In this document: positions 1 through 64,000 of the stretch, piece after piece
Numbering within the stretch: position 1 is the first letter of the stretch
Layout of the letters: every line of letters begins with the position of its first letter
Made by a program: the position numbers and the translations under genes
Notes under the pieces: generated by a model
Databases searched by the model: none
Told to the model about the DNA's origin: nothing
Seen by the model: only the letters and a program-made list of their open reading frames with translations
Source: a virus
Strand: one strand, 5' to 3'
DNA: 64,000 nucleotides
IMG/VR virus record: IMGVR_UViG_3300045988_089740

Positions 1-14
1 CGGTGTTCGCCCAG
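1..14 (+). repeat. 3' end of a second DGR variable repeat (VR0, truncated by window)
   Basis: cggtgttcgccca equals the TR 3' end (1111-1123) and the VR1 3' end (603-615). Confidence 0.6.
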
Positions 15-61
15 TTTGTATCTTAAAATCCAATCTCTTTGTATCTAAAACGGAGGAATGA
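1..61 (+). CDS. 3' end of an upstream DGR target paralog (partial, runs off window start)
   Basis: Frame 2-61 reads GVRPVCILKSNLFVSKTEE*. Nt 1-24 are identical to 603-626, the end of the VR and following codons of the next gene. Stop 59-61 overlaps the next ATG at 58. Confidence 0.6.
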   Translation, partial: GVRPVCILKSNLFVSKTEE

Positions 62-663
62 AAATGAAGAAAAATCTGAAATATTTTGAAAATGAATTAA
101 ACCGGATCAATAAAGAATTTGCTGAATATAAAAAGCAGCATATGGAAAAACCGGAAATTGGTAAAACGGTAGAAATCGCCGGAATGGAATGGATGATTTT
201 GGACAAGACAGAAAAAGGATATTTTGCCGTTTTGAATGGATTTGATGGAGAAGAAAGAACATTTGATTCAGATTCAAATAACTGGATTTCAAGTAAACTT
301 CGAGAAGAATTAAATACTAAATTCTTGAAAAAGATTGCGGACGAATTAGGAGAGGATGCAGTCGTCGGATTTGATCGTGATTTACTTTCTCTGGATGGTC
401 AGACAGAATACGGACATTGCGAAGATAAGATTTCACTTTTGACTGTGGATGAGTACCGGAAATATCGTAAATTACTGCCGAACATGCCGAAATGGTGGTG
501 GTTGATTACGCCATGGAGTACACCAGTAAATGATTACAATTCAACACTTACCGTTGTTTCGCCTTCCGGCTGCATCAGCGACAGTAACTACGGCAGCAGT
601 AACGGTGTTCGCCCAGTTTGTATCTTTTCTTCTTCAATCTTTGAATCAGAGAATGATAAATGA
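58..663 (+). CDS. DGR target protein (coiled-coil N-terminus, C-terminal WWW...GVRP variable module)
   Basis: 201-aa ORF with VR1 in its last ~40 codons (LTVVSPSGCISDSNYGSSNGVRPVC). The SD at 50-57 may favour the ATG at 64 as the true start. Confidence 0.85.
   Translation: MKMKKNLKYFENELNRINKEFAEYKKQHMEKPEIGKTVEIAGMEWMILDKTEKGYFAVLNGFDGEERTFDSDSNNWISSKLREELNTKFLKKIADELGEDAVVGFDRDLLSLDGQTEYGHCEDKISLLTVDEYRKYRKLLPNMPKWWWLITPWSTPVNDYNSTLTVVSPSGCISDSNYGSSNGVRPVCIFSSSIFESENDK
547..616 (+). repeat. DGR variable repeat VR1
   Basis: Aligns to 1055-1124 at an offset of 508. There are 10 mismatches and every one has A in the TR copy. Confidence 0.9.
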
Positions 664-1034
664 TGGCAAATGAAGATTTAAGAGTTATCACAAAAGCGAA
701 GCAATTAGCCAAGCATACGTTAATTATGACCAGCAATGCACGTAGATATCCAAAGAAATTCAGATTTTCTCTTGTGGATAAAATACAAAATAAAGCCCTG
801 GAAATATATGAAATGCTTTTTGAAGCTAACCGAACAGACATAAAAGATTATAAAAGAGAAAGATTGGAGCTTCAGACAAAAGCAATTACACATTGCGATG
901 AACTTATGTATTTTATAGAGCTTTCTTATGAACTGAATATCATAAATTCAGGGAGTATGGAAGCGTGGTCAAAAATGGTCATGGATGTGAAACATATGGC
1001 GATTGCTTGGAGGTCAAAAGACAGAAGCAGGTAA
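660..1034 (+). CDS. avd: Accessory variability determinant (Avd-like four-helix-bundle protein)
   Basis: 124-aa basic helical protein sitting between target and TR, the canonical DGR position. It resembles the 23S-IVS/Avd family (KAKQLAKHT...FRFSLVDKIQNKALEIYE). Start overlaps the target stop. Confidence 0.75.
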   Translation: MMANEDLRVITKAKQLAKHTLIMTSNARRYPKKFRFSLVDKIQNKALEIYEMLFEANRTDIKDYKRERLELQTKAITHCDELMYFIELSYELNIINSGSMEAWSKMVMDVKHMAIAWRSKDRSR

Positions 1035-1054
1035 CAACTTAGGTTATGCGTTGC

Positions 1055-1124
1055 AATACCGTTGTTTCGCCTTCCGGCTACATCAACAACAATAACTACA
1101 ACAACAGTAACGGTGTTCGCCCAA
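1055..1124 (+). repeat. DGR template repeat (TR)
   Basis: Non-coding copy of the VR, rich in AAC/AAT (reads ...SGYINNNNYNNSNGVRP). Lies in the avd-RT spacer. Confidence 0.9.
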
Positions 1125-1227
1125 CCTGGATCACAGGCAGACAGAGTAAGCACAAAGCTGAAATCAGTAAAGATACAAGTAAATGCATAACCTTTCCGGA
1201 ATGGATAAATATAAAGGAACAAAAACA

Positions 1228-2247
1228 ATGGATAAAGAAATTGTTGCAAATTTTGAGAATTTATATCGTTCTTACAAGAAGGTTAAAAGCGGTAAAAAAT
1301 TTAACTCAGGAACTGCAAGGTTTTCTAATTTATCTCTTGAAGGCATTCACCTTCTAAAAGAACAGTTGGAAAGCCAAACGTATACCATAAATCCATATAA
1401 TAAGTTTCAAATCCACGAGCCAAAAGAACGTACAATAGAATCATGTGCATTCAAGGATAAAGTAGTGCAGAGATGCTTTTCCGATTATGTTCTGACTCCG
1501 AAGCTTGAAAAAATTCTGATTAAATGGAATACCGCTGGACAACAGGGAAAAGGACAACATATGGCAATGGACGGTTTAAAGGAGCAGATGTTGGATTTCT
1601 ATGAAAAGAATGGAATAAATGGATGGATTGTAAAATGTGATATTCATAAATATTTTTACAGCATAGATCATGAAATAATGAAAGACGTACTTGACTACTA
1701 TTTTGATGATGATTTTGCAATCTGGCTGAATCATTTATTTATTGATAGCACAGGAAATCCAGGACTACCATTAGGGAACCAGGTCAACCTGAAATATGCA
1801 TTGCTACTACTTCATTCGCTAGATCAGATGATAACGATTGAGTTTGGAAATCCATATTATGGACGATATAACGATGATTTTTATGTGTTGTGCAAAACAA
1901 AAGACATCGCCAGAGAAATTCTTGAAGCAATTCGAATGATGGTTAAAAGTCTCGGGCTGGAATTGAACCCAAAATCGCAAATTGTACCGTTCCGAATGGG
2001 ACTGTGTTATCTTGGATTCCACCATTACGTGACTGATGAGGGGAAATATATCAGAAAATTACGTGGTGACAGAAAAAGAAATACTCAGAAAAAGGTTCGT
2101 AGATGGGTTCGTGCAGTAAATGAAGAAAAGATGCCAGTGGAAAAATTCAACGAAAAATATGGAGCATGTAGGAACCATATGCTTCATGGAAACTGTATTA
2201 AATTATGCCACAGTATGGATTTGGAAATTGAAAGGAGAATGAAGTGA
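1228..2247 (+). CDS. DGR reverse transcriptase
   Basis: RT motifs present: KERTIESCAFKDKVVQ, LPLGNQVN (DGR-type GNxxxQ-like), YGRYNDDFYVL (YxDD box). The ORF opens at 1183 but the ATG at 1228 gives the typical MDKEI N-terminus. Confidence 0.85.
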   Translation: MDKEIVANFENLYRSYKKVKSGKKFNSGTARFSNLSLEGIHLLKEQLESQTYTINPYNKFQIHEPKERTIESCAFKDKVVQRCFSDYVLTPKLEKILIKWNTAGQQGKGQHMAMDGLKEQMLDFYEKNGINGWIVKCDIHKYFYSIDHEIMKDVLDYYFDDDFAIWLNHLFIDSTGNPGLPLGNQVNLKYALLLLHSLDQMITIEFGNPYYGRYNDDFYVLCKTKDIAREILEAIRMMVKSLGLELNPKSQIVPFRMGLCYLGFHHYVTDEGKYIRKLRGDRKRNTQKKVRRWVRAVNEEKMPVEKFNEKYGACRNHMLHGNCIKLCHSMDLEIERRMK

Positions 2248-2480
2248 GATTAATCAGTCAGGCAGGAGATATCGATATTCCTTACGAAAGCAGTACTGTT
2301 GTTCGTGCGGATGTACTGATTGCTGCTTTCTCTGTAAATGACAATTCTAAAAGAATTGTCATGGGGATGTATTCCACAGAAGAAAAAGCCAAGAAAGTCA
2401 TGGAAATGTTGAGTAACGTATATGCAGGATTTGAACCGGCAAACATTGTGTTCCGTTTTCCAAAGGATGATGAAATATGA
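2244..2480 (+). CDS. hypothetical protein
   Basis: 78-aa ORF with a GTG start overlapping the RT stop; operon packing. Confidence 0.5.
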   Translation: MRLISQAGDIDIPYESSTVVRADVLIAAFSVNDNSKRIVMGMYSTEEKAKKVMEMLSNVYAGFEPANIVFRFPKDDEI

Positions 2481-2680
2481 AGAGAGTAGACAGCAAGAAA
2501 GACTGGGAGCAGATAATAACCATTGAGCTTCCGCTTAAGCAGCTTAAATTACTGCGAGACTGCATGTGCAAAATAAGCTATGCGGAGCTAGAGGATCTAA
2601 ATAAAGGAAAAGACATTCCATATGCCTATTCCGATTTAGAAAAAACCATAGGTGAAGCTGAAGATATCTTGGATATATAA
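2477..2680 (+). CDS. hypothetical protein
   Basis: 67-aa ORF with an ATGA overlap to the previous gene. Confidence 0.5.
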   Translation: MKRVDSKKDWEQIITIELPLKQLKLLRDCMCKISYAELEDLNKGKDIPYAYSDLEKTIGEAEDILDI

Positions 2681-2711
2681 ATGCAGCATATAGAAAGTGA
2701 GGTGATGCCAT

Positions 2712-3461
2712 TTGTTCATGCGAGTAATTTCAACAGGAAGTACGAAAGGAAACTGTTACGCTTTGCAGTCAAGTACAGGCGAGATTGTTCTTCTTGACTG
2801 CGGATGCGATTACAAAAAGATTCTCAGAGGGATTGACTACCAGATAAACAATGTTTCCGGCGTGCTTCTTTCGCATGAACATGGCGATCACACCGAAGCT
2901 GTTCATGAAATCATGAATGCAGGAATCACGGTCTATACCGGCCAAGAAACAATCAAAAACTTAGGCATAACGGACGGAACTATAAAAGCTGTTGCTGAAA
3001 AGAAATACTTCAAAATCGGCTCGTTCAGCGCAGTTCCGTTCAGCTTGCCGCATACATCTGCAAATAAAGAGCCATGTTCGAACTTCGGGTATCTAGTAGA
3101 ACATGAGGAAATGGGAAAGCTTCTTTACCTGACAGACTTTGAGCATTGCCGGTACAAATTCAAATCAATGGAACTTAATCACTTGGTTATTGGTTGTAAT
3201 TACTGCGAGGAACTGATAGACAGAAACAACCCGAAGTGGAAGCATCAGATCACCGGGCATTGTTCTTTGTCAACTTGTAAGCAATTCATTAGGGAAAATC
3301 TCACAGAATCGCTTAAAACGGTAACGCTGGTACATTTGAGCGGTGATGCTTCAGATGCTGGGAAAATGCTTAAAGAAATTAAAGAAGTTGTCGGTGATGG
3401 TGTTCTGGTTCAGATTGGACAAGCCGGTTTGGAAGTTGATTTGAACTTGTTTCCATTTTGA
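2712..3461 (+). CDS. Metallo-beta-lactamase-fold hydrolase
   Basis: HEHGDH motif (HxHxDH). TTG start 6 nt after the GAGGTGA SD. Confidence 0.7.
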   Translation: MFMRVISTGSTKGNCYALQSSTGEIVLLDCGCDYKKILRGIDYQINNVSGVLLSHEHGDHTEAVHEIMNAGITVYTGQETIKNLGITDGTIKAVAEKKYFKIGSFSAVPFSLPHTSANKEPCSNFGYLVEHEEMGKLLYLTDFEHCRYKFKSMELNHLVIGCNYCEELIDRNNPKWKHQITGHCSLSTCKQFIRENLTESLKTVTLVHLSGDASDAGKMLKEIKEVVGDGVLVQIGQAGLEVDLNLFPF

Positions 3462-3475
3462 AAGGAGAAGGGAAT

Positions 3476-3574
3476 ATGGAAATGACAGATTGTAGCAAAT
3501 GCAGATTCCGTAATTGCTGCACATTAGCCTGGGATTACGGTTCGCTGTACTGCAATGACTATGAGGAGGAATGA
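3476..3574 (+). CDS. small Cys-rich protein
   Basis: 32 aa (MEMTDCSKCRFRNCC...), SD AAAGGAGAAGGG upstream. Below the ORF-track length cutoff. Confidence 0.4.
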   Translation: MEMTDCSKCRFRNCCTLAWDYGSLYCNDYEEE

Positions 3575-3578
3575 TGGG

Positions 3579-3929
3579 ATGCAGATTTTAATTAAAGTTC
3601 TGGACAAAACCAAAAAAGCAATTTCTCCAACATCTAGTCTGTACGACAGAGGATGGAATGATGCGCTGGAAAAGGCAAAGGAATATTTTACATCCTACAA
3701 TCCGGTGATTGAATGGATTCCGACAGAATTAATGTTACCACCGGAGCCAGACGAAGATGTTGATATCGAGGAACTTCCGCAGTACACGGTAACAATCAAG
3801 GGTGCTGAATGGCCAACATCTCTGAGATACATTGGAAACGGCGAATGGGCGGATGTTGGAGTCGGAAGAGAGATAAAATATACGGTTTCGGCGTGGATGC
3901 CGATGCCTAAAGCTTATAAGGAGAAATAG
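3579..3929 (+). CDS. DUF551-like phage protein
   Basis: WIPTE...LPPE...SAWMPMPKAYKE pattern, shared with 7477..7815. ATG 3579 lies 8 nt after the GAGGAGGA SD. Confidence 0.5.
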   Translation: MQILIKVLDKTKKAISPTSSLYDRGWNDALEKAKEYFTSYNPVIEWIPTELMLPPEPDEDVDIEELPQYTVTIKGAEWPTSLRYIGNGEWADVGVGREIKYTVSAWMPMPKAYKEK

Positions 3930-3930
3930 C

Positions 3931-4347
3931 ATGAACAAAGTAATTTTGATCGGTAGATTAGTGAAAGACCCGGACATACGTACCGGAACCAATAACATAA
4001 CCATTGCCAGATACGCTCTTGCAGTAGAAAGACAGTATCGCAAAGATAATGAACGAAAAGCAGATTTCATAAATTGTGTTGCCCTTGGTAAAAATGGAGA
4101 TTTTGCTGAAAAATACCTGCATAAGGGAATGAAAATCGCAGTTATCGGCAGCTGGCAGACTGGAAATTATACGGACACTGATGGAAAAAAGATTTACACA
4201 AATGACTGCCTGGTAGAAACACATGAGTTTGTGGAAAGCAAGGGTAGAAGCAACCAGCCTGAAAACATCGGCACAGTTCCACCGTCAGCACCGGCAAGTG
4301 ACACATTTGTTGAACCGGCTTACGATCCGGATTTACCGTTTTCGTAA
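3931..4347 (+). CDS. ssb: Single-stranded DNA-binding protein
   Basis: MNKVILIGRLVKDPD OB-fold N-terminus and an acidic DLPF C-terminal tail. Confidence 0.9.
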   Translation: MNKVILIGRLVKDPDIRTGTNNITIARYALAVERQYRKDNERKADFINCVALGKNGDFAEKYLHKGMKIAVIGSWQTGNYTDTDGKKIYTNDCLVETHEFVESKGRSNQPENIGTVPPSAPASDTFVEPAYDPDLPFS

Positions 4348-4363
4348 TTGAAAGGAATTTCAG

Positions 4364-4945
4364 TTGGATTACAAGAAATTCAGACAGGCGAAAGCCATTG
4401 AAGCTAGCAATAAGAAGAAACTTCTGAAAGTAAATCCGAAACTGGATGAAGGAACCGGAATATATATACTCTGGCGTACCGAAACTCATGGATATATCGG
4501 TCAGTCAGTAAAACTTCTTACCAGACTGGCACAACACATGTCAGGATACGAACAGCATATTGATCGCTCCATGAAAGCACATGGGCTGTATTCGGAAGAA
4601 AATAAGAACGGATACAAGATTGACTTCTTTCACTGTCCGGTATCACAGCTTGATGAAAAAGAACGAGAATACATCCAGAAAGCCATTGATGCCGGATGGA
4701 TTGTGAAAAACAAGACTGGCGGTGGACAGGATGAAGGAAAAGAAAAGATTGCTGATTACCGACCGGCAAAAGGATATCGTGATGGCATCCAACAAGGCAA
4801 GAAAGCTCTGGCTCGTGATTTATCACATATCATCGACACCCATCTTCAGATATCTTTGAAACCTGAAAAGCAGAACAATAAAACTTCAATCAAAGCTTTC
4901 GAGAAATTCAAAGAAATGCTTGATGAAAGGAACTACGAGAAATGA
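4364..4945 (+). CDS. GIY-YIG domain nuclease-like protein
   Basis: GIYILW ... GYIGQS ... EREYI motifs; TTG start. Confidence 0.6.
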   Translation: MDYKKFRQAKAIEASNKKKLLKVNPKLDEGTGIYILWRTETHGYIGQSVKLLTRLAQHMSGYEQHIDRSMKAHGLYSEENKNGYKIDFFHCPVSQLDEKEREYIQKAIDAGWIVKNKTGGGQDEGKEKIADYRPAKGYRDGIQQGKKALARDLSHIIDTHLQISLKPEKQNNKTSIKAFEKFKEMLDERNYEK

Positions 4946-5103
4946 CCACACGTGAAATAAAGAGCAGAAAGCACATGGAATACAAACAGAATCGTAAAGA
5001 TATTTATTATTTCATCGTGAAATACGAAAAACGCAAAGGCAAAATGCCACAGGTTAAAACGATAGCTGAGGAATTGGACTTGACTTACTCACATCGAAGT
5101 TGA
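4942..5103 (+). CDS. small hypothetical protein (possible wHTH)
   Basis: 53 aa with an ATGA overlap to the previous stop. Not in the ORF track because it is under 60 aa. Confidence 0.4.
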   Translation: MTTREIKSRKHMEYKQNRKDIYYFIVKYEKRKGKMPQVKTIAEELDLTYSHRS

Positions 5104-5131
5104 GAAAAATATTAAAAGTGGAGGGAAAATA

Positions 5132-5494
5132 ATGGCAGAGAATTGTAATGAATGTAGTATCGCATGGATACGTGGAAGTGATTATGCTGAGATATCGGCG
5201 TACAACGGAAGTACTTTAAAGAATCGAACACTTAAACTGAAAGAAGAAAACCCGGAAGATGTGAAGGTTATCGCAATTAACAAAGATGGCTCGATTTTCG
5301 CTCATGTTCCGAGAAAATACGTGCCAAATTTACGAGCCCCGAGAAAACTGACAGAAGAGCAGAGGGCAGAACTGGTTGAGCGAGGAAAGAACATGTCGAA
5401 ATGGAAAGTAACTGATGTAGAAGAAACGTCAGATTTCGATTTTGACGATGAAGATGTAGAAATCCTGGATGGTGAAGATAAAATTGGTTTTTAG
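5132..5494 (+). CDS. hypothetical protein (acidic C-terminus)
   Basis: 120-aa ORF with SD GGAGGG upstream. Confidence 0.6.
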   Translation: MAENCNECSIAWIRGSDYAEISAYNGSTLKNRTLKLKEENPEDVKVIAINKDGSIFAHVPRKYVPNLRAPRKLTEEQRAELVERGKNMSKWKVTDVEETSDFDFDDEDVEILDGEDKIGF

Positions 5495-5502
5495 GAGAAG
5501 AA

Positions 5503-5755
5503 ATGAGAGTAGATGTTCAGATGAGGAATAATGCTATAACGATTCAAGAATTGAGAGTGTATCTGGCAGAAAAGGTACGGGATCCGCAAAGGAAACCGTA
5601 TCAAGTACACAGAACGCGGAGATGAAAAAGTGGAACACATTTATGAGGTCGATGCGATTTATCCGCATTGTGTGTTGCTGCGAGATATTTTCGATAACAC
5701 AAGGATTTGCCCGTGTTACGGAAAATTAAGAATGATGTTGAATGAAATTGAATAA
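5503..5755 (+). pseudogene. small gene split by a 1-nt frame change at an A4 run
   Basis: Frame 1 (5503-5619) reads MRVDVQMRNNAITIQELRVYLAEK... and then stops. The +1 frame (open 5555-5755) reads ...YGIRKGNRIKYTERGDEKVEHIYEVDAIYPHCVLLRDIF...*. The junction is at gcagaaaagg, about 5567-5576. Confidence 0.5.
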
Positions 5756-5844
5756 GAATCTGGTTAAGAAAATGGGAGTATAAAATCATGGATGACTGCA
5801 CAATAGCGTGTCAGTTACTTACGTGGGGAAAGTGAGGATGGGAA

Positions 5845-6132
5845 ATGAAATTCAAAAGTAACGCTAAGTATAATGAAGAGCCCAAAACCGGAAGTATTTT
5901 CGCCTTAAACTACAATTCTTTAAAAATCGTTATTCACAAATACGTCGGCTATGGAGATACGCTGTTTCTCAACTGTAGTACATTGGGTATTTACAACTAC
6001 GATCTCAGAACAGAGGATTTTAAGGAAGCTGTCAGCAAAGCAAAAGAAGTCGTCATGCGTGAAGTTAAGAAAATCAGAGAAGATGCTTACAGATTCTATT
6101 CAGACAGCAACATTGAATTTGATAGATATTAG
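5845..6132 (+). CDS. hypothetical protein
   Basis: 95-aa ORF with an SD upstream. Preferred over the overlapping 5951..6199. Confidence 0.55.
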   Translation: MKFKSNAKYNEEPKTGSIFALNYNSLKIVIHKYVGYGDTLFLNCSTLGIYNYDLRTEDFKEAVSKAKEVVMREVKKIREDAYRFYSDSNIEFDRY

Positions 6133-6143
6133 GAGGACGCAAA

Positions 6144-6509
6144 ATGAAATTATATTTCTACATTTTGGACAGCAACAGAGAATTCAATCCAGAAACTAAA
6201 ACATTAGGAGACTACGTTTTCAAGATCAGAGTTGAGGAATGCGAGGTGGTTGAGAAACCAAAAACCTACAAAGCAGTAACTCGATTTCCAGACGGAATCT
6301 ACATTGGGTATGTGAAAAAGGAAGATATCGGAACAATTTCTGGTCATTCAACGCCGTACATTGTGTTGACAGTACCGAATTATCAGTTTGTAAAAGATAA
6401 ATTTTTAGAAAAATATAACGTTGAAATCTGCAGACTCAAAAAAGCAATCGCTATGTACGAGGATAAGATAGCTGCGGTTGAGAATTACAAGGAGGACGCG
6501 AAATGTTAA
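6144..6509 (+). CDS. hypothetical protein
   Basis: 121-aa ORF with SD AGGAGGA upstream. Confidence 0.6.
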   Translation: MKLYFYILDSNREFNPETKTLGDYVFKIRVEECEVVEKPKTYKAVTRFPDGIYIGYVKKEDIGTISGHSTPYIVLTVPNYQFVKDKFLEKYNVEICRLKKAIAMYEDKIAAVENYKEDAKC

Positions 6510-6527
6510 TCAGAAGTCAGAACAAGA

Positions 6528-6536
6528 GGGGGGGGG
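6528..6536 (+). repeat. poly-G(9) tract in the SD/spacer of the next gene
   Basis: gaGGGGGGGGGataaacATG, 6 nt upstream of the ATG at 6543. Confidence 0.9.
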
Positions 6537-6542
6537 ATAAAC

Positions 6543-7178
6543 ATGAGTAAGTTTGTAGACTTAACAGGAAAGCGTTTTGGAAGGTTAACAGTAATAAAGC
6601 GAAAAAAGACGAACGATACCAATAGAACATATTGGATATGCCAATGCGATTGCGGAAACATAAAAACCGTAGATGCGCACAGACTTAAAACGGGATACAC
6701 AAAATCGTGCGGTTGTTTAAGCGTTGATATTGCAAGGCAAAAAGCTACAAGACACGGATTAAGGCATACAAGGATATATAACATCTGGCGCAATATGAAA
6801 TACAGATGCGAGCACAAAGATCACCCACAATATATTGATTATGGCGGTCGTGGGATTTCTGTTTGCGAAGAATGGCATGATTTTATGATGTTTTATAAAT
6901 GGGCAACAGAGAATGGGTATCAAGACAATTTAACGATTGATCGCATTGATAATAATAACGGATATTCGCCTGATAACTGTAGATGGGTGGACGCAAAAAT
7001 ACAAGGAAATAATAAAAGAAATAATTTAATTGTAGAGTTCAAAGGAAAACTAATGACAATTTCTCAAATTTCCGATCTTACTGGAATCAATTACGAAAAA
7101 TTAAGAAAGGCATTTCATTCTGGCCACATATATAAAATACTTAATGACGTGCCAGAGGATAGTGAGGTGAAAGCATGA
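6543..7178 (+). CDS. putative DNA-binding / HNH_3-AP2-like phage protein
   Basis: FGRLTVI..YWICQCDCGN..KSCGC zinc-like N-terminus; YGGRGISVCEEW and LTIDRIDNNNGYSPDNCRWV motifs. Confidence 0.45.
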   Translation: MSKFVDLTGKRFGRLTVIKRKKTNDTNRTYWICQCDCGNIKTVDAHRLKTGYTKSCGCLSVDIARQKATRHGLRHTRIYNIWRNMKYRCEHKDHPQYIDYGGRGISVCEEWHDFMMFYKWATENGYQDNLTIDRIDNNNGYSPDNCRWVDAKIQGNNKRNNLIVEFKGKLMTISQISDLTGINYEKLRKAFHSGHIYKILNDVPEDSEVKA

Positions 7179-7480
7179 AATACAGGAAGAAACCAGTCGT
7201 AATTGATGCTGTCCAGTGGACTGGTACAAATCATCGAGAAATATTTGATTTTCTGACAAATGGCAATTGCCCGGAGGAGTATATGGCATCTGATTTCCCG
7301 ATTGTATCTGATAACTTCTATATCGACAAATGGAAGGTTCCGGGCGGTCTGGTTATTAAGACACTTGAGGGCGAGCATCTGGCGAATATTGGTGATTATA
7401 TTATCAGAGGTGTTTGCGGAGAATTTTATCCGTGTAAACCAGATATATTCAGAAAAACTTATGAGAAGGTGGAAGTATGA
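7175..7480 (+). CDS. hypothetical phage protein
   Basis: 101-aa ORF with ATGA overlap. The GDYIIRGVCGEFYPCKPDIF motif is common in phage proteins. Confidence 0.6.
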   Translation: MKYRKKPVVIDAVQWTGTNHREIFDFLTNGNCPEEYMASDFPIVSDNFYIDKWKVPGGLVIKTLEGEHLANIGDYIIRGVCGEFYPCKPDIFRKTYEKVEV

Positions 7481-7815
7481 GCCATATCAAAGACAGATTG
7501 TCCAGTTATCATGATTGGATGCAAGATATTGTAAAAAGATATGAATTGGTTACTGCTAGAGATTTTCTAGAAATGATAGAACAGCTTCAAGAGGATCTGG
7601 AACAGGATGAGAAAGAAAACGGATGGATTCCAGTCAGTGAGAGATTTCCGGAATCAAGCGGTACGTATCAAGTAACCTGCATGGACGGAAGAATATATCG
7701 TTCAACCTATGCAAAATTTCAAAGCAGATTGAAACGCTGGGAACTAACTGGTGCTAGGGCGTATTGGAAAGTCACGGCATGGCGACCACTTCCAGAACCA
7801 TATAAGGAGGATTAA
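7477..7815 (+). CDS. DUF551-like phage protein
   Basis: GWIPVSERFPE...WRPLPEPYKED; paralogous pattern to 3579..3929. Confidence 0.55.
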   Translation: MSHIKDRLSSYHDWMQDIVKRYELVTARDFLEMIEQLQEDLEQDEKENGWIPVSERFPESSGTYQVTCMDGRIYRSTYAKFQSRLKRWELTGARAYWKVTAWRPLPEPYKED

Positions 7816-7816
7816 A

Positions 7817-7990
7817 TATGATTGAATATATTGATAAAGACGTCGAAAAAATTGGAGATGACCTGAACACGTTGGTTCAAAAATGCGCAGAAGCAGGGGG
7901 CCATGAACTTGAATGCACCATATCTTACGACGGTGATCTAAAACTTGATTGTTATTTTACTTTTGAGGAGCACAAGGAGGATGAGCCATG
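7817..7990 (+). CDS. small hypothetical protein
   Basis: 57 aa (MIEYIDKDVEKIGDDL...), SD AAGGAGGA upstream. Below the track cutoff. Confidence 0.4.
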
Positions 7991-8089
7991 ATTACATTCT
8001 TATTAGTATTCGCCCTTGGAGCTATATTCGGAGTGGCTGGTCTTGTATGTGCAGCGATCATGTACGACAAACACCACCCAGACGATTAG
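7988..8089 (+). CDS. small membrane peptide
   Basis: 33 aa (MITFLLVFALGAIFGVAGLVCAAIMYDKHHPDD), one TM segment, ATGA overlap. Confidence 0.35.
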   Translation: MITFLLVFALGAIFGVAGLVCAAIMYDKHHPDD

Positions 8090-8099
8090 AAAGGAAGCT

Positions 8100-9008
8100 A
8101 TGAGAATACAACTTATAGATGTTGATGGTCATAATTTCCCGAATTTGCCATTGATGAAAATATCGGCATGGCATAAGGGAAAAGGCGATTCCGTAGAATG
8201 GTACGACCCATTGACAGCATGGATAAATCCACCAGATAAGGTGTATATGAGCAAGGTGTTTACGTTTACGCCGGATTATCCACATCCTGTATGTGGATCA
8301 GAAATCATAAAGGGCGGTACAGGGTACGAGTATCCGTCTGGTGGGGAACCATTACCAAGTGAAATTGAACATATTTATCCTGATTATGGCCTCTATCCAG
8401 AGCTATGTAAAGATACCGCTTATGGTTTTCTTACAAGAGGATGCCCTAGAGGGTGCGATTTCTGTATCGTAAAAGATAAAGAAGGAAAGAAAAGCTGTAA
8501 AGTATCAAATTTATCAGAATTTTGGAATGGTCAAAAGAATATAGTCTTGCTTGATCCGAACATGTTCGCTTGTACAGAATGGAAAAATCTATCTGAACAG
8601 TTGATAGACAGCAAAGCATATATAGATTTTTCACAAGGCTGCGATATTCGGATTATGACCGAAGAAAAGGCAAATTACATTAAGCAAATGAAAATAAAAC
8701 AGATTCATTTTGCATGGGACAGATATGAAGATAAAAACATGATTATGCCAAAATTCCAGATGTTCAAGAAAATAACCGAATGGGATCGCAGAAAGATGCC
8801 TGTATATGTGCTGACAAATTTTAATACCACATTTGAACAGGATTTGGAAAGAGTATACACACTTCGGGATTTAGGGTATTGGCCCTACGTGATGATTTTT
8901 GATAAGCAAAACACAAAACCTACCGATTCCGTCAGGAGATTACAACGATGGGTAAATATGAGAGCTACGTTTGAAAGCGTAAGAAAGTTTGAAGATTATA
9001 CAGGATAG
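8100..9008 (+). CDS. Radical SAM domain protein
   Basis: CxxxCxxC cluster motif in GFLTRGCPRGCDFCIV. ATG 8100 follows the GAAAGGAAG SD; the ORF opens at 8016. Confidence 0.65.
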   Translation: MRIQLIDVDGHNFPNLPLMKISAWHKGKGDSVEWYDPLTAWINPPDKVYMSKVFTFTPDYPHPVCGSEIIKGGTGYEYPSGGEPLPSEIEHIYPDYGLYPELCKDTAYGFLTRGCPRGCDFCIVKDKEGKKSCKVSNLSEFWNGQKNIVLLDPNMFACTEWKNLSEQLIDSKAYIDFSQGCDIRIMTEEKANYIKQMKIKQIHFAWDRYEDKNMIMPKFQMFKKITEWDRRKMPVYVLTNFNTTFEQDLERVYTLRDLGYWPYVMIFDKQNTKPTDSVRRLQRWVNMRATFESVRKFEDYTG

Positions 9009-9021
9009 AAAGGAGAACGGT

Positions 9022-9339
9022 ATGCTGACAAGGAATAAAAAACTGAAAGACTACGGTATTCCGCCGGAGGACATAGAAAAACTGAATACGATGCTGAAAG
9101 ACTTCCCGGCAGAGTACGGATACCTGCTTTCCGGTGCCGCCTTGTCAGCTTGCCCGAAAAACACGGTGATAGCGGATATGGTTATTGAGAATATCCTGCA
9201 CCGGAAAAGTTACAGGAAAATCAGTAAAGAAAGATATATCCCGATGAATCCGAAGGACTTTTATGGATACAGGCGCAAGACCGTTGCTGTACTGTATGAG
9301 AGGATGCGGTTGTTGGGAGTGTGGGAGGATGAAAAATGA
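9022..9339 (+). CDS. hypothetical protein
   Basis: ATG 9022 follows the AAAGGAGAA SD; the ORF opens at 8989. Confidence 0.5.
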   Translation: MLTRNKKLKDYGIPPEDIEKLNTMLKDFPAEYGYLLSGAALSACPKNTVIADMVIENILHRKSYRKISKERYIPMNPKDFYGYRRKTVAVLYERMRLLGVWEDEK

Positions 9340-9476
9340 CTGAAAATCCTAATTACGATCCAGACTACTGCTATGAATGTGGTGGGTATGGAGATGACTA
9401 CTACATAGACGAAGACGGAGAACTGGTTTGCAGGTGTCCAGAATGTCCGTTTAGCGAATTTTGGGAGGATAAATAA
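9336..9476 (+). CDS. small Cys-rich (zinc-ribbon-like) protein
   Basis: 46 aa with CYECGG...CRCPECP; overlaps the previous stop. Confidence 0.4.
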   Translation: MTENPNYDPDYCYECGGYGDDYYIDEDGELVCRCPECPFSEFWEDK

Positions 9477-9692
9477 ATGAAATTAATTGATTTGATAGCA
9501 GCAATTGGCGGTGATCCTGAAAGTGAAGATAAAATTCAGATATGCCACCCGGGAAGAAACTGGGATAATTACGATACATTCAATGCCGGTTCGAAGCTGC
9601 TGAAACCATTTTACGACTTGAAAGTAAGCTGCCTTTCAGCGATAGAAACAGATGTGATTAGAGTTGACTTGGATTTTAATGAGAAAGGTTGA
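9477..9692 (+). CDS. hypothetical protein
   Basis: 71-aa ORF, tightly packed. Confidence 0.5.
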   Translation: MKLIDLIAAIGGDPESEDKIQICHPGRNWDNYDTFNAGSKLLKPFYDLKVSCLSAIETDVIRVDLDFNEKG

Positions 9693-9955
9693 TGGAAATG
9701 CGCTTAATAGATGCTGATAAAATTATTGATTCACTTGGCTTTTCGGATATAGATTTTGCAATAGGTGCAGTAATTGATGAACAGCCGACAGTTTTTGACG
9801 TGAACAAGGTTGTGGAGCAGTTAAAAGATTTAAAAGCAATGTACTGGGTTTCAATTGCAAATACGGGAGATGAAAAGTTGGATGTTGCTTACGAAAAGGT
9901 AGGAAATGCATTGGACAGGGCAATAGAAATCGTAAAGGAGAATGGAGCTGAATGA
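9689..9955 (+). CDS. hypothetical protein
   Basis: 88-aa ORF with ATGA overlap. Confidence 0.5.
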   Translation: MMEMRLIDADKIIDSLGFSDIDFAIGAVIDEQPTVFDVNKVVEQLKDLKAMYWVSIANTGDEKLDVAYEKVGNALDRAIEIVKENGAE

Positions 9956-10434
9956 GAGAAATTCTTTTCAAGGCAAAGCGGATTGATAATGGCGAATGGG
10001 TTGAGGGATGTTATGTGACATCTGATGGTAAATCTTTTATTTGTATGGATATAGTAGAACATTATTGTGTTATTGCACTTAGATGGTTCGAAATTGATCC
10101 AGAAACCATCTGCCAGTTCACGGGACTTTGCGACAAGAACGGGAAGAAAATTTGGGAAAATGACATTTTGATGTGTCATGGAACCCCAGAAGACCTTGTA
10201 AAAGCGGTATTTGGAGAATTTGGTGTAAGAGATATTGAAACCGGATCCATAGTAGATAAAGTTATCGGATGGCATTACGAAGTTGTCCCAACAGATGCAA
10301 TCAGTAAGTGCGAACCATTCTGTTGGTCAATGCCCCTGACAGAATATTATATCGACAGGTGCGAAATGGAAGTAGTTGACAACCCAGAATTATTACAGGA
10401 GGAATGGATTAATGGCATGTGCAAAGAAATGTGA
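9952..10434 (+). CDS. YopX-family protein
   Basis: MREILFKAKRIDNGEWVEG...QFTGLCDKNGKKIWENDIL matches the YopX pattern. Confidence 0.7.
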   Translation: MREILFKAKRIDNGEWVEGCYVTSDGKSFICMDIVEHYCVIALRWFEIDPETICQFTGLCDKNGKKIWENDILMCHGTPEDLVKAVFGEFGVRDIETGSIVDKVIGWHYEVVPTDAISKCEPFCWSMPLTEYYIDRCEMEVVDNPELLQEEWINGMCKEM

Positions 10435-10606
10435 TAGATGTGGAAAGCTGTATGAGCAGTACAATTCTAAAAACGATAGAAAAAATCCTAATGAGATCAT
10501 GGTATTAAATTTAGATGCCCAGAGAAAATATTATTCGCATGGTGCTATAGATTTGTGCCCTGGTTGTATGAAAGAATTTCAGGATTGGATGGAAGAGGTG
10601 AAGTAG
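10412..10606 (+). CDS. small zinc-ribbon protein
   Basis: MACAKKCDRCGK...CPGC. AGGAGG lies 9 nt upstream of ATG 10412. Confidence 0.5.
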   Translation: MACAKKCDRCGKLYEQYNSKNDRKNPNEIMVLNLDAQRKYYSHGAIDLCPGCMKEFQDWMEEVK

Positions 10607-11113
10607 ATGGAGAGATTAACAGAAAGAATAAAAAGACTGCAAAAGGATGACTTGATTGTGTATACAAATGGGAAATATGAAGATACGATTCCAGCAGAAA
10701 TGACAAATGACGATATAAGGGCAGTATTGAAAAAACTTGCTGATTATGAAGACTTAGAAGAACAGGGCTTACTTGTGAGGTTGCCGTGTAAGGTTGGAGA
10801 TATTATTTATGTAGATAGCGCAATACTTCCGATAGAGGATATGGAAGGCTATGAAGACATAGACAATAAGCTTCCCTCATATTTTCAAGGCCGAGTTGTT
10901 TCATTCCGGTTTGCGAAAAGGAACTGGGTAAAGATTGCGGTTAAGGCGAAGTGGTTGTATGAATGGATTGATGATGAGACTGGGCCAGAAAGTGATTATA
11001 TAGAGTATGAGAAAAAATTTTCAATCTTATTGTCAATGATTGGGAAATATATATTCCTCACTCGTGAAGAAGCTGAGAAGAAGCTGGAGGAGATGAAGAA
11101 GGATGGCGAATAA
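10607..11113 (+). CDS. hypothetical protein
   Basis: 168-aa ORF. Confidence 0.6.
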   Translation: MERLTERIKRLQKDDLIVYTNGKYEDTIPAEMTNDDIRAVLKKLADYEDLEEQGLLVRLPCKVGDIIYVDSAILPIEDMEGYEDIDNKLPSYFQGRVVSFRFAKRNWVKIAVKAKWLYEWIDDETGPESDYIEYEKKFSILLSMIGKYIFLTREEAEKKLEEMKKDGE

Positions 11114-11402
11114 AATGGAAAAAGCAAGTATTCCTGTTAAAGTCGAAAAGGAAATTGTAACGGAATTAGAACAGATTTTTAGAATCGTAGATGACAAGCC
11201 ATATTTTGAATTAAAATACAAGAAAGTTGGCGAGGATTATTACCACGTAGGATATAGTTCGTTCGATTTCCATAATGTTCTGAAATGGGAAAAAGAATAT
11301 TTTGAGTTGGCTAATTGTATTGAATGTAAGTTCGGACAGAAAAATGTTGCAGGTAGAAAGTGTCAAGCGTGCATAAATAAAAATATGTTCGAGAAAATCT
11401 GA
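11103..11402 (+). CDS. hypothetical protein
   Basis: 99-aa ORF overlapping the previous gene end. Confidence 0.5.
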   Translation: MANKMEKASIPVKVEKEIVTELEQIFRIVDDKPYFELKYKKVGEDYYHVGYSSFDFHNVLKWEKEYFELANCIECKFGQKNVAGRKCQACINKNMFEKI

Positions 11403-11468
11403 AACGGCAGTTTCATGGAAATAATAAAACCATGACAGAAGCGAGAGAAGCAGAAAGGATGGAAAAGA

Positions 11469-12590
11469 ATGAATAAGAAAGAAATCGCAGAAATTAAGAA
11501 ACAGTTTACTCCAGCCAATTGCACAATCACACGCATTTGTGGTTGTTATGTGGACGCAGAAAAGAACAAGAAAACCAAAATTAAAGAAGCATTCCTGTCT
11601 CTTCCAGAGGAAGAAATGTTTAAGTATTTTGACATTTTCAAGAAAACTATGTCTGGCAGACTTGGAAAAAACCTTATGAACCTTGATTTTCCATTATCAC
11701 AGGAAAAAGAGGGTGGAACGCAGGAATTTCTTATGCGGGTCAGAGCAAGCAGGCTTAAAAATGATGAGCTTTTGGACGAGTTCTACGACAAAGTGATTGA
11801 AAATTACGATTATCACGAAAATTACTACATAGTTCTCATTCATGCAGTGTATGACGTTCCGGGAAAAGCTTCTGATGGAACCGAAATGCACGATGCATCA
11901 GAAGAAATTTATGAACACATTCTGTGCAGCATTTGTCCAGTAAATCTTTCAAAGGCTGGGCTTAGCTATGATGCGGCTGAAAATAACATCAAAGACAGAA
12001 TTCGTGATTGGGTAGTCTCAAGACCAGAAACAGGATTCTTATTCCCTGTATTCAATGACAGAAGCACTGATATTCATGGAACCTTGTATTTCAACAAAAA
12101 CATAAAGAATATTCATCCCGACTTCATTGAAAACGTTCTTGGCACACCAATTCCCCGTATACCCGGCAACGAGATCAATGTCTTTTCAGATTTTATCATG
12201 GACAATTTCGAAAGAAATACAACATTCAATTTCGCGGAAAGTCTGGTTGAATCTTTGCAGGAAGTAAGAGAACAGAAGAAAGACATCCCGGAGATGGTAA
12301 CTGTGTCATGTGATGAAATGGAACAGATTTTTGGATATTGCGGAGTTCCAGACGAGAAATTGTCGGATTTCAAAGAAAACTGGGAAATGTATTTCAGCAA
12401 TGAGCCTGTTGCTCTTGACAATATTCATAATTCAAAAACTGCAAAAATTGTAACACCAGATGCAACAATCTGCATCCAGCCAGATAAAATTGCTCTGATT
12501 GAACTGAAAGAAATAAACGGCGTTCCATCTCTTGTAATTCCGGTAAATGGAGAACTGAAAATCAATGGAATTGAAGTTGAATTAAAATAA
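11469..12590 (+). CDS. DUF4317-like protein
   Basis: N-terminus MNKKEIAEIKKQFTPANCTITRICGCYVD recalls the DUF4317 family. This is from memory, not a search. Confidence 0.5.
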   Translation: MNKKEIAEIKKQFTPANCTITRICGCYVDAEKNKKTKIKEAFLSLPEEEMFKYFDIFKKTMSGRLGKNLMNLDFPLSQEKEGGTQEFLMRVRASRLKNDELLDEFYDKVIENYDYHENYYIVLIHAVYDVPGKASDGTEMHDASEEIYEHILCSICPVNLSKAGLSYDAAENNIKDRIRDWVVSRPETGFLFPVFNDRSTDIHGTLYFNKNIKNIHPDFIENVLGTPIPRIPGNEINVFSDFIMDNFERNTTFNFAESLVESLQEVREQKKDIPEMVTVSCDEMEQIFGYCGVPDEKLSDFKENWEMYFSNEPVALDNIHNSKTAKIVTPDATICIQPDKIALIELKEINGVPSLVIPVNGELKINGIEVELK

Positions 12591-12647
12591 ACACTTTTGA
12601 AAAACCAGAAATTGGAGAAAGGAATTTTAGAATTGGCAAATAAAAGA

Positions 12648-13133
12648 ATGTTCACAATGAAAATTGTTGACAGTGATAACTTTTTAAATATGTCAGCTAA
12701 CTCGCAAGCAATCTACTTTCAACTGTGTATGCGATCTGACAATAATGGCCGCTTAAGACGCTGGAAGCGAATTTTTCAAATTATAAGTATAAATGAAAAA
12801 GATGTATCTGAGTTAATCGAAAATGGGTATTTAAAAAAAACGGCAAATGGTGTATATGAATTACCTCTGTTTAAAGAGACCACAGGATATGGAGAACAAG
12901 AAAAAGGAAGGCACACAAAAGAATATAAAAAATGGAGAAAAGGAGTTTTGGAACGCGATAAATACATTTGCCAGATGTGCGGAAGCCCAAACTCAAACAT
13001 AGTTCACCATAAAATAAGATTCAGAGATTGCTATGATAATGAAAATATTGCTTATGATGTAAACAACGTAATTTGCTTATGCGAAAGATGTCACAAGATG
13101 GTACATGGAGGTGGAAATTATATAAATGGCTAA
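12648..13133 (+). CDS. replisome-organizer-like N-domain fused to an HNH endonuclease
   Basis: MFTMKIVDSDNFLNMSANSQAIYFQL N-terminus; C-terminal CQMCG...HHKIRF...CLCERCHKMVH HNH motif. The ORF opens at 12597. Confidence 0.6.
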   Translation: MFTMKIVDSDNFLNMSANSQAIYFQLCMRSDNNGRLRRWKRIFQIISINEKDVSELIENGYLKKTANGVYELPLFKETTGYGEQEKGRHTKEYKKWRKGVLERDKYICQMCGSPNSNIVHHKIRFRDCYDNENIAYDVNNVICLCERCHKMVHGGGNYING

Positions 13134-14022
13134 AGTAAGCTGGATCAAAATTGAAACAGAGATGTTTAATAATGTTAAAATCGGTCATATCAGAAAGCTT
13201 CCAGAAGGAAACAACATAGTTCTTATTTGGGTTATGCTTCTGACGATGGCCGGAAGATGCAATGCTAATGGACTTATCTTTCTGACAGAAAACATTCCGT
13301 ATAATGAAAAGCTGCTGGCAGATGAACTTGGCTTTGATGAAAGTGTAATACAACTTGCATTGACTGCTTTGGAAAATTTTGGAATGATTACCAGAGATGG
13401 AAATATGCTTGCAATTCCAGGATGGGAAGAACATCAGAATATCGAAGGCATGGACAAGATCAGAGAACAGAATAGAATTAGGAAACAGAAACAGAGAGAA
13501 CGGCAGAAACTTGCAATTGAACAAGATATGTCACGTGACAGTTCACGTGACGTCACGCAACAGAATAAGATAAAGAATAAGAAAGAAGAATTAGATAAAG
13601 ATAAAGATAATAATTTAATAGTATCTAAAGATACTATTCGTCAGACAGATGTCCGACGTGTTATTGAGGAATGGAACAAATTACAGGACGTTGGCATTGC
13701 TCCTATCAGGGATATCAAACCAGCATCAAAGAGATGCCAGTTACTTAAAGGCCGAATAAGAGAGTATGGCATGGATGATCTCTTAAAGGCTATGGACAAC
13801 ATCCGCCACAGCGATTTCCTGAGAGGCGAAAACAAAAATGGATGGATGATTACTTTTGACTGGTTTGTAAAACCGAATAGTTTCTTAAAGGTTTTGGAGG
13901 GTAACTACAATGGGGACAGGAAACATGGATCTGGTGCAAAAACTCAAAGAAAAGTCGAGCCACTTATCCCGTTCGGAACGCTCAGTGATGACGGAGACTC
14001 AGACACATTGCCGTTTATGTGA
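13126..14022 (+). CDS. Phage replisome organizer (DnaD-like)
   Basis: MAKVSWIKIETEMFNNVKI...LPEGNNIVLIWVMLLTMAGRCNANG is the typical N-terminal domain. Confidence 0.7.
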   Translation: MAKVSWIKIETEMFNNVKIGHIRKLPEGNNIVLIWVMLLTMAGRCNANGLIFLTENIPYNEKLLADELGFDESVIQLALTALENFGMITRDGNMLAIPGWEEHQNIEGMDKIREQNRIRKQKQRERQKLAIEQDMSRDSSRDVTQQNKIKNKKEELDKDKDNNLIVSKDTIRQTDVRRVIEEWNKLQDVGIAPIRDIKPASKRCQLLKGRIREYGMDDLLKAMDNIRHSDFLRGENKNGWMITFDWFVKPNSFLKVLEGNYNGDRKHGSGAKTQRKVEPLIPFGTLSDDGDSDTLPFM

Positions 14023-14761
14023 TGATTCCGGATGGGTCTGGAGCCGTGATCAATATGGAGTTCCGTATTGCCAGGAGTGTTCCTGCGGTATCCGTAAAAA
14101 AACGATTCATAGAAATCAACTTAAATTTGCAGAGATTCCAGATATCTACAAGGACGCAATGTTTAATAACTTCCGGTCGGCAGTATACCAGCTGCCGGAG
14201 AGCCGGGAAACAATAAAGCAAGCTGCAAAAGCTGTTCGATACTGGGTAGAAAATATCAATGACATGCAGAAACAGGGAATCGGACTGTATTTTTACTCTA
14301 GCACGAAAGGCTCTGGAAAAACCCGAATGGTATGCAGCCTGGCGAATGAACTGATTGAAAAGCATCAGAAACAGGTAAAATTTTCAACGTCTATGAAAAT
14401 CCTTGACGAGATCAAGTCCACATGGGGGAAAAGATACAGTCCGGATAAAACGGAAGAACAGTTGATTGATGAACTTGCCAGAGCAGATATTCTAATCATT
14501 GATGATTTCGGCACAGAAACCGAAAAGGACTGGGTAAATGAAAAATACTATGAAATTATCGACGGACGCTATACAAGCCGAAAAATCACGATTTTCACAA
14601 GTAATTACTGTATTTCTCGGCTAAATTATGATGAACGTATCACCAACCGGATTCTGGAGCGGTCACTTGAAATCCCATTTCCGGAAGAATCTGTCCGGGA
14701 GCACATAGCGGAAACAATGAAACAGCAAATGATAGCAGGTATCATGGGAGGGGCAAAATGA
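13988..14761 (+). CDS. DnaC/IstB-like helicase loader ATPase
   Basis: Walker A KGSGKT, Walker B ILIIDDFG, N-terminal Cys cluster. Start is uncertain (13910, 13925 or 13988). Confidence 0.75.
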   Translation: MTETQTHCRLCDDSGWVWSRDQYGVPYCQECSCGIRKKTIHRNQLKFAEIPDIYKDAMFNNFRSAVYQLPESRETIKQAAKAVRYWVENINDMQKQGIGLYFYSSTKGSGKTRMVCSLANELIEKHQKQVKFSTSMKILDEIKSTWGKRYSPDKTEEQLIDELARADILIIDDFGTETEKDWVNEKYYEIIDGRYTSRKITIFTSNYCISRLNYDERITNRILERSLEIPFPEESVREHIAETMKQQMIAGIMGGAK

Positions 14762-15288
14762 ACAGCGTGGTGTTAAAAAGAAAATTCGCAGGGAAACCGG
14801 TAACTATGCCTTATTCAGCTGCAAAGATTGAAAGAATGCAGCGGATGTTTGATGAGTCCAGAGAAAAAGTTCTGGCAGCTAGAAATGAAGAAATTGAAAA
14901 AGCGTATCAGAAAGGCAAGGAAGACGGGATCAGTAGAAGCGTGAGCGTTTTAAACAAAGTTGTAGAAAACGCAAGGGAAGAAGAAAGAGAGAAAAGCTAC
15001 AACGCCGGTTTCGAACAAGGATTTACGGATGGACAGGACTGGGCGAATGTTGAGAACAGCGTAACATTGCTTTTGGCACTGCATAGAGCGTACGACTTTG
15101 AACCGGATCAGCTGATGAACGTAGTGGAAAAGAGTAACAAATATGTGCATCAGGCAAATGAAGGAAAACCAACTATCGGTACTCTTGCACGACAGTTGTA
15201 CAATGAATGCCAGATAAAGTTGTGCGAACACGAAGTGGAAATTTTAAGAAAGTACAGTTTGTTTGAAGAGGGTGATCCATATGATTAA
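14758..15288 (+). CDS. hypothetical protein
   Basis: 176-aa ORF with ATGA overlap. Confidence 0.6.
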   Translation: MNSVVLKRKFAGKPVTMPYSAAKIERMQRMFDESREKVLAARNEEIEKAYQKGKEDGISRSVSVLNKVVENAREEEREKSYNAGFEQGFTDGQDWANVENSVTLLLALHRAYDFEPDQLMNVVEKSNKYVHQANEGKPTIGTLARQLYNECQIKLCEHEVEILRKYSLFEEGDPYD

Positions 15289-15496
15289 GATAAGCGCAAT
15301 GTACAAAGATTCCGGCGGAACAAATCCGTATCACCGATGTGAGGAATGTTTGAGGTACCGGTCTGGAAAACATCCGAGGTGCCTGAACTACAATGGAGAT
15401 GTGGATTGGAAACCAAACTACATTGCTTGCAAATTTTTCGCAGATGAAAAGAAAGATGAAATCAAAGGACAGATGGATATATTTGATTTGTTGTAA
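15281..15496 (+). CDS. small Cys-rich hypothetical protein
   Basis: ATG 15281 follows the GAAGAGGGTGA SD; the ORF opens at 15263. Confidence 0.5.
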   Translation: MIKISAMYKDSGGTNPYHRCEECLRYRSGKHPRCLNYNGDVDWKPNYIACKFFADEKKDEIKGQMDIFDLL

Positions 15497-15617
15497 AATA
15501 AAGTAATTGATTGACTAAAAAACGCTAGAATCCATTTTGAGTAAGCTTGCATAGAAATATATGCCTAAGATATTTTGAAAGGATTTTAGACCTTTTCAGC
15601 AAAGGAAGGAGTTTGGC

Positions 15618-15725
15618 ATGAACAAAGCGTTATTACTGGCATTGAACGAACACATATACCTTCAGGGACTAATCAGCAAAGAAATGAAAGAAAAAATTGA
15701 TATTGAGATTCTTTCTGAAAATTAA
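15618..15725 (+). CDS. small hypothetical protein
   Basis: 35 aa (MNKALLLALNEHIYLQGLISKEMKEKIDIEILSEN) with SD AAGGAAGGAG upstream. Confidence 0.35.
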   Translation: MNKALLLALNEHIYLQGLISKEMKEKIDIEILSEN

Positions 15726-15737
15726 TTCAAAACTATT

Positions 15738-15780
15738 GAGCGGAGATGAGATAGAAGTTATAATAATCTTATCTCTGCTC
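15738..15780. promoter_or_regulatory. 43-bp imperfect dyad immediately upstream of the integrase (candidate attP core or hairpin)
   Basis: gagcggagatgagat-N13-atcttatctctgctc: 15-nt arms where 13 positions pair as Watson-Crick and two as G:T. No T-run follows the dyad. Confidence 0.45.
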
Positions 15781-15805
15781 TTCCAAACAGAAGGGAGAAC
15801 GGGGC

Positions 15806-17530
15806 ATGAACGTTTATCGCACTAGAGAAATACTGAAGACTTGCAGTATTTTCGATCTAAAATTAAAGGTGGCGTTTTACGCAAGAGTAAGCACAGAATC
15901 AGAAGACCAACAAGTTTCCATCCATCACCAGGATGAATATTACAGAAACTTCATTGCTCAAAATAGAAACTGGGTATTTGTTGGGGCGTACATTGACAAT
16001 GGAATATCGGGAATACGAACTGAGAAAAGAGACGAATTTCAACGTATGATGGCAGACGCCAAAGCTGGGAAAATTGATATGATCGTAACGAAAGAAATTA
16101 CCAGGTTTGCGAGAAATACCTTAGACAGCATAAAATATACAAGAGAATTACTGATGTATGGCGTATGCGTATGGTTTCAAAACGACAACATCAATACGAT
16201 TGACGAAGATAGTGAATTAAGACTTACCATAATGTCCGGAATTGCCCAAGATGAATCAAGAAAACTCTCCAATCGAATAAAATTCGGACATGCGCAGTCA
16301 ATAAAAAATGGGGTAGTCCTTGGATCCCGAATATACGGGTACATCAAGAAAGACGGAAAGCTTACGATCGACCCCAAAACAGCTCCGATGATAAAAGAAA
16401 TATTCGAAAAGTATTCTACGGGAGAATGGTCCACATCCGCCATTGAGAAATATCTATACAAAAAAGGATATCGAAATTACAAAGGCGGAAAACTCAGCCG
16501 AGATAATATCAAAAAGATAATCAAGAATCCGAAATACAAAGGCTATTATTGCGGCGGAAAAGTAAAAATTGTCGATATGTTCACTAAAAAGCAAGAGTTT
16601 TTGCCAGAGGACGAATGGACAATGTACAAAGATGACGGGAACCATGTTCCGCAGATTGTAGATGAATCCGTATGGGATAAGGCAAATGTCATTATGCAAA
16701 CACGGAGCGATGCGATCAAATCCCACAGAACGTCTTTCAAACAAAATAATTTATTCACTGGATATATCTTTTGCGGTAATGATGGAGCACCGTACTGGAT
16801 GAAGCAGCACACTATAAGAGGGCGTGAAGATGCAAGATGGGTATGTAGCTATCGTATAAAAAACGGAGCGCAAAGCTGTAACTCTTTTGGGATACGTGAG
16901 AGAGAATTAAGGGTGATGCTTGCAGACCTTATCAATAAATCCGGGGATATCCAAACAGCTATTGAAAAATATATAAGCTTGGTTGAAAAGAACATAGACT
17001 TCAGCAACGATGGGGCTGAGATAAGCCGACTTAAAAACATGATTCTCCAGATAGAGAAAAAGAAAGACAAGCTTCTTGACCTGAATCTGGATGGAATCAT
17101 AACAAACTCTGAATACATTGAAAAAAGTGAAAAATTCAAGGATGAAATTGAAAGCATAAACAATAAACTTTCCGAACTGGAATCAAAAGAAGAAGCCAGC
17201 AAAGATTTTCATTTGAAATTAAAAGAAATCGGTATGATATTAAACGATCTACAAGGAGTTTGCCCAGAAGACATCACCAAAACGGTTCTGGGAGAATTTT
17301 TGGACAAAATATTAATAAATCCAAAGGGCCCACAGGAGTGCGAAATTTTGTTCTTTTTAAAGACCGGAGATGTAAAAAAAAAGTCAATAACCGAGCGGGA
17401 TAAACCGGGCTGTTCTGAATATTTTTTTTTAAATAAGTTCTCAGAACGACACGCCGTATTTTACAGGAAAATCAACTATGTGGATGGATGCGAAAAGGAA
17501 TTTAACTACACTTACGCATTTGCAATCTAA
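15806..17530 (+). CDS. Large serine recombinase (phage integrase type)
   Basis: N-terminal resolvase domain (VAFYARVSTESEDQ, IDMIVTKEITRFARN), recombinase domain, Cys-containing zinc-ribbon region and coiled coil; 574 aa. Confidence 0.9.
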   Translation: MNVYRTREILKTCSIFDLKLKVAFYARVSTESEDQQVSIHHQDEYYRNFIAQNRNWVFVGAYIDNGISGIRTEKRDEFQRMMADAKAGKIDMIVTKEITRFARNTLDSIKYTRELLMYGVCVWFQNDNINTIDEDSELRLTIMSGIAQDESRKLSNRIKFGHAQSIKNGVVLGSRIYGYIKKDGKLTIDPKTAPMIKEIFEKYSTGEWSTSAIEKYLYKKGYRNYKGGKLSRDNIKKIIKNPKYKGYYCGGKVKIVDMFTKKQEFLPEDEWTMYKDDGNHVPQIVDESVWDKANVIMQTRSDAIKSHRTSFKQNNLFTGYIFCGNDGAPYWMKQHTIRGREDARWVCSYRIKNGAQSCNSFGIRERELRVMLADLINKSGDIQTAIEKYISLVEKNIDFSNDGAEISRLKNMILQIEKKKDKLLDLNLDGIITNSEYIEKSEKFKDEIESINNKLSELESKEEASKDFHLKLKEIGMILNDLQGVCPEDITKTVLGEFLDKILINPKGPQECEILFFLKTGDVKKKSITERDKPGCSEYFFLNKFSERHAVFYRKINYVDGCEKEFNYTYAFAI

Positions 17531-17550
17531 ATAATATACAAAAGATGAAC

Positions 17551-17564
17551 GGAAGAGCAGAGAT
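17551..17564. repeat. inverted copy of the integrase-upstream motif
   Basis: ggaagagcagagat is the exact reverse complement of atctctgctcttcc at 15771-15784. Confidence 0.8.
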
Positions 17565-17572
17565 GTAATTTT

Positions 17573-17655
17573 TTGACATTTAAGAGAATATCTGATAGTA
17601 TGAAAACATACTAATGACGACATCGGTTCCAATTCCCGGAACAGGATGTCTTTTT
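17573..17655 (+). promoter_or_regulatory. sigma-A-type promoter followed by a leader hairpin with T-run
   Basis: TTGACA (17573) -17 nt- TAGTAT (17596); hairpin gacatc/ggttcc...ggaac/gatgtc at 17619-17650, then TTTTT. Confidence 0.5.
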
Positions 17656-17677
17656 GTGTTTTTAAGGGGTGATAACC

Positions 17678-18346
17678 ATGAATCATACCGCATATGACGT
17701 AATGAGAGAATATATGATCGAGGGAGCAGAGCTGGACGGACCATACCAGTTCCCCATGATGCCACGGTATACCGGCAGACCTGGAACAGATACTGTCGAC
17801 TTCAAAGACAGCTTTGACCGGCGGATAAAGAACTACAGGGACTTGACTGTCAATTTCTATATCCATGACAACGAATTTGAAAAAATCTGGAATTGTCCGG
17901 ATAAATATATCGAGCATCTAAAATGCTTTAACAGTGTGATCGCACCGGATTTCAGCATGGCAGTTGGAGAAGGTGGTATGCCATTTGCTATGAACATCTG
18001 GCAGAAGTACCGCAATCATGCGATAGCGCATTATCTGCATATGAACGGAATTCGTGTGATTCCAAACGTGAACATACCACCGGAATACTGCTATGATTGG
18101 ATTTTTGACGGAATACCAAAAAAAAGCACGGTTGCCTGCTGCACCAATGGGCGAGTGAAGTCGAAAGCATCACGACTGGAATTTTGCAAGGGATTTCAAG
18201 AGATGGTCCGTAGATTAGAACCACTGAGAGTTATCATCGTCGGACGGATGCCACAGGAACTGCAAACAGATATAGAAATTATCAACTTCAAAAGCAGAAA
18301 CCAGAAGATCAAGGATAGGGAGGGAAAATATGGGATTCTCAACTGA
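17678..18346 (+). CDS. DUF4417-like protein
   Basis: The FYIHDNEFEKIW...VIAPDFS...YRNHAIAHYL...GIRVIPNV pattern recalls DUF4417 (from memory). ATG lies 6 nt after the AAGGGGTGA SD. Confidence 0.45.
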   Translation: MNHTAYDVMREYMIEGAELDGPYQFPMMPRYTGRPGTDTVDFKDSFDRRIKNYRDLTVNFYIHDNEFEKIWNCPDKYIEHLKCFNSVIAPDFSMAVGEGGMPFAMNIWQKYRNHAIAHYLHMNGIRVIPNVNIPPEYCYDWIFDGIPKKSTVACCTNGRVKSKASRLEFCKGFQEMVRRLEPLRVIIVGRMPQELQTDIEIINFKSRNQKIKDREGKYGILN

Positions 18347-19220
18347 GCGATCAGCGCACAATAAAGTTCGTAGGAAGAAAGATAAAACGGAACAGAAGGT
18401 AAAAGTTCGGAAACAGCGGACCACATACAAAACGAAGAATACAGCAAGGAGAAAATCTGAGGGATTAAATAAATTAAATTGATTCGTGTTTTTTCATAGT
18501 CCCACGGAAGATGCTATGGATTAATATATGCAAGATAAACAAAATGGAAATCCGGAAAAGAAGTTATTTTTGAGCCGTTCCATTTTTGTGCCGGTTTTTC
18601 GGGACCTTTCTGAGTCTGAATATTGCGAATATTCAAGAGCCAGCAGAAATATTGTTCGTTTCACAACCAGTATGACCAATTCTGCAAAAGGCTGTGGATC
18701 ACCTGCGGACCGGTGCCGGGGATTTTCCAGACGTCAATAACTGACGCTCTAATTTCGCCCACAACGACCACAAAACAAATAAGGCTATAACTTCTTCAAC
18801 CGGAATCTAAACGTCCGTTTAAAAGCCAAATAGGACGGTTGTGCAGCACGCCCAAAACAGAACATATTTTCGTCACTGTTCGGACACTGCGTCCCAGATC
18901 GGCGCCAGCTGCACAGAAGCACGACAAAAAGAGCCGGAAACGGCTATATATAATCATAGTATCATCATGCTGGAATCCTGTCAACTGTGAGTGTTGATTG
19001 ATAGAAGCGCACAAAAACGGCTCAAAAATCCGGCAATGGTAAAAACATCAAGGAACGCCAAAAAGACGAAAAGCGACGAAAAAGCAAATCAACAACCGCA
19101 TTTCTGGGCAAGCAAAAGTTAAGTTATCAAGGTACACGGCTTGTAGATAGATTTCACAAGCCTGATTCGCTCCACAGGCCGTGAACCTGGCGCCGGACTG
19201 GATACCGGAAGAGCAGCAGA

Positions 19221-19245
19221 AAAAGAGCAGTGTTTTTACTGCTCT
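19221..19245 (-). terminator. hairpin terminator at the end of the minus-strand operon
   Basis: agagcagt/actgctct 8-bp stem flanked by A and T runs; overlaps the stop of 19236..19628. Confidence 0.5.
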
Positions 19246-19628
19246 AAAAAATTAACATTAACTGACCGGGGCAAGTCCCGGAAAAACTCCGAAAAACCGC
19301 CGTCAGTGGTGTTGTACTGCCTGTCGGAAGTCGGGATGATCTGCCCGGCCTTCAGCTCCATGCAAGACAGCTGTAAAAAACCGGCTTGTTTCGTTGACCG
19401 GTGCAGGGTGTACCGCATGACGGACACCGCCCCAGACTGACACCGCACCGGCGGAAGGTCGTACCAGATCAACGGCACAGAACCGGAAGCGACCGCATGA
19501 AAAACTTTCGCCGCTTCCTGGCGTGCTGCATTCTCTATCTTTTTGACTTCCGAAAAATCGCCGCTTTTTATAGCGGCGACGGTTTGTTTTTGCGTGGGTT
19601 TTCTAATTTCGATTATTTTTTCACTCAT
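19236..19628 (-). CDS. hypothetical protein
   Basis: 130-aa ORF, translationally coupled to the upstream minus-strand gene. Confidence 0.55.
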   Translation of the reverse strand: MSEKIIEIRKPTQKQTVAAIKSGDFSEVKKIENAARQEAAKVFHAVASGSVPLIWYDLPPVRCQSGAVSVMRYTLHRSTKQAGFLQLSCMELKAGQIIPTSDRQYNTTDGGFSEFFRDLPRSVNVNFLEQ

Positions 19629-19858
19629 CAGCAGAACACCTCCCCGAACATATAAGAGCCATTATTTTTGAAACATTCGTTCCAGGCTGTAACAACTTCT
19701 TCAGCTTCTTTCCTGGATCCGCAAAGGTTAGCCGCTGCGATGCCTTTGATCGCCAATTTCGAAAGCAAGTTATCACTTTCAGAAACCTTGACGACATAAG
19801 CATAGTTTTTTTTGTTCTCTGTCACCTGTACGGCGATATAACTAATTTTCTTCTTCAT
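19628..19858 (-). CDS. hypothetical protein
   Basis: 76-aa ORF with SD AGGGAAGAAAG upstream on the minus strand. Confidence 0.55.
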   Translation of the reverse strand: MKKKISYIAVQVTENKKNYAYVVKVSESDNLLSKLAIKGIAAANLCGSRKEAEEVVTAWNECFKNNGSYMFGEVFC

Positions 19859-19921
19859 ATTTTTTCTTTCTTCCCTGTACCCATGGGAGCGGGTATTTTT
19901 TTGCTAAATACAAAAAAAGTA

Positions 19922-20028
19922 TTGACTATCTAAGGGGAAAATGCTATATTGTAATAGCTGGATGCTATTCGATTTTCGAATGCATTTTCTGGAGCGGTCT
20001 AACGTGCGTTGTTAGATCGCTTTTTTTT
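19922..20028 (+). ncRNA. candidate small RNA unit (promoter to terminator) between minus-strand genes
   Basis: TTGACT (19922) -17 nt- TGcTATATT (19945); internal hairpin attcga/tcgaat; terminator gcggtctaac/gttagatcgc (19994-20020) followed by T8. Confidence 0.35.
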
Positions 20029-20232
20029 ATCGGTCCGTTAATTTAACTTGACTTTTCCAGCTGCATGATGTATTATAGTTGTATCAGCTAGCAACAGTTG
20101 CTGGTCCTTAACGTACCATGATTTCGTTGAGGGTCGTCTTGGTCTACGGCAAGGCGTTGAGTTGAAAAATATTATTATATATTTGCTAAAATGCAAAAAG
20201 CGGGAAGGCGTGACAGATGTCACGCCTTTTCA

Positions 20233-20589
20233 CTATTCTGAAAACCGCGGAACAAGAACCCCGTCTTTTGTTTTTCGGCTTCTGGTTACCTTATACCCGT
20301 TTTCTGATACAGTTTCGCGAATATATTCTGCTCCTTCTTCGTTCCACTCAATAACTTTATTCAATTTTTCAATATAGACTGCGTTGTTGTCTACCATTTC
20401 CGCACCGGTAGAAGCTTTTCCTTTCTGATATGCGGTGCTGATTGCCTGCATAACAAGTGCAAGCTGCGCGCCGGTTAATTCGTTAACCAGTTTTTCGGGA
20501 AGCTGGTTTTCTACTTCGGAATATGTGCCTGCTCCCTTGAAACCTGTGTAAAGCTCCATTGCTCTGTTTAATTTTATACTGTGCTTCAT
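20233..20589 (-). CDS. hypothetical protein
   Basis: The ORF opens at 20604. ATG 20589 has GGAGGAAAAG upstream. A terminator hairpin ggcgtgac/gtcacgcc lies just downstream, around 20205-20228. Confidence 0.55.
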   Translation of the reverse strand: MKHSIKLNRAMELYTGFKGAGTYSEVENQLPEKLVNELTGAQLALVMQAISTAYQKGKASTGAEMVDNNAVYIEKLNKVIEWNEEGAEYIRETVSENGYKVTRSRKTKDGVLVPRFSE

Positions 20590-20641
20590 TTTCTTTTCCT
20601 CCATTTTCTATTATTATACCAGTTTCCCACCGGTATTTAAA

Positions 20642-20666
20642 GGGCGCTGCCGGGAATCGAACCCGG
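20642..20666 (-). other. orphan tRNA 3' fragment (T-arm plus 3' acceptor strand)
   Basis: Minus strand reads ccggg-TTCGATT-cccgg-cagcgcc-c. No matching 5' acceptor strand (ggcgctg) is present nearby. Confidence 0.6.
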
Positions 20667-20675
20667 CCGGAACCA

Positions 20676-20885
20676 TTACGCCTGATTCAAACAATCATTG
20701 ATTTTCTTTTTCAGATGTGGAAATGCTTCACAAATTTCCTGCACGCTGTCGGCGTAATAATCGCCCACTATTTTTCCAAAAATTGTAATATTTCCAGAAT
20801 AAAAACAGCCAAGATTATTAAACCAGATGTCAAGTCCTGTTGCCTGTTCCTTTTTGTCACCATACCACATGTCAATTTTAATCAT
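20676..20885 (-). CDS. hypothetical protein
   Basis: MIKIDMWYGDKKEQ...; ATG 20885 is preceded by CAGGAGGAAAA. The ORF opens at 20972. Confidence 0.55.
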   Translation of the reverse strand: MIKIDMWYGDKKEQATGLDIWFNNLGCFYSGNITIFGKIVGDYYADSVQEICEAFPHLKKKINDCLNQA

Positions 20886-20952
20886 TTTATTTTCCTCCTG
20901 ATTTTGTTTTTTAAAGGCCGCCGGGGAAATGCTCCCCGGTACGCTTGCCGGC

Positions 20953-21909
20953 CTAATTGCATTTAACTTCAAGCGGCTTTATAATTCCGTTTCTCAATTC
21001 TTCCAGCGCGATTTTATTAACTTCATTTGTAAAATAATCCACCTCGTAAGAATCAATAATTTTGTTTTGAATGTTCATTCTTGCATAAAATTCTTGTGTA
21101 TTATCTTCCCAGTACCACACAAAATAAGTATGCAAGATGTAATTCTTATCATCATAGACACGTTTACAACGTCTTTTACTGCCGTTCATCAAGAAAATAT
21201 CTTCTTGCGCGTTTAATGCGTCAAATTCTATATTAGAAAGATGATGTTCTATTTCTTTGTATGTCCAGATAACAGCACCGCCCCATGTATTTTTTTCGGT
21301 CGCAACTGCTCTTTTAGTTCTCAACCATGCTTGCATATCTTCCTCAGTTCTCCATGCATAGCTACTCATTCCAGCTTTAGAAGCAAAATATTGATAATCT
21401 CCGTTGTTTTCTGCTTTTCTATATGACAAATAATATTTATCATGTGTTTTTGTGGAAAACATTTCTTTATTATCGTTACACTCCCACAAATTAACTGTTG
21501 CAGTAAAATAAATTCCACCATTTGCGCGAGCCCCAGCACTTCCCCAAGTCCAAAAAGTCTTGCTTGACATGCCTTTATATGCAAATTCGTTTTCTTTGTG
21601 ATGGCTGAATGCACCGCCTGAAGCGCTACCGCATAACTTACTATCGCAAATACTCAAATGCACTCCGGCGTTTTCACAAAGTTCTATATTTTCCCCGCTC
21701 TTCATTGTCGCGGTTGCTTTTGGAAAATATTCCCCGTATTCGTTTGTGTACTCTACTACATCATATTGTTGAATAACGTTTACAGAGCGTGATCTTTCAA
21801 TCATTTCGATAATGCGGTTAACTTTTTCTACATCTGATTCATCAATCACGTAATAGATGTCGAAAAGCTCGTTTTCTTTCTTTAATGTTTCAAGTGTATA
21901 CTTTTTCAT
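20953..21909 (-). CDS. hypothetical protein (318 aa)
   Basis: Long clean ORF with an SD on the minus strand. I do not recognise the family. Confidence 0.65.
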   Translation of the reverse strand: MKKYTLETLKKENELFDIYYVIDESDVEKVNRIIEMIERSRSVNVIQQYDVVEYTNEYGEYFPKATATMKSGENIELCENAGVHLSICDSKLCGSASGGAFSHHKENEFAYKGMSSKTFWTWGSAGARANGGIYFTATVNLWECNDNKEMFSTKTHDKYYLSYRKAENNGDYQYFASKAGMSSYAWRTEEDMQAWLRTKRAVATEKNTWGGAVIWTYKEIEHHLSNIEFDALNAQEDIFLMNGSKRRCKRVYDDKNYILHTYFVWYWEDNTQEFYARMNIQNKIIDSYEVDYFTNEVNKIALEELRNGIIKPLEVKCN

Positions 21910-21997
21910 AGTTCATTTACCTCTCTTTTTATTTTTTTAAAGTCCGGCGGTTGCGTTGGGGCTACGGCTTGACCGCCGCCGGAAAGGTTAGAACTTT

Positions 21998-22309
21998 TTA
22001 GCAAGTTCTAATGAATCCGAAAGATACAGTATCTTCAAATCCAAAAGGCTGTTCTGCCTTATATGTTGTTTTACGAGTTAATATAATGTCGTAAAACAGT
22101 TCGTGTTCTTTGATTGCTTCCGGCGTTTCTCGGTATAATTTCAGCGGCTGGATGGTACAAAATTCGTTTTCAACAGTTCCGCCGCTTAAAATGTCGATGC
22201 TTTCAACGTGCTGTGCTGAAAAATAATATCTTGCTATTTCTTCAAGATCGGCATTGATTTTTGTATAGAAATAATCGCCGTTAATTTCGTTTACTTTTAT
22301 TTCAAACAT
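21998..22309 (-). CDS. hypothetical protein
   Basis: 103-aa ORF, first gene of the minus-strand block. Confidence 0.55.
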   Translation of the reverse strand: MFEIKVNEINGDYFYTKINADLEEIARYYFSAQHVESIDILSGGTVENEFCTIQPLKLYRETPEAIKEHELFYDIILTRKTTYKAEQPFGFEDTVSFGFIRTC

Positions 22310-22378
22310 ATTCCCTCTCTTTCTCCCGGATCAGCGTCCGGGGTGAATGTTTTTTGTTTTCCTTTGATGGTTATATAA

Positions 22379-22492
22379 TACACTAAAATTTAATGTATGT
22401 CTATTGACATTATACACTAAATTATGAAGTATATAAAAACAGTGCTTTGTGCATATTGTACATTGCGTTTTAGTGTATAAAAATGATATAAT
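22379..22492. promoter_or_regulatory. divergent control region with three copies of a 9-mer operator and an extended -10 promoter
   Basis: TACACTAAA at 22379-22387 and 22413-22421; inverted copy TTTAGTGTA at 22469-22477; TTGACA at 22404; TGaTATAAT at 22484-22492 upstream of the HTH gene. Confidence 0.55.
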
Positions 22493-22518
22493 AATCCATA
22501 TAATAAGGAGGTAAGAAC

Positions 22519-22770
22519 ATGATTAAATATAAACGAAATATAATTGATATGATGACAAAAAAAGGGGTTACTACTTATATAATAAGGAAAAACAAGATAT
22601 TTACGGAAAGCCAGTTGCAGCAACTCCGCAATGATCGCCTTGTGACACAGGAAACACTTGATAAATTATGTACTATATTAGAATGTCAGCCGGGTTATTT
22701 GCTGGAGTATTTGCCCGATGAAAATACAAAAGATTTTGAAGAAAAGGTATTGACATACATTAAAAATTGA
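22519..22770 (+). CDS. XRE/Cro-like helix-turn-helix regulator
   Basis: 83 aa. The TQETLDKLCTILECQPGYLLEY segment is a typical HTH_XRE C-terminal half. SD AAGGAGG. Confidence 0.6.
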   Translation: MIKYKRNIIDMMTKKGVTTYIIRKNKIFTESQLQQLRNDRLVTQETLDKLCTILECQPGYLLEYLPDENTKDFEEKVLTYIKN

Positions 22771-22838
22771 TGTATACTAAAGATAGTTAAAGAAGAACAG
22801 CACATAGCCCCCAGGACGGGGCGGATCAGGAGGAAAAA

Positions 22839-23084
22839 ATGATTAGAGTAAACGGATGGACCAATCACATGGAGAAAATCGGAAACAAGGAATACCATGT
22901 TTCTGTAGACAGCTATAAAAACTATCTTGTTAAGATTTACAACGGGGCGGAAATATTTCCATCCCAGACGGTTACCTTTGGGGATCTCGGCAAAGTAGAA
23001 AGCTTCCTGAATGAGGAAGCGAGAAAAAGCGGAAATGAAAGACGTTTCCGTGGTACATATGAATGGGGAGGAAGTAAGAAATGA
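22839..23084 (+). CDS. hypothetical protein
   Basis: 81-aa ORF with SD AGGAGGA. Confidence 0.5.
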   Translation: MIRVNGWTNHMEKIGNKEYHVSVDSYKNYLVKIYNGAEIFPSQTVTFGDLGKVESFLNEEARKSGNERRFRGTYEWGGSKK

Positions 23085-23110
23085 AGAGAAGCTAAGAAAT
23101 CAGAATCCTG

Positions 23111-23341
23111 ATGCAGGACTACTGCACCAGGGAAGAAGCAAAAAAGCACCTCGACAACGGCTCTATTGTGATTTCAAAAAGAGCCTTTAAAAAAGATTTC
23201 GAAAGCTATATGTCCGAATGGGACTATAGTGACGAGGAAGTTGAGGAAATCCGGGAAATGATCCGGACAGAAAAGCCGCTTCCGGACTGGGGAGTAGTTA
23301 AATATAACGGCAGTACTTACTTTATCGCTTACGTTTTGTAG
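23111..23341 (+). CDS. hypothetical protein
   Basis: 76-aa ORF. Confidence 0.45.
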   Translation: MQDYCTREEAKKHLDNGSIVISKRAFKKDFESYMSEWDYSDEEVEEIREMIRTEKPLPDWGVVKYNGSTYFIAYVL

Positions 23342-23421
23342 GTAACTGTTCACATGTGCATATTGAACTCCTTGAGGTTTGCGGCTAAAATAGTTGTATA
23401 AACTTCAAGGAGGAAAAACAC

Positions 23422-23673
23422 ATGAAAAACATTGACAAGATGAAGAACAGCATAATTGAGCAGATCAAAGGAATGGATCTGGAAGAATTTAAGGATTTCA
23501 ATTATGCGATGCTTGGCGGCGAGGCAGTCCCGGACGGCTTGATAGATACATCAGAGCTTTTTGACTGCGAGCTTTGCCGCAAACACTTTAATTGCACCGG
23601 CACCGGCAACGGTGACTTTGACGAATGCAGTCGAAATTATGAAAAATACGCACTGTCAGAAACAGAAAGTTAA
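23422..23673 (+). CDS. hypothetical protein
   Basis: 83-aa ORF with SD AAGGAGGA. Confidence 0.55.
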   Translation: MKNIDKMKNSIIEQIKGMDLEEFKDFNYAMLGGEAVPDGLIDTSELFDCELCRKHFNCTGTGNGDFDECSRNYEKYALSETES

Positions 23674-23838
23674 TAGTCCCATTGTGGAAAAGAAAAACCC
23701 CTGGAGATTATCCAAGGGCTTAAAATCTTTTTTTATGGCGGCTAACGAGGGGAGAACAGACCCGCCGCCGAAGTCTGTTAAATTATTCATAGCACACAAA
23801 CGTTTGCTTTGTCAAGAAAAATATTTTTTGCTTTTGGC

Positions 23839-23966
23839 TTGACAGGTTTTTATAAAATGTGCTATCGTGTCACTAACGAGGAACTCAGGAGGGGCGAGCC
23901 AATCGGAAATTAATAAAGATCATTCAGCCAGGTAACCGGATCAGACGCCGGAAACCTGGCTTTTTC
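23839..23966 (+). ncRNA. candidate small RNA or leader (promoter to terminator) upstream of the AT-rich region and TerS
   Basis: TTGACA (23839) -18 nt- TATCGT; no ATG in the ~90-nt transcript; terminator agccaggt/acctggct (23926-23961) with an inner ccgg/ccgg hairpin, then TTTTT. Confidence 0.4.
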
Positions 23967-24416
23967 TGTGTCAGAACACCCCTGTAATTATATTATATAT
24001 AATCCCCTATTAATTAATTCTATACAGTATCGTATAATAACATCTTTTAAGCCCCTCCTAGATTCTGAGTTTATTAATATATACTTAGATACACTATATT
24101 ATAATATATATAGCTCTATAACACTGTATATTGAACTATAACGGATTATTTTATCAATAGGTCTTTTATTATACCTTGAGTAATAAAAATAAATTTATGC
24201 TTGCATTAACAGTTTATATGTGCTATTGTAAATGGCAGATAAGCAAATACATTTACGATTTTTAAACAAAGGACGATATAAAAACTGAAAAGCATTTACG
24301 GAACTTCCGGCACTGATCGCAGCTGCTGGGTGTGTTCTTCGATTGCTGACCGGTTTATTATCGTCCTTTTTATTTCACTAAATTAATAGATTAACGTTGT
24401 AAAGTGAGGCGATACA

Positions 24417-25010
24417 GTGAAAGATAATACTATCAAAACGGAAAAGGAAACAGAAGTATATTTGAGCAATATTAATATATATGCTGATGAATATATTAAC
24501 ACAGTGTTATGTGTATCACCTGATAGTGAGAATTACAGAAAAGAAGTAGCTGATAGTTTTGTCGATATGATATTTTATATTGCTGATCACATACAGAAAC
24601 CTAGCAACGATGATATAGAATTATTAGATCATATGTTTAGCGTGTTTGTAAGGTTGTGCAGCAAGTATCATGTTTTACCGACTCTGGAAGTATTTAGCTT
24701 TCTGGTAGGGATTAACCGCTCAACGTTTAGCGATTGGATGCGCGGGGACTATAGAACCGCCACAGCACATAGCAACACGGTGAAAAAATGGTTCGATATT
24801 TGCAAAAACTGTACGCTTAATAGATTGCATAACCAGCCCGGAACAAACGCAAACCTGATCTTCGTTGCGAAGGCTGCATACGGCATGGCAGAGACAGCAC
24901 CAGTCCAGGCGGATCATGTGCAAGGCATCCCGCAACAGTCAGCGCAGCAGATCGCGGACAAGTACAAGGACGCGCTGGAACTACCGGAGATGGAACGACC
25001 GAAACTGTGA
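24417..25010 (+). CDS. Terminase small subunit (putative)
   Basis: LPTLEVFSFLVGINRSTFSDWMRG (HTH) and GTNANLIFVAKAAYGMAE resemble TerS families. GTG start; preceded by a 400-bp AT-rich region. Confidence 0.5.
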   Translation: MKDNTIKTEKETEVYLSNINIYADEYINTVLCVSPDSENYRKEVADSFVDMIFYIADHIQKPSNDDIELLDHMFSVFVRLCSKYHVLPTLEVFSFLVGINRSTFSDWMRGDYRTATAHSNTVKKWFDICKNCTLNRLHNQPGTNANLIFVAKAAYGMAETAPVQADHVQGIPQQSAQQIADKYKDALELPEMERPKL

Positions 25011-25169
25011 ACTACCTCCCGGAAACGTCCACGAGGTGCGGACAAAAGGCGGTAGTTAGCACGAAAACAGCGATATTTATACAATGTGTATAGTTACAAC
25101 ACCAGTATTTGTGCATGTTGTATAGCGATCTATAAAGAAAACGAGAGTTTGTCGTATAGATGAAATGAT

Positions 25170-25345
25170 GAGACTATCACAGTGTCCTCTGACTACTGCC
25201 GAAGGCCGAACAACGACAGCGTGATCCGGTGCAGCGGGTCCCATGGGGCGGCGGGCTGACCGGATAGCGTACGGGGGAGACGGGGACCCCCTTGGAGGGA
25301 AAGCCACCAGGAGCCGGGTGAGCCCCCAAAGCAAATGAAATAACA
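25170..25345. ncRNA. GC-rich, highly self-complementary non-coding segment (structured RNA candidate, identity unknown)
   Basis: ccggtgcagc (25226-25235) pairs with gctgaccgg (25255-25263); ggggg (25273-25277) with ccccc (25287-25291); cacc/ggtg around 25305-25320. GC content is far above the flanks and there is no credible ORF. Confidence 0.4.
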
Positions 25346-25362
25346 AAAAGGCCCTTTTCACA

Positions 25363-25418
25363 TGGCAGAGATAGTGATTCGAACACGACAAGCCGTAAGC
25401 CTTAACGGTTTCTCTGCC
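25363..25418 (-). other. tRNA-like minihelix (acceptor stem, one hairpin, T-arm; no D-arm)
   Basis: Minus strand: GGCAGAGA-aa-CCGT-taaggctt-ACGG-cttgtc-GTG-TTCGAAT-CAC-ta-TCTCTGCC-a. 56 nt, which is too short for a tRNA. Confidence 0.35.
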
Positions 25419-25459
25419 AACACAAAATAAGGCAATACCAAGAAAGGCAGGTATATGAA

Positions 25460-25864
25460 ATGAAAATTGGATATATAAGAAAAGTAAGATTTGGAATTGA
25501 CATTGATATTAAACGTGAACTTTTGTTTTGCAAAGGGATATCTGAAATTTACACAGATTCCGAAAACAGTAGAGATGAATACCGCAAAATGATGTCAATT
25601 CTGTCTGATTCCGATGAGTTATATATTTGGTCTATTGAAGAGCTTGGAGATGAGCAGGAATAAATTCTTGAACAATGGAGATCTATAACAAGCGGCATTG
25701 GAACAAATGTTACAGTTATCAGTTGCCCTGCTATAAAAAGCAAAAGAGATGTGACATTAGAAGAGAAAATGGTGAGCGATATGGCGTTAAAGATTCTCTC
25801 GTATAACGCTGAAACGTCAATTAAAGAGTTGAAAAAATTGGAGATATTTTATGACGAAGAATAG
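25460..25864 (+). pseudogene. degenerate small serine recombinase (resolvase-like) with an in-frame TAA
   Basis: MKIGYIRKVRFG replaces the canonical MKIGYARVST, so the catalytic Ser context is lost. TAA at 25661-25663 is followed in the same frame by ILEQWRSITSGIGTNVTVIS... Confidence 0.5.
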
Positions 25865-26003
25865 AGGTTGTCAAGGTGAATCCATCCGCATCCGGTTACC
25901 GTACCAATTGGAGCAAAGACTTATAGCCGAAAAGAACCGAACCGGTAAAAGCGTGTCACAGATCACCCGTGAAGCCTTGACACAGTATTTTCGGAAAAGG
26001 TAG
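25851..26003 (+). CDS. ribbon-helix-helix (CopG/Arc-like) protein
   Basis: 50 aa: ESIRIRLPYQLEQRLIAEKNRTGKSVSQITREALTQYF matches the RHH pattern. Confidence 0.5.
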   Translation: MTKNRGCQGESIRIRLPYQLEQRLIAEKNRTGKSVSQITREALTQYFRKR

Positions 26004-26013
26004 GTAAAAGACG

Positions 26014-26442
26014 ATGCTTGAAAAAATTTTAAAAAAACAAAAAAGGTCTTCTGAATGCCATCCGCTTGAAAAGCCTTTAGCTCATGATCGGACGTACGAG
26101 TATCATCACAAGAAAGCTGTTCTGGAGGACGAAAGACTGTACGACACGGAATCGGCGAAAAAGGTTTTTACGGACAAAGCTAGTTTGGAATATATCGCAC
26201 TCGGAAGAGCAGTGCAAAGAGCTTACTTCTTAACTCCGAACGGGAATTGGTTTTCAGCTGAAGAAAAAATCGAGACTGAAAGCGGAATCACTGATGTCGG
26301 CGATTATCGTATACAGGTCACAAAAACCATTTACACATACAGTGATCTTCGGATAGAGCAAAAATGCAAGGTTAAAGACCTGATTGGAAGAAATGACTAT
26401 GAGTTATACAAAGAATATTTTGGAGAGGTAAAAGAGGCATGA
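26014..26442 (+). CDS. hypothetical protein
   Basis: 142-aa ORF. Confidence 0.55.
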   Translation: MLEKILKKQKRSSECHPLEKPLAHDRTYEYHHKKAVLEDERLYDTESAKKVFTDKASLEYIALGRAVQRAYFLTPNGNWFSAEEKIETESGITDVGDYRIQVTKTIYTYSDLRIEQKCKVKDLIGRNDYELYKEYFGEVKEA

Positions 26443-26699
26443 ATAAAGAAAAAGGAATCTATGAGCTGTTACCGTCAGAACCAGTTGATGTAGCAGCTAT
26501 GCTGATAAAAGCAACGGTTATTACAGACGCACCGGTATTCGCACTGTCCCCAATGCTTGAAGGCAAAATGGTTGCAATTCCGAAATACGATCCGGTTCAG
26601 CTTCAGGAAATCGCAGAGCATCTTCTGGTGTACTGCAATGCACAGGAAAGGGGATATGAAAATGTCTGTTGTGAAGATTGTAAATCCGAATCCGTATGA
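26439..26699 (+). CDS. hypothetical protein
   Basis: 86-aa ORF with ATGA overlap. Confidence 0.5.
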   Translation: MNKEKGIYELLPSEPVDVAAMLIKATVITDAPVFALSPMLEGKMVAIPKYDPVQLQEIAEHLLVYCNAQERGYENVCCEDCKSESV

Positions 26700-27045
26700 C
26701 TGGAGGGGGACACAGTACTTTATTGACGAACATAAAGTACCGAGGGTAAAATCGGTTGATTTTCATGTTTCGGTCGATGAAGTACCGACGTTTAACTTTG
26801 AAATGATGGGAAGACCAGATATTGAAATGGAATGTCTAGCACAGATTAGTGTTAGTTCTCAATCAATTACTGATGCAATTTCAATTTTAAGACACGAACT
26901 GCTTCAACGTGGAGAAATATACCAAGGCTTCAAATCAAGCCTGAAATCGGCTCTGGAAATCTATTCTACATGTGGACTTCCATTTGAGCCTGAAGAAGAG
27001 ACAGCAGAAAAGATTCTTGATTTCATGATTGGAGAAAAACGATGA
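26662..27045 (+). CDS. hypothetical protein
   Basis: ATG 26662 follows AGGAAAGGGGA; the ORF opens at 26557. Confidence 0.5.
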   Translation: MSVVKIVNPNPYDWRGTQYFIDEHKVPRVKSVDFHVSVDEVPTFNFEMMGRPDIEMECLAQISVSSQSITDAISILRHELLQRGEIYQGFKSSLKSALEIYSTCGLPFEPEEETAEKILDFMIGEKR

Positions 27046-27212
27046 GGACGATATTTACGATAATCGCACTTGTCATCAACATCCTGATGTTCGCTTCGGC
27101 AAGTTTTGAGATCGTGACAAATAACAACAAAGATAAATGGGAATCTGCCGCTTGTTCGATGATTTTTATTGGAACCGGAATAAGCGTGATTTTATTTTTA
27201 ACATCCCTGTGA
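27042..27212 (+). CDS. small membrane protein
   Basis: 56 aa with two hydrophobic segments and an ATGA overlap. Below the track cutoff. Confidence 0.4.
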   Translation: MRTIFTIIALVINILMFASASFEIVTNNNKDKWESAACSMIFIGTGISVILFLTSL

Positions 27213-27527
27213 GGTGAAATAAATGTTACTGGCATTTCCGATGGTTTTAATTCCGCTGATATTGGTCGAGTGGATTAAAATAATAAAAGCAAAGGTACAG
27301 CCCTCGCCGTGTGGACTTGGAGGAAGGTTCATCACAGACAGGACGAGGCATGAAATTCCTAGATAGCCTGTATCAGTACGGATTTATGATAATGAAATAG
27401 ATATCCAAAACCAAATTTCCTCCAAATGAGTTACGACTGATACAGGCGTTCCAGGATAAACATAAATATAGCAATGGTGTTTTTGAAGTATATCACGTGC
27501 GGCAGGGTTGAGCGACTGCCGCAACAT

Positions 27528-27599
27528 AGCGCATTGGCGAAGCGGTAACGCACCGGACTTTGACTCCGTTATGCGTGGGTTCGAATCCCACATGCGCCG
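27528..27599 (+). tRNA. tRNA-Gln (anticodon TTG)
   Basis: Cloverleaf: acceptor agcgcat/atgcgcc (A1:C72 mismatch); D-arm GCGAAGCGGTAACGC; anticodon loop ctTTGac; T-arm gtggg-TTCGAAT-cccac. Confidence 0.8.
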
Positions 27600-27673
27600 T
27601 TCTGCATCGAGTTTATATCTTTTTCTTGGTGCAGATTGGATTTTCTTTTTCCTTTTTTAACGAAATACCCTTT

Positions 27674-27728
27674 AACCACCTATCGCAACGGCGATGACTA
27701 AAGGAACAGTCAAACGTTCCGGGTGGTT
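27674..27728 (+). other. three-way-junction structured element in a tRNA spacer
   Basis: aaccacc/ggtggtt closing stem encloses hairpins tcgc-aacg-gcga and tgact-aaaggaac-agtca. No T-loop is present. Confidence 0.3.
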
Positions 27729-27815
27729 TTAACCTTTGTTGCGGCTGGTGGCCAAGAACTGCAACAGTAGTAAAAAGACAGATATCACATCGACCCTGTA
27801 TCTTTTTGCTACTCA

Positions 27816-27889
27816 GGAAGCTTAGCTCAGTTGGTCAGAGTAACCGGCTCATAACCGGTCGGTCCTGGGTTCGAACCCCAGAGCTTCCA
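27816..27889 (+). tRNA. tRNA-Met (CAT anticodon; elongator Met and Ile2-type cannot be told apart by eye)
   Basis: Perfect 74-nt cloverleaf: ggaagct/agcttcc, gctc-agttggtca-gagt, accgg-ctCATaa-ccggt, ctggg-TTCGAAC-cccag. Confidence 0.9.
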
Positions 27890-28188
27890 TTTCTCCCGAA
27901 GCTGTCCATCCGTTTTGTGGATAGAAAAAACTGCCGAATGTGTGTATGTGGGTTGTTTTTCAGAAGGTACGTAACGGCGTAGCCGGATTTGAAAAAGCAA
28001 CTTCCCGTTCGGTTCTGTCTCTGAGTTGAATATGTCGCCAATGAGTGCACGTTGACGACAGGGAGTTTTCAAGAGGCATTTCAGGAATAATCCTCCGAAA
28101 CAACTCCGTGGGACTGGCACGGATGAAAACAGTCTAGTGGAAAGCATAACACGATAAACCTATTGCTAACCCGGGAATCCGGGTTATT

Positions 28189-28260
28189 CGGAATGTGCAA
28201 GTAACTGGGAACGACCTGGTCGTAGACTAGGTCTTGATGGTTCGAATCCATCCGTTCCGC
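28189..28260 (+). tRNA. degenerate tRNA-like sequence (GTA/Tyr-type anticodon; probable pseudo-tRNA)
   Basis: Acceptor cggaatg/cgttccg, T-arm gatgg-TTCGAAT-ccatc, anticodon arm cctgg-tcGTAga-ctagg. There is no pairable D-stem and position 33 is C. Confidence 0.3.
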
Positions 28261-28423
28261 TTGTCTGGAGCCTGAAAGTTTGGCGTGGGAATAGCGCAGG
28301 GCAGCGCATGGGAATGTAATTCCGAGTTCCGGACATGTTTGCTGCCTATCGGATTGTAAAGTGGTCTCCCTTAAAGTAGGCAATAAGTGAACGTGTTGAA
28401 ATGGTTCTTCCAGATATGTACAT

Positions 28424-28495
28424 CGCAGGATGGAGAAGCGGAATCTCGCAAGGTTCATACCCTTGAGAACGGCGGTTCAAATCCGTCTCCTGCAA
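28424..28495 (+). tRNA. tRNA-Met (CAT), initiator-like
   Basis: C1:A72 mismatch (cgcagga/tcctgca), A73, T-loop TTCAAAT, anticodon loop ttCATac, D-arm gaga-agcggaa-tctc. Only two of the three G-C pairs expected for an initiator are in the anticodon stem. Confidence 0.75.
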
Positions 28496-28611
28496 TTAAT
28501 CCGTCTATCGTTCAGCGGATTAAAGCAAATTCTCAATATACCTTCTTTCTATGAATGTGGAACTCAACCCAATTGCTCTTTCATTAGAACAATTGACCGT
28601 GACAGACGTCA

Positions 28612-28682
28612 TGGAATGTAGCTCAGTGGTAGAGCAGTGACTTACAAGTCATGTGTCGCAGGTTCGATTCCTGCCTTTCCGA
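28612..28682 (+). tRNA. atypical tRNA-Val(TAC)-like gene with a non-7-nt anticodon loop
   Basis: Normal D-arm (gctc-agtggta-gagc) and T-arm (gcagg-TTCGATT-cctgc). The anticodon stem gtgac/gtcat leaves a 6-nt loop ttacaa (8 nt if the closing C-G opens). T:T mismatch in the acceptor stem. Confidence 0.45.
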
Positions 28683-28745
28683 TTCCGGTAAATTGCCATT
28701 ATCGGAAAGCATTTCCAAAATGCTCAAATTTACCTTCTGATTGGT

Positions 28746-28797
28746 TCCGGTGGTTCACGTTGGGTGACGATGCGTGGTTCAAGTCCACCCACCGGAC
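28746..28797 (+). other. tRNA-like minihelix followed by a T-run
   Basis: TCCGGTGG-ttcacgttgggtgacgatgc-GTGG-TTCAAGT-CCAC-CCACCGGA-c-ttttt. It has an 8-bp acceptor-like stem and a T-arm, with only a small hairpin (tcac/gtga) between them. Confidence 0.35.
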
Positions 28798-28858
28798 TTT
28801 TTATTTTATAGAAAAAGGTTACTTGGTGATAGCTGTGAATGTTGGGAGGGTGTAAAAA

Positions 28859-29134
28859 ATGAAAATTCATGAAGTGATACGTCTGAGAAATGTATACGGT
28901 GGAGAAACGACTCTTAATGACCTTGTAAGTCTAATACAAGGAAATAGAATTCATAGATGCCCGAAATGCGGCGGAAGTGGAACTACTATCAAAAGAGTAA
29001 ATCGTGCACAATACTGGGAGTGTTGCGATGATTACAAAGAAGTGGAAGTCACTTGCGACCTATGCAACGGTGAAGGATACACTGAGAAAAGATACGAGCC
29101 TAGAATGGTGCAGGATGGATGGAAATGCGAATAG
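28859..29134 (+). CDS. zinc-finger protein (DnaJ-type CxxCxGxG repeats)
   Basis: CPKCGGSG and CDLCNGEG motifs. Confidence 0.55.
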   Translation: MKIHEVIRLRNVYGGETTLNDLVSLIQGNRIHRCPKCGGSGTTIKRVNRAQYWECCDDYKEVEVTCDLCNGEGYTEKRYEPRMVQDGWKCE

Positions 29135-29286
29135 CAGGTAAAGAAATCAAAGATGAATGCTCCAAATGCGGAAATATCCTCGAATGCGAATTGTTCCGTC
29201 AGGGGCATGGAATAAAACAGGAACGTGAGAATATAGCAAAGATGATCAAGTGCCAGATGAAGCACAGGGAGGAAAGAGAGAAATGA
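29125..29286 (+). CDS. small Cys-containing protein
   Basis: 53 aa (MRIAGKEIKDECSKCGNILECE...); ATGA overlap with the next gene. Below the track cutoff. Confidence 0.4.
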   Translation: MRIAGKEIKDECSKCGNILECELFRQGHGIKQERENIAKMIKCQMKHREEREK

Positions 29287-29996
29287 ACGAATTGAAGGTA
29301 TTAAATGAGCAGGAAGTGTTAGGAAAACAGTTTAAGGTTTACGGAACAGCAGAGGAACCACTGTTCCTGGCTAAAGATGTAGCGGAGTGGATTGAGTATG
29401 ACACATCATCAGTGCATAAGATGCTTACCAATGTAGACGATGATGAAAAGGTTCGGAAGAATGTTCCGACCCTTGGAGGAACACAGGAATCATGGTGCCT
29501 TACCGAGAACGGACTTTACGAAGTCCTGATGCAATCCAGAAAGCCGATCGCAAAGCAATTTAAGAAAGAAGTCAAAGAGATTTTGAAAACCATCCGTAAG
29601 CATGGCATATATGCTACAGACAATGTTATCGACAATATTCTCAATAATCCAGACTTTGGCATCGAACTTCTGACCAAACTGAAAGAGGAACGTGCTGCAA
29701 GAGTAGAAGCTGAGAGAAAGAACGCTATTCTGATGCACGTCAATAAGACGTATACCATTACTGAGATTGCTAAAGAACTGGGACTGAAATCAGCGATGCA
29801 GCTAAACCGGATTCTGGCAGAAAAGAAAATCCAGTATCAGGTGAACGGTACGTGGTTGATGTACTCCAACTACAGTGACTGCGGATATGAAGAAATCAAA
29901 CAGGAAGTATTGGATTCTGGAAAAGTAATCTACCACAGGCGAATCACACAGATGGGACGGGAGTTTATTCTTGATTTGTTTGAGAAAACAGCATAA
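29283..29996 (+). CDS. Phage antirepressor (Bro-N plus KilAC-like domains)
   Basis: FKVYGTAEEPLFLAKDVAEWIEY...TENGLYEVLMQSRKPIAKQFKKEV matches Bro-N; C-terminal ITEIAKELGLKSAMQLNRILAEKKIQY matches KilAC. Confidence 0.75.
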   Translation: MNELKVLNEQEVLGKQFKVYGTAEEPLFLAKDVAEWIEYDTSSVHKMLTNVDDDEKVRKNVPTLGGTQESWCLTENGLYEVLMQSRKPIAKQFKKEVKEILKTIRKHGIYATDNVIDNILNNPDFGIELLTKLKEERAARVEAERKNAILMHVNKTYTITEIAKELGLKSAMQLNRILAEKKIQYQVNGTWLMYSNYSDCGYEEIKQEVLDSGKVIYHRRITQMGREFILDLFEKTA

Positions 29997-30013
29997 TTAA
30001 AAGGAGAATCGCC

Positions 30014-30253
30014 ATGATTAAAAAACTCTGCAATCTATACATAAAACACAAGACAAAGAACCTCACAAGGATTCCACTGTTTACAATGACTTTTAACTGG
30101 CGGAAATTCCAGAAAGAAGGAAAAAAAGGCAGTTGCATAATGTGCACGATACATCCAGACATTGCAAAAGACCCAATCTTAAAAGAAAAACTCAGTGAAT
30201 GTGTAGATCATATCCGCAACAATTACGATATGGAAATATTTACCAAGATTTGA
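30014..30253 (+). CDS. hypothetical protein (start uncertain)
   Basis: 79-aa ORF. The N-terminal half looks non-genic, so an internal Met start is possible. Confidence 0.3.
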   Translation: MIKKLCNLYIKHKTKNLTRIPLFTMTFNWRKFQKEGKKGSCIMCTIHPDIAKDPILKEKLSECVDHIRNNYDMEIFTKI

Positions 30254-30265
30254 GGGGAGGAAACC

Positions 30266-30604
30266 ATGAGGATTGAAGATATGAAGAACTGGACGGTAGA
30301 TCAGCTGAAGAAAGAAGTTGTCCGACTATCTGAAGAATGTGAGAAAAGACAGCATGAAATTTTGGATTTACAAGAACACCAGATTGAGCTGGAAAGAGAT
30401 TGTGATGTGATGATGATGTATGGAGAACCTGAATTAATTAACGATGCGCAACCAGATAAAAAGGAGACAGATTTTGCTGCAAGCTTAAAAATGTATAAAG
30501 ATCAGCATCAGTCTGACTGTATCACAATCAACCAGCTTCAGACCGCATTGGACGTAATGGTCGACCGATATGCAAATCTGAGAAAGATTCATGGGGTGAG
30601 TTGA
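30266..30604 (+). CDS. hypothetical coiled-coil protein
   Basis: 112-aa ORF with SD GAGGGGAGGA. Confidence 0.55.
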   Translation: MRIEDMKNWTVDQLKKEVVRLSEECEKRQHEILDLQEHQIELERDCDVMMMYGEPELINDAQPDKKETDFAASLKMYKDQHQSDCITINQLQTALDVMVDRYANLRKIHGVS

Positions 30605-30605
30605 T

Positions 30606-30767
30606 ATGGGCGTAGAAACAAAAAAGTTAGCCAGAACGAAGGGCGAGCCTGTCAAAGAAATTGCTGACTTTGCAAAAACACATCCGTACGAGTATATGAG
30701 AAAATGCTTAGAGCAATATCCGTATTGGGGAAACAAGGACAATGGTTTTAATCGACAGAAATTTTAA
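30606..30767 (+). CDS. small hypothetical protein
   Basis: 53 aa (MGVETKKLARTKGEPVKEIADFAK...). Below the track cutoff. Confidence 0.4.
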   Translation: MGVETKKLARTKGEPVKEIADFAKTHPYEYMRKCLEQYPYWGNKDNGFNRQKF

Positions 30768-30778
30768 GGAGATTTTAA

Positions 30779-31012
30779 ATGAGTATCAAATCAGCATTTG
30801 AATCTGAGGGAATAGATTTCTCTCAGGTAATGAATCCACCGGAGCCGTGGGACGGACGGGCATTAATAAAGAACATCAATGGCAAACTGTGGTATTGTTG
30901 CCCTTTTTGCGAGAAGAAAGCACTTCTGATTAGCCCAGAGACAAAAATTCAGCATCTTAAATTGAAATGCAAGGGTAGCAACTGTAATAAAGAATTTGAG
31001 GTGAATGTATGA
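30779..31012 (+). CDS. zinc-ribbon protein
   Basis: CCPFCEKK...CKGSNCNKE. Confidence 0.5.
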   Translation: MSIKSAFESEGIDFSQVMNPPEPWDGRALIKNINGKLWYCCPFCEKKALLISPETKIQHLKLKCKGSNCNKEFEVNV

Positions 31013-31530
31013 AAATTGTGGTTAAAAGGATTCCGATTGAGATCATCGAACTTGGAATAGAAACATATGCGCAGATTGATATCGAGGAAATTCTTCTTAC
31101 ATCTTATCCGCCAATTACAAAGACCGTTTTAAAATTTTATACTGAGTACACTGCATTTGAATTCCAAAAGGAATATTCAGTAAAAATAAAAAATGATGAT
31201 ATGGTCATAAAATGTTATATTGGAAGACTTTCAAATATTCTAATTCAAAAAGACGCAGGAGAAAGAACTGCTGTTGAATGGTATCCGGTTATATGCGATT
31301 CGGAGGTACATAATGAAAATAATCCTTTGACTTGTTATATAAACCCACCTTATCCAGAAACAAAACTTGATAAAACTATAAAAAGAATCAATGAATCACA
31401 GAAATTTGATTCAGTATTCAAAATTGACTTTGATGAATTTTTTGAGCGACATACCAGAATGGAATTGGCACATATCGCACATGAAATTATCAATTATTTG
31501 GAGGAACCAGATGAATATAAAACGGATTAA
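31009..31530 (+). CDS. hypothetical protein
   Basis: 173-aa ORF with ATGA overlap. Confidence 0.55.
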   Translation: MKIVVKRIPIEIIELGIETYAQIDIEEILLTSYPPITKTVLKFYTEYTAFEFQKEYSVKIKNDDMVIKCYIGRLSNILIQKDAGERTAVEWYPVICDSEVHNENNPLTCYINPPYPETKLDKTIKRINESQKFDSVFKIDFDEFFERHTRMELAHIAHEIINYLEEPDEYKTD

Positions 31531-31684
31531 ATGTATTTTAACAGGCGGATGTAGATTCCGGGATTCAGCTATTTCAGAGTGCGACGATAAAGAAAAGACC
31601 TGTACCATTACGGAAACTTGCTGCAAGTGTGGGAAGAAATATACAGCCGTATTTACTTACAAACAATTAGGGATTCCAGATTGA
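31511..31684 (+). CDS. small Cys-rich protein
   Basis: ATG 31511 follows TTGGAGGAA; the ORF opens at 31391. Confidence 0.45.
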   Translation: MNIKRIKCILTGGCRFRDSAISECDDKEKTCTITETCCKCGKKYTAVFTYKQLGIPD

Positions 31685-31693
31685 GGTGAATAT

Positions 31694-32005
31694 ATGAAAT
31701 ATGGTGTAGTGAATTATCCCGTTAAGGTTATTGATGAAGAAATCATTAATGCACTGGCAGACATTGAAATACATCATGAAGAAGATAAACGAATTGTTTT
31801 GGTAGAATGCGTCATGAATTACACTGATCTTCCGGAGGAATGCATTCTTGAAATTGGATATCTTAAAAGAAAATTCAAACTCATGCATACTGAATCTGTT
31901 GCATCAGAATCAGATATTTATAAGTTGAAATTTATGTTCGAACGAGTAGAAGATATAAATAAAAAAGACGAGTGGTGGGATTCACTTAGAAGCATCGTGA
32001 GGTAA
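31694..32005 (+). CDS. hypothetical protein
   Basis: 103-aa ORF. Confidence 0.55.
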   Translation: MKYGVVNYPVKVIDEEIINALADIEIHHEEDKRIVLVECVMNYTDLPEECILEIGYLKRKFKLMHTESVASESDIYKLKFMFERVEDINKKDEWWDSLRSIVR

Positions 32006-32008
32006 TGT

Positions 32009-32293
32009 ATGATATGGAACGAAGAAATATCCTTTGATGGATTTCAAAAGAAGATTGATGAGTGGTACAAGGATAAAGACTTTGAACTGTGCGACCCACC
32101 TATCAGCGCTCAGTTTGCCTTAGACTTAATTTTCAAGACATTAGTAGATGATAGAGAAGATTATCCGTATCTCACAACTATGTCAGAAAACACAGAACAA
32201 ACAAATAGCATCATGCTTGATTTGATTCTTCGGAAATACAGTCGCAAATACAGAAAATACTTGAAATCAAAAAGAAAGATGGTAAGCAAATGA
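32009..32293 (+). CDS. hypothetical protein
   Basis: 94-aa ORF. Confidence 0.55.
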   Translation: MIWNEEISFDGFQKKIDEWYKDKDFELCDPPISAQFALDLIFKTLVDDREDYPYLTTMSENTEQTNSIMLDLILRKYSRKYRKYLKSKRKMVSK

Positions 32294-32389
32294 AAAAGAT
32301 ACCAACATTATTTGAGCGAGAATTCAAATACCACAATGTAAAATCAAGCGTTCAGATTTTGGCTTTGAATGGCCAGTAAAGGGGAATTT

Positions 32390-32554
32390 ATGAATCAAGT
32401 ATTTATATTTCTAGTGATATGTGGAGCGGTAGTAGTATGGTTTCTGCTTTACAAATTATTTCAGCCACTAGGTAAATTATTGAATCACATTGGCAGAAAT
32501 GCTATTGATGAGTTAAATAAAGACGAAAGTCAAAAAGAGGAGGACAAAAAATGA
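32390..32554 (+). CDS. small single-pass membrane protein
   Basis: MNQVFIFLVICGAVVVWFLLYKLF...; ATGA overlap with the SPFH gene. Confidence 0.5.
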   Translation: MNQVFIFLVICGAVVVWFLLYKLFQPLGKLLNHIGRNAIDELNKDESQKEEDKK

Positions 32555-33504
32555 AGAAAGGACTTTTAGGTGGAATTGGATTAGCTGTTGCGATCATTGC
32601 AGGGCTTATATGCGTTGCGAAGTGTAGCGTAAGGGTTCCGGCTGGTTACATTGCAGTAGAGTACAAAATGAACGGAGGGATTTCCAAGAATGTACTTACA
32701 CAGGGATGGCATTTGATTTCACCTACAGTAAAAACTTCACTGTATTCTGTTGGAATCGAACAGTCTTATCTTACATCTGAGGATAAAGGCGATTCTCCAA
32801 AAGACGAAAGTTTTAAGACGCCAACAGCAGATGGCAAATCTCTTTTAGTTGATTTGGAATTTTCGTACAAATTCGACCAAAACAGAGTAACCGATGTATT
32901 TACTCAGTTTAAAGGTCAATCCGGGGAATCCGTGAAAAATACCTTTATTAAACCCAAGATGAAAGCATGGACACAGGAAGTAACTGCAAAGTATCCAGTA
33001 ACAGATGTTTTCGGTGATAAGCGTCAGGAACTGAATGAAGCACTTGACGAATATCTTAAACAGAAGTTTGAACCATACGGAATTATTATTGATACAGTAA
33101 ACTTTACTTCTATTTCCACCGATGATGAAACACAGGCTGCAATCCAAAAGAAAGTAAATGCACAGCAAGAGCTTGAATTGGCCAACATTGAAGCTAAAAC
33201 AGCCAAAGTACAAGCCGATAAAGATAAAGAAGTTGCACTGATTGCTGCTGAACAGGAAAAAGAAAGAGCAGCTATTCAGGCAGAACAAGCCAAAATTGAT
33301 GCAAAAGGCAAAGCTGAAGCTATTAAGATTAAAGCTGAAGCCGAAGCGGAAGCTAACAGAAAGATTGCAGAATCACTTACCCCTGAACTGATTGAAAAAC
33401 AGAAGATTGATAAATGGAATGGCGAGGTTCCGAAGATTCAGGGAAGCAACACTTCTACTATCGTAGACACAAGAGATATGACAGTTGATGAGAATGCTGA
33501 ATAA
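32551..33504 (+). CDS. SPFH/Band-7 (prohibitin/HflC-like) membrane protein
   Basis: N-terminal TM segment, SPFH core (VRVPAGYIAVEYKMNGG...LVDLEFSYKF...) and an Ala/Glu/Lys-rich coiled-coil tail. Confidence 0.75.
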   Translation: MKKGLLGGIGLAVAIIAGLICVAKCSVRVPAGYIAVEYKMNGGISKNVLTQGWHLISPTVKTSLYSVGIEQSYLTSEDKGDSPKDESFKTPTADGKSLLVDLEFSYKFDQNRVTDVFTQFKGQSGESVKNTFIKPKMKAWTQEVTAKYPVTDVFGDKRQELNEALDEYLKQKFEPYGIIIDTVNFTSISTDDETQAAIQKKVNAQQELELANIEAKTAKVQADKDKEVALIAAEQEKERAAIQAEQAKIDAKGKAEAIKIKAEAEAEANRKIAESLTPELIEKQKIDKWNGEVPKIQGSNTSTIVDTRDMTVDENAE

Positions 33505-33531
33505 TAAATAAATCAGTCAGAGAGCCACGTG

Positions 33532-33577
33532 AGAGCCAGACTAAATCCTAAAAGAAAGGAGGTCTGGCTCTATTTTT
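33532..33577 (+). terminator. terminator-like hairpin abutting the TerL start, with the TerL SD in its loop
   Basis: agagccagac (33532-33541) pairs with gtctggctct (33562-33571), then aTTTTTa. The loop carries AAGGAGG. Confidence 0.5.
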
Positions 33578-35320
33578 ATGTCAAAAATTACAGAAGGCTC
33601 ATTTGAATGGTATCGGGCAGTCTTAAATCAAATCATCAGCGGAGATATGTCTGTTTACCAGAATCAGAAAGACTGCCTTGATCTGTTGTTAAACATGAAC
33701 ATTGATTTACCGTTTACGGAGAATCCGGAAGCACAGCAAATGGCAATAAAAGTAAGTAAGTATACTCATAACGTAGCCGCAAGACAAGCTGCACTGACGG
33801 GAAGCGGTAATTTTGATGATATCTACTGGCAGTGTTTGCTGTTGGAAGCACAGAACTATCAGGTTGACAGCGGACTCCTTTACCTTGAAAAGAACCGAAT
33901 CCCGAAAGAACGATTCTACGAACCACGAAGAAATGTGTTCTTACAACATAACATCATAGGGTCACTGCAAGACCTGATGGATGACAAATTAGATATATTT
34001 GCATTAAGCGTACCTCCGGGTTGTGGCAAGAGTACTCTGGAAGATTTCTTTTTATCATTGGTAGGTGGATGGTTCCCGAATGACTTTAACCTGTCTTCAG
34101 CACACAGTAGCATTTTGACACGTTCCCTTTATGATGGCGTTCTGGAAATTATCAATGATCCCGTGGAATACACGTGGCATGAAATATTCCCGAACGTAGA
34201 AATTCAAGGAACAAACGCAAAGGAAACTACAGTCAATCTCGAAAGAAACGGACGATTTAAGACATGGACATTTCGTTCTATTGATGGTTCTTTGACTGGT
34301 GCCACTAGATGCAATAGATTTCTTACTGCCGATGACCTTGTGTCTGGTATTGAAGAAGCTTTGAATAAGAACCGACTTGATACCTTATGGACAAAAGTGG
34401 TAAATGACTTACGTTCCCGTAGACTTGAGGGATGCAAAGAGTTTTATATTGCCACCAGATGGTCAGTACATGACCCTATTGGAAAACTGCAACAACTGTA
34501 TGCCGGAAACCCACGGGCAAGGTTTATTGCAGTGCCAGCACTTGATGAAAATGGAAAGAGCAATTTTCTGTTTACGGTAAATGGATTCTCCGAGAAATAT
34601 TTCAATGATGCTAAGGAATCCATGGATGAAATTTCTTACAACTGTCTTTATCAGCAACAACCGGTAGAACGTGAGGGATTATTATTACCGCCAGATAAAT
34701 TAAAACGATTCTTTTTCAGTAAAGAAGACGTGCCGGATGGATGCGCGGATGAATACATCATCATTCCAGATAAAGATGCAGATGCAATATGGGCGGTATG
34801 CGATACAAAAGATAAAGGAACTGACTTCGAATCATTACCGATTGCATACCAATACGGAGATAAATTTTTCTTTCCTGATGTGGTGTTTGATGACACTACA
34901 GACTATGACATTCTGGATAGAAAGACAGCAGATATTTTGATAAGACATAACCCACATAAGATTCGTTTCGAATCAAATAATGTCGGAAACCGCGTGGCAC
35001 ACAATATTCAGAAAATGATTACTGGAAAGTGCAGAGCTGAAATTGAGACAAAACCAACGTCGGCAAATAAAGAAACAAAGATTCTCGTAAATTCGGACTA
35101 TATAGCAAAACATTTTTATTTTCTGCATCCAAGTCAGTACAAAGCAAAGTCTGATTACGGATTATTTATGGCTAATGTAACTACGTACACTACTAGGGCA
35201 AAAGTACCACATGATGATGGAATCGATTCTTTGGCTATGATGGCTGAGTACACACAAAATCCATTAGGCGGTAAAGCGACAGCAATGCAGAATCCATTAT
35301 GGGGAGGGAGAATGAGATGA
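33578..35320 (+). CDS. Terminase large subunit
   Basis: 580 aa. Walker-A-like PPGCGKS; C-terminal nuclease region with HDDGIDSLAMM. Confidence 0.85.
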   Translation: MSKITEGSFEWYRAVLNQIISGDMSVYQNQKDCLDLLLNMNIDLPFTENPEAQQMAIKVSKYTHNVAARQAALTGSGNFDDIYWQCLLLEAQNYQVDSGLLYLEKNRIPKERFYEPRRNVFLQHNIIGSLQDLMDDKLDIFALSVPPGCGKSTLEDFFLSLVGGWFPNDFNLSSAHSSILTRSLYDGVLEIINDPVEYTWHEIFPNVEIQGTNAKETTVNLERNGRFKTWTFRSIDGSLTGATRCNRFLTADDLVSGIEEALNKNRLDTLWTKVVNDLRSRRLEGCKEFYIATRWSVHDPIGKLQQLYAGNPRARFIAVPALDENGKSNFLFTVNGFSEKYFNDAKESMDEISYNCLYQQQPVEREGLLLPPDKLKRFFFSKEDVPDGCADEYIIIPDKDADAIWAVCDTKDKGTDFESLPIAYQYGDKFFFPDVVFDDTTDYDILDRKTADILIRHNPHKIRFESNNVGNRVAHNIQKMITGKCRAEIETKPTSANKETKILVNSDYIAKHFYFLHPSQYKAKSDYGLFMANVTTYTTRAKVPHDDGIDSLAMMAEYTQNPLGGKATAMQNPLWGGRMR

Positions 35321-35736
35321 ATACACGACAATATCTTGAGCAAGTGCAAGATTCTGATAGAAAAATACAGAATAAAATACAGGAAGAATACCGCTTAAGG
35401 CTTTTGGCAACCAGTATATCTTCTTTTTCAAATGGAGATAAAGTGCAGACTTCCGGCGGAAAAGACCGTGTTGGTGATGCTGTAACCAGAATTGTTGAAT
35501 TGCAGCAGGAAATAGCATCTGATGTCAAGGAACTGGCAGAATTGCAAATGAAAGTTTCCGGAGATATCAATGACATGGAAAACTCCATGTACTCATCCTT
35601 ACTTCATAAGAGATACATAGAATTTAAAAATCTGGTCACGGTCGCAGACGAGATGGGATATTCCGTACAGCATATCCGTTCCTGCCATGGAAAAGCCATT
35701 GAAGCTTTGCGGAAACAAAAGCATTTTGAAAGTTAA
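35317..35736 (+). CDS. sigma-70 region-4-like late regulator (DUF1492/ArpU-RinA-like)
   Basis: C-terminus LLHKRYIEFKNLVTVADEMGYSVQHIRSCHGKAIEALRK is an HTH. Coiled N-terminal half. ATGA overlap with the TerL stop. Confidence 0.55.
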   Translation: MNTRQYLEQVQDSDRKIQNKIQEEYRLRLLATSISSFSNGDKVQTSGGKDRVGDAVTRIVELQQEIASDVKELAELQMKVSGDINDMENSMYSSLLHKRYIEFKNLVTVADEMGYSVQHIRSCHGKAIEALRKQKHFES

Positions 35737-35744
35737 TATGTTTT

Positions 35745-35822
35745 AATATGGAATCATATGTTCTATGTATAATATAATGTAACCTGTAAAACGAGCATCG
35801 GAGAGTAATCCGGTGCTTTTTT
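35745..35822 (+). promoter_or_regulatory. conserved composite element, copy 1 (15-mer, -10 box, leader hairpin with T-run)
   Basis: AATATGGAATCATAT (35745-35759); GGAATC -17 nt- TATAAT (35773-35778); hairpin agcatcgga/tccggtgct (35794-35817) then T6. Confidence 0.6.
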
Positions 35823-35849
35823 AATGCCCAAAAATGGGAGGTGTAGGCA

Positions 35850-37343
35850 GTGGGCAGAAATAAAATGAATTTCATTGACTTATGCCGGGGCGAATTTGGC
35901 CGCAAAATTGCCTATACCGGTGTAAGCCAGATCACAACAGCAAATGTCATAAAAGTTATTTCTAATACAATCGGCATTCATAATAGAAACAGAACTTTGA
36001 TCGATTACTTGTACCGGTACTACAAAGGAGATCAGCCGATCCTTTATAGAGAGAAGTTGGTTCGTCCGGAAATTAATAACCGAGTGTGTGAAAATCATGC
36101 ACTTGAAGTTGTTCGCTTTAAATCATCTCAGACATATGGAGAACCTATTCAGTATGTATGTAAAAAGAGCAGGGCTACAGAACGGGTGAATAAACAGGTC
36201 GATTTATTCAATGATTACTTAAAAGAAGCAAATGCAGAAGCACGTAACATTGAACTTGGAACCTATCAGAGTGCCGTAGGAACTGCATATAAAGCTATTC
36301 TAAAAGAGGATGATTGGACGAGCGACAGTGATATTTCTCCATTCAACATTTTTATACCATATCCTAGCGATTGCTATATTGTTTACTCTCGTAAGAACGG
36401 AAAGCCAATGCTCTCAGTGCAGATTCTTAAGGATGAAAACGAACAGCAGTATTATTTATGCTTTTCAGCAAAACAATATTTCGAGATTCAGAATGGACAG
36501 ATTACAAAAACCGGCATCAATGGTTTTGGTGGCATCCCGGTAGTTGAGTACCCGAATAACCACGATCGTCTTTCTGATATCGAGATTGCGATAACCATGT
36601 TTGACACTATGAACAACATGCAGTCAAACAGGATGGATGGCGTAGAACAGTTCGTGCAAGCCCTTATGAAGTTTAAGAACTGTGAGATTGATGAAAGCGA
36701 ATTTTTGAAAATGATCAAGCTCGGCGCTATCTCTGTAAAGGATACTGGAAATGGTTGCCAGTCAGATGTTGACCTGATGACCGCTGAACTGAATCAAACA
36801 GAAAGCCAAGTTGCAAAAGACGATATCTACAGCAACATGCTTATTGTTGAAGGTATGCCGGACAGGCAGCAACAATCTTCTGGCGATACCGGCCAAGCTG
36901 TATATCTCAGAAATGGATGGGATTTTGCAGAACGTAGAGCAAAACTGGATGAACCATTTATCCGGGAAGCTGAGAAAGCAAGTGCCAGAATCATTCTGAA
37001 TATCATCCGACAGACCACAAAGGATATTTCAATCTCAACAAGAGATTTTGATGTAAAGATAACCAGAAACCCGACAGATAACATGCTTGTCAAAGCACAG
37101 GCTCTTGACTATCTGTTTAAGAATAAAATTCATCCGCTGATTGCACTGATTACTTGCGGATTATTTAGTGATCCACAAAAGGTATATGAAATGAGTTTGC
37201 CTTACTTGGGAACTGTATATCCCGAACTGGCAGACCCGGACGCGGAAATGCAGAAAGCACAACAATTGATTGATAAAAACGGTAAGAATTCGGCTGAAAT
37301 TGATTCAACGGTAAATTCTTCGGCTATCAATCAAAACTCGTAA
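35850..37343 (+). CDS. Portal protein (SPP1 gp6-like)
   Basis: 497 aa following TerL. YRYYKGDQPILYRE motif. GTG start 6 nt after GGGAGGTG. Confidence 0.85.
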   Translation: MGRNKMNFIDLCRGEFGRKIAYTGVSQITTANVIKVISNTIGIHNRNRTLIDYLYRYYKGDQPILYREKLVRPEINNRVCENHALEVVRFKSSQTYGEPIQYVCKKSRATERVNKQVDLFNDYLKEANAEARNIELGTYQSAVGTAYKAILKEDDWTSDSDISPFNIFIPYPSDCYIVYSRKNGKPMLSVQILKDENEQQYYLCFSAKQYFEIQNGQITKTGINGFGGIPVVEYPNNHDRLSDIEIAITMFDTMNNMQSNRMDGVEQFVQALMKFKNCEIDESEFLKMIKLGAISVKDTGNGCQSDVDLMTAELNQTESQVAKDDIYSNMLIVEGMPDRQQQSSGDTGQAVYLRNGWDFAERRAKLDEPFIREAEKASARIILNIIRQTTKDISISTRDFDVKITRNPTDNMLVKAQALDYLFKNKIHPLIALITCGLFSDPQKVYEMSLPYLGTVYPELADPDAEMQKAQQLIDKNGKNSAEIDSTVNSSAINQNS

Positions 37344-37355
37344 ATTCAATTATCA

Positions 37356-37392
37356 AAGGAACCAAGGAATAACATCCAAGGTTCCTTTTTTA
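37356..37392 (+). terminator. intrinsic terminator after the portal gene
   Basis: aaggaacc/ggttcctt stem followed by TTTTTT. Confidence 0.6.
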
Positions 37393-37499
37393 ATACAAAA
37401 AAAATAATGCAACAGCCCGTGAGCGTAAATCGGGTACAGATCATGTGCGGAGCGAACCGTGTGAAAAAAGTGTGATGGTCTGAAAGAAAGGAGATTTCT

Positions 37500-38159
37500 A
37501 TGACAAGAGAACAGGCAAAACAGGTACTTATCGGCTTTGGAATCGAGGAACCGTCTGAAGATCAGGTGACTAAATATCTTGATTCTGTTGAAACAGAGAC
37601 AAAAAAAGTGAAGGAAAAAAACACTTCTCTGAAAGAAAGAGCTGATAAAGCAGATTCCCTTCAAAAGGAACTGGATGATTTGAAAGCCCAGAATATGACG
37701 GATGCCGAAAGGCAGGAAGCAGAGCGACAGAAGGAAAAAGCAGAAAACGAAAAGAGGATTTCCGACCTGGAAAAAGCACTTGCTGAATCTAACAGGAAAG
37801 CACTTTCCAGTGAGATTACGTCTGCTTTCGCTAATGCGGGCCTTTCTACAGAAACGTATGCAAGCGCTATCAAAGCATTTGCGTCTATGCCAGCAGACAA
37901 ATCTGAAGACGTAATGAAGGAAGTCAAAACTTTTGTTGATGGAATTTCCGAAGCAAATAAAGCGGCTCTGGATAACGCAAAATCTGAATGGGAGAAAGCA
38001 GTTCTTAACGATACTCCGAATCCAGGTGGCGGAAATTCAGACAAGGGACAGAAAAAAGATGATAACGATAGTCCAGCAGCTAAGTACGCAAAAGCTTACT
38101 CAGCACGCATGAACCCCAAAACAGAACCGGCAGACGATAACGCACCGGTTAATTTTTAA
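37500..38159 (+). CDS. Scaffolding protein
   Basis: 219 aa, charged coiled coil, sitting between portal and capsid genes. Confidence 0.7.
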   Translation: MTREQAKQVLIGFGIEEPSEDQVTKYLDSVETETKKVKEKNTSLKERADKADSLQKELDDLKAQNMTDAERQEAERQKEKAENEKRISDLEKALAESNRKALSSEITSAFANAGLSTETYASAIKAFASMPADKSEDVMKEVKTFVDGISEANKAALDNAKSEWEKAVLNDTPNPGGGNSDKGQKKDDNDSPAAKYAKAYSARMNPKTEPADDNAPVNF

Positions 38160-38181
38160 GTAAGTAAAGGAGATTTAGATT

Positions 38182-38526
38182 ATGGCTTTTATGAAAACAA
38201 AACAGTATGAGTCAACTCCTAACATTCTCGAATCCGAGGTTGGGCTTGTACTGAAAACTTACACAGCAGACGCAACAAATGCAACGGCAGTAAATGATAA
38301 AAAAATCATCAAAGCAGGTTCCGTGTATCCGACAAATGGGACTGGTGCAAAAGGAATCGTATTTGAAGATGTTGATATGACAGATGATGCTAAAAGACCG
38401 ATTTCCGTGATTGTAGCAGGACGTGTCCTTGAGAAAAGACTACCAGTTACAGTCGACGAAACTGCAAAAACAGAGCTTACCGCGCAGGGAATTGTTTTTG
38501 TAACCACAACAGACCCAGTATTTTAA
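38182..38526 (+). CDS. Head decoration protein (lambda gpD-position)
   Basis: 114 aa immediately upstream of an E-like capsid gene, the same arrangement as lambda D-E. Confidence 0.5.
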   Translation: MAFMKTKQYESTPNILESEVGLVLKTYTADATNATAVNDKKIIKAGSVYPTNGTGAKGIVFEDVDMTDDAKRPISVIVAGRVLEKRLPVTVDETAKTELTAQGIVFVTTTDPVF

Positions 38527-38541
38527 GGAGGTATAGCCAAT

Positions 38542-39576
38542 ATGCCATACAATGTATTAGAAGCTATCACAGCAGAAGAAAGATTGAATTTTGCTCAGAA
38601 TTTTTCTGTGGCAAGACCTGGTATTCTCGATACCATTTTCCCGGATGTAAAGACACCGTTTTGGAAAGCCGAATATTACAGACTTATGGCTGGACAACGA
38701 CTGCCGGAGGTAGCGTTCGTTCATGCACTCGATACTGAAGCAGAGATCGGCTCCAGACCAGGATTTGAGAAAGTTCTGACTGAAAAACTCTTTATCAAGA
38801 GGAAAATCAATCAGTCAGAGCGTCTCCAGGAAGCTATCGAAAATGGTGTTCCGGATGATGAAACTCTTACAAACTTTGTTTTTGACGATGCGACAAACCT
38901 GTTTGAAGGTGTTGTTGGAAGGGCAAACATCATGAAAGGCCAATTCCTTTCAACCGGTATGGTAAAAATTGATGAAAACAATGTGAAAATGAATATCGAT
39001 TATGGCGTACCAAGTAATGCAAAGGTTGATCTTACCGACTGGTCCGCAGCAGACGCAGATATCATGGGCGATATTCAGAAGATGGTAACTGTAGCCGAGG
39101 ATTCTGGATATGTAGTGACAAATGCAGTCACATCTCTGAAGATGATCAACTATATGAGAAACAACACAGCTATGCAGACGGCTGTTCTGGGAGCTGCGAA
39201 TAAACGTCTCCTTACCAGACAGGAGCTTGCAAATCTGCTCATGCAGGAGTACGGAATCACCATTGGTCGTTGCGATGAGAAATTCTGTTACAGAAAAGCA
39301 GACGGAACTCGGTCAACTGGAAGATACTTTAAGGAGGATGTATTTACTCTTTACGAAGCTGATGCAGGCGGTTCTTTCGGTACTGGACTTTGGGGACCAA
39401 CACCGGAAGAGAATGAATACAGACAGTTCATCCAGGAAGAGAACCGTTCTTTCGTTACTCTTTCCATGTGGGCTACACAGGATCCAGTTGCCGTATGGAC
39501 AAAAGCATCCGGTATGTTCATCCCGGTAGCACCGAAAGCCAACGGCGGTATCGTTATCGGTACAAAGGGGGAATAA
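38542..39576 (+). CDS. Major capsid protein (lambda gpE-like)
   Basis: 344 aa; position and size fit. Family assignment is from memory of the E-like N-terminus and overall pattern. Confidence 0.8.
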   Translation: MPYNVLEAITAEERLNFAQNFSVARPGILDTIFPDVKTPFWKAEYYRLMAGQRLPEVAFVHALDTEAEIGSRPGFEKVLTEKLFIKRKINQSERLQEAIENGVPDDETLTNFVFDDATNLFEGVVGRANIMKGQFLSTGMVKIDENNVKMNIDYGVPSNAKVDLTDWSAADADIMGDIQKMVTVAEDSGYVVTNAVTSLKMINYMRNNTAMQTAVLGAANKRLLTRQELANLLMQEYGITIGRCDEKFCYRKADGTRSTGRYFKEDVFTLYEADAGGSFGTGLWGPTPEENEYRQFIQEENRSFVTLSMWATQDPVAVWTKASGMFIPVAPKANGGIVIGTKGE

Positions 39577-39764
39577 GCGGGCATAGCCTTGATGAAAACA
39601 GCCAGTCACCGTCTGTAGCTAGTGTTACACATAAGTATACAGAAAGCGAGCTGTCCAGTATGACAGTGGCTCAACTGAGACAGCTTGCAAGTGACAATGG
39701 TTATGCCCTGACTTCCACAAACAAGGCTGGTATCATATCAGAGATTATAGCACAGCAAGGGTAG
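39570..39764 (+). CDS. putative -1 frameshift extension of the capsid protein carrying a HeH (Rho-N/SAP-like) domain
   Basis: Slippery A_AAG_GGG at 39564-39570, 2 codons before the MCP stop. The -1 frame is open to 39764 and encodes ...ELSSMTVAQLRQLASDNGYALTSTNKAGIISEIIAQQG. There is no SD or start for an independent gene before the ATG at 39660. Confidence 0.45.
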   Translation, partial: GISGHSLDENSQSPSVASVTHKYTESELSSMTVAQLRQLASDNGYALTSTNKAGIISEIIAQQG

Positions 39765-39774
39765 GTGAAATGGC

Positions 39775-40098
39775 ATGGACGAACAGCTTACAAGTGATCT
39801 AGCAATGTATCTGGAAGGTGATGAACAGACTGCAAGGATGATTCCTTTGGCAGTCAAAAGAGCTATTCGGTCATTCCAGAAAAAACGCAATTATCCTGAG
39901 AGTTATACGGAAGAAAACATCAATAAAGATATGGACAAATGCTATGATTGTATTTTCGATTTGGCTCTTTATTTTCTTGTGAAACAGGGAGTTGAGTTTG
40001 AAACATCTCATTCGGAAAATTCTGTAAATGCAGGATGGAACTCCGAAACAGAGATATTTGTCAATCATGGCGTTTTTCCATTTGCCAGAGGAATCTGA
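39775..40098 (+). CDS. Head-tail connector (gp6-like) protein
   Basis: 107 aa directly after the capsid gene. Confidence 0.5.
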   Translation: MDEQLTSDLAMYLEGDEQTARMIPLAVKRAIRSFQKKRNYPESYTEENINKDMDKCYDCIFDLALYFLVKQGVEFETSHSENSVNAGWNSETEIFVNHGVFPFARGI

Positions 40099-40210
40099 CA
40101 AGAAAAGTCGGTTGAGAACGTGGCACATTTCCTCCCGTGTGCCGCAGGGATGTTCTATTATGAGGTGGGAAAGAACATATAGTACAAAATGGGAGTGAAG
40201 GAGAGCAGCG

Positions 40211-40522
40211 ATGGGATGTGAACAGAATTGCTTTAACGAACACCGCTTAGAAGAATTGGAAAAAGTTGTTCACGAAATGAAAGAGAAACATTCTAAACGT
40301 GACGGAATTTTTTTTGAACGTATCAATGCGCTTGAGACCAAAATCGTTCTTTACAACAATAATCTCGGACACATAAAAAAAACGGTAGATGAAATGAATG
40401 ATAATTTAAAATCCCTTATGGAAGCCCCGGCAAAACGCTACGATACGATTGTTGTTTGCGTTATCACAGCAGTAATCGGGGCTATTGTAGGGTTTGCGTT
40501 AAGCGGTATTTTTCCGGTATAA
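40211..40522 (+). CDS. XhlA-like protein (coiled coil plus C-terminal TM)
   Basis: 103 aa. N-terminal coiled coil and C-terminal TM segment TIVVCVITAVIGAIVGFALSGIF. Confidence 0.45.
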   Translation: MGCEQNCFNEHRLEELEKVVHEMKEKHSKRDGIFFERINALETKIVLYNNNLGHIKKTVDEMNDNLKSLMEAPAKRYDTIVVCVITAVIGAIVGFALSGIFPV

Positions 40523-40560
40523 CAAGCAATTCCACTTGTAAGGGAGGATGGTGGAATTAT

Positions 40561-40815
40561 ATGAATTATACAGACTTTTCAGAAGATGAAAGAAAGTTTT
40601 ATCTAAGTGAATCCGGGTTTGATTCCCGAGAAAAAGAGTTTTTCCGGTTGAGAGTTTATGAGGAAAAGACGTTGTTTGAAACAGCAGAGATTATGGGGTA
40701 TAGTCCTAGAACCATTGACCGTATAAACCGAAAAGTAAAAAAGAAGATTGTTAAAGTTGCCCCGATGTACTATCGGGGCTTTTCTTTGTATCATGGCGAA
40801 AACATGGCGAAATAG
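40561..40815 (+). CDS. sigma-70 region-4-like HTH protein
   Basis: SREKEFFRLRVYEEKTLFETAEIMGYSPRTIDRINRKVKKKI. ATG 40561 follows AAGGGAGGA. Confidence 0.55.
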   Translation: MNYTDFSEDERKFYLSESGFDSREKEFFRLRVYEEKTLFETAEIMGYSPRTIDRINRKVKKKIVKVAPMYYRGFSLYHGENMAK

Positions 40816-40891
40816 TGTCGTTTAAATACTTAAGTTTCTCCCCTATAATATAAGTATAGAGAAAAGCTTACAGAGATGGGAGGAACACACT

Positions 40892-41392
40892 ATGGCATTT
40901 TATCCATATTATCCACAACCATTGAACCCATATCCACAAACACCGGTACAACCGTATCAAGATAGATTGGCACAGTTGCAGAACAACTACCAACAGGCAA
41001 TGCCTTATGGACAGACACAAATACAACAACCGGTACAACAGATGCCACAGGTTGCCATGCTTCCGGGACAGATGGTTGATGGTATTGACACTGTAAAAGC
41101 AAAGGATGTGGATATGACCGGGAATCCTGTCTATTATCCAAAAACAGATGGTACAGAAATATATAAAAAGCAACTACAGGCAGACGGAAAAAGCAGAATT
41201 TTTGTTTACCGGATTATTGATCCAGACGAACAGCAGCAACCAAAGCCCGAAGAAAAACCGATTGACATAGAAGCTATGTTTAATCAGCTGCGGAACGATG
41301 TTTGTTCTGAGATTTCTGAAATAAAGAGCATGTTCCCAACGCAGATGCCGGGAACACCGGAACCCAAACAGAATGGAGGGAAACAGAGATGA
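40892..41392 (+). CDS. P/Q/Y-rich low-complexity protein with a small globular C-terminal half
   Basis: MAFYPYYPQPLNPYPQTPVQPYQDRLAQLQNNYQQAMPYGQTQIQQPVQQMPQ... Confidence 0.6.
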   Translation: MAFYPYYPQPLNPYPQTPVQPYQDRLAQLQNNYQQAMPYGQTQIQQPVQQMPQVAMLPGQMVDGIDTVKAKDVDMTGNPVYYPKTDGTEIYKKQLQADGKSRIFVYRIIDPDEQQQPKPEEKPIDIEAMFNQLRNDVCSEISEIKSMFPTQMPGTPEPKQNGGKQR

Positions 41393-41634
41393 GCTTCAAC
41401 CCAAACGCCATGATGAAAATGCAAGTTGAAAGAATGATTTCTCAGAGGTTCGGAAGTGTTGATAACATGATGAACGATATGAGTAAATTTGCAGGAAATA
41501 ATCCAACATTGAAAAATGCTTTGGATTTGTATAAAAAAGGTGACACAAACCAGTTACATCAAATACAGCAAAATGTATTTAATGAAAAACACTTATCACC
41601 AGACGGAATTATCCAGAAATTCCTTGGATTATAA
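41389..41634 (+). CDS. hypothetical protein (Met/Asn-rich)
   Basis: 81-aa ORF with ATGA overlap. Confidence 0.55.
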   Translation: MSFNPNAMMKMQVERMISQRFGSVDNMMNDMSKFAGNNPTLKNALDLYKKGDTNQLHQIQQNVFNEKHLSPDGIIQKFLGL

Positions 41635-41730
41635 CACTTCCCCATGATTGGGTGATTTAAAATCGCTACAATTTGGGATGACAGCCGCGGATGTCTCCTA
41701 TTGTAAATAATATTTAAGGAGACTAAAAAC

Positions 41731-42543
41731 ATGATGAATGGTTCTAATTACAGTCTTAGCGACATTGCAGCTGCTACAGGCTCTAATAACCGTGCCAATG
41801 ACATGTGGGGCGGCGATGGTTTTTCACTTATTTGGCTCGTGCTGATCTTCGCAATCTTCGGATGGGGAGGTTTCGGCGGCTGGGGCGGTGGCTTCGGCGG
41901 TAATGGTGGAAATGGTGCAAACGGTGCCGGTTTCCAAGGATGGGCTACACGTGCCGATATCAATGAGAGCTTTGCTCTTAACGATATCCAGAACGGTATC
42001 AGAGGTATTCAGCAGGGTATCTGCGACAGCACATATGCGCTCAACAATACCATGCAGAGCGGTTTCAACGGCATGAACGTTGGAATGCTTCAGGGCTTCA
42101 ATGGCGTTCAGCAGGCAATCAATGCTGATACTGTAGCCGGTATGCAGAATACCAATGCATTACAGTCTCAGTTAGCAAACTGCTGTTGTGAAACCAGGGA
42201 AGCTATCCAGGGCATCAACTACAACCTGGCTACCAACACTTGTGCTCTTCAGAACACAATGAACAACAACACCAGAGATCTTCTGGAAAATCAGAACAGC
42301 AACACGAGAGCAATCCTTGATTTCCTGACAAATGATAAGATTGCAACATTACAGGCAGAGAACTCTGACCTGAAACGTGCTGCATCTCAGGATCGCCAGA
42401 GTGCACTGCTTACAACTGCAATGGCTTCTCAGACACAGCAGCTCATTAATGCAATCAATCCGGCAGCTATCCCGGCATACGTTGTTCCGAATCCAAACAC
42501 CTACTACGGTGGATGCAACGGATACAGCAACGGTTGCTGCTAA
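41731..42543 (+). CDS. Gly-rich membrane-anchored Q/N-rich protein with Cys-rich C-terminus
   Basis: TM segment FSLIWLVLIFAIFGW, then GGFGGWGGGFGGNGGNGANGAG, a long Q/N-rich helical region containing CCC, and a C-terminal GGCNGYSNGCC. Confidence 0.65.
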   Translation: MMNGSNYSLSDIAAATGSNNRANDMWGGDGFSLIWLVLIFAIFGWGGFGGWGGGFGGNGGNGANGAGFQGWATRADINESFALNDIQNGIRGIQQGICDSTYALNNTMQSGFNGMNVGMLQGFNGVQQAINADTVAGMQNTNALQSQLANCCCETREAIQGINYNLATNTCALQNTMNNNTRDLLENQNSNTRAILDFLTNDKIATLQAENSDLKRAASQDRQSALLTTAMASQTQQLINAINPAAIPAYVVPNPNTYYGGCNGYSNGCC

Positions 42544-42620
42544 GTAACTCACCCTTAGAGGTTGACTAATTCTAAGAGGTGGGTTGTGGCTCACCTCTTA
42601 TTTGATTGAGAGGTAGAAGT

Positions 42621-43046
42621 ATGAGTTGTAAAAACGTTTGTAAGCTCTGCAATCGTCTTGTGATAAGCCAAGCTGTTGCATTTACTGGTGGTAATCTTGT
42701 GATTACACTTCCAGCAGGTAGTTATAACAATGGTGAAAAATATTGCATTGTGATTGCACAGAGCATACCAGAAACCACTACGATTAACGCTCCGGTGATG
42801 ATTCAAATAGGAACGGGAACAACCCTGTATCCATTACAGAATCGTTGCTGTGCACAGGTTACGGCTTGTGGCGTAAGAACCAGAACGAAGTACGCAACCA
42901 GAGTAGCCACAAATGCAACCGGTGGAGTGTTCAAGATGTTAGGGAATCCGGCTTGTAGTCCGAGTAACAATTTGACAGCAATTAATGGTACAGCCCCAAC
43001 AGCAGATACACCTGTTACACAGGCTGTTAGAAAGGGGGCACTGTAA
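42621..43046 (+). CDS. Cys-rich beta-type protein
   Basis: MSCKNVCKLCNRL...RCCAQVTACG...; ATG 42621 follows GAGAGGTAGAAG. The ORF opens at 42606. Confidence 0.6.
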   Translation: MSCKNVCKLCNRLVISQAVAFTGGNLVITLPAGSYNNGEKYCIVIAQSIPETTTINAPVMIQIGTGTTLYPLQNRCCAQVTACGVRTRTKYATRVATNATGGVFKMLGNPACSPSNNLTAINGTAPTADTPVTQAVRKGAL

Positions 43047-43672
43047 TGCATAAAGTTGCAATGGAAATGGGAAAATGGGCTATGGAAAAAGCCAAGACAC
43101 ATGGCTTCGATAATCTCAGTGCTCAAGACTGGGACGATCTGAAGGACTGCATGGAATCCGTAAAGTGTGCGATTTGTGCAGATAAAGATTACAGAATCGT
43201 AGAAGCTATGGACGAATGCGAACAGGAAGAGAAGTATCTTGGACGCATGGGATATGACAGGTATCGTTACGCAAACGGCAGATTCGCCCCGAAAGGCAAA
43301 GGAAGTCGTATGGGATATAAACCATATCTGTACATGGAAGATGATGACTGGATGGACGAGTATCTGAACAATCCAGAGTTCGAACGTAATATATACCGCA
43401 TGGGTTATCATCCAGACCGTAGTGATATGAGGATGGATGGAATGAACCATAAGCAGTCCAGATACGGTGAAACCTACGACAGATACAGTGAAAATCGCAG
43501 GCATTACCACGATTCCAATGATACAGAATCCAAGAGAAAAATGGACGAGTCCATGAAAGAGTATACACAAGATGTCATCCGCACGATGTCTGAAATGTGG
43601 TCGGATGCAGACGCGAATCTCAAACAGCAGATAAGAACTGATCTGACCCGTCTGATACAGCAGATGAATTAA
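43046..43672 (+). CDS. Tyr/Arg/Asp/Met-rich protein with three RMGY repeats
   Basis: LGRMGYDRYRY, GSRMGYKPYLY, IYRMGYHPDRS. The strong antisense ORF 42803..43675 is treated as a shadow. Confidence 0.6.
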   Translation: MHKVAMEMGKWAMEKAKTHGFDNLSAQDWDDLKDCMESVKCAICADKDYRIVEAMDECEQEEKYLGRMGYDRYRYANGRFAPKGKGSRMGYKPYLYMEDDDWMDEYLNNPEFERNIYRMGYHPDRSDMRMDGMNHKQSRYGETYDRYSENRRHYHDSNDTESKRKMDESMKEYTQDVIRTMSEMWSDADANLKQQIRTDLTRLIQQMN

Positions 43673-43690
43673 CAAATAAGAATTAAATTT

Positions 43691-43725
43691 AGTCCTTGTT
43701 GCAGAAATGTGACAGGGACTTTTTA
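43691..43725 (+). terminator. intrinsic terminator closing the low-complexity gene block
   Basis: agtccttg/cagggact stem followed by TTTTT. Confidence 0.6.
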
Positions 43726-43741
43726 ATTACGGAGATTGATT

Positions 43742-44068
43742 ATGGAGAAATGCAAAATAAATGTTCTTGGAACGGATTACAGAATTATTCCGAAAGAATT
43801 AAAAAATGCAGATGTTGATGGTTATACAGACAATACATCAAAAGAAATTGTCATTAGAATAGACAATGCGAATAATGTTGGAGATTTTGATTTCTTACAG
43901 AAAAAACAGTTGAGGCATGAAATTATTCATGCATTCTTGTCGGAAAGCGGATTGCAGTGTAATTGGCAACATACAGAACAGTTCGGACATGACGAAACTA
44001 CTGTTGACTGGTTTGCAATTCAATCTCCAAAGATTTTTGAAGTATTCAAAGAGCTTGATTTAATTTGA
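43742..44068 (+). CDS. HExxH putative zinc metalloprotease-like protein
   Basis: QLRHEIIHAFL motif. Confidence 0.5.
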   Translation: MEKCKINVLGTDYRIIPKELKNADVDGYTDNTSKEIVIRIDNANNVGDFDFLQKKQLRHEIIHAFLSESGLQCNWQHTEQFGHDETTVDWFAIQSPKIFEVFKELDLI

Positions 44069-44086
44069 AAAGGATGGTGATAAACC

Positions 44087-44473
44087 ATGCTAAGACAATT
44101 TTACATGAACGGGGACTTATGGCGAGTTCACTTTGTTTCGCCTCATGATAGTGTTTTGTTTGACCGTACAGGGCAGAGGACACTTGCGGTATCAGATTAT
44201 TCTACAATGACAATTTCGATCGCAAATAATTTGTACGGAGAACTTCTGAACCGTGTGTTTATCCATGAATTAGGGCATTGCGTGATGTTCAGTTACGGCC
44301 TATTGCCAGAACTTCACCGCATGGTTAAGAAACGGTATTGGGTGGATGCAGAGGAATTTGTGTGCAATATGCTTGCCGATTACGGATGCTTTGTAATTGG
44401 CGTTGCAAAAGATGTTTTAGGAAACCGGTTCACATATGTAGCTCCTGTTGGGGCAGAAAGGATGATTGCATAG
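44087..44473 (+). CDS. HExxH putative zinc metalloprotease-like protein
   Basis: VFIHELGHCVM motif. Confidence 0.5.
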   Translation: MLRQFYMNGDLWRVHFVSPHDSVLFDRTGQRTLAVSDYSTMTISIANNLYGELLNRVFIHELGHCVMFSYGLLPELHRMVKKRYWVDAEEFVCNMLADYGCFVIGVAKDVLGNRFTYVAPVGAERMIA

Positions 44474-44716
44474 ATGGCAAAAGCAGAAAACACAGTTATT
44501 TTTGATGGAATCAAGTACAATCCCGGTGATGAATTGCCAGATTTAGGCAGCTGGGTATGTACAGGGGCAAAAGGCATGGTTCGTGATTACGAAGGCCTGT
44601 CAAAGGACGTATCAAAGCTCCCACATTATGTACAGAGCGGTTCTTCGGCGTTGTGCCTTGATACTTCTGAATTATACGAATATCACAAACCTACCGACAC
44701 ATGGTACAAACTGTAA
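44474..44716 (+). CDS. hypothetical protein
   Basis: 80-aa ORF abutting the previous stop. Confidence 0.5.
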   Translation: MAKAENTVIFDGIKYNPGDELPDLGSWVCTGAKGMVRDYEGLSKDVSKLPHYVQSGSSALCLDTSELYEYHKPTDTWYKL

Positions 44717-44727
44717 AGGAGAAACGC

Positions 44728-46350
44728 ATGGCATTAACAGCAAAAAAAGTATATGCAATTTTAAAACGCCAGATTTCTGATATGGAAGCAAAGTTAAACA
44801 GCCCTGTAAGGTACAGAGGTACAGTCGCAACCGCTGATTTGCTTCCATTAAACCCGGATATCGGAGATATGTACAATATCGAGTCTAAATCTATTTACGG
44901 CGAAGCAGGAATGAATGTGGCATGGAACGGCGTAGTTTGGGACACTATGGGCGCTCCGATTGATATGTCGCTGTATTTCACAAAAGAAGAAGCAGAGGCG
45001 GTAATACAAAGATTAGTTACGGAATATTTTGAAAAGAATCCGGTCAAGCCCGGAGCCACGGCAGAACAGGTACAGCAGATCGAGCAGAACAAGACAGACA
45101 TTGCTTCACTGAAAACGGAAACTGGTTCACTAAAGGAAGATATATCCAACAAAATTACAAAGTTCTATGCATCGAATCAGGGTGAAACTCACATCACTGA
45201 TTCCGACAATGGAAAGATTCAAGATATGATGCTGTATGGAAAGAGTGAGCAGAACCAATACAAAGGGATAAATTTACTTCCTACTGGCATTAGTTATGGG
45301 GAAATAATAGAAGTTTCGATTCCAAAAGGAACACGCATTTTTTGGGCTACAGACGGTACACCTGCTATAGGCGGTAATTTCAAGTTCTATAATGAAGATA
45401 AAACTCAAGTGATGTGGTTCGGAGTTGATGCTGGCAAGACTGCAATGACAATGACAACATATATTGATGCTAAATATATGGAGTTCCTTATTAACGAAAC
45501 CAGCTTAGTTAAAATATGTTTAGGCATTGGAGATGATCCAGTATATGAACCCTACACAGGCGGTCAGCCGTCACCCTCTCCTGATTATCCACAGGAGATT
45601 AAGAGTGTGGTGAATCCGACAGTGAAGGTGTCAAACGAAGATGGAACAAAATCTCAGACCGTCACTCTCCTAGATACATTGAATGCAATCCCTGTAAGTT
45701 CAGGTGGTAACGTCACAATCGATGGACAGCAGTATGTTGCGGATTATGTGGATGTGGAGCGTGGGAAAATAGTTAGAAACGTTGAAAATGTAACATTTAA
45801 TGGCGCAGAGAATGAAAACTGGGAACTGTGGAATGCGGACAAAGAAAAAATATGGTCATTTATGTTTGTAAATTCATTAAAAACATTTACAAACGAAAGT
45901 GTTTCAAAATGCAACAGATTTGAGTTTAATGTTAATGAAAGCATTGATAGAACGTTTTGGCTATGTAATCCTAGTGGAATGCCATCATTACAGATTAAAA
46001 ATAGAATAATTGGAAAAGACATAACTGCATTTAAATCGTGGTTATCAAACAATCCAATCAACGTAATTTATCCTTTGCGAATACCGATTGAAGAAGAACT
46101 TACAGCAGAACATGCGCAAGCGTTGAAAGAACTTGCTACTTACTATCCAGTAACGAATATTTCAATTGGTTCAGAACAGCTTGACGGATATACAGTATTC
46201 AACTATCCGATTTCAATGAAAAACGGATGGGATTATGTTAAGAAACAGCTCAATGACAATCGTGATTACATCTATGACATGGATATACAATCAGCAGAAG
46301 CCTATGTCAACAGTGAATATGCAGTAGCATTAACAGAATTGGAGGTATGA
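44728..46350 (+). CDS. putative tail fibre / receptor-binding protein
   Basis: 540 aa. N-terminus YRGTVATADLLPLNPDIGDMYNI...WNGVVWDTMG is typical of fibre N-domains. Followed by an XkdX-like gene. ATG 44728 follows AAAGGAGAA. Confidence 0.5.
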   Translation: MALTAKKVYAILKRQISDMEAKLNSPVRYRGTVATADLLPLNPDIGDMYNIESKSIYGEAGMNVAWNGVVWDTMGAPIDMSLYFTKEEAEAVIQRLVTEYFEKNPVKPGATAEQVQQIEQNKTDIASLKTETGSLKEDISNKITKFYASNQGETHITDSDNGKIQDMMLYGKSEQNQYKGINLLPTGISYGEIIEVSIPKGTRIFWATDGTPAIGGNFKFYNEDKTQVMWFGVDAGKTAMTMTTYIDAKYMEFLINETSLVKICLGIGDDPVYEPYTGGQPSPSPDYPQEIKSVVNPTVKVSNEDGTKSQTVTLLDTLNAIPVSSGGNVTIDGQQYVADYVDVERGKIVRNVENVTFNGAENENWELWNADKEKIWSFMFVNSLKTFTNESVSKCNRFEFNVNESIDRTFWLCNPSGMPSLQIKNRIIGKDITAFKSWLSNNPINVIYPLRIPIEEELTAEHAQALKELATYYPVTNISIGSEQLDGYTVFNYPISMKNGWDYVKKQLNDNRDYIYDMDIQSAEAYVNSEYAVALTELEV

Positions 46351-46352
46351 TT

Positions 46353-46517
46353 ATGTTATATAGAACATTACTGAAACTTAAAGAAAGAAATGGACTTACA
46401 GATGATTTAAAGAATAAGATTGATATTTTCTTTGCAACTGGCAGGATTACCGAGGAACAGTATAATGAGCTGATGGATGTTAATAAGGAAGAAGAACCGA
46501 AAGCAGAAAATAATTAA
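46353..46517 (+). CDS. XkdX-like small protein
   Basis: 54 aa with GRITEEQYNELM as in the XkdX family. Below the track cutoff. Confidence 0.5.
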   Translation: MLYRTLLKLKERNGLTDDLKNKIDIFFATGRITEEQYNELMDVNKEEEPKAENN

Positions 46518-46809
46518 CTAAAGCAGATGGCTCTGGCAATAGCAATAGATATAAGGAAATCCCTGTATTTACAAGGGTTTACGGCTCATGGACTTTTGGG
46601 ACGAAAGCTTTAGTGAATTAATTTTAAGCAAAAATCGAATAAAAGATACCCATTTCACATGGGGCGTGTTATAATAAACACAACACAATAAAAAGGGAGC
46701 TGAACTCCCACCTACCAAGTAAAAAGTTCAGCTCCAAGCACCACGAAGGGTACGGGTATATTATAGCACAGTACCTTCCCTTTGTGAACCCAAAAGGAGG
46801 GTATTTTTT

Positions 46810-46956
46810 ATGAGAGAACAGTTTATTGACGGGTTCATGGCAGAGCTGAACGGAGAAGTGCCAGATGAATATTTGCGAAAAATCACAAAAGAAAAAGTTG
46901 AAAATATGAAGGTTTTAACAGATGCTGAAAAACAGTATATTTTAAGAAGTGAATAA
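46810..46956 (+). CDS. small hypothetical protein
   Basis: 48 aa with SD AAAGGAGGG 10 nt upstream; ends at the bidirectional terminator. Confidence 0.35.
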   Translation: MREQFIDGFMAELNGEVPDEYLRKITKEKVENMKVLTDAEKQYILRSE

Positions 46957-46960
46957 AAAA

Positions 46961-46989
46961 AGAAGGGGAGTTTTCTCTCTCCCTTCTTT
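46961..46989. terminator. bidirectional terminator between convergent genes
   Basis: agaaggggag/ctcccttct stem flanked by A6 and T3 runs. Confidence 0.6.
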
Positions 46990-46997
46990 AGTACGGA

Positions 46998-47237
46998 TTA
47001 CAGATACTCACCAGATTCAGCATCGGTGATCTCGATTGGATTCTCAATGTCGTAGGATTCCAGATCGTTACTATCAAACAGCTTGTAAACCAGGACTACC
47101 TCTTTTCCATCCTCACGTGTTGCAATTCCTGAAAGTGTTTGTGTATCAGGATCGTGTGTGAGCTGATGAGCAATAGTATACTTGATGCCTTTGATAGCTA
47201 CAGTTTCATTGAGTAAATCGTTAAGCTGATTATTCAT
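46998..47237 (-). CDS. hypothetical protein (lone antisense gene in the structural region)
   Basis: MNNQLNDLLNETVAIKG...; ATG 47237 is preceded by AAAGGAGG. The ORF opens at 47279. Confidence 0.55.
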   Translation of the reverse strand: MNNQLNDLLNETVAIKGIKYTIAHQLTHDPDTQTLSGIATREDGKEVVLVYKLFDSNDLESYDIENPIEITDAESGEYL

Positions 47238-47424
47238 ATAAAAACCTCCTTTTATAATATAGCTTAAATTATACATCATAGATTACCAACACACAATAAA
47301 AAAGCCCCCAGAATCTGAGGAAAAACTGGGTACTGGAAGATTTGAAATCTGGGGCTATGCCGTTCCCAAATTTCTATATAAAAATAACACAAAAAAAATA
47401 ATCTTGTCAATGGAGGAAGAATAT

Positions 47425-47817
47425 ATGAGAGGTAGAACACGGCAAAAACAGCCTATATGGATTTCAACAATAACAGAAAAAAACAATGGAATCGACAAAG
47501 CTCTTGTCTACTCAAATCCACAAAAGAAGGACATTTCAGTGTCAGCAACAGCAGGTACACCGGAAGAATTATCCGCCGGAATTGTTCCCGACTATGACCG
47601 ATATATCACGGTTTTTGACCGAACATTTCAGCCAAAAGAGTGTGATGTTCTGTGGATTGATACTGTGCCGGAAGTTGGGAAAGATGGAACATTAGTTCTC
47701 GATGAAGACAACAGTCCAACGGTTCTTCCTGATTACAGACTTAAAAGAATCCTTGATACTCAAAAAGGGCAAGTTGCCAGATATGGCATAGCAAAGATAG
47801 GCGGAAATAATGAGTAG
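47425..47817 (+). CDS. head-tail joining protein (putative)
   Basis: Position upstream of a gp10-like gene. ATG 47425 lies 7 nt after GGAGGA. Confidence 0.35.
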   Translation: MRGRTRQKQPIWISTITEKNNGIDKALVYSNPQKKDISVSATAGTPEELSAGIVPDYDRYITVFDRTFQPKECDVLWIDTVPEVGKDGTLVLDEDNSPTVLPDYRLKRILDTQKGQVARYGIAKIGGNNE

Positions 47818-48322
47818 GAAAACGATCCAGTGTAGTTTGAACCACGATTCTTTGCAGTCAGCGATTCAACGGTTAGAAGCATACCAGAAAGATATTCAAA
47901 GGAAGAACCAGATTTTCATTGACAAATTGGCTCAAGAGGGGATACAGGTTATTCAAACTACGATGGAATCTGTTCCGGCTGAGGAAAAAGGTTCTTACTA
48001 CACGGAAGTTATCAATAACGGACACGGTGATATTGTTGGCGCAGCAATCCGATTGTCTGGCGATAAAGTCCTTTTTCTTGAATTTAGCGCAGGCATTACT
48101 TACGGGACAGACAGTTATCCATTGCCGTCCGGTACGGACTATGGAGTTGGAACTTATCCGGAGCAGAAACATGCTTACGACCCGAATGGATGGTGGTACG
48201 TAGATGAAAGCGGTCAGAAACACCATTCTTATGGAAACAGATCTTATATGCCGATGTATCACGCAGAAGAAGCTATTATTATGCAGTTACGACATATCGC
48301 AAAAGAAGTGTTTGGAAGATAG
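47810..48322 (+). CDS. HK97 gp10-like tail/neck component (putative)
   Basis: 170 aa; position and the N-terminal pattern LQSAIQRLEAYQKDIQRK... Confidence 0.4.
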   Translation: MSRKTIQCSLNHDSLQSAIQRLEAYQKDIQRKNQIFIDKLAQEGIQVIQTTMESVPAEEKGSYYTEVINNGHGDIVGAAIRLSGDKVLFLEFSAGITYGTDSYPLPSGTDYGVGTYPEQKHAYDPNGWWYVDESGQKHHSYGNRSYMPMYHAEEAIIMQLRHIAKEVFGR

Positions 48323-48327
48323 AACGG

Positions 48328-48358
48328 AGCCCGGGATTTTCCGGGCTTCTATTTTTTT
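48328..48358 (+). terminator. intrinsic terminator
   Basis: agcccgg/ccgggct stem followed by a T-run. Confidence 0.6.
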
Positions 48359-48412
48359 ACCTTAAAACTAGATAAAAATAATCTAGTTTATTATACGATT
48401 TGCCTATGCAAA

Positions 48413-48486
48413 AATATGGAATCATATGGCTTGTTTTTTGTACAATTAAGATGCGAAGCATCTACCGGAAAGGTAGGTGCTTTTTT
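48413..48486 (+). promoter_or_regulatory. conserved composite element, copy 2
   Basis: AATATGGAATCATAT (48413-48427); GGAATC -17 nt- TACAAT (48441-48446); hairpin agcatctacc/ggtaggtgct (48457-48481) then T6. Confidence 0.6.
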
Positions 48487-48537
48487 CATGCCAAAAAAAT
48501 AAATCATAAAAGATAATTGAACAGGCAAGGTGATTAA

Positions 48538-48945
48538 ATGCCGGAAATATTAAAAAACCCAATATCCGAGATATATGAACGTTGGAATAAAGCTATCGCG
48601 CCTGTAGTTGGCAAGGGGAATTTCTCTATGGACAGAAGCCAAACCCTTGCGTCTGGAAAGAAAACCTATGCAAGGCTCTACATGTTGGGAAACGTTCTGA
48701 CAGAAGGAGACCTTGAAGGCGATGAATGCGCTACGGTTCCAACTATCCAGATTGAGTGCTTTGCCACAGGTACGGCTCCGCTTGCAAAAGTATATCAGAT
48801 TGACGAAAAAAGTCATCAGTCCATGATCGATATGGGATTTCGTAGAACCTACGGCCCCGAACTCATGGGGAACGCTGATGACAGTATTAAACGGCTTGTT
48901 AGCCGATACACAAGAATTTATGCCGGGCAGTTGCTCGGCGAGTGA
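48538..48945 (+). CDS. tail completion/terminator-like protein (putative)
   Basis: 135 aa; assigned by position upstream of the major tail gene. Confidence 0.35.
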   Translation: MPEILKNPISEIYERWNKAIAPVVGKGNFSMDRSQTLASGKKTYARLYMLGNVLTEGDLEGDECATVPTIQIECFATGTAPLAKVYQIDEKSHQSMIDMGFRRTYGPELMGNADDSIKRLVSRYTRIYAGQLLGE

Positions 48946-48960
48946 AAGGGGTGAGATAGA

Positions 48961-49254
48961 ATGGATCAGATCATGAACTATGTGAAACCGGAACTTCTGG
49001 TTGTAGCTGTAGTCCTGTATTTTGTAGGCGTATTTCTCAAACAGGCTGAAACCGTAGCTGACAAATACATTCCTGGAATCCTTGGACTTCTGGGTGTGGT
49101 TATTTGTGGAATCTATGTTTTCGCTACATCTACAGTCACAGGCGGTCAGGAAGTTGCAATGGCAATCTTTACCGCAATCACACAAGGTATTCTTGTTGCA
49201 GGGCTGAGCACTTATGTGAATCAGGTCATTAAACAAGTAAGCAAAGAAGAGTAG
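48961..49254 (+). CDS. holin-like three-TM membrane protein
   Basis: 97 aa with three hydrophobic segments and a charged C-terminus (KQVSKEE). Confidence 0.45.
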   Translation: MDQIMNYVKPELLVVAVVLYFVGVFLKQAETVADKYIPGILGLLGVVICGIYVFATSTVTGGQEVAMAIFTAITQGILVAGLSTYVNQVIKQVSKEE

Positions 49255-49297
49255 AAGGAGGTGATCCTTTTATCTCCCGGGCACAGGGTTACGTGTC

Positions 49298-49320
49298 AGA
49301 GCCATTACGGCTCTTTTTTA
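49298..49320 (+). terminator. intrinsic terminator
   Basis: agagcc/ggctct stem followed by TTTTTT. Confidence 0.55.
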
Positions 49321-49359
49321 TTGCAATAATTTATAGCCGAAAGGCGGAAAGGAGCCAAT

Positions 49360-49848
49360 ATGGCATCAGGAAATATCGCAGGAATCAGTACCGTTGGTGC
49401 TCTTACCGGTTATGCAGTAGAAACGGTGGCGGGAACAAAACCGACAAAATTTAAACAGCTTCACAGAATAAACGCTTCTGATGAAATTAATATCGACGTT
49501 GAGACTATCGATGCATCTGCTCTCGAAGACGAAATCGAGAGAACTATCGCAGGTCGTGGTTCAACCGGCGGTACGTTTAATGTAACCGTAAACGTTACAG
49601 ATGAAACAATCAAAGAGTGGGAAGACCTTATCTCCGCTTACAAAACAGCTCACGCGAGCGGTCTGTCTATGTGGTATGAGGAATATTACCCTGCACTTCA
49701 GAAAGCATTCTTCACCAAAATCGAGCCGCCGACTATCATTCCAAAACCGGCAAGAGACCAGAACGGTCTTCTTACTGTTGACATGTCCCTGACTATCAAT
49801 GAGTATGTCGGCCCAGACACAGCAATCAAGCCAACTGAAGGCGAATAA
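49360..49848 (+). CDS. Major tail protein
   Basis: 162 aa directly upstream of the chaperone pair and tape measure. Confidence 0.6.
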   Translation: MASGNIAGISTVGALTGYAVETVAGTKPTKFKQLHRINASDEINIDVETIDASALEDEIERTIAGRGSTGGTFNVTVNVTDETIKEWEDLISAYKTAHASGLSMWYEEYYPALQKAFFTKIEPPTIIPKPARDQNGLLTVDMSLTINEYVGPDTAIKPTEGE

Positions 49849-49881
49849 CAAATATATCTAAAACTGGGAGGAAAAGATATC

Positions 49882-50358
49882 ATGTATAAACTTTTAAAGA
49901 TTGGTAGCAAAGAGTATAAACTGGAATACGGCATTGAAGCATCTTTGTATGATGATTGTGTCAAGAGTGTAATGAACACACTTCTGGCAACAAGCGGTGG
50001 TGTGGACAAAACGCCGGAAGAAATGATTTCCGGCATGGCAAATATTCCGAGCACAGCATTAACCGTGTTTTATGCAGGACTTCTTCAGTATCATGGCGAC
50101 AACCCGGATGCAGACGGTTCTGTTCCGACTCTTGCAACTGCGAAGAAACTTGCAGCACAATTTATTCAGGAACATAAGGACGATGAGCAGGGTAACTTTT
50201 ACGGTATCTTTACCATGTGTCTTGACCAGATGGAGGAAGACGGTTTTTTCAAACTGACCGGTCTGGAGACGTTCATGGGCGATCTGAACGTAGCAGCCAA
50301 ACCGAAGAAAACTCCGAAGAAGCCGACAGATCACCAGAAAAAAGCTACAGCGAAATAA
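49882..50358 (+). CDS. Tail assembly chaperone (gpG-like)
   Basis: Position before the tape measure; acidic/Lys-rich C-terminus. Confidence 0.6.
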   Translation: MYKLLKIGSKEYKLEYGIEASLYDDCVKSVMNTLLATSGGVDKTPEEMISGMANIPSTALTVFYAGLLQYHGDNPDADGSVPTLATAKKLAAQFIQEHKDDEQGNFYGIFTMCLDQMEEDGFFKLTGLETFMGDLNVAAKPKKTPKKPTDHQKKATAK

Positions 50359-50756
50359 TCTGGACAGAGTTATATCCGGCGGCAGTTCGCATCGGAATGA
50401 GCCGGAAAGAATTTCTCAGAAGTACCATACGTGACCTTCAAGTAAGGATACGTGAGTACGAGAAAGGTAAACGTGATGAAATAGAAACTCAGGTAAAACT
50501 GATTGAATATCAGTCATGGCTTTCCGGCTTATATGTGAAATCTGCGGTATCAAGTGCACTTTCTGGCAAAGCAAAATATCCAGATAAACCAATCACAGAA
50601 AAAACAAAGAAACCACAGCTTGAAGAAAAAACAGATGTTCCGAAACGGTCTGAAGCTGAATTGAAGCAGGAAGAACGTTACTACGAACTTCTGATAAAAA
50701 AGGCAAATGCGAATATCGCTGAGATAGGAAGTGAAGAGGGCAGACAGGATGAATAA
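50343..50756 (+). CDS. gpT-like part of the chaperone, reached by a -1 frameshift
   Basis: G_AAA_AAA at 50337-50343. The -1 frame is open from at least 50283 and reads ...IIWTELYPAAVRIGMSRKEFLRSTIRDL... Confidence 0.5.
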   Translation, partial: SYSEIIWTELYPAAVRIGMSRKEFLRSTIRDLQVRIREYEKGKRDEIETQVKLIEYQSWLSGLYVKSAVSSALSGKAKYPDKPITEKTKKPQLEEKTDVPKRSEAELKQEERYYELLIKKANANIAEIGSEEGRQDE

Positions 50757-50784
50757 AAAGTCTTGTCTGCCCTTATTTTTTTTT
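50738..50784 (+). terminator. strong intrinsic terminator overlapping the chaperone stop, just upstream of the tape measure
   Basis: gggcagacagg/cttgtctgccc 11-bp stem followed by a 9-T run. Confidence 0.65.
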
Positions 50785-50804
50785 GATTAAAAGGAGGTGT
50801 TTTT

Positions 50805-53800
50805 ATGGCTGATAATACCATTGATACCCTTGATATACAAATAAATAGTAGTACCAGGAACGCTACAAAAGCATTGGGAAATCTGGCTAAAAAGTTAAAG
50901 GATGTTGACACAGCACTGGGAAACGTCAATACCGGCGGGCTTAGAAACTATGCTCGTGAAATCGGAAGAGTATCAGCGGCTTTACAGACATTAAGCAGGA
51001 CAAATGTTAGTGTGCCTAATTTGTCTGGATTAACCGGACAACTTCGTAGTTTATCGAAAGTTAATTTTTCGGAATTGGAAACAAGTGCAAAAAGCTTTCA
51101 AGAATTAGCTGTAGGATTGGGCTCTTTGAAAAATGTTTCTAGTGTTTCTATACCTAAAATAGATGCTAAAAACATCAATTCTGTGATTAATGTTATAAAT
51201 AAGTTTCAAACAATTGATACTGCAAAAATTCAACCATCCATAAATGCTATTAAAGAAATATCAAGAAGCATGTCGTTGCTGGGTAATTTGAATTTCAAAG
51301 AAAATGGTCTGATAAATGCGGCAAATGCATTAAGACGTTTATCACAATCAGACATTAAAAACTTTGATACAGACAAATTAATTTCCATATTCAGAAGTCT
51401 TCAGGCTTTTTCAACGCTTCCAGATATTTCATCAGGCATAAACAGATTGGTTTCATCTCTTGCAAAATTAGTGGCCGCAGGAGATAAATCGAATCAAGCG
51501 GCTAAAGGATTAGAATTACTTGGAATAAAATTAAACGGAGTCATAAGAAATATTTCATACGCAGGCGAAGTCTCTGATTCCATTAATTCGTTGATACAAG
51601 CCCTTGCAAAATTGGCATCAGCAGGAAATAAAACAGGCCAGACGGCATCGCAGTTAGCAAATCTTGCAGTAGAATTAAAGAAGTTTTTTGCAGCTATGAA
51701 AAACGCACCACAAATCAGTCAGAGCACTGTGCGCGTTATAGTTGCACTGGGACAGTTAGCGGCGGCTGGTGGTAAGGCTAGTGCATCAATGAATTCTGTA
51801 TCCAGATCCCTTGAAGGACTTTCTATGATAAGTTCTAGTTTATCAAGCGCCATGAGCTCACTTGCTAATATGGCAAAATCGGGATTTGGTACTTTAACAT
51901 CATCTATTTCAGGGCTGGTAAATAAGGGAAAAGAATTAAAAAGTACATCATTCAATATCAGCTCTTTGCTTAAAACCGTTCTTGGCTTCAAAGCGGCTTC
52001 GGCCGTGATGAGCAAATTCAGCGAAGCCATGGGTGGAAAAGGAATCCTTGAGATCGGTTCCGATATCGCTGAGGTCGAGAACGTTGTAGACGTTGCTTTT
52101 GGAAGCATGGCAGATCAGGCATACAAGTTTGCGTCCACGGCGACGAAACAGTTCGGACTGTCGGAACTGGCAGCAAAGAACTATTCCGGAACCATGATGG
52201 CAATGCTGAATGCTTCTGGTGTAGCACAGGAATCCGCTGCGAAGATGTCAACAACTCTTGCAGGATTAGCCGGAGATTTGGCATCTTTTTATAACATTGA
52301 TACTGATACCGCCTTCTACAAAATAAGGGCGGGCATTTCAGGTGAAATCGAGCCTTTAAAACAGCTCGGAATAAATCTTTCGATCGCAAATTTACAAGAG
52401 TATGCGTTGTCACAAGGAATTACGACAGCCTATAATTCCATGACGCAGGCTCAAAAAACGATGCTGCGCTATAACTACATCATGTCAGTTACAAGTGCGC
52501 AGCAGGGGGACTTCGCCAGGACCGCCGGATCTTGGGCCAATCAAGTACGTCTCCTTACTTTGAACATCCAGTCCCTTGCATCCGCCATAGGGCAGGGCTT
52601 AATCGCAGCGGTTCTTCCGGGAATCAAAGCTCTTAATGCCCTGATGTCCAAACTTATGCAGGCAGCAGAAACATTCAGAAACTTTATGTATGTTTTAATG
52701 GGTAAAAAAATCAAAGGATCTACCAGCGGAGTTGTGAATGATCTTGCCGGACTTGATAACGCAGCAACAGATCTTAGCAATATGGAAAATGCCGGAGATG
52801 ACGCAGCATCCGGACTTGATAACGCCACTTCATCAGCAAAAGCATTAAAGAAAGCCCTTTCAGTACTTCCTTTTGATGAATTAAATCAGCTTACTGATAA
52901 TTCGAGTAGTTCTGGATCAACGCCGAGTACCGGAACAAAGAAAACCAGTACCGGTGCAACACCTGACCTTGGGCTTGGTGGCATCACGGATCAGATTGAT
53001 GATGCGCTGAACAAAGAAGAAACCCCTATCAATAAATGGGCTGAAAAAATCCGCAAAGCTTTTCTTAACCATGACTGGAAAGGACTTGGAAAGACCATTG
53101 CAGATATGCTTAATATCGGAATCCGGAAGATTTATGATGTTATAAGTTGGAAAAATGTTGGCCCTAAAATCACGGCTTTCACAGACGCTTTTACAGAAAC
53201 ATTTAACAGTCTTGTTGATAATATTGACTGGAACCTGATGGGACGCACTTTGGGGGCTGGTCTTAACACCATCGTTAACACTATGAACCAGCTCCTTGAT
53301 GGAATTGATTGGTATAACTTAGGAGCCAAATTTGGAACCGGAATTACAGGACTTGTAAAAGAAGTAAATTGGACTAATCTTGGAAACCTTATTGGAAATT
53401 CATTTATGAAAGCCTGGGACATGTTCGCTGGCTTGGTAAATCATCTGCCCTATGCAGATATCGGAAAAGCATTTGCTGATTTATTAAATGGAGTTTTCGA
53501 AAAAATTAACTTCACAAACATAGCACACGTATTAGCTACTGGTTTAAACGGTGCGTTTGATTCTCTTAAATCATTTACTGTAAATTTCAAATGGGATGAT
53601 CTTGTCGATAACATTACTGGCGGCATCACCACATTCATGCAGCAATTTAAGTGGAAAGAAAACGGTCAGAAGCTTGAGGAATTTATAGATAACCTTTTGA
53701 CATCCCTTGTCGACATTGCGAACGGTGTAGATTGGGAAGCTTTTGGACATAATATAGGTGTTTTCCTTAGCGAAATAGACTGGTCGAAACACTTGTCACA

Positions 53801-55646
53801 AATCACAACAGTTATCAGCGAGGTTCTGGGCGGAATTTGGAATGGTCTTGGTACCACATCGGCAGGAACTTTTATTCAGGCTATAGCAACATTTGCCATT
53901 GGTATGAAATTAATGCCATTTGTCGATGGAATCGTAAAATTTTTCACAGGTGATACTGTAATTGGTTTGCTGTATTCAGCTGTTCGGAACATGTTAGGCC
54001 CAGCATTGGCTTCAGCAGCATCTACTACGATTCCAGCGTTTGGCTCATCACTCGCAGCTCTTGTAGGAACCGGTGGCGGAATAGCTATTGCTGCCGCAGG
54101 AGCAGTAATTCTTACCAAAAAACTTGTAGGGTTGTTTGAAACTATGCAAGGTGGAAATGGAATGTCTACTCAGTACGGCGGTTATCTGCATGACTATGCT
54201 GCAAAACTGAATGAATTAACCACAATCACAAATGATCAATCAGAAGCCCTGTGGAAAATGATTGAAAAAGATGAAGAGCTTGGTAAATCTCATGATGAAA
54301 TGTATTCTGATATGATTGAAAAGCTTAAAGAATACGGAGTTTCGACAGAACAAGCCAGAAGTGCTCTTGAACAATATGGTGCACAGGCTGGCGTTTCTGC
54401 TGAGTTTATCGATAGTATGACAGATAAGATTCAGGCATTAGGAAACGGCTTTTCTGAAAGTACGGGCCAGATTGATATGTCTTCTCTTAGTGCAAAAGAA
54501 GCTATTAGCACGCTTTCTGACACTTTGTACCTTTTAAGCTTAAAAGGTGATGAATTTAGTGGTACATATATCGGCGTAAGAGATCAGTTACAGAACACCG
54601 GAGGAAGCGTGCAAAGTGCAAACGAAGCGTTAAAAATAGTATACAATGCATTACAAAATGCAGGAGTACCTCTCGATGATTTGAATAAAAAATTATCGAA
54701 AGATTTTCCAAACGCTACCGGAGCTGTTACTACTGCGGTTAAAAATAATATTGTTGGTGCGCAACAAAAAATTTCCTCAACTATGATGACAGCAAGTGTT
54801 GATACAAAAAATGCAACAAATAAAATGGTAAGCACTACTACAAGCGATCTCGCTGAAATCCAGAAGCAAGCAGATGGCTATATGAAAGGTGTTGACACCA
54901 GCACGACAACTCACTGGGGAAATTCTTCCCGTGAAGTAACCAAAAATGTCCGTCAGATGAAGATTGATGCAAGTACAGAGCTTGGCAGAATGGACGAAAC
55001 CGTCCGCAGCCACTTTGGAAGCCAGTACAGGATTGCCTTAAGTAAATGGCAAGATCTTGGAAGAGATATTTCTTCCTACATCCGCGGAACTATGAACACA
55101 AGTATTGGAAGTGGAATTAATACTGTAGTTGATACGATTAAAAGAAATTTCAGTGATATGTACAGTGTTGGCCAGAATGCTATGCAGAATCTCCGAAACG
55201 GCATGGAGTCAATCAACATCAGAACTCCACATATTTCCATGGATTACACTGATTGGCAAGAGGGACGGACCCACAAGTGGCGGTACAATTCGAGAGTTGA
55301 CTGGTATGCCAAAGGCGGTCTTTTCAATGCAGCATCCGTGATCGGTGTCGGTGAAGCCGGAAAGGAAGCAGTCCTTCCGCTGACCAACAAACAGGCCATG
55401 AAGAGCATTGCTGACAGCATTACCGGAAACATGCCGGAAGGAAGCGTTGGACTGAGCAAGGAAGAAATGACACAGGCAGTGACACAGGGTGTTGCCATGG
55501 CAATGATGAACATGAACACCGGCGGAAGCACATCTCCGCAGTACATTTCCAACACGATCAATCTGGACGGCCGGGCGTTTGCGAAAGCTATCACAAAAGC
55601 CCAGCAGGACAACAACCGGCGTAAAAATCCGAGTCCGGCATGGTAG
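50805..55646 (+). CDS. Tape measure protein
   Basis: 1613 aa, Ala/Ser/Leu-rich helical repeats, with the expected position. Confidence 0.9.
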   Translation: MADNTIDTLDIQINSSTRNATKALGNLAKKLKDVDTALGNVNTGGLRNYAREIGRVSAALQTLSRTNVSVPNLSGLTGQLRSLSKVNFSELETSAKSFQELAVGLGSLKNVSSVSIPKIDAKNINSVINVINKFQTIDTAKIQPSINAIKEISRSMSLLGNLNFKENGLINAANALRRLSQSDIKNFDTDKLISIFRSLQAFSTLPDISSGINRLVSSLAKLVAAGDKSNQAAKGLELLGIKLNGVIRNISYAGEVSDSINSLIQALAKLASAGNKTGQTASQLANLAVELKKFFAAMKNAPQISQSTVRVIVALGQLAAAGGKASASMNSVSRSLEGLSMISSSLSSAMSSLANMAKSGFGTLTSSISGLVNKGKELKSTSFNISSLLKTVLGFKAASAVMSKFSEAMGGKGILEIGSDIAEVENVVDVAFGSMADQAYKFASTATKQFGLSELAAKNYSGTMMAMLNASGVAQESAAKMSTTLAGLAGDLASFYNIDTDTAFYKIRAGISGEIEPLKQLGINLSIANLQEYALSQGITTAYNSMTQAQKTMLRYNYIMSVTSAQQGDFARTAGSWANQVRLLTLNIQSLASAIGQGLIAAVLPGIKALNALMSKLMQAAETFRNFMYVLMGKKIKGSTSGVVNDLAGLDNAATDLSNMENAGDDAASGLDNATSSAKALKKALSVLPFDELNQLTDNSSSSGSTPSTGTKKTSTGATPDLGLGGITDQIDDALNKEETPINKWAEKIRKAFLNHDWKGLGKTIADMLNIGIRKIYDVISWKNVGPKITAFTDAFTETFNSLVDNIDWNLMGRTLGAGLNTIVNTMNQLLDGIDWYNLGAKFGTGITGLVKEVNWTNLGNLIGNSFMKAWDMFAGLVNHLPYADIGKAFADLLNGVFEKINFTNIAHVLATGLNGAFDSLKSFTVNFKWDDLVDNITGGITTFMQQFKWKENGQKLEEFIDNLLTSLVDIANGVDWEAFGHNIGVFLSEIDWSKHLSQITTVISEVLGGIWNGLGTTSAGTFIQAIATFAIGMKLMPFVDGIVKFFTGDTVIGLLYSAVRNMLGPALASAASTTIPAFGSSLAALVGTGGGIAIAAAGAVILTKKLVGLFETMQGGNGMSTQYGGYLHDYAAKLNELTTITNDQSEALWKMIEKDEELGKSHDEMYSDMIEKLKEYGVSTEQARSALEQYGAQAGVSAEFIDSMTDKIQALGNGFSESTGQIDMSSLSAKEAISTLSDTLYLLSLKGDEFSGTYIGVRDQLQNTGGSVQSANEALKIVYNALQNAGVPLDDLNKKLSKDFPNATGAVTTAVKNNIVGAQQKISSTMMTASVDTKNATNKMVSTTTSDLAEIQKQADGYMKGVDTSTTTHWGNSSREVTKNVRQMKIDASTELGRMDETVRSHFGSQYRIALSKWQDLGRDISSYIRGTMNTSIGSGINTVVDTIKRNFSDMYSVGQNAMQNLRNGMESINIRTPHISMDYTDWQEGRTHKWRYNSRVDWYAKGGLFNAASVIGVGEAGKEAVLPLTNKQAMKSIADSITGNMPEGSVGLSKEEMTQAVTQGVAMAMMNMNTGGSTSPQYISNTINLDGRAFAKAITKAQQDNNRRKNPSPAW

Positions 55647-55653
55647 AAAATCA

Positions 55654-55822
55654 TTGCTATTCCTGCTAGATTGCGGTATAATGAATGAGTAACAAGTAGC
55701 ACCTATATCTTGTTATATTGTGCGAAAAACAAAATATTGAGCAGACTTTTAAGATGATATTTACTTGGGTTGAAACAATGACCCGTTTCCCGTGATACCG
55801 TCTTGGAGTCTGCTCTTTTTTT
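55654..55822 (+). promoter_or_regulatory. promoter plus long leader hairpin with T-run at the start of the post-TMP island
   Basis: TTGCTA (55654) -17 nt- TATAAT (55677). gagcagact (55739-55747) pairs with agtctgctc (55807-55815), with inner aagatg/cgtctt and gggt/accc pairs, then T7. Confidence 0.45.
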
Positions 55823-55846
55823 GTTTTATAGAAGGGAATGAAGCAA

Positions 55847-56056
55847 ATGAAGCCATATGGATTAGTTGACAGAAATATTATACTCAACAATAGTCTATCG
55901 TTGGAAGCAAAAGGAATATACGGCATATTGATGAGCCTTGATGGAACAGACTTTGAACTGGATGAAATCTGCGAATATGTTTCAGAGAGCAAATCAGTTG
56001 TCGAAAAAGCTTTAAACGAATTGGTAAATCATGGATTTATTTCATTCGAAAAATAA
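55847..56056 (+). CDS. winged-HTH-like small protein
   Basis: LSLEAKGIYGILMSLDG...SESKSVVEKALNELVNHGFISFEK. The ORF opens at 55838. Confidence 0.45.
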   Translation: MKPYGLVDRNIILNNSLSLEAKGIYGILMSLDGTDFELDEICEYVSESKSVVEKALNELVNHGFISFEK

Positions 56057-56171
56057 TACGGTAAAACCAACAGGCTTACCCGACGGGGGACAAGCGGAAA
56101 TGCCTTGCCGCCTGCCTGTTGATTTACATACATTTCAAGGCATCTTATATACGAAAGGCAGGTATTTTTCT

Positions 56172-56537
56172 ATGGCAAAATCTTTTAATTACCGTAAATA
56201 TTACAAAGACTATTATGGGATTGATTTCGACAGTAGCTATGTAATCCACCATATTGACTTTGACAGAAGCAACAATGATATTAATAATTTAATTTTATTA
56301 CCTTCGAAGTTACATAGCCGATATCACTTTTTGTTAACTGGATTTAATCCTGATAAAAACAATAAAGGAATTGCAAGTCTTGATTTTAAAATCGTCTCAG
56401 AATGCGGGAGCATCCCTATGTTTGGAATAAACATGATGAAAAATTTGTGTGAAACAATGGTAGAAATTGATAAATGGGTAAGAATAAAATCCGACATGGA
56501 TAAAGAAAAATACAATAAAGAAAAGTACGGTATTTAA
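56172..56537 (+). CDS. HNH endonuclease
   Basis: VIHHIDFDRSNNDINNLILLPSKLHSRYH. The ORF opens at 56031. Confidence 0.6.
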   Translation: MAKSFNYRKYYKDYYGIDFDSSYVIHHIDFDRSNNDINNLILLPSKLHSRYHFLLTGFNPDKNNKGIASLDFKIVSECGSIPMFGINMMKNLCETMVEIDKWVRIKSDMDKEKYNKEKYGI

Positions 56538-56670
56538 TATTTAGTTAAATTCAGTAGGCTAGGTTGGCCGCCGAAAAGTGTAAACCTTGATGCACCTGCC
56601 TACTGTTTTTATAAATCAAGGATTCTGGCATATTATGGAGATGCCAACGACCAACAAGGAGGTTATCATT

Positions 56671-57648
56671 ATGAACAAAGAGTTTAATTATCCAAGAGAT
56701 TTTAAAGGAGTATGGATCCCGAAACAGGTTTTTCTTGATGAAAGATTAAATGCGATTGAAAAATTGATTCTGGCAGAAGTCGACAGTCTTGATGTAGAAG
56801 GAAGCGAAGGATGCTTTGCGAGCAATGAATATTTAGCAAATTTCTGTCAATGCAGTGTAACAAAAGTTTCTACTTCTGTTTCCAAGTTAATAAAGCTTGG
56901 ATATCTTTATGTGCTTAAAAATGACGGAAGAAAAAGGTACTTAAAGAGTAGGCTTTCAAATTTTGAAAGCCAGGAATTTAAAAACAGTAATTCAGACACG
57001 CCAAATATGAAACATAGTAATAATAGTTATGAATACAGTGTAGATGATATAGATAAAGACTTTATTTTATCAAATAAAGAGAAAAAGACTTTACCAAAGA
57101 ATGGTAAAGGTTCAAAGACTTCTGCTCCTAATAATATTAATATACTAGATATAAATAATATACCCTCACGGACAACTGAGCAGAAGGAAGTGTACCGCAA
57201 GCAAAAACAGAAAAATCGTTCTGAGAAATACCGGGACGAAGATGTACCACAGATTCTGTATAATGAGTTTGATTCACTGTATGGTGAACAGGAGAATATT
57301 CTGGAAGATCATGACATCTGTCTGACCATGGCAGTTATCGCTTATTACTTCAAGCAGTACCGGGAGCACATGGGCGAACAGCATATAATGATTTCAACCA
57401 AATACGCAAATCAGTTCATGGGAGTTATCATTGGCGATGATTCGCCACTTCTGAAAGCGGACGTGGAAGAAAAAGATGAACTCCGGTTCTATCAGGACAT
57501 GATAGACGAGTTTTTTAAATCAGACCTTGGTCAGCGAAATGGAAAAGACTTCGATCGTCATATCTGGCTGTTCTTCACTGAAGAGAATCAGAGAATCTTG
57601 TGTGAACGGGTAAAGCAGAAATGGGATAACCAAGAATACATTGACTAA
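56671..57648 (+). CDS. replisome-organizer/DnaD-like N-domain protein
   Basis: GVWIPKQVFLDERLNAIEKLILAEVDSL...NEYLANFCQCSVTKVSTSVSKLIKLGYL. ATG follows CAAGGAGG. Confidence 0.5.
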   Translation: MNKEFNYPRDFKGVWIPKQVFLDERLNAIEKLILAEVDSLDVEGSEGCFASNEYLANFCQCSVTKVSTSVSKLIKLGYLYVLKNDGRKRYLKSRLSNFESQEFKNSNSDTPNMKHSNNSYEYSVDDIDKDFILSNKEKKTLPKNGKGSKTSAPNNINILDINNIPSRTTEQKEVYRKQKQKNRSEKYRDEDVPQILYNEFDSLYGEQENILEDHDICLTMAVIAYYFKQYREHMGEQHIMISTKYANQFMGVIIGDDSPLLKADVEEKDELRFYQDMIDEFFKSDLGQRNGKDFDRHIWLFFTEENQRILCERVKQKWDNQEYID

Positions 57649-57759
57649 ATCAATCCAAAATCCGTTTGAAATACCGTAGGTGATAATTTCCTCACGCAAA
57701 CGATTCAAATTGATTCTGGCTTAAAATAATACAGTAATTAATTAGAAAGTGAGAAAGAA

Positions 57760-58614
57760 ATGAGTAGACTTGGAAAAGAAATGCCGGCAGAATATTCTGA
57801 TCAGTTTGATGAACTGAGACAAAACCGGTGCGAAACAAGCTTTTACAAATACGGCACTGCAAAAGATAATTTCGGCGAGAAATTGGTAAATGCCATAGAA
57901 TCTCATGATATGTGCATCAAAAAATATCTTAAAACCGGCAACACGGAGTATCTTTGCGATGCTGCAAATTATCTGATGTTCGAATTTATGTACCCACAAA
58001 AAGACGGTGCTTATTTCAAGGCTACTGATAGTGGTGAAAGTGCCGGATGCGCTCTGATGGACGATGCAGTTAATGACATCAAAGGCGATCTGGTTGGAAA
58101 TGGATATACAATCCGCACCTATAATAACTACGGTCAAAAGGTCATGACCACGGTCGGCGACAAGATCAATGTTCAAGGGAATCCGATTGAGACAACTTCT
58201 TACAACAGTGATGGAACTGTGATCAGCGGATATGAGCTGTCATCCGTGATCACGATCAATATTGATGGCAATGAAATCCAGAGCTGCGGCGACACCTGCA
58301 TATTTGAGCAAGATGGTCTGGAACCGGACGTGGATTTTGAGCAGACTGATATTTACAGTCAATCTACAGGAAAGCTTTCTGACAATACTTACGTTGCCGG
58401 GATCGTAAATCAGTACAAGAATTATTTTGGAAAATCCAGAGTTGTTGTGATTAAATCTCAGCTGGGGCAGCCTATTACAGCATATTCTGGTGACGAAGTA
58501 TACTGGAAGATTCCGAAGAAGTTGCCGAAAATGACAAAACTCATGATTGACGGGAAAGCCCTTTACATCCACCGGGCGAACTTTCAGATCATTGACACAG
58601 CCTTGCTCAAATAA
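57760..58614 (+). CDS. hypothetical protein
   Basis: 284-aa ORF. The N-terminal ~95 aa faintly resemble phage dNTP-pyrophosphohydrolase N-domains (weak, from memory). Confidence 0.55.
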   Translation: MSRLGKEMPAEYSDQFDELRQNRCETSFYKYGTAKDNFGEKLVNAIESHDMCIKKYLKTGNTEYLCDAANYLMFEFMYPQKDGAYFKATDSGESAGCALMDDAVNDIKGDLVGNGYTIRTYNNYGQKVMTTVGDKINVQGNPIETTSYNSDGTVISGYELSSVITINIDGNEIQSCGDTCIFEQDGLEPDVDFEQTDIYSQSTGKLSDNTYVAGIVNQYKNYFGKSRVVVIKSQLGQPITAYSGDEVYWKIPKKLPKMTKLMIDGKALYIHRANFQIIDTALLK

Positions 58615-58777
58615 AACGGCTTAAATACGGGCACGATTTTTTTAAACGATAAAACTCCACAGAAACACAAAAAATGGATTCTGCATGATTTTGCCTAATC
58701 AATTACTGCGATTCTCATTGTAGTTTCTCTTTATCAGATGTATAATTGGATTATCAATTAAAGGGAGGAAAAAGAAA

Positions 58778-59665
58778 ATGAAAAAGTGGAAAAAGTTTAC
58801 AGTGATTTTGCTGGCAATGATTATGGCACTTGCCATGGCGGTTCCGGCATCGGCGGCAACAGTTAAAATTAACAAAACAAAGGTGACGATTTGCACAGGA
58901 CAGACATTGCAGCTGAAGATGGTCGGAACGAAAGCGAAGCCAAAATGGTCTAGTAATTCAAGAAATGCAGTTGTGAACAGTACTGGGAAAGTTACCGCAA
59001 AGGCCCGGGGAAAAGCCACGATTACTGCTAAAATCGGGAAAAAGAGTTATAGATGCATGATAATAATAGAATCACCCAAAATTAGCAGCACAAGTGTTTC
59101 ACTGTACAAAGGAAAAACGGCGCAGCTTAAAATGCTGAATACGAAACAGAAATACAGATGGACATCTTCAAACGCCAAAGTTGCGACAGTTTCGTCAACC
59201 GGTAAGATTAGAGGAAAAAGTGCCGGGACTGCTTATGTTTCCGCCAGAAGTGCGTCTGGTAAAACATTTAAGTGCAAAGTCACGGTCAAGAACACACCTA
59301 GCAAACTTAAAATGCTTTTACCAAACCAAAAAGAGTGTGGAGATGCAGATTTCTTTATTGAATATAATTCTCAAAGAAGTACAAATGGTAAAACCGTACT
59401 TATGCAGTTATATAAACAATTCCCGATGGGGTATATTAACTTTTCGGCCAGTAATGTCGATCGTGGCTTAACGACATATATCTATATTGATGGAAAACTT
59501 TGGGATCAGAACAGAGGTACTTCTGTTAGCGGCGGGGGATCATTGGATGACATTTATATAAAACCTGGAACACATGTTGTTGAAATGGTGCAATTTGCGA
59601 ATAATAATCGTTATGGAAAAGTGAAGTCGTATCGTAGAGCGATGTACAAAGTGATTTACAAATAA
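58778..59665 (+). CDS. secreted Big_2 (bacterial Ig-like) domain protein
   Basis: Signal peptide MKKWKKFTVILLAMIMALAMAVPASA. Two repeats of the pattern W.SSN..VA.V...GK..AK..G.A. Confidence 0.7.
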   Translation: MKKWKKFTVILLAMIMALAMAVPASAATVKINKTKVTICTGQTLQLKMVGTKAKPKWSSNSRNAVVNSTGKVTAKARGKATITAKIGKKSYRCMIIIESPKISSTSVSLYKGKTAQLKMLNTKQKYRWTSSNAKVATVSSTGKIRGKSAGTAYVSARSASGKTFKCKVTVKNTPSKLKMLLPNQKECGDADFFIEYNSQRSTNGKTVLMQLYKQFPMGYINFSASNVDRGLTTYIYIDGKLWDQNRGTSVSGGGSLDDIYIKPGTHVVEMVQFANNNRYGKVKSYRRAMYKVIYK

Positions 59666-59725
59666 AGCTATGGACCGGGGAGAAATCTCCGGTTCTTTCT
59701 TTTTTGCTTGAATGCCATATGTAAA

Positions 59726-59800
59726 AATATGGAATCATATTATATTAAAAACGTATAATGAATAATCATAAAGCGTCTATCTTTTGATAGGCGCTTTTTT
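59726..59800 (+). promoter_or_regulatory. conserved composite element, copy 3
   Basis: AATATGGAATCATAT (59726-59740); GGAATC -17 nt- TATAAT (59754-59759); hairpin agcgtctat/ataggcgct (59772-59795) then T6. Confidence 0.6.
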
Positions 59801-59828
59801 CATGTACAAAAATGAGGTGATTATTCAT

Positions 59829-60194
59829 ATGGCAGACGTTTTTATAAAAATCAATGGTGCAGCGATGCCTTGCCCATCTTCTTTTACCTGGGGGCTGCAA
59901 GATATTTCAGCATCAGAATCTGGACGTACTGATGATACGATCATGCATAAAAACCGCGTTGGCCAGAAACGGAAACTGGCTGTTGGATGGAATGCACCGG
60001 ATTGGGATACTGCTTGCAAGATCGTACAGGCTGTAAACCCAGAGTATTTTTCCGTTGAATATCCTGATCTTTTATCTGGAAATAAACATGAAGTAAGAAC
60101 TTTTTATGTCGGTGACCGGTCTGCCCCGTTCAAATATTGGTGGGTAGGAAATCAGCGGATGGAAGGTTTGCAGTTTGATTTGATTGAAAAGTAG
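59829..60194 (+). CDS. distal-tail (Dit)-position small tail protein
   Basis: 121 aa between the TMP region and the tail fibre. ATG follows GAGGTGA. The ORF opens at 59784. Confidence 0.4.
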   Translation: MADVFIKINGAAMPCPSSFTWGLQDISASESGRTDDTIMHKNRVGQKRKLAVGWNAPDWDTACKIVQAVNPEYFSVEYPDLLSGNKHEVRTFYVGDRSAPFKYWWVGNQRMEGLQFDLIEK

Positions 60195-60205
60195 GAGGTG
60201 AGAAT

Positions 60206-63200
60206 TTGAGGTATGTTTCCAGCAGATTTAAAACTGAACAGAATAACGACAATAGGAACTATCTGAAATATGCGGATATCACATTGACAGATGGAACGGT
60301 TCTCAATCTTACCAATACGGATTTTTGGTCAAATGGAATGAAATTTGAAGATTCAGTATCCGATGATAGCGCTTTTACAATTGGATCTGCGAATATAAAC
60401 ACAGTAAATCTGTCAATTAATAACTTTGATGAAAAGTATACGGATTACGATTTCACAAATGCAGAAGTGATCTGTTATGTTGGACTTGAAGTGGAACCAA
60501 CATCCGGAACTGAAAAAGAAATAGAAAAAATCCGAATTTGCACCATGACCGTGGTTGATACACCATATCAGGATACTACGATCATTGAACTAACATGCGA
60601 GGATAATATGCGAAAATTTGATCGTGATTATTCTGAGAGTAAGCTCAAGTATCCGGCGACACGTCGGCAAATAATCCAAGACGCATGTAATGTATGTGGA
60701 GTAACACTGGATACATTATCGTTCGATCAAGATTCTTATCAAATCGTAACAAGGCCGGATGATGATGCATTAACTTTTCGTCAGGTGTTAGCATGGGTAT
60801 GCCAGATCGGATGTCAGTATGCCAGATGCGATAGATATGGCAGACTGACTATAAAATGGTACGATACGGAAATTGTTGATGCGAATAGAATTGAAATTAA
60901 TTCTACGAGCAAATTTACCCCAAATTTAGATGATGTGGTTATAACTGGCGTAAGGGTAACAGAATATATTGAGGCTACATCCGATGATAAAACCGCAAGT
61001 TCATACTTGTATGGAAATGAAGGATACGTCCTGGAAATCAGCGAAAATAAACTGATCCCACAGGGAACCGGTGAGACTGTAGCTGCAATGATCGGCGAAA
61101 AATGCGTTGGAATGTCGTTTCGCCCATTTGAAACGCAGTGCTTAACAGACATATCTATTGAAGCCGGGGACGCTGTTTTAATAACGGACAGAAAAGGTAA
61201 TAAATATAAAAGCTTTTTAACGAATGTTGTACTACAACCCGGAGTATTCGAACAAATTTCTTGCAATGCTGAGAGCGCAGCTAGAAACAGTTCAAAACAA
61301 TATTCTTTGATTACGCAAACAGTTGTTGATGCTAGAAAGTCAGTGCAAAAGGAAAAAGCGCAACGAGAGCTTGCACTTGAAGAATTTGAGAAAAGGCTTG
61401 ACAAATCATCAGGGGTTTTTACCACTATCGAAACTCAAGAGGACGGGAGTAAAATTTTTTATTTGCATGATAAGCCCAAATTAAGTGAATCGCAGGGAAT
61501 ATGGCGGATGACGGCGGAAGCCTGGGGCGTATCAAACGACGGCGGAAATACCTGGAACGGCGGAATGACTGTTGATGGAGACGCTATAGTTCGTATTTTG
61601 GAAGCGGTTGGAGTTAACGCAAATTGGATCAATGCCGGAGCCATTACCGTAAAAGACGCAGAAGGGAATCTTCTATTCTCTGTTGACATGGATACAAAAT
61701 CGGTATATATCAGCGGAAATGTGCAGATTGGCGGCGGAAAAACATTTGACGATACATTGAAAGAGTTTGCTGCATCTGCAAAAAATATGACCATTCAGCT
61801 GAGCAATGAATATCAGGGCATTCCTGTTAATTCTGATGGGAATTATATCAACTTTCCAGAATGCTCAACTCAGGTTACGGTGATGTACGGCGCACAGGAT
61901 ATCACGGAGAACTGTTCGTACACTATAACCGAATCTCAGAATATCTCGGGATCCTGGGACGAAGTTGAACACACGTATACAGTTGAAAGCTTAACTGCCG
62001 ACAGTGGCTGGATTGATATAAGAGCTACTTATCTTGAGAACCTGTCAGTATCGAAACGATTCACGATAGCTAAGCAGTATGCCGGAGAACAGGGTACAGC
62101 CGGAAGAACATATTTTATAAATGCCGATGCTGACATTTTGCTGATGGGGGCTGACAAGAAGATCACTCCGAATGTTCTGAACTTGAGGCCTTACTATAGA
62201 GATGGTCAGGAAGATGCTAAAAACTTTTATGCCTGGTGGACTATCGAAAAAAGCGTTGATAACGGCTCTTCCTGGGAAGATATAAGCACATACAGCACCT
62301 CGATGAAGCTGATCCAGATTCAGCTGAACGCGCTGTCTCTTGAAGCACATGACATGATAAGGGCCAGCGCTTATGCCGATAAAGAAAAAACTATACTATG
62401 TGATCAGCAGACGTTCCCGGTAGCACTTGACGTTTCTGCTCTGTCTCAGAAAGATATTGTAGAAATTCTGTCTAATAACGGAGCTTGGAAAGGACTATAC
62501 TATCTGAACAATGAGCTGTATGTTTCTTTCAATGCGGCGCTCGGAGGAATACTGACACTCGGTGGACAGAACAACGGGAACGGGCTTCTGATCCTTCTTG
62601 ACGACGAAGGGTCGGAGATAGGCCGGATGTCGTCCGGAGGAATGTCATTTCGAAATTCTGATAACAACATAGTCATAAGAATTAATAAGAGCGGAATGTT
62701 CTTCTATGATTCGACCGGTCAAAAAAGAAAAGTGCTTACTGACAGTTCCGGCATCACTATGTATACGGATTATACAGACGCAAACAACTGGAAAGCCATA
62801 AAAATCGGTAAGTACGGAATTTATGCAGCAGAAAAGAGCGGCGGAGCGGAAGATCTCTGGATGGAGGGTGATACCAGCCACCAATGGGATGGATATATTC
62901 TAAGATTTTTAAATGGTGCAGTTCGTTTAAATGCAAATGCAGTATATACAGACGGTTGTTCGATGGGAAAGAACCTGACTACTTCGGGAACTCTTTCAGT
63001 ATCTGGTGACACTGGCCTTAAAGGAGATGCTTACGTAGCTGGAAACTTTTCGTTCAGAGACTATAAAGAAGAAGAAGCCAATACAAGCACAAGAAGAAGA
63101 CCCGTATCATCGGCAAGCGCCGCATTGAACAGGGTAGCTTATCTGTCATCGGCAACACGATCAAATAAAGCCGCATTGACGGTATCGGCCCAGTGGGGTT

Positions 63201-63574
63201 CGAGTAACTATACTACAAACACTTTATATAACGATTCTGCTTCCGATATCCGATTAAAAGAGAATGTTTTAGACTGCGAAATTAATGCTCTTGATGCGGT
63301 CTGCAAAATGCCGGTATGCTCATTCGACTGGAAAGAAACTGGCGTCCATCAGCCGCTCGGACTTGTTGCAGATGATATTGAAAAAATAGATCCGTTACTG
63401 GCACTAGGCGGTGGTGAGAACGAAGACGGAAGCATGAATGTTAAGCAGATTGACAGGCTTCTTCTGACCGAATATGCAATTAAAGCAATCCAGGAACTGT
63501 CAGCTACAGTAAAAGAGCAGAGCTGCAAGATTAGAAAATTGGAGGGAAAATTGGATGGAATTAAAGGGAATTGA
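60206..63574 (+). CDS. Tail-associated fibre protein with C-terminal S74 intramolecular chaperone domain
   Basis: 1122 aa. C-terminal SDIRLKENV...LGLVADDIEKIDPLL is the S74 auto-cleaving chaperone signature. TTG start after GGAGGTGAG. Confidence 0.75.
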   Translation: MRYVSSRFKTEQNNDNRNYLKYADITLTDGTVLNLTNTDFWSNGMKFEDSVSDDSAFTIGSANINTVNLSINNFDEKYTDYDFTNAEVICYVGLEVEPTSGTEKEIEKIRICTMTVVDTPYQDTTIIELTCEDNMRKFDRDYSESKLKYPATRRQIIQDACNVCGVTLDTLSFDQDSYQIVTRPDDDALTFRQVLAWVCQIGCQYARCDRYGRLTIKWYDTEIVDANRIEINSTSKFTPNLDDVVITGVRVTEYIEATSDDKTASSYLYGNEGYVLEISENKLIPQGTGETVAAMIGEKCVGMSFRPFETQCLTDISIEAGDAVLITDRKGNKYKSFLTNVVLQPGVFEQISCNAESAARNSSKQYSLITQTVVDARKSVQKEKAQRELALEEFEKRLDKSSGVFTTIETQEDGSKIFYLHDKPKLSESQGIWRMTAEAWGVSNDGGNTWNGGMTVDGDAIVRILEAVGVNANWINAGAITVKDAEGNLLFSVDMDTKSVYISGNVQIGGGKTFDDTLKEFAASAKNMTIQLSNEYQGIPVNSDGNYINFPECSTQVTVMYGAQDITENCSYTITESQNISGSWDEVEHTYTVESLTADSGWIDIRATYLENLSVSKRFTIAKQYAGEQGTAGRTYFINADADILLMGADKKITPNVLNLRPYYRDGQEDAKNFYAWWTIEKSVDNGSSWEDISTYSTSMKLIQIQLNALSLEAHDMIRASAYADKEKTILCDQQTFPVALDVSALSQKDIVEILSNNGAWKGLYYLNNELYVSFNAALGGILTLGGQNNGNGLLILLDDEGSEIGRMSSGGMSFRNSDNNIVIRINKSGMFFYDSTGQKRKVLTDSSGITMYTDYTDANNWKAIKIGKYGIYAAEKSGGAEDLWMEGDTSHQWDGYILRFLNGAVRLNANAVYTDGCSMGKNLTTSGTLSVSGDTGLKGDAYVAGNFSFRDYKEEEANTSTRRRPVSSASAALNRVAYLSSATRSNKAALTVSAQWGSSNYTTNTLYNDSASDIRLKENVLDCEINALDAVCKMPVCSFDWKETGVHQPLGLVADDIEKIDPLLALGGGENEDGSMNVKQIDRLLLTEYAIKAIQELSATVKEQSCKIRKLEGKLDGIKGN

Positions 63575-64000
63575 CGTATCATCTAATCAGGGGAAACCGG
63601 ACTGGGCGAAAGTGGCTAAATCCGGCATTAAATTCGCCATTTTAAGAATCCATCAGAAAACAGGTGTTGACAGCTCATTCGAGTACAACTACAAGGGATG
63701 CAAGAGCAACGGAATTCTTGTCGGTGGATACAAATATTCTTACGCTCTGACACCGGCACAGGCGATTGACGAAGCAGAAGATGTGATTGCCGCACTGAAC
63801 GGGCGGGGACTGGACTTCCCAGTGTTCTATGACCTCGAGTGGTCTAATCAACGAAAGCTCGGCAAACAGGCAGTTGAAAACATTGCGGTCGCATTTCTGA
63901 CAAGGATGAAAAAAGCCGGTTATAAGGTCGGCATCTACTGCAATCTGGACTGGTATAATAACGTTCTGACTGATGCACTCAGAAAGTATGAGTGCTGGAT
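63555..64000 (+). CDS. GH25 lysozyme-type endolysin (partial, runs off window end)
   Basis: MELKGIDVSSNQGKPDWAKVAKSGIKFAILRI...VGGYKYSYA... matches the GH25 catalytic-domain pattern. Open-ended, so absent from the ORF track. Confidence 0.85.
   Translation, partial: MELKGIDVSSNQGKPDWAKVAKSGIKFAILRIHQKTGVDSSFEYNYKGCKSNGILVGGYKYSYALTPAQAIDEAEDVIAALNGRGLDFPVFYDLEWSNQRKLGKQAVENIAVAFLTRMKKAGYKVGIYCNLDWYNNVLTDALRKYECW

Follow-up and report, generated by a model that had tools for sequence, protein, structure and literature searches.

A diversity-generating retroelement with two small lectin-fold targets in a temperate Blautia phage

The first 2,247 nucleotides of a viral sequence (IMG/VR record IMGVR_UViG_3300045988_089740) raise the question of whether a short imperfect repeat, whose two copies differ at adenines of one of them, belongs to a working diversity-generating retroelement (DGR), and of which proteins such an element would diversify. 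The window, by which we mean the whole stretch of 64,000 nucleotides analyzed, is phage DNA, as the initial annotation had it. Our results leave us nearly certain that the locus is a DGR with two small lectin-fold targets in a temperate Blautia phage. The system is of a well-known kind, solid but ordinary.

Realignment reproduced the relationship on which the initial annotation was built: template repeat (TR) positions 1055-1124 align with variable repeat (VR) positions 547-616 at an offset of 508, with ten mismatches, each at an adenine of the TR, and zero differences at any other template base. A repeat search independently returned the pair 549-624/1057-1132. The uninterrupted core of the alignment spans 67 nt (TR 1057-1123, VR 549-615, same offset) and holds seven of the mismatches, at TR positions 1080, 1086, 1088, 1092, 1100, 1101, and 1104. 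All seven fall on the 20 adenines among the 67 positions (hypergeometric P = 8.9e-5), and all seven read G in the VR; the earlier description of the VR base as C, T, or G applies to the edge positions only. Likewise, the attribution of ten mismatches to adenine mutagenesis stands for the seven in the core. Position 1124 is A in 105 of 105 TR copies and G in 105 of 105 related VRs, and is a fixed IMH/IMH* difference and not a product of mutagenesis. Positions 1055 and 1056 cannot be counted either, because they adjoin an unrelated, non-homologous flank and the VR bases opposite them are either nearly fixed (T in 96 of 105) or not the same in the two target genes.

The TR (1057..1123, + strand) is non-coding, in agreement with the initial annotation, and sits between avd and the reverse transcriptase (RT) gene, which are 193 nt apart. 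Nineteen of its 20 adenines are first or second codon bases in the VR frame, in which it translates as ...YINNNNYNNSN..., bearing out the reading NNNNYNNSN proposed earlier. An identical TR is present in six related contigs (L001, L004, L005, L006, L008, and L009). Its complete partner in the window, VR2 (549..615, + strand), carries the seven A-to-G changes, encodes the hypervariable residues 170-180 of a 199-aa protein, and covers codons 164-186 of the 201-codon ORF 58-663, late in that frame as had been noted.

The 3' ends of the two repeats have what reads as an IMH/IMH*-type organization. In the IMH-like end of the VR (604..626, + strand), the GC-rich GGTGTTCGCCCA, common with the TR, is followed by the VR-specific GTTTGTATCTT; in the IMH*-like end of the TR (1112..1134, + strand), it is followed by the TR-specific AACCTGGATCAC. 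Positions 1112-1122 never vary, either in the TRs or at the matching sites of the VRs. Over 105 TR/VR pairs, the fixed differences start at the position matching 1124, and positions 1124-1126, 1129, and 1133-1134 differ in all or nearly all copies. No stable hairpin or cruciform was found after the VR when its fold was compared with shuffles (z = -0.7).

The initial annotation had also claimed the full target-avd-TR-RT architecture. All of these parts were found, and a second target gene upstream, cut by the window start, had been missed. The remnant of this target gene 1 (1..61, + strand) is the 3' end of a gene for a paralogous DUF6273 protein, with the IMH at 1-24, identical in sequence to 603-626 and marking the end of VR1, and the stop codon TGA at 59-61. 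Window positions 1-61 equal positions 9342-9402 of contig L006, where a 202-aa gene with a VR of its own ends; the product has 202 aa in related contigs, with only the last 61 nt of the gene inside the window. Target gene 2 (64..663, + strand) encodes 199 aa, in which a DUF6273 C-type-lectin-like domain comes after an N-terminal helix. Position 58 offers an alternative ATG; gene callers take the 199-aa start in the relatives. The protein matches Pfam DUF6273 (PF19789) with 26.7 bits, above the gathering score of 23.5, and phrog_9958 at 2.6e-48. Its AlphaFold model, computed from a diverse alignment of 55 sequences, has a pLDDT of 95 (39.6 with 28 near-identical sequences as input) and puts the VR in a C-terminal beta-hairpin made of strands 171-175 and 179-181. 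Foldseek searches with this model returned DUF6273/DUF1566 phage proteins, DUF6273 at 1e-7 with TM scores of 0.6-0.7, and, at 7e-6, the DUF6273 N-terminal domain of the T. ramosa IgA peptidase 9qa6; the similarity to canonical C-type lectins was weak (E above 0.1). A PDB search with target 2 as a single sequence gave nothing significant, and a profile search gave one marginal match (E = 0.012), the T. ramosa IgA protease 9qa6, which the fold search found again. By sequence and predicted structure, target 2 is a DUF6273 C-type-lectin-like protein with the VR at the C-terminus of the domain.

Between target gene 2 and the TR, the avd gene (660..1034, + strand) starts in overlap with the target 2 stop codon and encodes the 124-aa Avd-like protein of the initial annotation, which is basic (pI 9.5). 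It matches phrog_3206, 'Avd protein of DGR', over its full length at 7e-24. The match to NCBIfam DivGenRetAVD (6e-10, 39 bits) is under the cutoff of 80, those to Pfam 23S_rRNA_IVP and bAvd are also under their cutoffs, and a PDB sequence search with Avd gave nothing significant.

The RT gene (1228..2247, + strand) encodes 339 aa, close to the approximately 340 aa and YxDD box first described, with Pfam RVT_1, a match to phrog_1423 at 1e-83, and YNDD (GRYNDDF) rather than YMDD as its catalytic box. An in-frame ATG at 1183 would give 354 aa; this start is not conserved, and the relatives are called as 339 aa. The top match in the PDB was Brt of phage BPP-1 (8ub7, 6e-23), with a group II RT at 1.6e-11. 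Placement in a phylogeny upheld the assignment to DGRs: in a neighbor-joining tree of 14 sequences, with four group II RTs as the sole outgroups, the RT falls inside the DGR clade, separated from the group II intron RTs with 100% bootstrap, and is sister to the RTs of Faecalibacterium phages Brigit and Lelie. Motif 4 of the enzyme reads LGNQVNL, which retains the [I/L/V]G part of the usual [I/L/V]GxxxSQ and departs from the rest. Within the lineage, this motif ends in NL at 30 loci and in NQ at 40 loci, and in the wider clade it reads LGNQV[A/N/G]Q. Adenine sites were changed in 54% of cases at the NL loci vs 53% at the NQ loci. Since both variants accompany diversified VRs, the SQ dipeptide of motif 4 is evidently dispensable. 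An influence of the Q-to-L change on which bases are substituted was rejected, NL and NQ loci showing the same spectrum (chi-square p = 0.27).

Whether variation is confined to TR adenines in nature, as the initial annotation expected, was approximated with about 100 related phage contigs instead of reads, so that the comparison is between samples and not within one population. The relatives were obtained by looking up the Avd sequence; an exact-sequence look-up with the window's target protein gave no match, as expected because that protein is hypervariable. The DGR passed this examination, its variation being confined to TR-adenine positions. Among 102 unique TR/VR pairs from the related contigs, 1085 of 1149 mismatches (94%) lie on template adenines; changes are 40-fold more frequent at A sites (53% of them changed) than at non-A sites (1.3%). 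Of the changes at TR adenines in these pairs, 51% are A-to-G, 43% A-to-T, and 6% A-to-C. VRs paired with exactly the window's TR (n = 10) show 109 differences at A sites vs 3 at other sites. About 76 loci in the related set contribute 105 distinct VRs, with high entropy restricted to TR-A columns; at the protein level, 119 homologues are hypervariable at residues 170-180 only. Both VRs show adenine-restricted hypervariation across natural relatives with identical flanks.

The DGR is evidently active, a conclusion drawn from the related contigs, as the window copy is a single sequence. It is very improbable that the element is a DGR by descent that has become inactive in this genome, with a VR frozen from past homing and an RT that the motif 4 change from Q to L has impaired. 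The window VR is indeed less diverged than average, with 7 of 20 adenines changed, all A-to-G, vs a lineage in which the average is 53% and 43% of the changes are A-to-T, and the RT has L where most relatives of the wider clade have Q. However, the ORFs are all intact, and the NL loci are as diversified as the NQ loci. Furthermore, three contigs (L006, L008, and L071) match the window with 100% identity over target nucleotides 64-548, the stretch after the VR, the TR, and the spacer. Their identity is 99.5-100% for avd and at least 99.5% for the RT but drops to 76-79% inside the VR. Different VRs amid identical flanks imply that this RT allele, or one with at least 99.5% nucleotide identity to it, was engaged in homing very recently. 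A still weaker alternative is an ordinary duplication or gene-conversion cassette varied by paralogue recombination beside an RT from a group II intron, retron, or defense system. In its favor, the two paralogous genes have a repeated 3' segment in common, and the best named NCBIfam match of the RT is the group II intron model (group_II_RT_mat, 98 bits). It can nevertheless practically be dismissed: recombination fails to explain the 40-fold excess at template adenines with non-A positions unchanged, that score is far under the cutoff of 300, the NCBIfam and PADLOC retron/DRT models reach 30-57 bits (the NCBIfam retron model 35 bits, cutoff 235), matches to group II intron and retron RNAs all stay below the Rfam gathering scores throughout the window, and the tree splits the RT from group II RTs.

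Beyond its proteins, the DGR has a TR-RT spacer (1124..1227, + strand) that is highly conserved in the lineage and is presumed to be the structured 3' part of the DGR RNA. RNAalifold, run on 41 distinct sequences, predicts a hairpin within the spacer (1125-1128/1134-1137) and a helix enclosing the TR (1041-1054/1179-1193). Pair 1126:1136 of the hairpin is compensatory (C-G in 25 sequences, A-U in 15), and the enclosing helix is retained in at least 40 of 41 sequences, with changes of wobble type only. The minimum free energy fold of TR plus spacer is marginally better than shuffles (z = -1.8). The Rfam family Phage_DGR (RF03022) has no match in the window or its relatives; a BPP-1-like control, L078, scored 104.7 bits. 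The family RT-2 (RF03077) reached 22.5 bits at 1132-1236 vs a gathering score of 40 (E = 0.015), with the 5' third of the model alone aligning well. A promoter and terminator scan inside the cassette returned nothing above shuffle expectation.

Taken as a DGR, the locus would work as follows. The cassette (target 1, target 2, avd, TR, spacer, and RT) would be transcribed on the + strand, and the RT, with Avd, would copy the 67-nt TR RNA to cDNA, misincorporating opposite about half of the template adenines. In each of the two paralogous target genes, the cDNA would then take the place of the homologous 3'-terminal VR; the GC-rich IMH end common to both repeats and the IMH* sequence specific to the TR would probably set the direction. 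Eleven codons (AAC, AAT, TAC, ATC, and AGT) would be rewritten in this way, corresponding to a predicted surface beta-hairpin of the DUF6273 C-type-lectin-like domain. The codon design allows up to about 1e11 protein variants and makes stop codons impossible. How the cDNA is primed, what Avd does, and how homing proceeds may be as in the BPP-1 paradigm, from which we infer these steps.

In several respects, the cassette resembles that of BPP-1 (mtd-avd-TR-brt): the gene order is target-avd-TR-RT, a target with a C-type-lectin fold carries the VR at its 3' end, the GC-rich 3' end of TR and VR is followed by IMH/IMH*-type differences, and about 50% of adenines are mutated. Brt is also the best solved relative of the RT, its R74 and I181 corresponding to R and L here, although RT identity to Brt is about 24%. 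The BPP-1 TR has 134 nt, in contrast to the 67 nt found here. BPP-1 further has one target, a trimeric tail-fibre tip protein of 381 aa, whereas two targets of about 200 aa are present here; no hairpin follows the VR in our cassette, its spacer RNA lies outside the Rfam Phage_DGR family, and it is located in an early recombination/replication module and not beside tail and lysis genes.

Among deposited phages, none has nucleotide similarity to the cassette, and the nearest RTs are those of Faecalibacterium phages Lelie and Brigit (34-36% identity), the sisters in the tree. Lelie, Brigit, and the gut phages nd4 and nd12 have DGR targets with DUF6273 and the VR at its C-terminus, and small single-domain DUF6273 targets ('tgt2', 'small target') as well as two-target cassettes are known (PMC11792537, PMC10743442). 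The present cassette is like those of these four phages in its DUF6273 targets with a C-terminal VR and in having Avd upstream of TR and RT. Unlike in them, both targets are small single-domain tandem paralogues, without a tentaclin or Hoc-like Ig-domain target. Motif 4 reads LGYQTSQ in Brigit and Lelie vs LGNQVN[L/Q] here, and the Brigit cassette follows baseplate and tail-fibre genes, whereas ours follows RecT. The Toutatisvirus DGR hotspot combines one TR with two DUF6273 targets and has the TR between avd and RT; one of its targets is 17 kb away, and the other has an Ig-like domain (bioRxiv 10.1101/2024.10.15.618418). The cassette described here has the same single TR for two DUF6273 targets and the same TR position, but both targets are adjacent, upstream, and without Ig domains.

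The carrier is a temperate, siphovirus-like gut Blautia phage of about 80 kb. Its host assignment derives from a named homologue, and the same cassette is present in the cultured genome of Blautia sp. BCRC 81119 (GCA_003184505.1). Metagenomes containing this phage include ERR11570516 and ERR13995370. A megablast of positions 1-2700 against deposited phages gave no match, the structural module matches faecal virome fragments only, and an RT scan of GTDB genome contigs gave no confirmed relative. The cassette follows RecT, in the early recombination/replication module, with over 30 kb separating it from the tail genes downstream in the window.

For variable proteins of this sort, the default guess is an accessory receptor- or ligand-binding role. 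Both target proteins are acidic, with charged, helical N-termini that show no obvious signal peptide when judged by eye. Together with the location in a RecT/SSB early operon and the size of about 200 aa, these traits allow a reading that we consider unlikely, in which the DUF6273 targets would be non-structural binders expressed early or in lysogeny, not virion receptor-binding proteins, and would be diversified against variable intracellular or secreted partners (such as host defense components, competitors, or host glycans).

The understanding of DGRs is unchanged by this locus. As a clean case of DGR mutagenesis in nature, it provides about 100 independent VR outcomes that started from near-identical templates, and an in vivo estimate for an RT without the canonical SQ motif, namely 53% per adenine and a spectrum of G > T >> C. 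Two small lectin-fold targets in an early module pose the modest question of their binding partners, and, as the locus belongs to a widespread human-gut Blautia prophage that is also present in a cultured strain, experiments are feasible.

The cassette in the window is a bona fide diversity-generating retroelement (DGR) of known architectural and target type, and the comparative evidence suggests recent activity. The initial annotation had described a complete DGR at 1-2247 with ten mismatches between a template repeat (TR, 1055-1124) and a variable region (VR, 547-616), all at TR adenines. That interpretation is supported, and the repeat itself was confirmed with corrections at its boundaries. 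The alignment at an offset of 508 reproduces exactly those ten TR positions, each an A in the TR, and an independent repeat search returned the same pair as 549-624 and 1057-1132. The uninterrupted repeat core spans 1057-1123 in the TR and 549-615 in the VR, and its seven mismatches (1080, 1086, 1088, 1092, 1100, 1101 and 1104) are A to G in 7/7 cases, a confinement to adenines with P = 8.9e-5 given 20 A in 67 positions. As products of mutagenesis, these seven stand, whereas 1055, 1056 and 1124 are boundary effects. Since position 1124 is A in 105/105 related TR copies and G in 105/105 VRs, it represents a fixed difference between IMH* and IMH, the 3' ends of TR and VR; 1055 and 1056 lie next to unrelated flanking sequence, and their VR counterparts are target-gene-specific or nearly fixed. 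Read in the VR frame, the TR gives T V V S P S G Y I N N N N Y N N S N G V R P, with 19/20 adenines at codon positions 1 or 2, where no substitution of an adenine can generate a stop codon. Per target, the computed repertoire amounts to 1.1e12 variants in DNA and 1.7e11 in protein.

The expectation that heterogeneity would be confined to TR-A positions was borne out in comparisons made between samples, not within one. The exact sequence of the accessory protein Avd is present on many metagenomic contigs, and an IMG/VR scan with the TR-specific IMH*/spacer sequence yielded 67 further loci. Across 102 unique TR/VR pairs (four pairs with >3 non-A mismatches were left out as likely chimeras or indels), 1085/1149 mismatches fell on adenines of each locus's own TR. 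Changes affected 53% of A and 1.3% of non-A sites, the latter concentrated at the 5' boundary (1057-1061), with a spectrum of ~51% A-to-G, 43% A-to-T and 6% A-to-C; per-column VR entropy was high only at TR-A columns. In ten VRs whose TR is exactly that of the window, 109 differences lay at A sites and 3 at non-A sites. Three related phage contigs (L006, L008 and L071) share 100% identity with the window over target nt 64-548, the sequence after the VR, the TR and the spacer, 99.5-100% in avd and at least 99.5% in the reverse transcriptase (RT) gene, but only 76-79% in the 67-nt VR. Among 119 homologues of the 199-aa target protein, hypervariable residues occur only at 170-180, and a protein search with this target returned 4395 separate 90%-identity clusters, many of the target clusters listed having few members. 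Elsewhere, VR-like sequence with its adenines replaced lies at the TR locus of L058, L065/L091, L076 and L148, with a VR-type IMH joined to the spacer in L148; such loci are either TR/VR assembly chimeras or the outcome of rare homing or gene-conversion events that hit the TR.

All components of the target-avd-TR-RT order proposed initially are present, but a second, upstream target gene had been missed. Target gene 2 (58/64-663; 199 aa from the ATG chosen by gene callers in relatives) exceeds the gathering score of Pfam DUF6273 and also matches phrog_9958. The avd gene (660-1034; 124 aa, pI 9.5) matches phrog_3206, "Avd protein of DGR" (7e-24), with matches to NCBIfam DivGenRetAVD and Pfam bAvd/23S_rRNA_IVP all below cutoffs, and the RT gene (1228-2247; 339 aa) matches RVT_1 and phrog_1423 (1e-83). 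Window positions 1-24 are identical to the VR 3' end (603-626), and 1-61 form the end of a 202-aa gene that immediately precedes target 2 in related contigs (L006 8794-9402). This gene, target 1, has its own VR and shares only ~34% protein identity with target 2. The cassette therefore reads target1-target2-avd-TR-RT, with the first base of the window falling in the 3' end of VR1; multiple targets occur in ~15% of DGRs (PMC5758913). The start of at least one related IMG/VR contig (L107/L019) falls no more than a few bases from this point. Contig starts at the VR1 IMH are consistent with assemblers breaking at the repeated, heterogeneous VR/TR, and these breaks suggest, indirectly, within-sample VR heterogeneity. 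An apparent third VR-bearing copy upstream of both targets in L004 (~8528-8760), beside a run of N, points either to a third target or to an artefact of scaffolding.

Placement of the RT agrees with the DGR assignment. Among solved structures its best match is Brt, the Bordetella phage BPP-1 RT (8ub7, 6e-23); a group II intron RT reached 1.6e-11. By tblastn against deposited phages, the closest RTs belong to Brigit and Lelie, two Faecalibacterium phages that carry DGRs (34-36% identity), with BPP-1-like phage RTs at 24%. Plasmid group II intron RTs reached only 50-72 bits, and retron and DRT models (NCBIfam, PADLOC) only 30-57 bits. In a neighbor-joining tree (331 trimmed columns, 200 bootstraps, group II RTs as the only outgroup), the window RT and its Lachnospiraceae relatives fell inside the DGR RTs with 100% support against four group II RTs, as sister to Brigit/Lelie (100%). 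The catalytic box is YNDD, instead of YMDD, in every locus of the lineage. Motif 4 (1790-1810) is LGNQVNL, in contrast to [I/L]GxxxSQ in Brt, Brigit, Lelie and a crAss-like phage; it is LGNQV[A/N/G]Q in the wider clade and polymorphic within the lineage, with LGNQVNL at 30 loci and LGNQVNQ at 40. The two forms showed no detectable difference in mutation frequency (54% vs 53%) or spectrum (p = 0.27); the variant without SQ is therefore evidently functional and the SQ dipeptide dispensable. Two Brt residues that reportedly modulate adenine mutagenesis, R74 and I181, correspond to R and L in the window RT.

The TR-RT spacer is nearly invariant throughout the lineage. RNAalifold on 41 distinct sequences predicted a hairpin directly 3' of the TR (1125-1128/1134-1137) with one compensatory change at 1126:1136 (C-G in 25 sequences, A-U in 15), and a 13-bp long-range helix (1041-1054/1179-1193) enclosing TR and spacer, kept in at least 40/41 sequences with wobble-type changes only. 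No hairpin was found 3' of the VR. The spacer gave no match to Rfam Phage_DGR, against 104.7 bits for a BPP-1-like control, and a partial, sub-threshold match to RT-2 (22.5 bits, E = 0.015), one of the RT-associated motifs for which Weinberg et al. put forward a speculative role in other DGRs (PMC5737381). The lack of any outstanding promoter or terminator signal within the cassette fits co-transcription with its tightly packed neighbour genes. Two structured RNAs were also detected in a part of the relatives that the window does not cover: RAGATH-18 (73 bits) between RecT and target gene 1 in the Blautia prophage (L077 3068-3140), and FuFi-1 (123 bits) upstream of the cassette in a related contig (L012 2000-2191, minus strand).

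The window represents a tailed temperate phage, with a serine integrase (15806-17530), large terminase (33578-35320), portal (35850-37343), major head protein (38542-39576), tape measure protein (50805-55646) and tail protein (60206-63574). Four tRNA-like genes (27527-28682) comprise Gln-TTG, two Met-CAT and a fourth with a 2-nt anticodon loop call by ARAGORN and an Rfam tRNA score of 54.6 bits. Two int-alpA RNA motifs (RF02996; 56068-56140, 42.6 bits; 56552-56621, 55.2 bits) flank the start of a replication-initiator/DnaD-like ORF (56587-57648) between the tape measure and distal tail protein genes, and the region 56068-57648 resembles a mobile or satellite-like insertion of small size within the tail module. 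The same cassette occurs in the genome of the cultured Blautia sp. BCRC 81119, and numerous human-gut data sets contain related contigs, 65-85 kb long. Upstream of the cassette, relatives carry an HTH repressor, antirepressor, SSB, 664-aa ATPase and RecT, and the genes on the downstream side are an MBL-fold hydrolase and a further SSB; these neighbours therefore place the DGR in an early recombination/replication module, whereas those of Brigit and BPP-1 adjoin tail or lysis genes. This location could, with low probability, reflect a non-structural role of the variable proteins. The hydrolase (2712-3461; phrog_392, 3e-57), just downstream of the DGR, matches the anti-Pycsar nuclease Apyc1 weakly (19.5 bits, cutoff 50) and could be a phage anti-defence nuclease.

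DUF6273 domains are already known as C-lec-like DGR targets in gut phages, and small single-domain DUF6273 targets and two-target cassettes have been described (PMC10743442; PMC11792537; bioRxiv 10.1101/2024.10.15.618418). With an alignment of 55 sequences chosen from 1304 representatives of the family, AlphaFold modeled the target at pLDDT 95 and pTM 0.86; a shallower alignment gave an unusable model (pLDDT 39.6). The predicted fold starts with a helix (3-25) and continues as a mixed alpha/beta domain, and the VR residues lie on its last beta-hairpin (strands 171-175 and 179-181). Foldseek retrieved DUF6273 phage proteins (E ~1e-7, TM 0.6-0.7), then DUF1566 proteins, with canonical C-type lectins matching only weakly (E above 0.1). 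A single solved structure with this fold was retrieved from the PDB, the N-terminal DUF6273 domain of the IgA peptidase of Thomasclavelia ramosa (9qa6, 7e-6), a match that ties the phage targets to part of an enzyme with which a gut bacterium cleaves immunoglobulins.

Follow-up and report, generated by a model that had tools for sequence, protein, structure and literature searches.

A candidate Ltr-gated late-promoter cassette with a terminator-shaped leader hairpin, repeated three times in a phage genome

Regulators of the Ltr/RinA type turn on packaging and lysis in a sizeable fraction of the temperate phages of Gram-positive bacteria, and in this way they govern how virulence and resistance genes are transduced and how pathogenicity islands are mobilised. 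The Ltr superfamily comprises RinA (phi11/80alpha), ArpU (phiFL2A), LtrA (sigma70_r4), LtrB (DUF1492) and LtrC (phi55, phi13) (PMC3753634, PMC3152322, PMC13123087). For RinA, ArpU and LtrC, activation is lost when the repeats are mutated, and the repeats are bound by purified Ltr (Quiles-Puchalt 2013, PMC3753634). The Ltr promoter of phi13, with its repeats, TATA box and mapped start, has been validated by mutation (2026, PMC13123087). For phi11/80alpha the published 5′ end, reported to be primary, lies downstream of a terminator (PMC3152322). A functional terminator in the RinA/Ltr intergenic region was inferred by the authors, read-through from Pcad being nil without Ltr. The original RinA papers have the site far from the mapped start, with a terminator between the two.

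In the 64,000-nt stretch of viral DNA analysed here (hereafter the window), we find a known kind of element, an Ltr late promoter, with a new and testable twist. As in other Ltr-superfamily promoters, the gene immediately upstream encodes a regulator of ~15 kDa whose C-terminus is sigma-4-like, direct repeats lie at or inside the 3′ (distal) end of its gene with a sigma-A-type TATA box (the -10 box) next to them, the repeats are regulator-specific, and a terminator-like hairpin is found in the same intergenic region. Unlike in those systems, ltr here lies between terL and the portal gene, not before terS or HNH, and the genome has three cassettes where the others have a single late promoter; in both respects a typical trait of the family is absent, though this trait is not a strict definition. 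Also, the repeat cores of 4-5 bp overlap the -35 position here; the repeats of phi13 span -107 to -42, and in 80alpha the distance exceeds 155 bp. The hairpin is clearly 3′ of the -10 box, while the Ltr literature either has the terminator before the promoter or omits it. It may be noted that the S. aureus phages phi13 and 80alpha do have a terminator-like, non-homologous hairpin at the same spot: in phi13 a hairpin with T5AT5 at ~+29 to +58 of the mapped start, and in 80alpha a hairpin with T6 between the RinA repeats and terS. The reporter used for phi13 stops at +50, within the U-run. The sole 80alpha match of our hairpin model (13 bits) is elsewhere, over the RinA repeats. The order of box, -10 box, terminator hairpin and gene, present three times per genome and conserved across distant phages, sharpens the vague 'activator' model into the question of whether Ltr alters read-through of the hairpin.

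Repeats, -10 boxes and the adjacent regulator

The sequence AATATGGAATCATAT is present exactly at 35745, 48413 and 59726 on the + strand, with a total of three copies in the 64,000-nt window. No copy with 1-2 mismatches was found in the window, and the seven matches with 3 mismatches are at chance level. Similarly, GGAATC-N17-TA(T/C)AAT is found only at these three places in the window, against 0.34 expected. The three exact copies and the constant 17-nt spacing from GGAATC to the -10 box had both been reported in the initial annotation, and they hold after the mismatch scan and the pattern search. The true unit is, however, three phased repeats and not the 15-mer palindrome. Each copy has a further repeat exactly 10 bp 5′ of the 15-mer (ATATG at 35736, CTATG at 48404 and ATATG at 59717); the three repeats follow one another at 10-bp intervals, their ATAT cores near -49, -39 and -29, and the second and third fall within the 15-mer. 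The 15-mer is not a sigma -35 hexamer.

In copy 1 the Ltr box occupies 35736..35760 (ATAT cores at 35736, 35746 and 35756; 15-mer at 35745-35759), its repeats starting at the ltr stop codon (35734-35736); both this position and the 10-bp phasing agree with the Ltr binding sites known for RinA, ArpU and LtrC (PMC3753634). The hexamer at the -35 position, GGAATC (35750-35755), lies within the box, and the -10 box TATAAT is at 35773..35778, which would place the transcription start at ~35785-35787. Two overlapping TATAAT boxes are present in this copy, and only the second keeps the 17-bp spacing. In copy 2 (48404..48446) the box has CTATG at 48404, ATATG at 48414, CATATG at 48423 and the 15-mer at 48413-48427, and the -10 box TACAAT at 48441-48446 is preceded by TG. 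In copy 3 (59717..59759) the box has ATATG at 59717, ATATG at 59727, CATAT at 59736 and the 15-mer at 59726-59740, and the -10 box TATAAT is at 59754-59759. All these features are on the + strand. Judged by their letters, the three -10 boxes (TATAAT, TACAAT and TATAAT) are of the host sigma-A consensus. Second -10-like hexamers adjoin the -10 box (TATAAT/ATAAT, TAAGAT and AATAAT) at differing offsets in AT-rich sequence.

The gene whose stop codon abuts copy 1 (ltr, 35317..35736, + strand) encodes a 139-aa DUF1492/LtrB-like late transcriptional regulator, and the homologues P0001 and P0006 confirm this start. The protein matches Pfam DUF1492 at 27.1 bits (cut-off 21.5), Sigma70_r4 at 23.0 bits (slightly below the cut-off of 24.1) and phrog_36 'transcriptional regulator' in PHROG (E 7.7e-18); DUF1492 (LtrB) is a family of the Ltr late-activator superfamily (PMC3753634). 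In its AF2 model (pLDDT 89), helices at residues 3-38 and 51-85 are followed by a C-terminal 3-helix domain (90-135), which Foldseek aligns with the domains by which ECF sigma factors bind the -35 element. The model holds only the helical hairpin and the sigma region-4 domain, a sigma-2 domain being absent, and the regulator matches DUF1492 and sigma r4 but none of the Q families. The DUF1492/LtrB match and the Ltr-type anatomy support the earlier proposal of a late promoter tied to this gene. The proposal that its product is a sigma factor does not stand, since the region-4 domain comes without sigma-2 and the -10 boxes are host-type, and the same two observations speak against an alternative-sigma promoter. 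The product of a second sigma-like gene (40561-40815), also suggested as reader of the element, probably is not, as this gene comes with a promoter of its own and with repeats of another kind. Its terminator is placed upstream of its boxes in the same window, and therefore the downstream placement in the cassettes is not forced by layout.

Box and regulator change together across relatives. The window and relative L119 have ATATG repeats with the recognition helix ...YSVQHIRSCH..., L123 and L165 have RCAC repeats with ...FSEDYIKHLH..., L559 has ATAC repeats with ...YSEIHIKKKH..., and L172 has GGACAC repeats. On comparing these four lineages, the repeat core was found to change with the recognition helix in three related ones (ATATG, RCAC and ATAC), by which the repeats appear specific to their cognate regulator. 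In the relatives the repeats are direct and keep this phase (GACAC/AGCAC/AACAC, GGACAC twice, ATAC three times), and the spacer drifts while box and -10 box are kept. A TATAAT-like hexamer lies 16-18 bp from the last repeat in most relatives and Ltr-homologue loci read, with differing spacers, and the layout of repeats followed by a TATA box next to the regulator gene is seen in at least 20 homologue loci. A second lineage of ~80 kb has at least 3 copies per genome of its own box. In all window-type relatives the copy 3 element stands upstream of the Dit-like gene. Direct scans of IMG/VR were less productive: the exact 15-mer gave mostly chance matches, about 35 of the 118 loci being relatives that are too close for covariation, and GCACTGAATAACAC fared no better, finding only the portal copy of that box's lineage.

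The leader hairpin and its family

A hairpin begins 15, 10 and 12 nt after the -10 box in copies 1, 2 and 3, respectively, on the + strand. The copy 1 hairpin (35794..35834) has arms 35794-35802/35809-35817 and loop GAGTAA and matches the covariance model at 56.9 bits; its U-run (35817-35822) is followed by the tail AATGCCC and A5, an SD at 35836-35843 and the portal GTG at 35850. In copy 2 (48457..48499; 46.9 bits) the arms are 48457-48466/48472-48481 with loop GGAAA, followed by the U-run (48481-48486), the tail CATGCC and A7, and the ATG of the next gene at 48538. In copy 3 (59772..59812; 51.2 bits) the arms are 59772-59781/59786-59795 with loop TTTT, followed by the U-run (59795-59800), the tail CATGTAC and A5, an SD at 59814-59819 and an ATG at 59829. 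The stems of 9-10 bp have fold energies of -15.8, -18.0 and -17.6 kcal/mol (hairpins 1, 2 and 3), and the z-scores of the full leaders range from -3.4 to -4.9. With the starts assumed above, hairpin and U6 would span ~+8 to +37, +4 to +33 and +6 to +35. Reading all three stems bears out what the initial annotation had described in every copy, namely a U·G fifth pair, upper stems that differ but stay complementary, and T6 with (A/C)ATG after the hairpin. The reverse strand folds more weakly, and the conserved G·U pairs make the structure strand-specific. A GC-rich stem of at least 5 bp, a short loop and a U-run directly 3′ are the marks of an intrinsic terminator, and the copy 1 hairpin is picked up by the terminator scan; this shape suggests terminator activity.

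Several other roles for the leader were tried and rejected. An RNA switch was discarded because no alternative fold was found in the leaders. A start site inside the 5′ arm, by which transcripts would escape termination, is at odds with stems that begin 10-15 nt after the -10 box, 3′ of any standard start. The ATG after the U-run was rejected as the start of a leader peptide on account of the missing SD and inconsistent reading frames. Pairing of the U-run with the A-run, pairing of GGGC with GCCC and a boxA-like reading of GCUUUUCUUA were none of them supported well enough. A model of Ltr-gated cassettes does not account for the conserved tail, ATGCC followed by A-rich sequence, that comes 3′ of the U-run.

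Hairpins of the same family were found 3′ of Ltr homologues in phages of gut Clostridia, Streptococcus, Erysipelothrix and Gardnerella. In an alignment of 17 sequences 100% of the cells are paired with compensatory change in 6 of the 9 pairs, and in one of 40 sequences 99.1% are paired with compensatory change in 8 of 9, these percentages being inflated by alignments that are partly hand-picked or model-fitted. The covariation that the initial annotation had wished to see put to a statistical check scores 0.78 in the 17 sequences, above the shuffled (0.24) and slid (at most 0.19) controls. At copy 3, a C-G pair is replaced in compensatory fashion by U-A in L342, and G-C has become G·U in L340 and L357. 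The leader hairpin is a genuine, co-varying, terminator-shaped RNA structure. Most family members keep the U·G pair, the loop AG(A/C/U)AAU and the stem base are conserved, and all 26 matches above the unrelated-DNA background have a U-run, with 5-7 U among the 8 nt that begin with the stem-closing U. Family matches score 23-57 bits, most of them at least 26, compared with a best score of 22.8 bits in 844 kb of unrelated viral DNA and at most 20 bits for the other terminators of the window. Among 18 annotated phage loci with an Ltr homologue, about 16 have a hairpin and U-run after the -10 box and ahead of the next gene. A BLASTN search with the 56-nt hairpin gave almost no matches, making the covariance model necessary. 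Among the matches of the pattern GGGCTTTTYTNATGCC, true leaders were mixed with numerous terminators of the generic sort and with a recurrent RNA-like family that is not related to them. No Rfam 15 family reaches its gathering threshold at the window sites; a permissive search gave only 20-26 bits against gathering scores of 48-56, including sub-threshold likenesses to the Streptococcus sRNAs SpF25 (23 bits, E 0.078), SSRC10 (26 bits) and SpF11 (20 bits). A description of the hairpin was not found in the literature, of which our coverage is incomplete, and we regard the family as a so far undescribed, widely conserved RNA motif. Well supported and unannotated, it marks the starts of late operons in uncultivated gut phages.

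A possible mechanism and its competitors

Each copy is probably a late-promoter cassette for sigma-A that is gated by Ltr, carries a terminator close to the promoter and serves as a self-contained restart of transcription. The 139-aa Ltr would bind the three repeats through its sigma region-4-like HTH, probably as tandem copies, the repeats being one helical turn apart and overlapping the -35 position. It would then replace the missing -35 contact, and host sigma-A RNA polymerase would use the -10 box 16-18 bp downstream. Homology to the experimentally studied Ltr systems, together with covariation, suggests these two steps. The first 30-40 nt of the transcript would form the GC-based hairpin and U-run, an intrinsic terminator by shape, which in the absence of Ltr would stop both upstream read-through and leaky starts from the strong -10 box. 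With Ltr, polymerase started at the cassette may pass the hairpin, either because Ltr stays with the polymerase, as lambda Q does, or because a high firing rate is set against a partial terminator. Triplication would re-drive the head, tail and baseplate blocks, which are parted by terminator-ended accessory genes. For this phage, start site, termination and read-through are all inferred. Since the hairpin is genuine, co-varying and terminator-shaped, Q-like read-through is a reasonable idea, and the cassette suggests that regulators of the Ltr/RinA type must, in addition, assist RNA polymerase past a stop signal.

Parts of this arrangement are found in other systems. In anatomy only, it is like lambda pR′/qut/tR′/Q, where an intrinsic terminator follows almost at once on the late promoter; the DNA site of the regulator likewise lies inside the promoter, and the late region has further terminators (here, e.g., 37358-37391 and 49298-49314). 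Unlike in lambda, Ltr is unrelated to Q in sequence and fold, no conserved sigma-dependent or other pause-inducing element was found at a fixed position in the three cassettes, and the terminator is sequence-conserved and would lie at +8 to +37 instead of +194. As in the T4 MotA/AsiA middle promoters, a good sigma-70-type -10 box comes without a -35 box, and an activator site near -30 replaces the -35 contact. However, no AsiA-like partner was identified, Ltr is sigma-4-like whereas MotA has another fold, and tandem phased repeats stand in place of a single MotA box. In conAn of pLS20 (PMC8191782) and in Tn916 (PMC11658703), too, the operon promoter is followed by terminators that check spurious expression until an element-encoded factor acts, but these use a large structured RNA, with a processivity protein in addition in conAn, where we see one small hairpin.

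In a bolder version, to which we give rather less credence than doubt, the Ltr/RinA/ArpU 'activators' would be promoter-loaded antiterminators built on a sigma region-4 fold, with the hairpin as obligate partner. Ltr at -35 would take over the polymerase contact of sigma region 4, stay for ~40 nt and block the hairpin, so that only Ltr-initiated polymerases would enter the late genes. The hairpin (AGCYU...RGCU, U-run, AUGCC) would then be a new class of cis-regulatory RNA in phages of Firmicutes and Actinobacteria. If true, promoter-loaded antitermination would account for the action of RinA over a distance of more than 155 bp with a terminator in between. We found no literature that names RinA or Ltr an antiterminator within our incomplete coverage.

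Alternatively, the hairpin may only insulate by ending the unit before it, be this the terL-ltr operon or an accessory block, with an Ltr-dependent start downstream of it, Ltr acting from a distance and TATAAT not being the late -10 box. This we consider unlikely. A rinA-dependent, exonuclease-resistant 5′ end was mapped 23 nt before terS, downstream of the terminator (Ferrer 2011, PMC3152322); if the start position of phi11/80alpha were valid here, the hairpin would only insulate and TATAAT would need another explanation. Insulation also agrees with the relatives in which the terminators upstream of copies 2 and 3 are missing and the composite follows directly on the stop codon, making the hairpin the sole terminator of the upstream gene, and the conserved T-run with (A/C)ATGCC, which lacks an explanation, could be a promoter element. 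Yet the U-run and the portal start codon are no more than 28 nt apart, and the -10-like hexamers (TTTAAT and TTTCAT) are without A at position 2, whereas the TATAAT-like hexamer keeps its distance from the last repeat across most relatives and homologue loci in spite of differing spacers. The TATA box of phi13 adjoins the repeats as it does here and is essential, and the mapped start there is upstream of the hairpin (PMC13123087). Copies 2 and 3, moreover, already have separate upstream terminators, and the second regulator of the same phage has its terminator upstream of the boxes.

Stem-loops close to the 5′ end stabilise Bacillus mRNAs, and the initial annotation had offered a 5′ stabiliser as one reading: at the extreme 5′ end, the hairpin would guard late mRNAs from decay by RNase J1/RNase Y (Firmicutes), and the U-run would be incidental. 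This fits the window copies, where the stems would begin at ~+3 to +9 if the start is 6-8 nt after the -10 box, and the strand-specific structure agrees with it. It does not fit the relatives in which the hairpin is ~20-80 nt from the -10 box (L172, L385, L419 and L420-L437), too far to cap the 5′ end, nor the U-run directly after the stem in all family members, which a stabiliser does not need; we hold this role to be quite improbable. For read-through transcripts, the roles of stabiliser and terminator are compatible. A short terminated RNA of ~35-60 nt could instead be the product itself, trans-acting or a mark of lysogeny, like the 6S/StxS RNA of lambda/Stx-phage pR′-tR′, for which Stx phages give a precedent (PMC7547250). 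The anatomy of promoter plus terminator, the conservation of loop and stem base beyond the needs of termination and the likenesses to Streptococcus sRNAs would suit such an RNA. But those Rfam scores are far under the gathering thresholds, the product in the window would be little beyond the hairpin with upper stem and loop differing among copies, and the cassette is always directly before a structural gene with the SD 10-30 nt away, all of which makes it very improbable. Least credible of all, to the point of being hardly worth retaining, is that the 15-mer (TATG-N4-CATA) is the operator of a dimeric repressor that shuts a constitutive extended -10 promoter. ATATG-GAAT-CATAT is indeed an inverted repeat, and copies 1 and 2 have TG upstream of the -10 hexamer. 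However, the additional repeat, 10 bp further upstream, runs in the direct orientation, and the homologous positions in relatives are direct repeats, which argues for tandem binding of an activator and against a dimer operator. The adjacent gene is of an activator family in which repeat mutations abolish expression and do not derepress it. The palindrome, put forward earlier as a possible operator, is thus incidental, the ATAT core being self-complementary.

Neighbouring genes and host

Ordinary terminators had been noted before copies 2 and 3, and we recovered both, at 48326-48349 and ~59673-59700. The one ending the block upstream of copy 2 (48326..48359, + strand), predicted by the terminator scan, has 10 pairs, 7 of them GC, then a T-rich stretch, and lies ~55 nt before the copy. 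The other (59673..59700, + strand; GGACCGGGGAGAAATCTCCGGTTC followed by TTTCTTTTTT) ends the accessory block of 55.7-59.7 kb ~17 nt before copy 3. A regulator-gated cassette at the far end of each accessory block suggests how late operons tolerate inserts. Of the '7-kb island' described before copy 2, the part at 40.9-44.5 kb is not a recent insertion, as its genes are conserved in L119 and L123. Copy 2 does stand before the tail-completion gene in the window, as described, while close relatives sometimes have one more gene between the two. A profile search of genome contigs with the Ltr alignment gave no match, and one with the portal alignment gave a single MAG labelled Bacteroidales, a label that is probably a binning artefact. 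Annotated relatives with an Ltr 25-41% identical suggest an Oscillospirales or Ruminococcus-like host.

Repeated cassettes where structural genes resume

On scanning the window, three exact + strand copies of the 15-mer AATATGGAATCATAT were found, at 35745, 48413 and 59726; no copy with 1 or 2 mismatches was found in the window, and 3-mismatch matches are at chance level. GGAATC-N17-TA(T/C)AAT is likewise present in the window only at the three cassette sites, against 0.34 expected. These pattern scans bear out the initial annotation, which had reported three exact 15-mers, each with GGAATC followed after 17 nt by TATAAT, TACAAT or TATAAT. Also, each copy has one more ATATG or CTATG, set exactly 10 bp ahead of the 15-mer's first ATATG, so the unit consists of three phased repeats, whose ATAT cores are located in the + strand sequence at 35736/35746/35756 in copy 1, 48405/48415/48424 in copy 2 and 59717/59727/59737 in copy 3. 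The hairpin arms, read from the same strand, are at 35794-35802/35809-35817, 48457-48466/48472-48481 and 59772-59781/59786-59795 respectively. The stem base is AGC(A/G)UC...G(G)(U/C)GCU with a U·G at pair 5 in 3/3, the upper stems differ in sequence but keep their complementarity, and each hairpin is followed by T6 and then (A/C)ATG; all of these features had been described earlier and were confirmed on reading the sequence. The fold energies of the hairpins range from -15.8 to -18.0 kcal/mol and the z-scores of the whole leaders from -3.4 to -4.9, the fold of the opposite strand being weaker.

Copy 1 (about 35736-35834) is placed between the gene for a predicted 139-aa late transcriptional regulator, Ltr (35317-35736), and the portal gene (35850-37343), with head genes continuing up to 39576. 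As the regulator gene lies between terL (33578-35320) and the portal gene, terL is upstream of the putative Ltr-controlled promoter, whereas the Ltr phages described have their regulator ahead of HNH, terS and terL. Copy 2 (48404-48499) precedes the tail genes (from 48538), with a very large ORF of 1613 aa in the tail block (50805-55646). Copy 3 (59717-59812) comes after an accessory block (55.7-59.7 kb) encoding HNH_3, HTH_36, DUF5052 and Big_2 proteins, and is followed by a DUF6711 gene (59829-60194; 24.0 bits, below the cut-off of 27), earlier called Dit-like, and a tail protein gene (60206-63574). Copies 2 and 3 therefore stand where structural genes resume after terminator-ended blocks, of which the one ahead of copy 2 contains a unit on the reverse strand (46.4-47.4 kb); the ordinary terminators claimed upstream of both copies are indeed present. 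In relatives the surroundings of these two copies vary (one gene more, or the upstream terminator missing) but the cassettes are kept, which suggests that the cassette is a portable restart point holding all structural blocks under one regulator. It may be noted that the Rfam int-alpA RNA motif (RF02996) scores above threshold twice in the accessory block, at 56068-56140 (42.6 bits) within the 5′ part of the HNH_3 endonuclease ORF (56031-56537), and at 56552-56621 (55.2 bits) between this ORF and the HTH_36 ORF (56587-57648), whose start it overlaps. A four-tRNA cluster is present in the early/middle region (27528-28682, + strand).

The regulator and its putative binding site

The 139-aa protein matches Pfam DUF1492 above the cut-off, Sigma70_r4 just below it, and PHROG 36 ‘transcriptional regulator’. 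In the Ltr superfamily of late transcriptional regulators of Gram-positive phages, DUF1492 corresponds to family III (LtrB) and sigma70_r4 to family II (LtrA) (PMC3753634), so the family assignment is well supported by homology. Its AlphaFold model (pLDDT 89, pTM 0.74) consists of an extended helical hairpin and, after it, a domain of three helices, which Foldseek aligns to the -35-binding region-4 domains of ECF sigma factors over 50-62 residues at an rmsd of 1-4 Å; the probability is about 1 and the E-values are just 0.06-1, which is to be expected with such a small domain. No sigma-2 domain was found in the model or by Foldseek. Going by this model, the regulator could bind a -35-like site but would not recognise a -10 box or open DNA, which would fit the host-type consensus -10 boxes. 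The initial annotation had taken it for a sigma-like factor reading the element; an Ltr-family regulator does adjoin copy 1, but the missing sigma-2 domain and the host-type -10 boxes speak against a sigma factor proper.

Experimentally studied Ltr proteins bind 2-4 direct repeats beginning just downstream of their own gene or within its 3′ end; activation is lost when the repeats are replaced, and specificity changes over when they are exchanged (PMC3753634). In phage phi13 the repeats, an essential TATA box and the mapped start follow in that order (PMC13123087). The copy 1 repeats lie exactly so relative to the regulator gene. From this position, and from relatives in which Ltr and the repeat core differ while three 10-bp-phased repeats are kept, we identify the 15-mer as part of the putative Ltr binding site. 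The cores are ATATG/CATAT in four related loci (L119-L122) with 71% Ltr identity to the window, GACAC/AGCAC/AACAC in L123 and L165-L171 (43-45%), GGACAC/GGACAC/GGGCAA in L172 (27%) and ATAC three times in the L559 lineage. The predicted recognition helix varies along with the core (YSVQHIRSCH, FSEDYIKHLH, YSEIHIKKKH), so that the putative repeats and their covariation with the protein are well supported at the level of sequence comparison. In all lineages compared the last core starts 16-18 bp upstream of the -10 box, which would put the cores at about -49, -39 and -29, spanning the -35 position. The L559 lineage (phages of ~80 kb) has at least three cassettes per genome, all with its own ATAC box; its independent multi-copy state indicates that repeated use of a single box characterises this phage group. 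The 15-mer had also been proposed as a TATG-N4-CATA palindromic operator. This look arises because ATAT is self-complementary, and the plain direct repeats of relatives argue against a dimer operator. The element is a predicted Ltr-dependent late promoter, a known kind, and we consider the promoter and box part of the explanation highly probable.

A family of leader hairpins

In close relatives the hairpin changes are limited to the loop, G-C to G·U, or compensatory C-G to U-A. A wider tblastn search of Ltr against annotated phages gave 25 records, including ‘Ca. Heliusvirales’ gut phages assigned to Ruminococcus, Oscillospirales, Acutalibacteraceae and Christensenellales, Streptococcus Javan prophages, Erysipelothrix phi1605, Gardnerella vB_Gva_AB1 and R. 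gnavus phiRM10. About 16 of the 18 fetched loci share one order: ltr stop codon, phased repeats, TATAAT-like box, 15-45 nt A-rich, hairpin, U-run, ATGCC(C), SD and then the first late gene, which in most cases codes for an HNH endonuclease. The most frequent stem is AGCCUUGUGGG...CCUGCAGGGCU, with variants including AGCCUCAUGGG...CCCGUGGGGCU and AGCCUUCACGGG...CCUGUGAGGGCU; AG(A/C/U)AAU is a common loop, and its AGUAAU form is also present in the copy 1 loop (GAGUAA, then U). The tail after the U-run is conserved as ATGCC and then an A-run. The initial annotation had called for a search of related phages and a test of stem covariation, and both turned out in its favour. For the 9-bp structure in 17 diverse sequences, 100% of 152 cells are paired, and in 40 model-fitted sequences 99.1%, values that are optimistic as the sequences were picked or fitted with structure in mind. 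Stronger evidence comes from compensatory changes (6/9 and 8/9 pairs) and slid controls: the covariation score is 0.78 against 0.24 in shuffles (0/500 reach the observed value) and at most 0.19 in slid controls for the 17 sequences, and 0.73 against 0.21 and at most 0.10 for the 40. The fifth pair is U·G in 15/17 and 27/37. A covariance model scores the window copies at 57, 51 and 47 bits and the homologue loci at 23-55 bits, as against at most 20 bits for all other window terminators and a top match of 22.8 bits in 844 kb of unrelated viral DNA. This gap reveals a specific family rather than generic terminators. All 26 matches above the unrelated-DNA background have 5-7 U among the 8 nt counted from the U that closes the stem, and the conserved hairpin with its U-run is accordingly well supported.

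Rfam gave nothing at threshold for the hairpin, only weak resemblances to three Streptococcus sRNAs, SpF25 (23 bits, E 0.078), SSRC10 (26 bits) and SpF11 (20 bits), over the cassette region at window 35718-35826 and in two further loci (L421 1907-2019, L423 1913-2047). As a lead only, these sRNAs might represent terminated transcripts from the leaders of late promoters in prophages. The best non-cassette match in the window (23677-23725, - strand, 19.8 bits, E 0.0055) reads GCCCUUGGA...UCCAGGGGU, then UUUUUCUUUU, with no TATAAT box or repeats nearby, and is probably the ordinary terminator of a reverse-strand gene. Cassette-like tails, (A)ATG(C/T) or AATAC and then CAAAAA, follow hairpin and T-run sites before terL (33531-33590) and after portal (37358-37410); the window has 6 occurrences of the motif ‘T5-6, 0-4 nt, TG(C/T), 0-3 nt, AAAA’, where shuffles give 2.2 +/- 1.4. 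An unrelated recurrent sequence, ...GCAGAGCGCGGTTAATGCTC...GGGCTTTTTTTATGCC with ...ATATTTGCA... ahead, is found in many viral contigs (IMG/VR; L448, L456, L462, L479, L480, L491, L497, L509, L530, L544 and L558) and has the look of a further conserved family, of small RNAs or of terminators. The sole phage-group match among species-representative genomes is a contig of ‘Ca. Scybalousia scybalohippi’, Bacteroidales (L419, MAG JAGHSX010000018.1); its Firmicutes-like SD sequences, and its repeats, hairpin and portal gene in the same layout, make the Bacteroidales label probably a binning artefact.

Promoter, putative terminator and proposed read-through

Promoter first and then a terminator-like hairpin is a general order. 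For phi13 the published coordinates (TATA box -15 to -5, repeats -107 to -42; PMC13123087) put the start at about position 4067 of its locus (L438; region 3961-4143), and we find a hairpin CUCUCAC/GUGAGGG with U5AU5 at about +29 to +58, 25 nt before the next ATG. The published reporter ends at +50 (PMC13123087), inside the U-run, and is hence uninformative on termination. In 80alpha (L418 1722-1907), two RinA repeats TGGCAGT are followed after about 100 nt by a 9-bp hairpin with T6 and then terS. Two S. aureus phage papers (including PMC3152322) concluded that the intergenic region between Ltr/RinA and the late genes has a functional terminator, since read-through from upstream Pcad gave no reporter signal without Ltr. 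It was also remarked that >155 bp separate the RinA site from the mapped 5′ end, and that this calls for a ‘more complex’ mechanism (PMC3152322). The phi13 and 80alpha papers do not discuss the hairpin as downstream of the promoter. In the literature searched we found no multiple Ltr cassettes per genome, no Ltr repeats overlapping the -35 position and no conserved leader hairpin/terminator downstream of an Ltr promoter, the last being a candidate new RNA motif.

The explanation we favour, with somewhat better than even confidence overall, is an Ltr-gated promoter starting 6-9 nt after the -10 box, whose transcripts would meet a promoter-proximal terminator at the leader hairpin. This terminator would block read-through from upstream as well as leaky starts, and Ltr-started polymerases would pass it, either because Ltr stays on the polymerase (Q-like) or because a partial terminator is overcome by dense firing. 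Such Ltr-linked read-through is put forward tentatively, as is a candidate role of Ltr proteins as antiterminators. An RNA switch is unlikely as no alternative fold of the whole leaders was found in the three window copies. The 80alpha mapping would suit a hairpin that only insulates, with the Ltr-dependent start downstream of it, but just 28 nt would remain before the portal gene, the TATAAT-like hexamer is widely conserved and the phi13 data point the other way, so we hold this to be unlikely. Somewhat less probable again is the 5′ stabiliser suggested initially, which fits the window, and the window only, and leaves the U-run unaccounted for. We give still less weight to a functional short RNA as the cassette product, and the least to a repressor operator at the box, given the direct repeats in relatives.

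The second small sigma region-4-like gene (40561-40815, 84 aa) had also been named as a possible reader of the element, but it has its own control region in the opposite order. The last part of its CDS contains a hairpin GCCCCG/CGGGGC (40759-40779) with TTTTCTTT (to 40787) and a tandem CATGGCGAAA repeat (at 40792 and 40803) that occurs nowhere else in the window; TATAAT follows at 40844-40849 with no hairpin after it, and the next gene starts at 40892. L119 and L123 share this layout, though their loop codons vary. The gene appears to encode a second Ltr-like regulator served by a promoter of its own, in the order terminator, boxes and -10 box, which means that in this phage a terminator can stand ahead of a promoter; the hairpin downstream of the Ltr promoters looks like a design feature.

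Follow-up and report, generated by a model that had tools for sequence, protein, structure and literature searches.

The capsid gene and an overlapping -1 frame

The 3' end of the capsid gene in the window, the 64,000-nucleotide stretch of IMG/VR virus record IMGVR_UViG_3300045988_089740 that was analysed, raises the question of whether the -1 frame lying open across the capsid stop codon is translated and, if so, whether as a C-terminal extension of the capsid protein or as a protein of its own. The source is a gut phage, as are the sources of the related contigs. The genes concerned are as follows.

38542..39576, + strand: major capsid protein gene, frame 0; 344 aa, 38.35 kDa; stop codon TAA at 39574-39576
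39570..39764, + strand: -1-frame extension ORF; 64 codons plus TAG
39775..40098, + strand: next gene, 107 aa, without family match; its SD sequence, GGTAGGTGA, overlaps the extension stop (SD pairing -9.0 kcal/mol)

The 344-aa product is a Phage_cap_E / HK97-fold major capsid protein by profile, fold and head-module position alike. It matched PF03864 (Phage_cap_E) with 47 bits (cut-off 22.9) and the 'major head protein' family phrog_29 with an E-value of 2.9e-37, and the head-module genes are ordered portal, scaffold, decoration-like protein, capsid. A sequence search of the PDB with the capsid gave no match and a fold search was needed. The AlphaFold model of a natural fusion homologue (P0022, pLDDT 91) resembled the HK97-fold capsids of YSD1, Chi, lambda and P23-45 as well as that of HK97, with a best E-value of 7e-16.

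Selection changes frame at the capsid stop

The comparative set comprised about 175 related gut-phage contigs, and dN/dS was calculated by NG86 over 12 representative alleles, 11 of them non-fused. Upstream of the site, dN/dS was 0.02 in the capsid frame and 3.2 in the -1 frame. Downstream, the -1 frame gave 0.10 for the linker (39577-39659) and 0.07 for the domain (39660-39761), against 0.9-3.0 for the other frames. Third-position diversity follows the capsid frame up to the site and the -1 frame from 39577 on. As judged from these substitution patterns, the frame under purifying selection is 0 before the capsid stop and -1 after it.

Of the 80 closest relatives, 79 keep the -1 ORF open, and the 80th (L065) has it fused in frame to the capsid. 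Among a further 80 contigs it is open in 76, which are all those not ending at a contig edge. Indels within the extension are in-frame throughout the relatives. The relatives that carry the extension are all close (capsid identity of at least 80%), so the conservation of single bases carries limited weight. Capsids at 43-45% identity (MT835513 and a Clostridiales MAG) lack the extension, and the corresponding place in the A2-like phage iLp84 (capsid identity 33%) shows no -1 ORF of this kind. On this sampling of sequences the capsid extension is a clade-specific trait. At the same C-terminus, distant homologues (33-56% identity), and only these, have in-frame SbsC-C, cadherin-like or Big_2 domains.

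The slippery site

The capsid ORF ends ...GGT ACA AAG GGG GAA TAA, and the elements around this end are the following.

39564..39570, + strand: slippery site A_AAG_GGG; the core recurring in relatives is G_GGG at 39567-39570
39543..39576, + strand: stretch in which the change of frame must fall, bounded upstream by a -1-frame TAA (in relatives) and downstream by the capsid stop
39579..39589, + strand: small hairpin GGGC-AUA-GCCU, 8 nt downstream of the heptamer; weak candidate for a stimulator

The preliminary description had placed a canonical -1 heptamer, A_AAG_GGG, at 39564-39570 and had reported a -1 frame open past the capsid stop. The window sequence confirms the X_XXY_YYZ register of the heptamer, and the -1 frame does run on, to the TAG at 39762-39764. 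After a slip the reading would be AAA GGG GGA ATA AGC GGG CAT..., giving ...IGTKGGISGHSLDEN... at the junction. About half of 81 aligned sequences have a -1-frame TAA at the equivalent of 39540-39542, and within 39543..39576 the only sites that allow re-pairing are A_AAG and G_GGG. In-frame X_XXY_YYZ heptamers are common in the window's genes, with 53 in 8,023 codons; of the 53, A_AAG_GGG alone leads into a -1 frame open for more than 45 codons, and no other with such a -1 ORF lies within four codons of a stop. GGG is the rarest glycine codon (10%) and is used once among the 27 glycine codons of the capsid gene, at the slippery site.

Conservation of the heptamer and of the open -1 frame in relatives had been proposed as a check. 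The open frame is kept, but the canonical heptamer proved to be lineage-specific. Of the 80 closest relatives, 77 show the arrangement G_GGG, one codon, stop; all 79 frameshift-type relatives in the unbiased capsid-derived set have a Z_ZZN sequence within four codons of the stop (G_GGG in 77, A_AAG or G_GGA in 2). Z_ZZN is the minimal -1 site according to a review (PMC5009743). A tally over 97 capsid- and protein-derived loci gave A_AAG_GGG in 49, G_AAG_GGG in 4, GCG GGG GAA in 30, GCG GGG AAA in 1, AAG GGA AAA in 2 and AAG AGG GAA in 1, together with 7 in-frame fusions. The codon before GGG was GCG, GTG or ACG in 56 of the further 80 contigs (70%), which were chosen by a pattern that itself requires G5 and AATAA. 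In these alignments the conserved element is G_GGG, one codon, stop, and not the canonical heptamer.

No convincing RNA stimulator 3' of the site was found in single-sequence or alignment folds. Both predicted the hairpin at 39579-39589, which has 4 bp and in which a C-to-U change retains the pair as G-U; fold energy around it was no better than that of shuffled sequences (z -0.6 and +1.6). A longer fold at 39598-39653 is weakly supported, with three covarying cells only. An SD sequence at the classical distance of 10-14 nt upstream of the slip site was looked for and not found. The stop one codon past the slip site may assist frameshifting, since a stop 3 nt 3' of the shift site matters in PEMV (PMC5009743).

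Natural alleles join the capsid and the extension

Three independent alleles, arising by +G, +A and an 11-nt deletion, join the capsid and the extension in one ORF. The change from G5 to G6 is found in P0022 and at loci L085 and L086. The change from GAATAA to GAAATAA is found in P0029 and P0030, in 6 contigs; the +A loci L081-L084 come from four different samples, with one contig of 78.6 kb. The deletion is carried by an IMG/VR contig (L065) and removes both the stop and the overlapping ATA. Two more proteins, P0023 and P0028, have the same AGGIT-type junction, observed at the protein level only. The fused proteins P0022, P0023, P0028, P0029 and P0030 are 411-412 aa long, and all natural fusions reproduce the junction predicted for the frameshift. 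Scans of IMG/VR gave no match to the G6 and +A alleles, compared with at least 119 contigs carrying G5. Logan and ENA assemblies were the sole sources of the G6, +A and TGA alleles, all of them rare.

Start codons within and around the extension

The internal start codon considered here is listed below.

39660..39662, + strand: internal ATG, Met31 of the extension; the sole canonical start inside the extension

A start scan and SD pairing bore out the earlier statement that the extension has no usable start or SD sequence before the ATG at 39660, a codon that is kept in all relatives. About 41 of the 81 sequences have a -1-frame stop 30-33 nt upstream of 39570, with no ATG, GTG or TTG between it and the internal Met. 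SD pairing was -4.4 kcal/mol or weaker at ATA 39573, ATG 39495, GTG 39468 and ATG 39660 (-4.4 kcal/mol at the last), and -8.8 to -13.1 kcal/mol at six of seven neighbouring gene starts. The codon overlapping the capsid stop is ATA in nearly all relatives, with GGGGGAATAA present in at least 119 IMG/VR contigs, and the IMG/VR scan found no contig in which a TGA capsid stop creates an ATG. An exception outside IMG/VR is the P0011 lineage, which has ATGA at the capsid stop.

The preliminary description omitted that the -1 frame of the window is also open upstream, to GTG 39468 and ATG 39495. The resulting 98-aa overlapping ORF was considered and rejected: its upstream part is not coding by its -1-frame dN/dS of 3.2, about half of the relatives have a stop that closes it, and it lacks an SD sequence. 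Recoding of TAG to Gln in the window was likewise rejected, as there is no suppressor tRNA, code 11 leaves the long ORFs intact and TAG acts as a stop. Some database gene calls (P0018-P0020) read TAG as Q.

Frameshifting and the alternatives to it

The frame switch, the missing start, the viable fusion alleles and the predicted fold are established by sequence comparison, and the first two, together with the three fusion alleles, agree with the earlier proposal of a capsid extended by a -1 frameshift. We consider it probable that programmed -1 frameshifting gives a 407-aa capsid variant. Most ribosomes would read ...AAG GGG GAA TAA and release the 344-aa capsid. A fraction would slip back by one base with tRNA-Gly on the rare GGG codon, re-pairing with GGG at 39567-39569; in the window's lineage tRNA-Lys could slip in tandem from AAG to AAA, which would use the full A_AAG_GGG. 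Slipped ribosomes would bypass the stop one codon downstream and read 64 -1 codons. We infer both the ribosomal nature of the event and the exact codon of the slip from the comparisons above. Several observations speak against this explanation: the canonical heptamer is missing from a large part of the family, the candidate stimulator is not convincing, the P0011 lineage has ATGA at the capsid stop, and the extension is confined to close relatives and lacking in capsids at 43-45% identity.

Termination followed by re-initiation, with a restart on the AUA (AUG in one lineage) that overlaps the TAA, would release the tether and SAP-like domain as a free protein of about 63 aa. It would account equally for the fixed -1 relation and the coding constraint on the linker, and a G-rich, SD-like run lies upstream of the overlapping codon. 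The P0011 lineage (read in L092-L094; 13 contigs) has a TGA stop and thus ATGA, and gene callers predict a 67-aa protein there; an ATGA overlap is the classical arrangement for coupled re-initiation. We nevertheless regard this reading as unlikely, because AUA is a very poor bacterial start and the G-run, ending only 2 nt short of the codon, is too near to it to act as an SD sequence. A single transition (TAA to TGA), which leaves the capsid protein unchanged, would create an ATG allele, yet IMG/VR has none against at least 119 with ATA. The three independent covalent-fusion alleles, which circulate in several samples, would abolish the free protein, and the 11-nt deletion of L065 takes out the ATA itself. 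Use of the ATG at 39660, by which a free 34-aa SAP-like peptide would be made and 39577-39659 would be an untranslated spacer, fits the conservation of that ATG as the only canonical start in the extension and its use by some gene callers (P0018-P0021). The supposed spacer, however, has a dN/dS of 0.10 in the same frame, carries only in-frame indels and is free of stops in every locus that covers it completely (roughly 155); SD pairing at the ATG is just -4.4 kcal/mol, and the first predicted helix starts upstream of the Met. We therefore hold this internal start to be highly improbable.

Fusion could also arise by changes in the DNA, through slipped-strand variation in length of the G and A runs in the manner of phase variation, with the G5 allele encoding a short capsid and a silent extension. 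The natural G6 and +A alleles do encode the fusion, and homopolymer indels are frequent mutations. This explanation is nonetheless very unlikely: dN/dS of the extension is 0.07-0.10 among 12 alleles, 11 of them non-fused, and such strong purifying selection means that the non-fused alleles must express it. Moreover, fused alleles are rare, with no G6 or +A in IMG/VR against at least 119 G5 and a single contig (L065) fused by deletion, and a run of 5 nt is short for high-frequency phase variation. Transcriptional slippage, by which RNA polymerase would add a G to G5 so that some mRNAs encode the fusion in frame, would give a product identical to that of the natural G6 allele. For such slippage to be productive in bacteria and phages, runs of about 7-9 A or T are required, and relatives with only a G4 or G3-A4 run keep the ORF; we consider this reading the least probable of all.

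The extension carries a predicted SAP/HeH-like domain

The trans-frame product would have 407 aa (44.88 kDa), 63 aa beyond the 344-aa capsid, and its extension is divided as follows.

39570..39638, + strand: Ser/Pro-rich flexible linker, extension residues 1-23; low pLDDT, indel hot spot
39639..39761, + strand: SAP/HeH-like three-helix domain, extension residues 24-64, acidic; from AlphaFold and Foldseek

If frameshifting operates, the variant would consist of the HK97-fold body, a disordered Ser/Pro-rich tether of about 25 residues and a SAP/HeH-like domain of about 40 residues. The linker had a pLDDT of 46-66 in both AlphaFold models and is a hot spot of in-frame 9-15 nt indels among relatives. 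The domain was modelled with a pLDDT above 90, with helices at extension residues 25-29, 33-43 and 52-63; an Ig-like beta-sandwich was looked for and not found in the extension, which is predicted to be all-alpha. The best PDB match in Foldseek was the SAP domain of Tho1 (4uzw, rmsd 1.3 A over 37 columns, TM 0.63 on target; also 1h1j). Other top matches were 1v66, the C-terminal domains of T4 endonuclease VII (1e7l) and CDNF, the PIAS1 SAP domain and Ku70. All Foldseek E-values of this tiny domain were 1.8 or greater and thus not significant.

Sequence profiles were less clear. The Pfam families SAP (PF02037, 15.3 bits, cut-off 23.9), Rho_N (PF07498, 14.8 bits, cut-off 24.9) and HeH (PF12949, 11.6 bits, cut-off 28.9) scored below their cut-offs and each spanned the first helix only, while phrog_3281 matched the extension with an E-value of 5.5e-7. 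A phmmer search of the PDB with the extension gave no match, and a search of a 5.8-billion-protein database gave close relatives only. The earlier assignment of a HeH/SAP-like domain is supported at the level of the predicted fold, by a confident AlphaFold model with SAP domains as the best PDB matches, but not by Pfam sequence scores. Near-identical ORFs in NR bear the names 'Rho termination factor, N-terminal domain' and 'E1B-55kDa-associated protein'.

A nucleic-acid- or protein-binding role had been suggested for the domain. Residues 24-64 have a pI of 4.4 and a net charge of about -2.6, and the basic surface of DNA-binding SAP domains is absent. Because the domain is acidic, binding of nucleic acid appears doubtful; a ligand other than DNA or RNA, such as a protein, is the likelier partner. 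The long form would presumably co-assemble with the short one, and some subunits would then show the domain outside the head. Such surface display is suggested by the distant capsid homologues that carry in-frame Ig-like domains at the same C-terminus.

Comparison with known systems

Capsid extension by frameshifting is known in phages, whereas the appended SAP-like domain is new. Capsids are extended by -1 frameshifting in T3/T7 gene 10, Lactobacillus phage A2 and Listeria phages A118/A500 (PMC5009743), and A118 and A500 bear out the Listeria-phage precedent cited in the preliminary description. Gene 10A/10B of T7 and T3 is alike in its -1 shift near the 3' end of the capsid gene and in a minor extended form that co-assembles, and the T7 extension is not Ig-like (PMC5009743). 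T7 uses G_GUU_UUC with a distant 3' element, whereas here (A_AA)G_GGG lies one codon before the stop and no stimulator was found. The present capsid also belongs to a different, lambda gpE-like subfamily of the HK97 fold, and its cargo is predicted to be SAP-like on a long tether. A further likeness is offered by A2 gp5A/gp5B and the Cps of A118/A500, from Firmicute siphophages, in which the capsid gene is extended at its 3' end by frameshifting; Listeria phage PSA uses a +1 shift instead (PMC5009743). Among relatives, extensions of this kind occur side by side in in-frame and in frameshifted form (PMC5009743). The A2 extension is Ig-like, whereas the one described here is predicted to be small, all-alpha and SAP/HeH-like.

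Ig-like domains on phage structural proteins are C-terminal add-ons, often acquired by frameshifting, according to Fraser et al. 2006 as cited in PMC5009743 and PMC5221750. In homologues of the present capsid, Big_2, cadherin-like or SbsC-C domains are attached at the same point. The Ig-like domains are beta-sandwiches, whereas the domain here is predicted to be helical and SAP-like, and there is no applicable precedent of carbohydrate binding. Bacillus subtilis cdd (CGA_AAG) and other Z_ZZN sites are alike in that a -1 slip of a single tRNA, or at a weak heptamer, a few codons before the stop gives a C-terminal extension, and PEMV has the same geometry of shift site, one codon and stop (PMC5009743). 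In cdd the slip is considered incidental and benefits from an SD sequence upstream of it, whereas in the present case selection maintains a conserved downstream ORF and no upstream SD is evident. The predicted succession of helix, extended loop and helix (pLDDT >90) resembles that of the SAP/HeH/Rho-N domains of Tho1, PIAS1, Ku70 and T4 endonuclease VII. Unlike DNA-binding SAP domains, the present one is acidic rather than basic, scores below Pfam cut-offs and would be tethered to a capsid; the literature searched contained nothing relevant that ties a SAP or Rho_N domain to a capsid or to frameshifting.

Implications

Public annotation splits the locus into the 344-aa capsid and a small ad hoc ORF (42-95 aa) whose starts are invented, named "Rho termination factor N-terminal domain". 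Recognising the frameshift would correct the annotation of hundreds of contigs in an abundant gut-phage group and would add a non-Ig, SAP-like cargo to the repertoire of capsid-displayed domains. The frameshift-dependent and constitutive-fusion alleles of the same capsid form a natural experiment, and their comparison could show how the ratio of long to short subunits affects assembly, stability and adhesion in the gut. The C-terminus of this capsid family looks permissive for display, which may be of use in engineering.

A bolder reading, which we offer tentatively and consider fairly unlikely, is that the variant represents a new class of capsid accessory, a tethered acidic SAP-like domain whose copies per head would be set by frameshift efficiency and could be reset to 100% in one step. 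Resetting would go via the +G, +A or deletion alleles, which already circulate in human gut samples. If so, these phages would have a naturally tunable ligand on the capsid surface, with, for instance, the host envelope, mucus or a phage protein as its partner, beyond Ig-like decoration. The tryptic peptide predicted at the trans-frame junction is GGISGHSLDENSQSPSVASVTHK; peptides of the extension proper are GISGHSLDENSQSPSVASVTHK and YTESELSSMTVAQLR, the latter spanning the Met of ATG 39660.

Capsid gene and proposed shift site

Three features define the region.
38542..39576 (+), capsid ORF of 344 aa, with the 3' end ...GGT ACA AAG GGG GAA TAA
39564-39570 (+), heptamer A_AAG_GGG
39570..39764 (+), -1-frame ORF (the extension), a Ser/Pro-rich linker followed by a SAP/HeH-like domain

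The 344-aa protein matched Pfam Phage_cap_E (47 bits, cut-off 22.9) and PHROG 29, "major head protein", and its gene follows those for the portal (SPP1_portal), a scaffold-like protein and a gpD-like decoration protein. A full-length natural fusion of capsid and extension from a relative (P0022) was modeled by AlphaFold with a pLDDT of 91, and the model matched the HK97-fold capsids of YSD1, Chi, lambda and P23-45. The preliminary description of the site was accurate: the heptamer is in the correct register, and the -1 frame runs open from it to the TAG at 39762-64, giving a predicted trans-frame product of 407 aa (44.9 kDa) as opposed to 38.4 kDa for the capsid. That description overlooked that the -1 frame in the window also stays open further upstream, as far as GTG 39468 and ATG 39495.

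As in-frame X_XXY_YYZ heptamers are common in the window's genes (53 per 8,023 codons), the heptamer by itself means little. The open -1 run after the capsid heptamer is 64 codons long, the next longest after any of these heptamers being 45, and no other heptamer in the window's genes has such a long -1 ORF adjoining a stop. Of the Gly codons, GGG is used least (10%), and the capsid gene, with 27 Gly codons, has GGG only at the shift site.

Conservation and selection in relatives

An IMG/VR scan returned 505 capsid relatives, of which the best 80 (85-99% amino-acid identity) were analysed, together with 16 loci from Logan and ENA assemblies and 80 more IMG/VR contigs from a pattern scan that itself demanded a run of five G (G5) followed by AATAA. 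Of the 80 closest relatives, 79 had an open -1 ORF and the remaining one (L065) had the extension fused in frame; of the 80 pattern-scan contigs, the 76 not cut short by a contig end all had it open, for 63-69 codons. Linker lengths differed by multiples of three throughout. Selection was assessed by the Nei-Gojobori method on 12 representative alleles.

Table. dN/dS by reading frame (capsid frame; -1 frame; +1 frame)
Capsid 3' end, 39470-39563: 0.02; 3.19; 4.21
Linker, 39577-39659: 1.57; 0.10; 0.91
Domain, 39660-39761: 3.02; 0.07; 0.93

The same frame switch was visible in third-codon-position diversity. Therefore, the stretch from the capsid stop to the internal ATG (39660) is translated in the -1 frame. 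Judging by the sequences, the -1 frame upstream of the shift site is not translated.

About 41 of 81 sequences have the -1 frame closed 30-33 nt upstream of 39570 by a stop that the capsid-frame codons GCT AAT supply, and none of these has an ATG, GTG or TTG between that stop and the internal Met. The frame must therefore change within the interval corresponding to 39543-39576. For all candidate starts (ATA 39573, ATG 39495, GTG 39468 and ATG 39660), SD-anti-SD pairing was predicted to be no stronger than -4.4 kcal/mol; at six of seven neighbouring gene starts it was -8.8 to -13.1 kcal/mol.

Natural fusions and alternative explanations

A protein-database search with the predicted 407-aa product found five clusters of 411-412 aa covering 100% of it, with the junctions ...GTKGGITGHS..., ...GTKAGGITGHS... 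and ...GTKAGEITGHS.... Three independent DNA-level events were found, each restoring a single frame: G5 to G6 (L085 and L086); GAATAA to GAAATAA in six contigs, the four that were read (L081-L084) coming from four different samples and including one contig of 78.6 kb; and, in L065, an 11-nt deletion (AATAAGCGGGC) that takes out the capsid stop. Together, these events show that a covalent capsid-extension protein is viable. Such alleles are rare: neither the G6 nor the GAAATAA junction occurred in IMG/VR, compared with at least 119 contigs carrying G5 and TAA; fusion is therefore not the usual genomic state, and the extension is under selection even in non-fused alleles.

The strongest alternative, coupled re-initiation at the codon overlapping the capsid stop, would instead yield a free 67-aa protein in the lineage of protein cluster P0011 (13 contigs; L092-94 read), where the stop is TGA and the overlapping ATA has become ATG (ATGA). 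However, this ATG allele, only one silent transition away, was found in none of the IMG/VR contigs compared with at least 119 for ATA, and ATA itself is gone in the L065 deletion; we therefore regard re-initiation as improbable. DNA phase variation, a peptide from the internal ATG and transcriptional slippage were each contradicted by selection data, fusions or run length. The feature is real, and a programmed -1 frameshift, predicted from sequence and with a putative protein product, is probably what it represents.

Proposed slip site

Table. Slip-site tally across 97 loci
ACA AAG GGG GAA TAA (canonical heptamer): 49
ACG AAG GGG GAA TAA: 4
GCG GGG GAA TAA or TGA: 30
GCG GGG AAA TAA: 1
AAG GGA AAA TAA (G_GGA_AAA arises): 2
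AAG AGG GAA TAA (A_AAG only): 1
In-frame fusions: 7

Conservation of both heptamer and open -1 frame had been proposed as a check; the -1 ORF was kept, while the full heptamer, absent from many loci, proved lineage-specific. GCG, GTG or ACG precedes GGG in 56 of 80 pattern-scan contigs, a sample picked for its G5 run. In the unbiased capsid-derived set, G_GGG followed by one codon and a stop was kept in 77 of 80 loci, which fits a minimal Z_ZZN -1 site. The arrangement of shift site, one codon and stop also agrees with the one that matters in PEMV (PMC5009743). No convincing stimulator was found among RNA folds around the site, from the single sequence or the alignment: there is a 4-bp hairpin 8 nt downstream (39579-89), and the alignment fold pairs 39598-602 with 39649-53, with fold energies no better than shuffles and minimal covariation.

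The extension and its position on the capsid

AlphaFold predicted a disordered linker (extension residues 1-23) and a three-helix unit (residues 24-64, pLDDT above 90), both for the extension alone and within the full fusion. The best PDB matches were SAP-type: Tho1 (4uzw, 1h1j), the C-terminal domains of T4 endonuclease VII and CDNF, PIAS1 and Ku70; the very small size of the domain keeps their E-values from reaching significance. The extension matched PHROG 3281 (5.5e-7), and matches to Pfam SAP, Rho_N and HeH all fell under threshold. Thus the proposed HeH/SAP character is supported as a resemblance of the predicted fold but not as family membership, and the nucleic-acid binding that the name implies is disfavoured by the domain's acidity (pI 4.4).

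In a full-library HMMER search, many distant homologues of the capsid (33-56% identity) carried SbsC-C, cadherin-like or Big_2 domains in frame at the C-terminus, starting straight after the conserved end sequence ...WTKASG.F.PV.P.P.G.... Displayed modules have therefore been attached repeatedly to the C-terminal end in this capsid family, and we infer that the SAP-like domain sits on the outer capsid surface. Capsids at 43-45% identity have no extension of any kind; thus the SAP-like cargo was acquired clade-specifically.

The decoration-like protein just upstream of the capsid (38182-38526, +; 114 aa, PHROG 909/3583, weak lambda gpD match) is 184-185 aa, with one additional C-terminal domain, in distant relatives without the capsid extension (L087 1919-2476; L089 928-1482), where the accessory domain may be carried by the decoration protein rather than the capsid. 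The 351-aa capsid P0061 of another relative has lost its stop, we infer by TAA to CAA, and ends ...GTKGEQAGIVSM with seven extra residues in frame 0, which shows that the short form does not depend critically on its precise C-terminal residues.

Comparison with known systems

Capsid extension by frameshifting is known for T3/T7 gene 10, Lactobacillus phage A2 and Listeria phages A118/A500, and among relatives such extensions are made via frameshift or encoded in frame (PMC5009743). The mechanism proposed here matches that of each of these phages. In contrast to them, the cargo is an acidic SAP-like domain and not an Ig-like one, the site is a minimal G_GGG adjoining the stop with no evident stimulator, and frameshift-type and fused alleles occur side by side. 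Literature searches found no SAP or Rho_N domain tied to a capsid frameshift.

Capsid and extension are publicly annotated as two separate genes. In the database gene calls for the relatives' proteins P0018-P0020, the TAG that ends the extension is read as Gln (...SQQGQVIL...), presumably because the pipelines tried a TAG-recoded code. TAG recoding in the window (TAG 39762-39764) was rejected, as there is no suppressor tRNA and long ORFs are terminated by TAG.

Other features of the genome

49882-50756 (+), classical tail-assembly-chaperone G/GT arrangement upstream of a 1613-aa tape-measure gene
28612-28682 (+), tRNA called by ARAGORN with an unassigned two-base anticodon ('ac')
40211-43670 (+), unusual small-gene block inside the structural module, between the post-capsid gene and the tail genes

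The G ORF (49882..50358) ends CAC CAG AAA AAA GCT ACA GCG AAA TAA; its A-run (50337-50343) places G_AAA_AAA five codons upstream of the stop, and the -1 frame is open from 50226 to 50756. By its sequence, this is likely a second -1 frameshift in the same genome.

By eye, the tRNA has an anticodon stem GTGAC/GTCAT around a 6-nt loop, TTACAA (normal 7 nt), and looks like tRNA-Val(UAC) short of one loop base. It clusters with tRNA-Gln(TTG) and two tRNA-Met, may be either a pseudogene or a tRNA with unusual decoding, and has no apparent link to the capsid shift-site codons (Lys/Gly/Glu).

The proteins encoded by the small-gene block include one of 84 aa with a Sigma-70 region 4 HTH (PF04545, 24.8 bits, barely over cut-off), one of 166 aa rich in Q and P, and one of 270 aa that is rich in Gly and has a Cys-rich C-terminus; its other proteins had no family matches. 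The block is kept in relatives.
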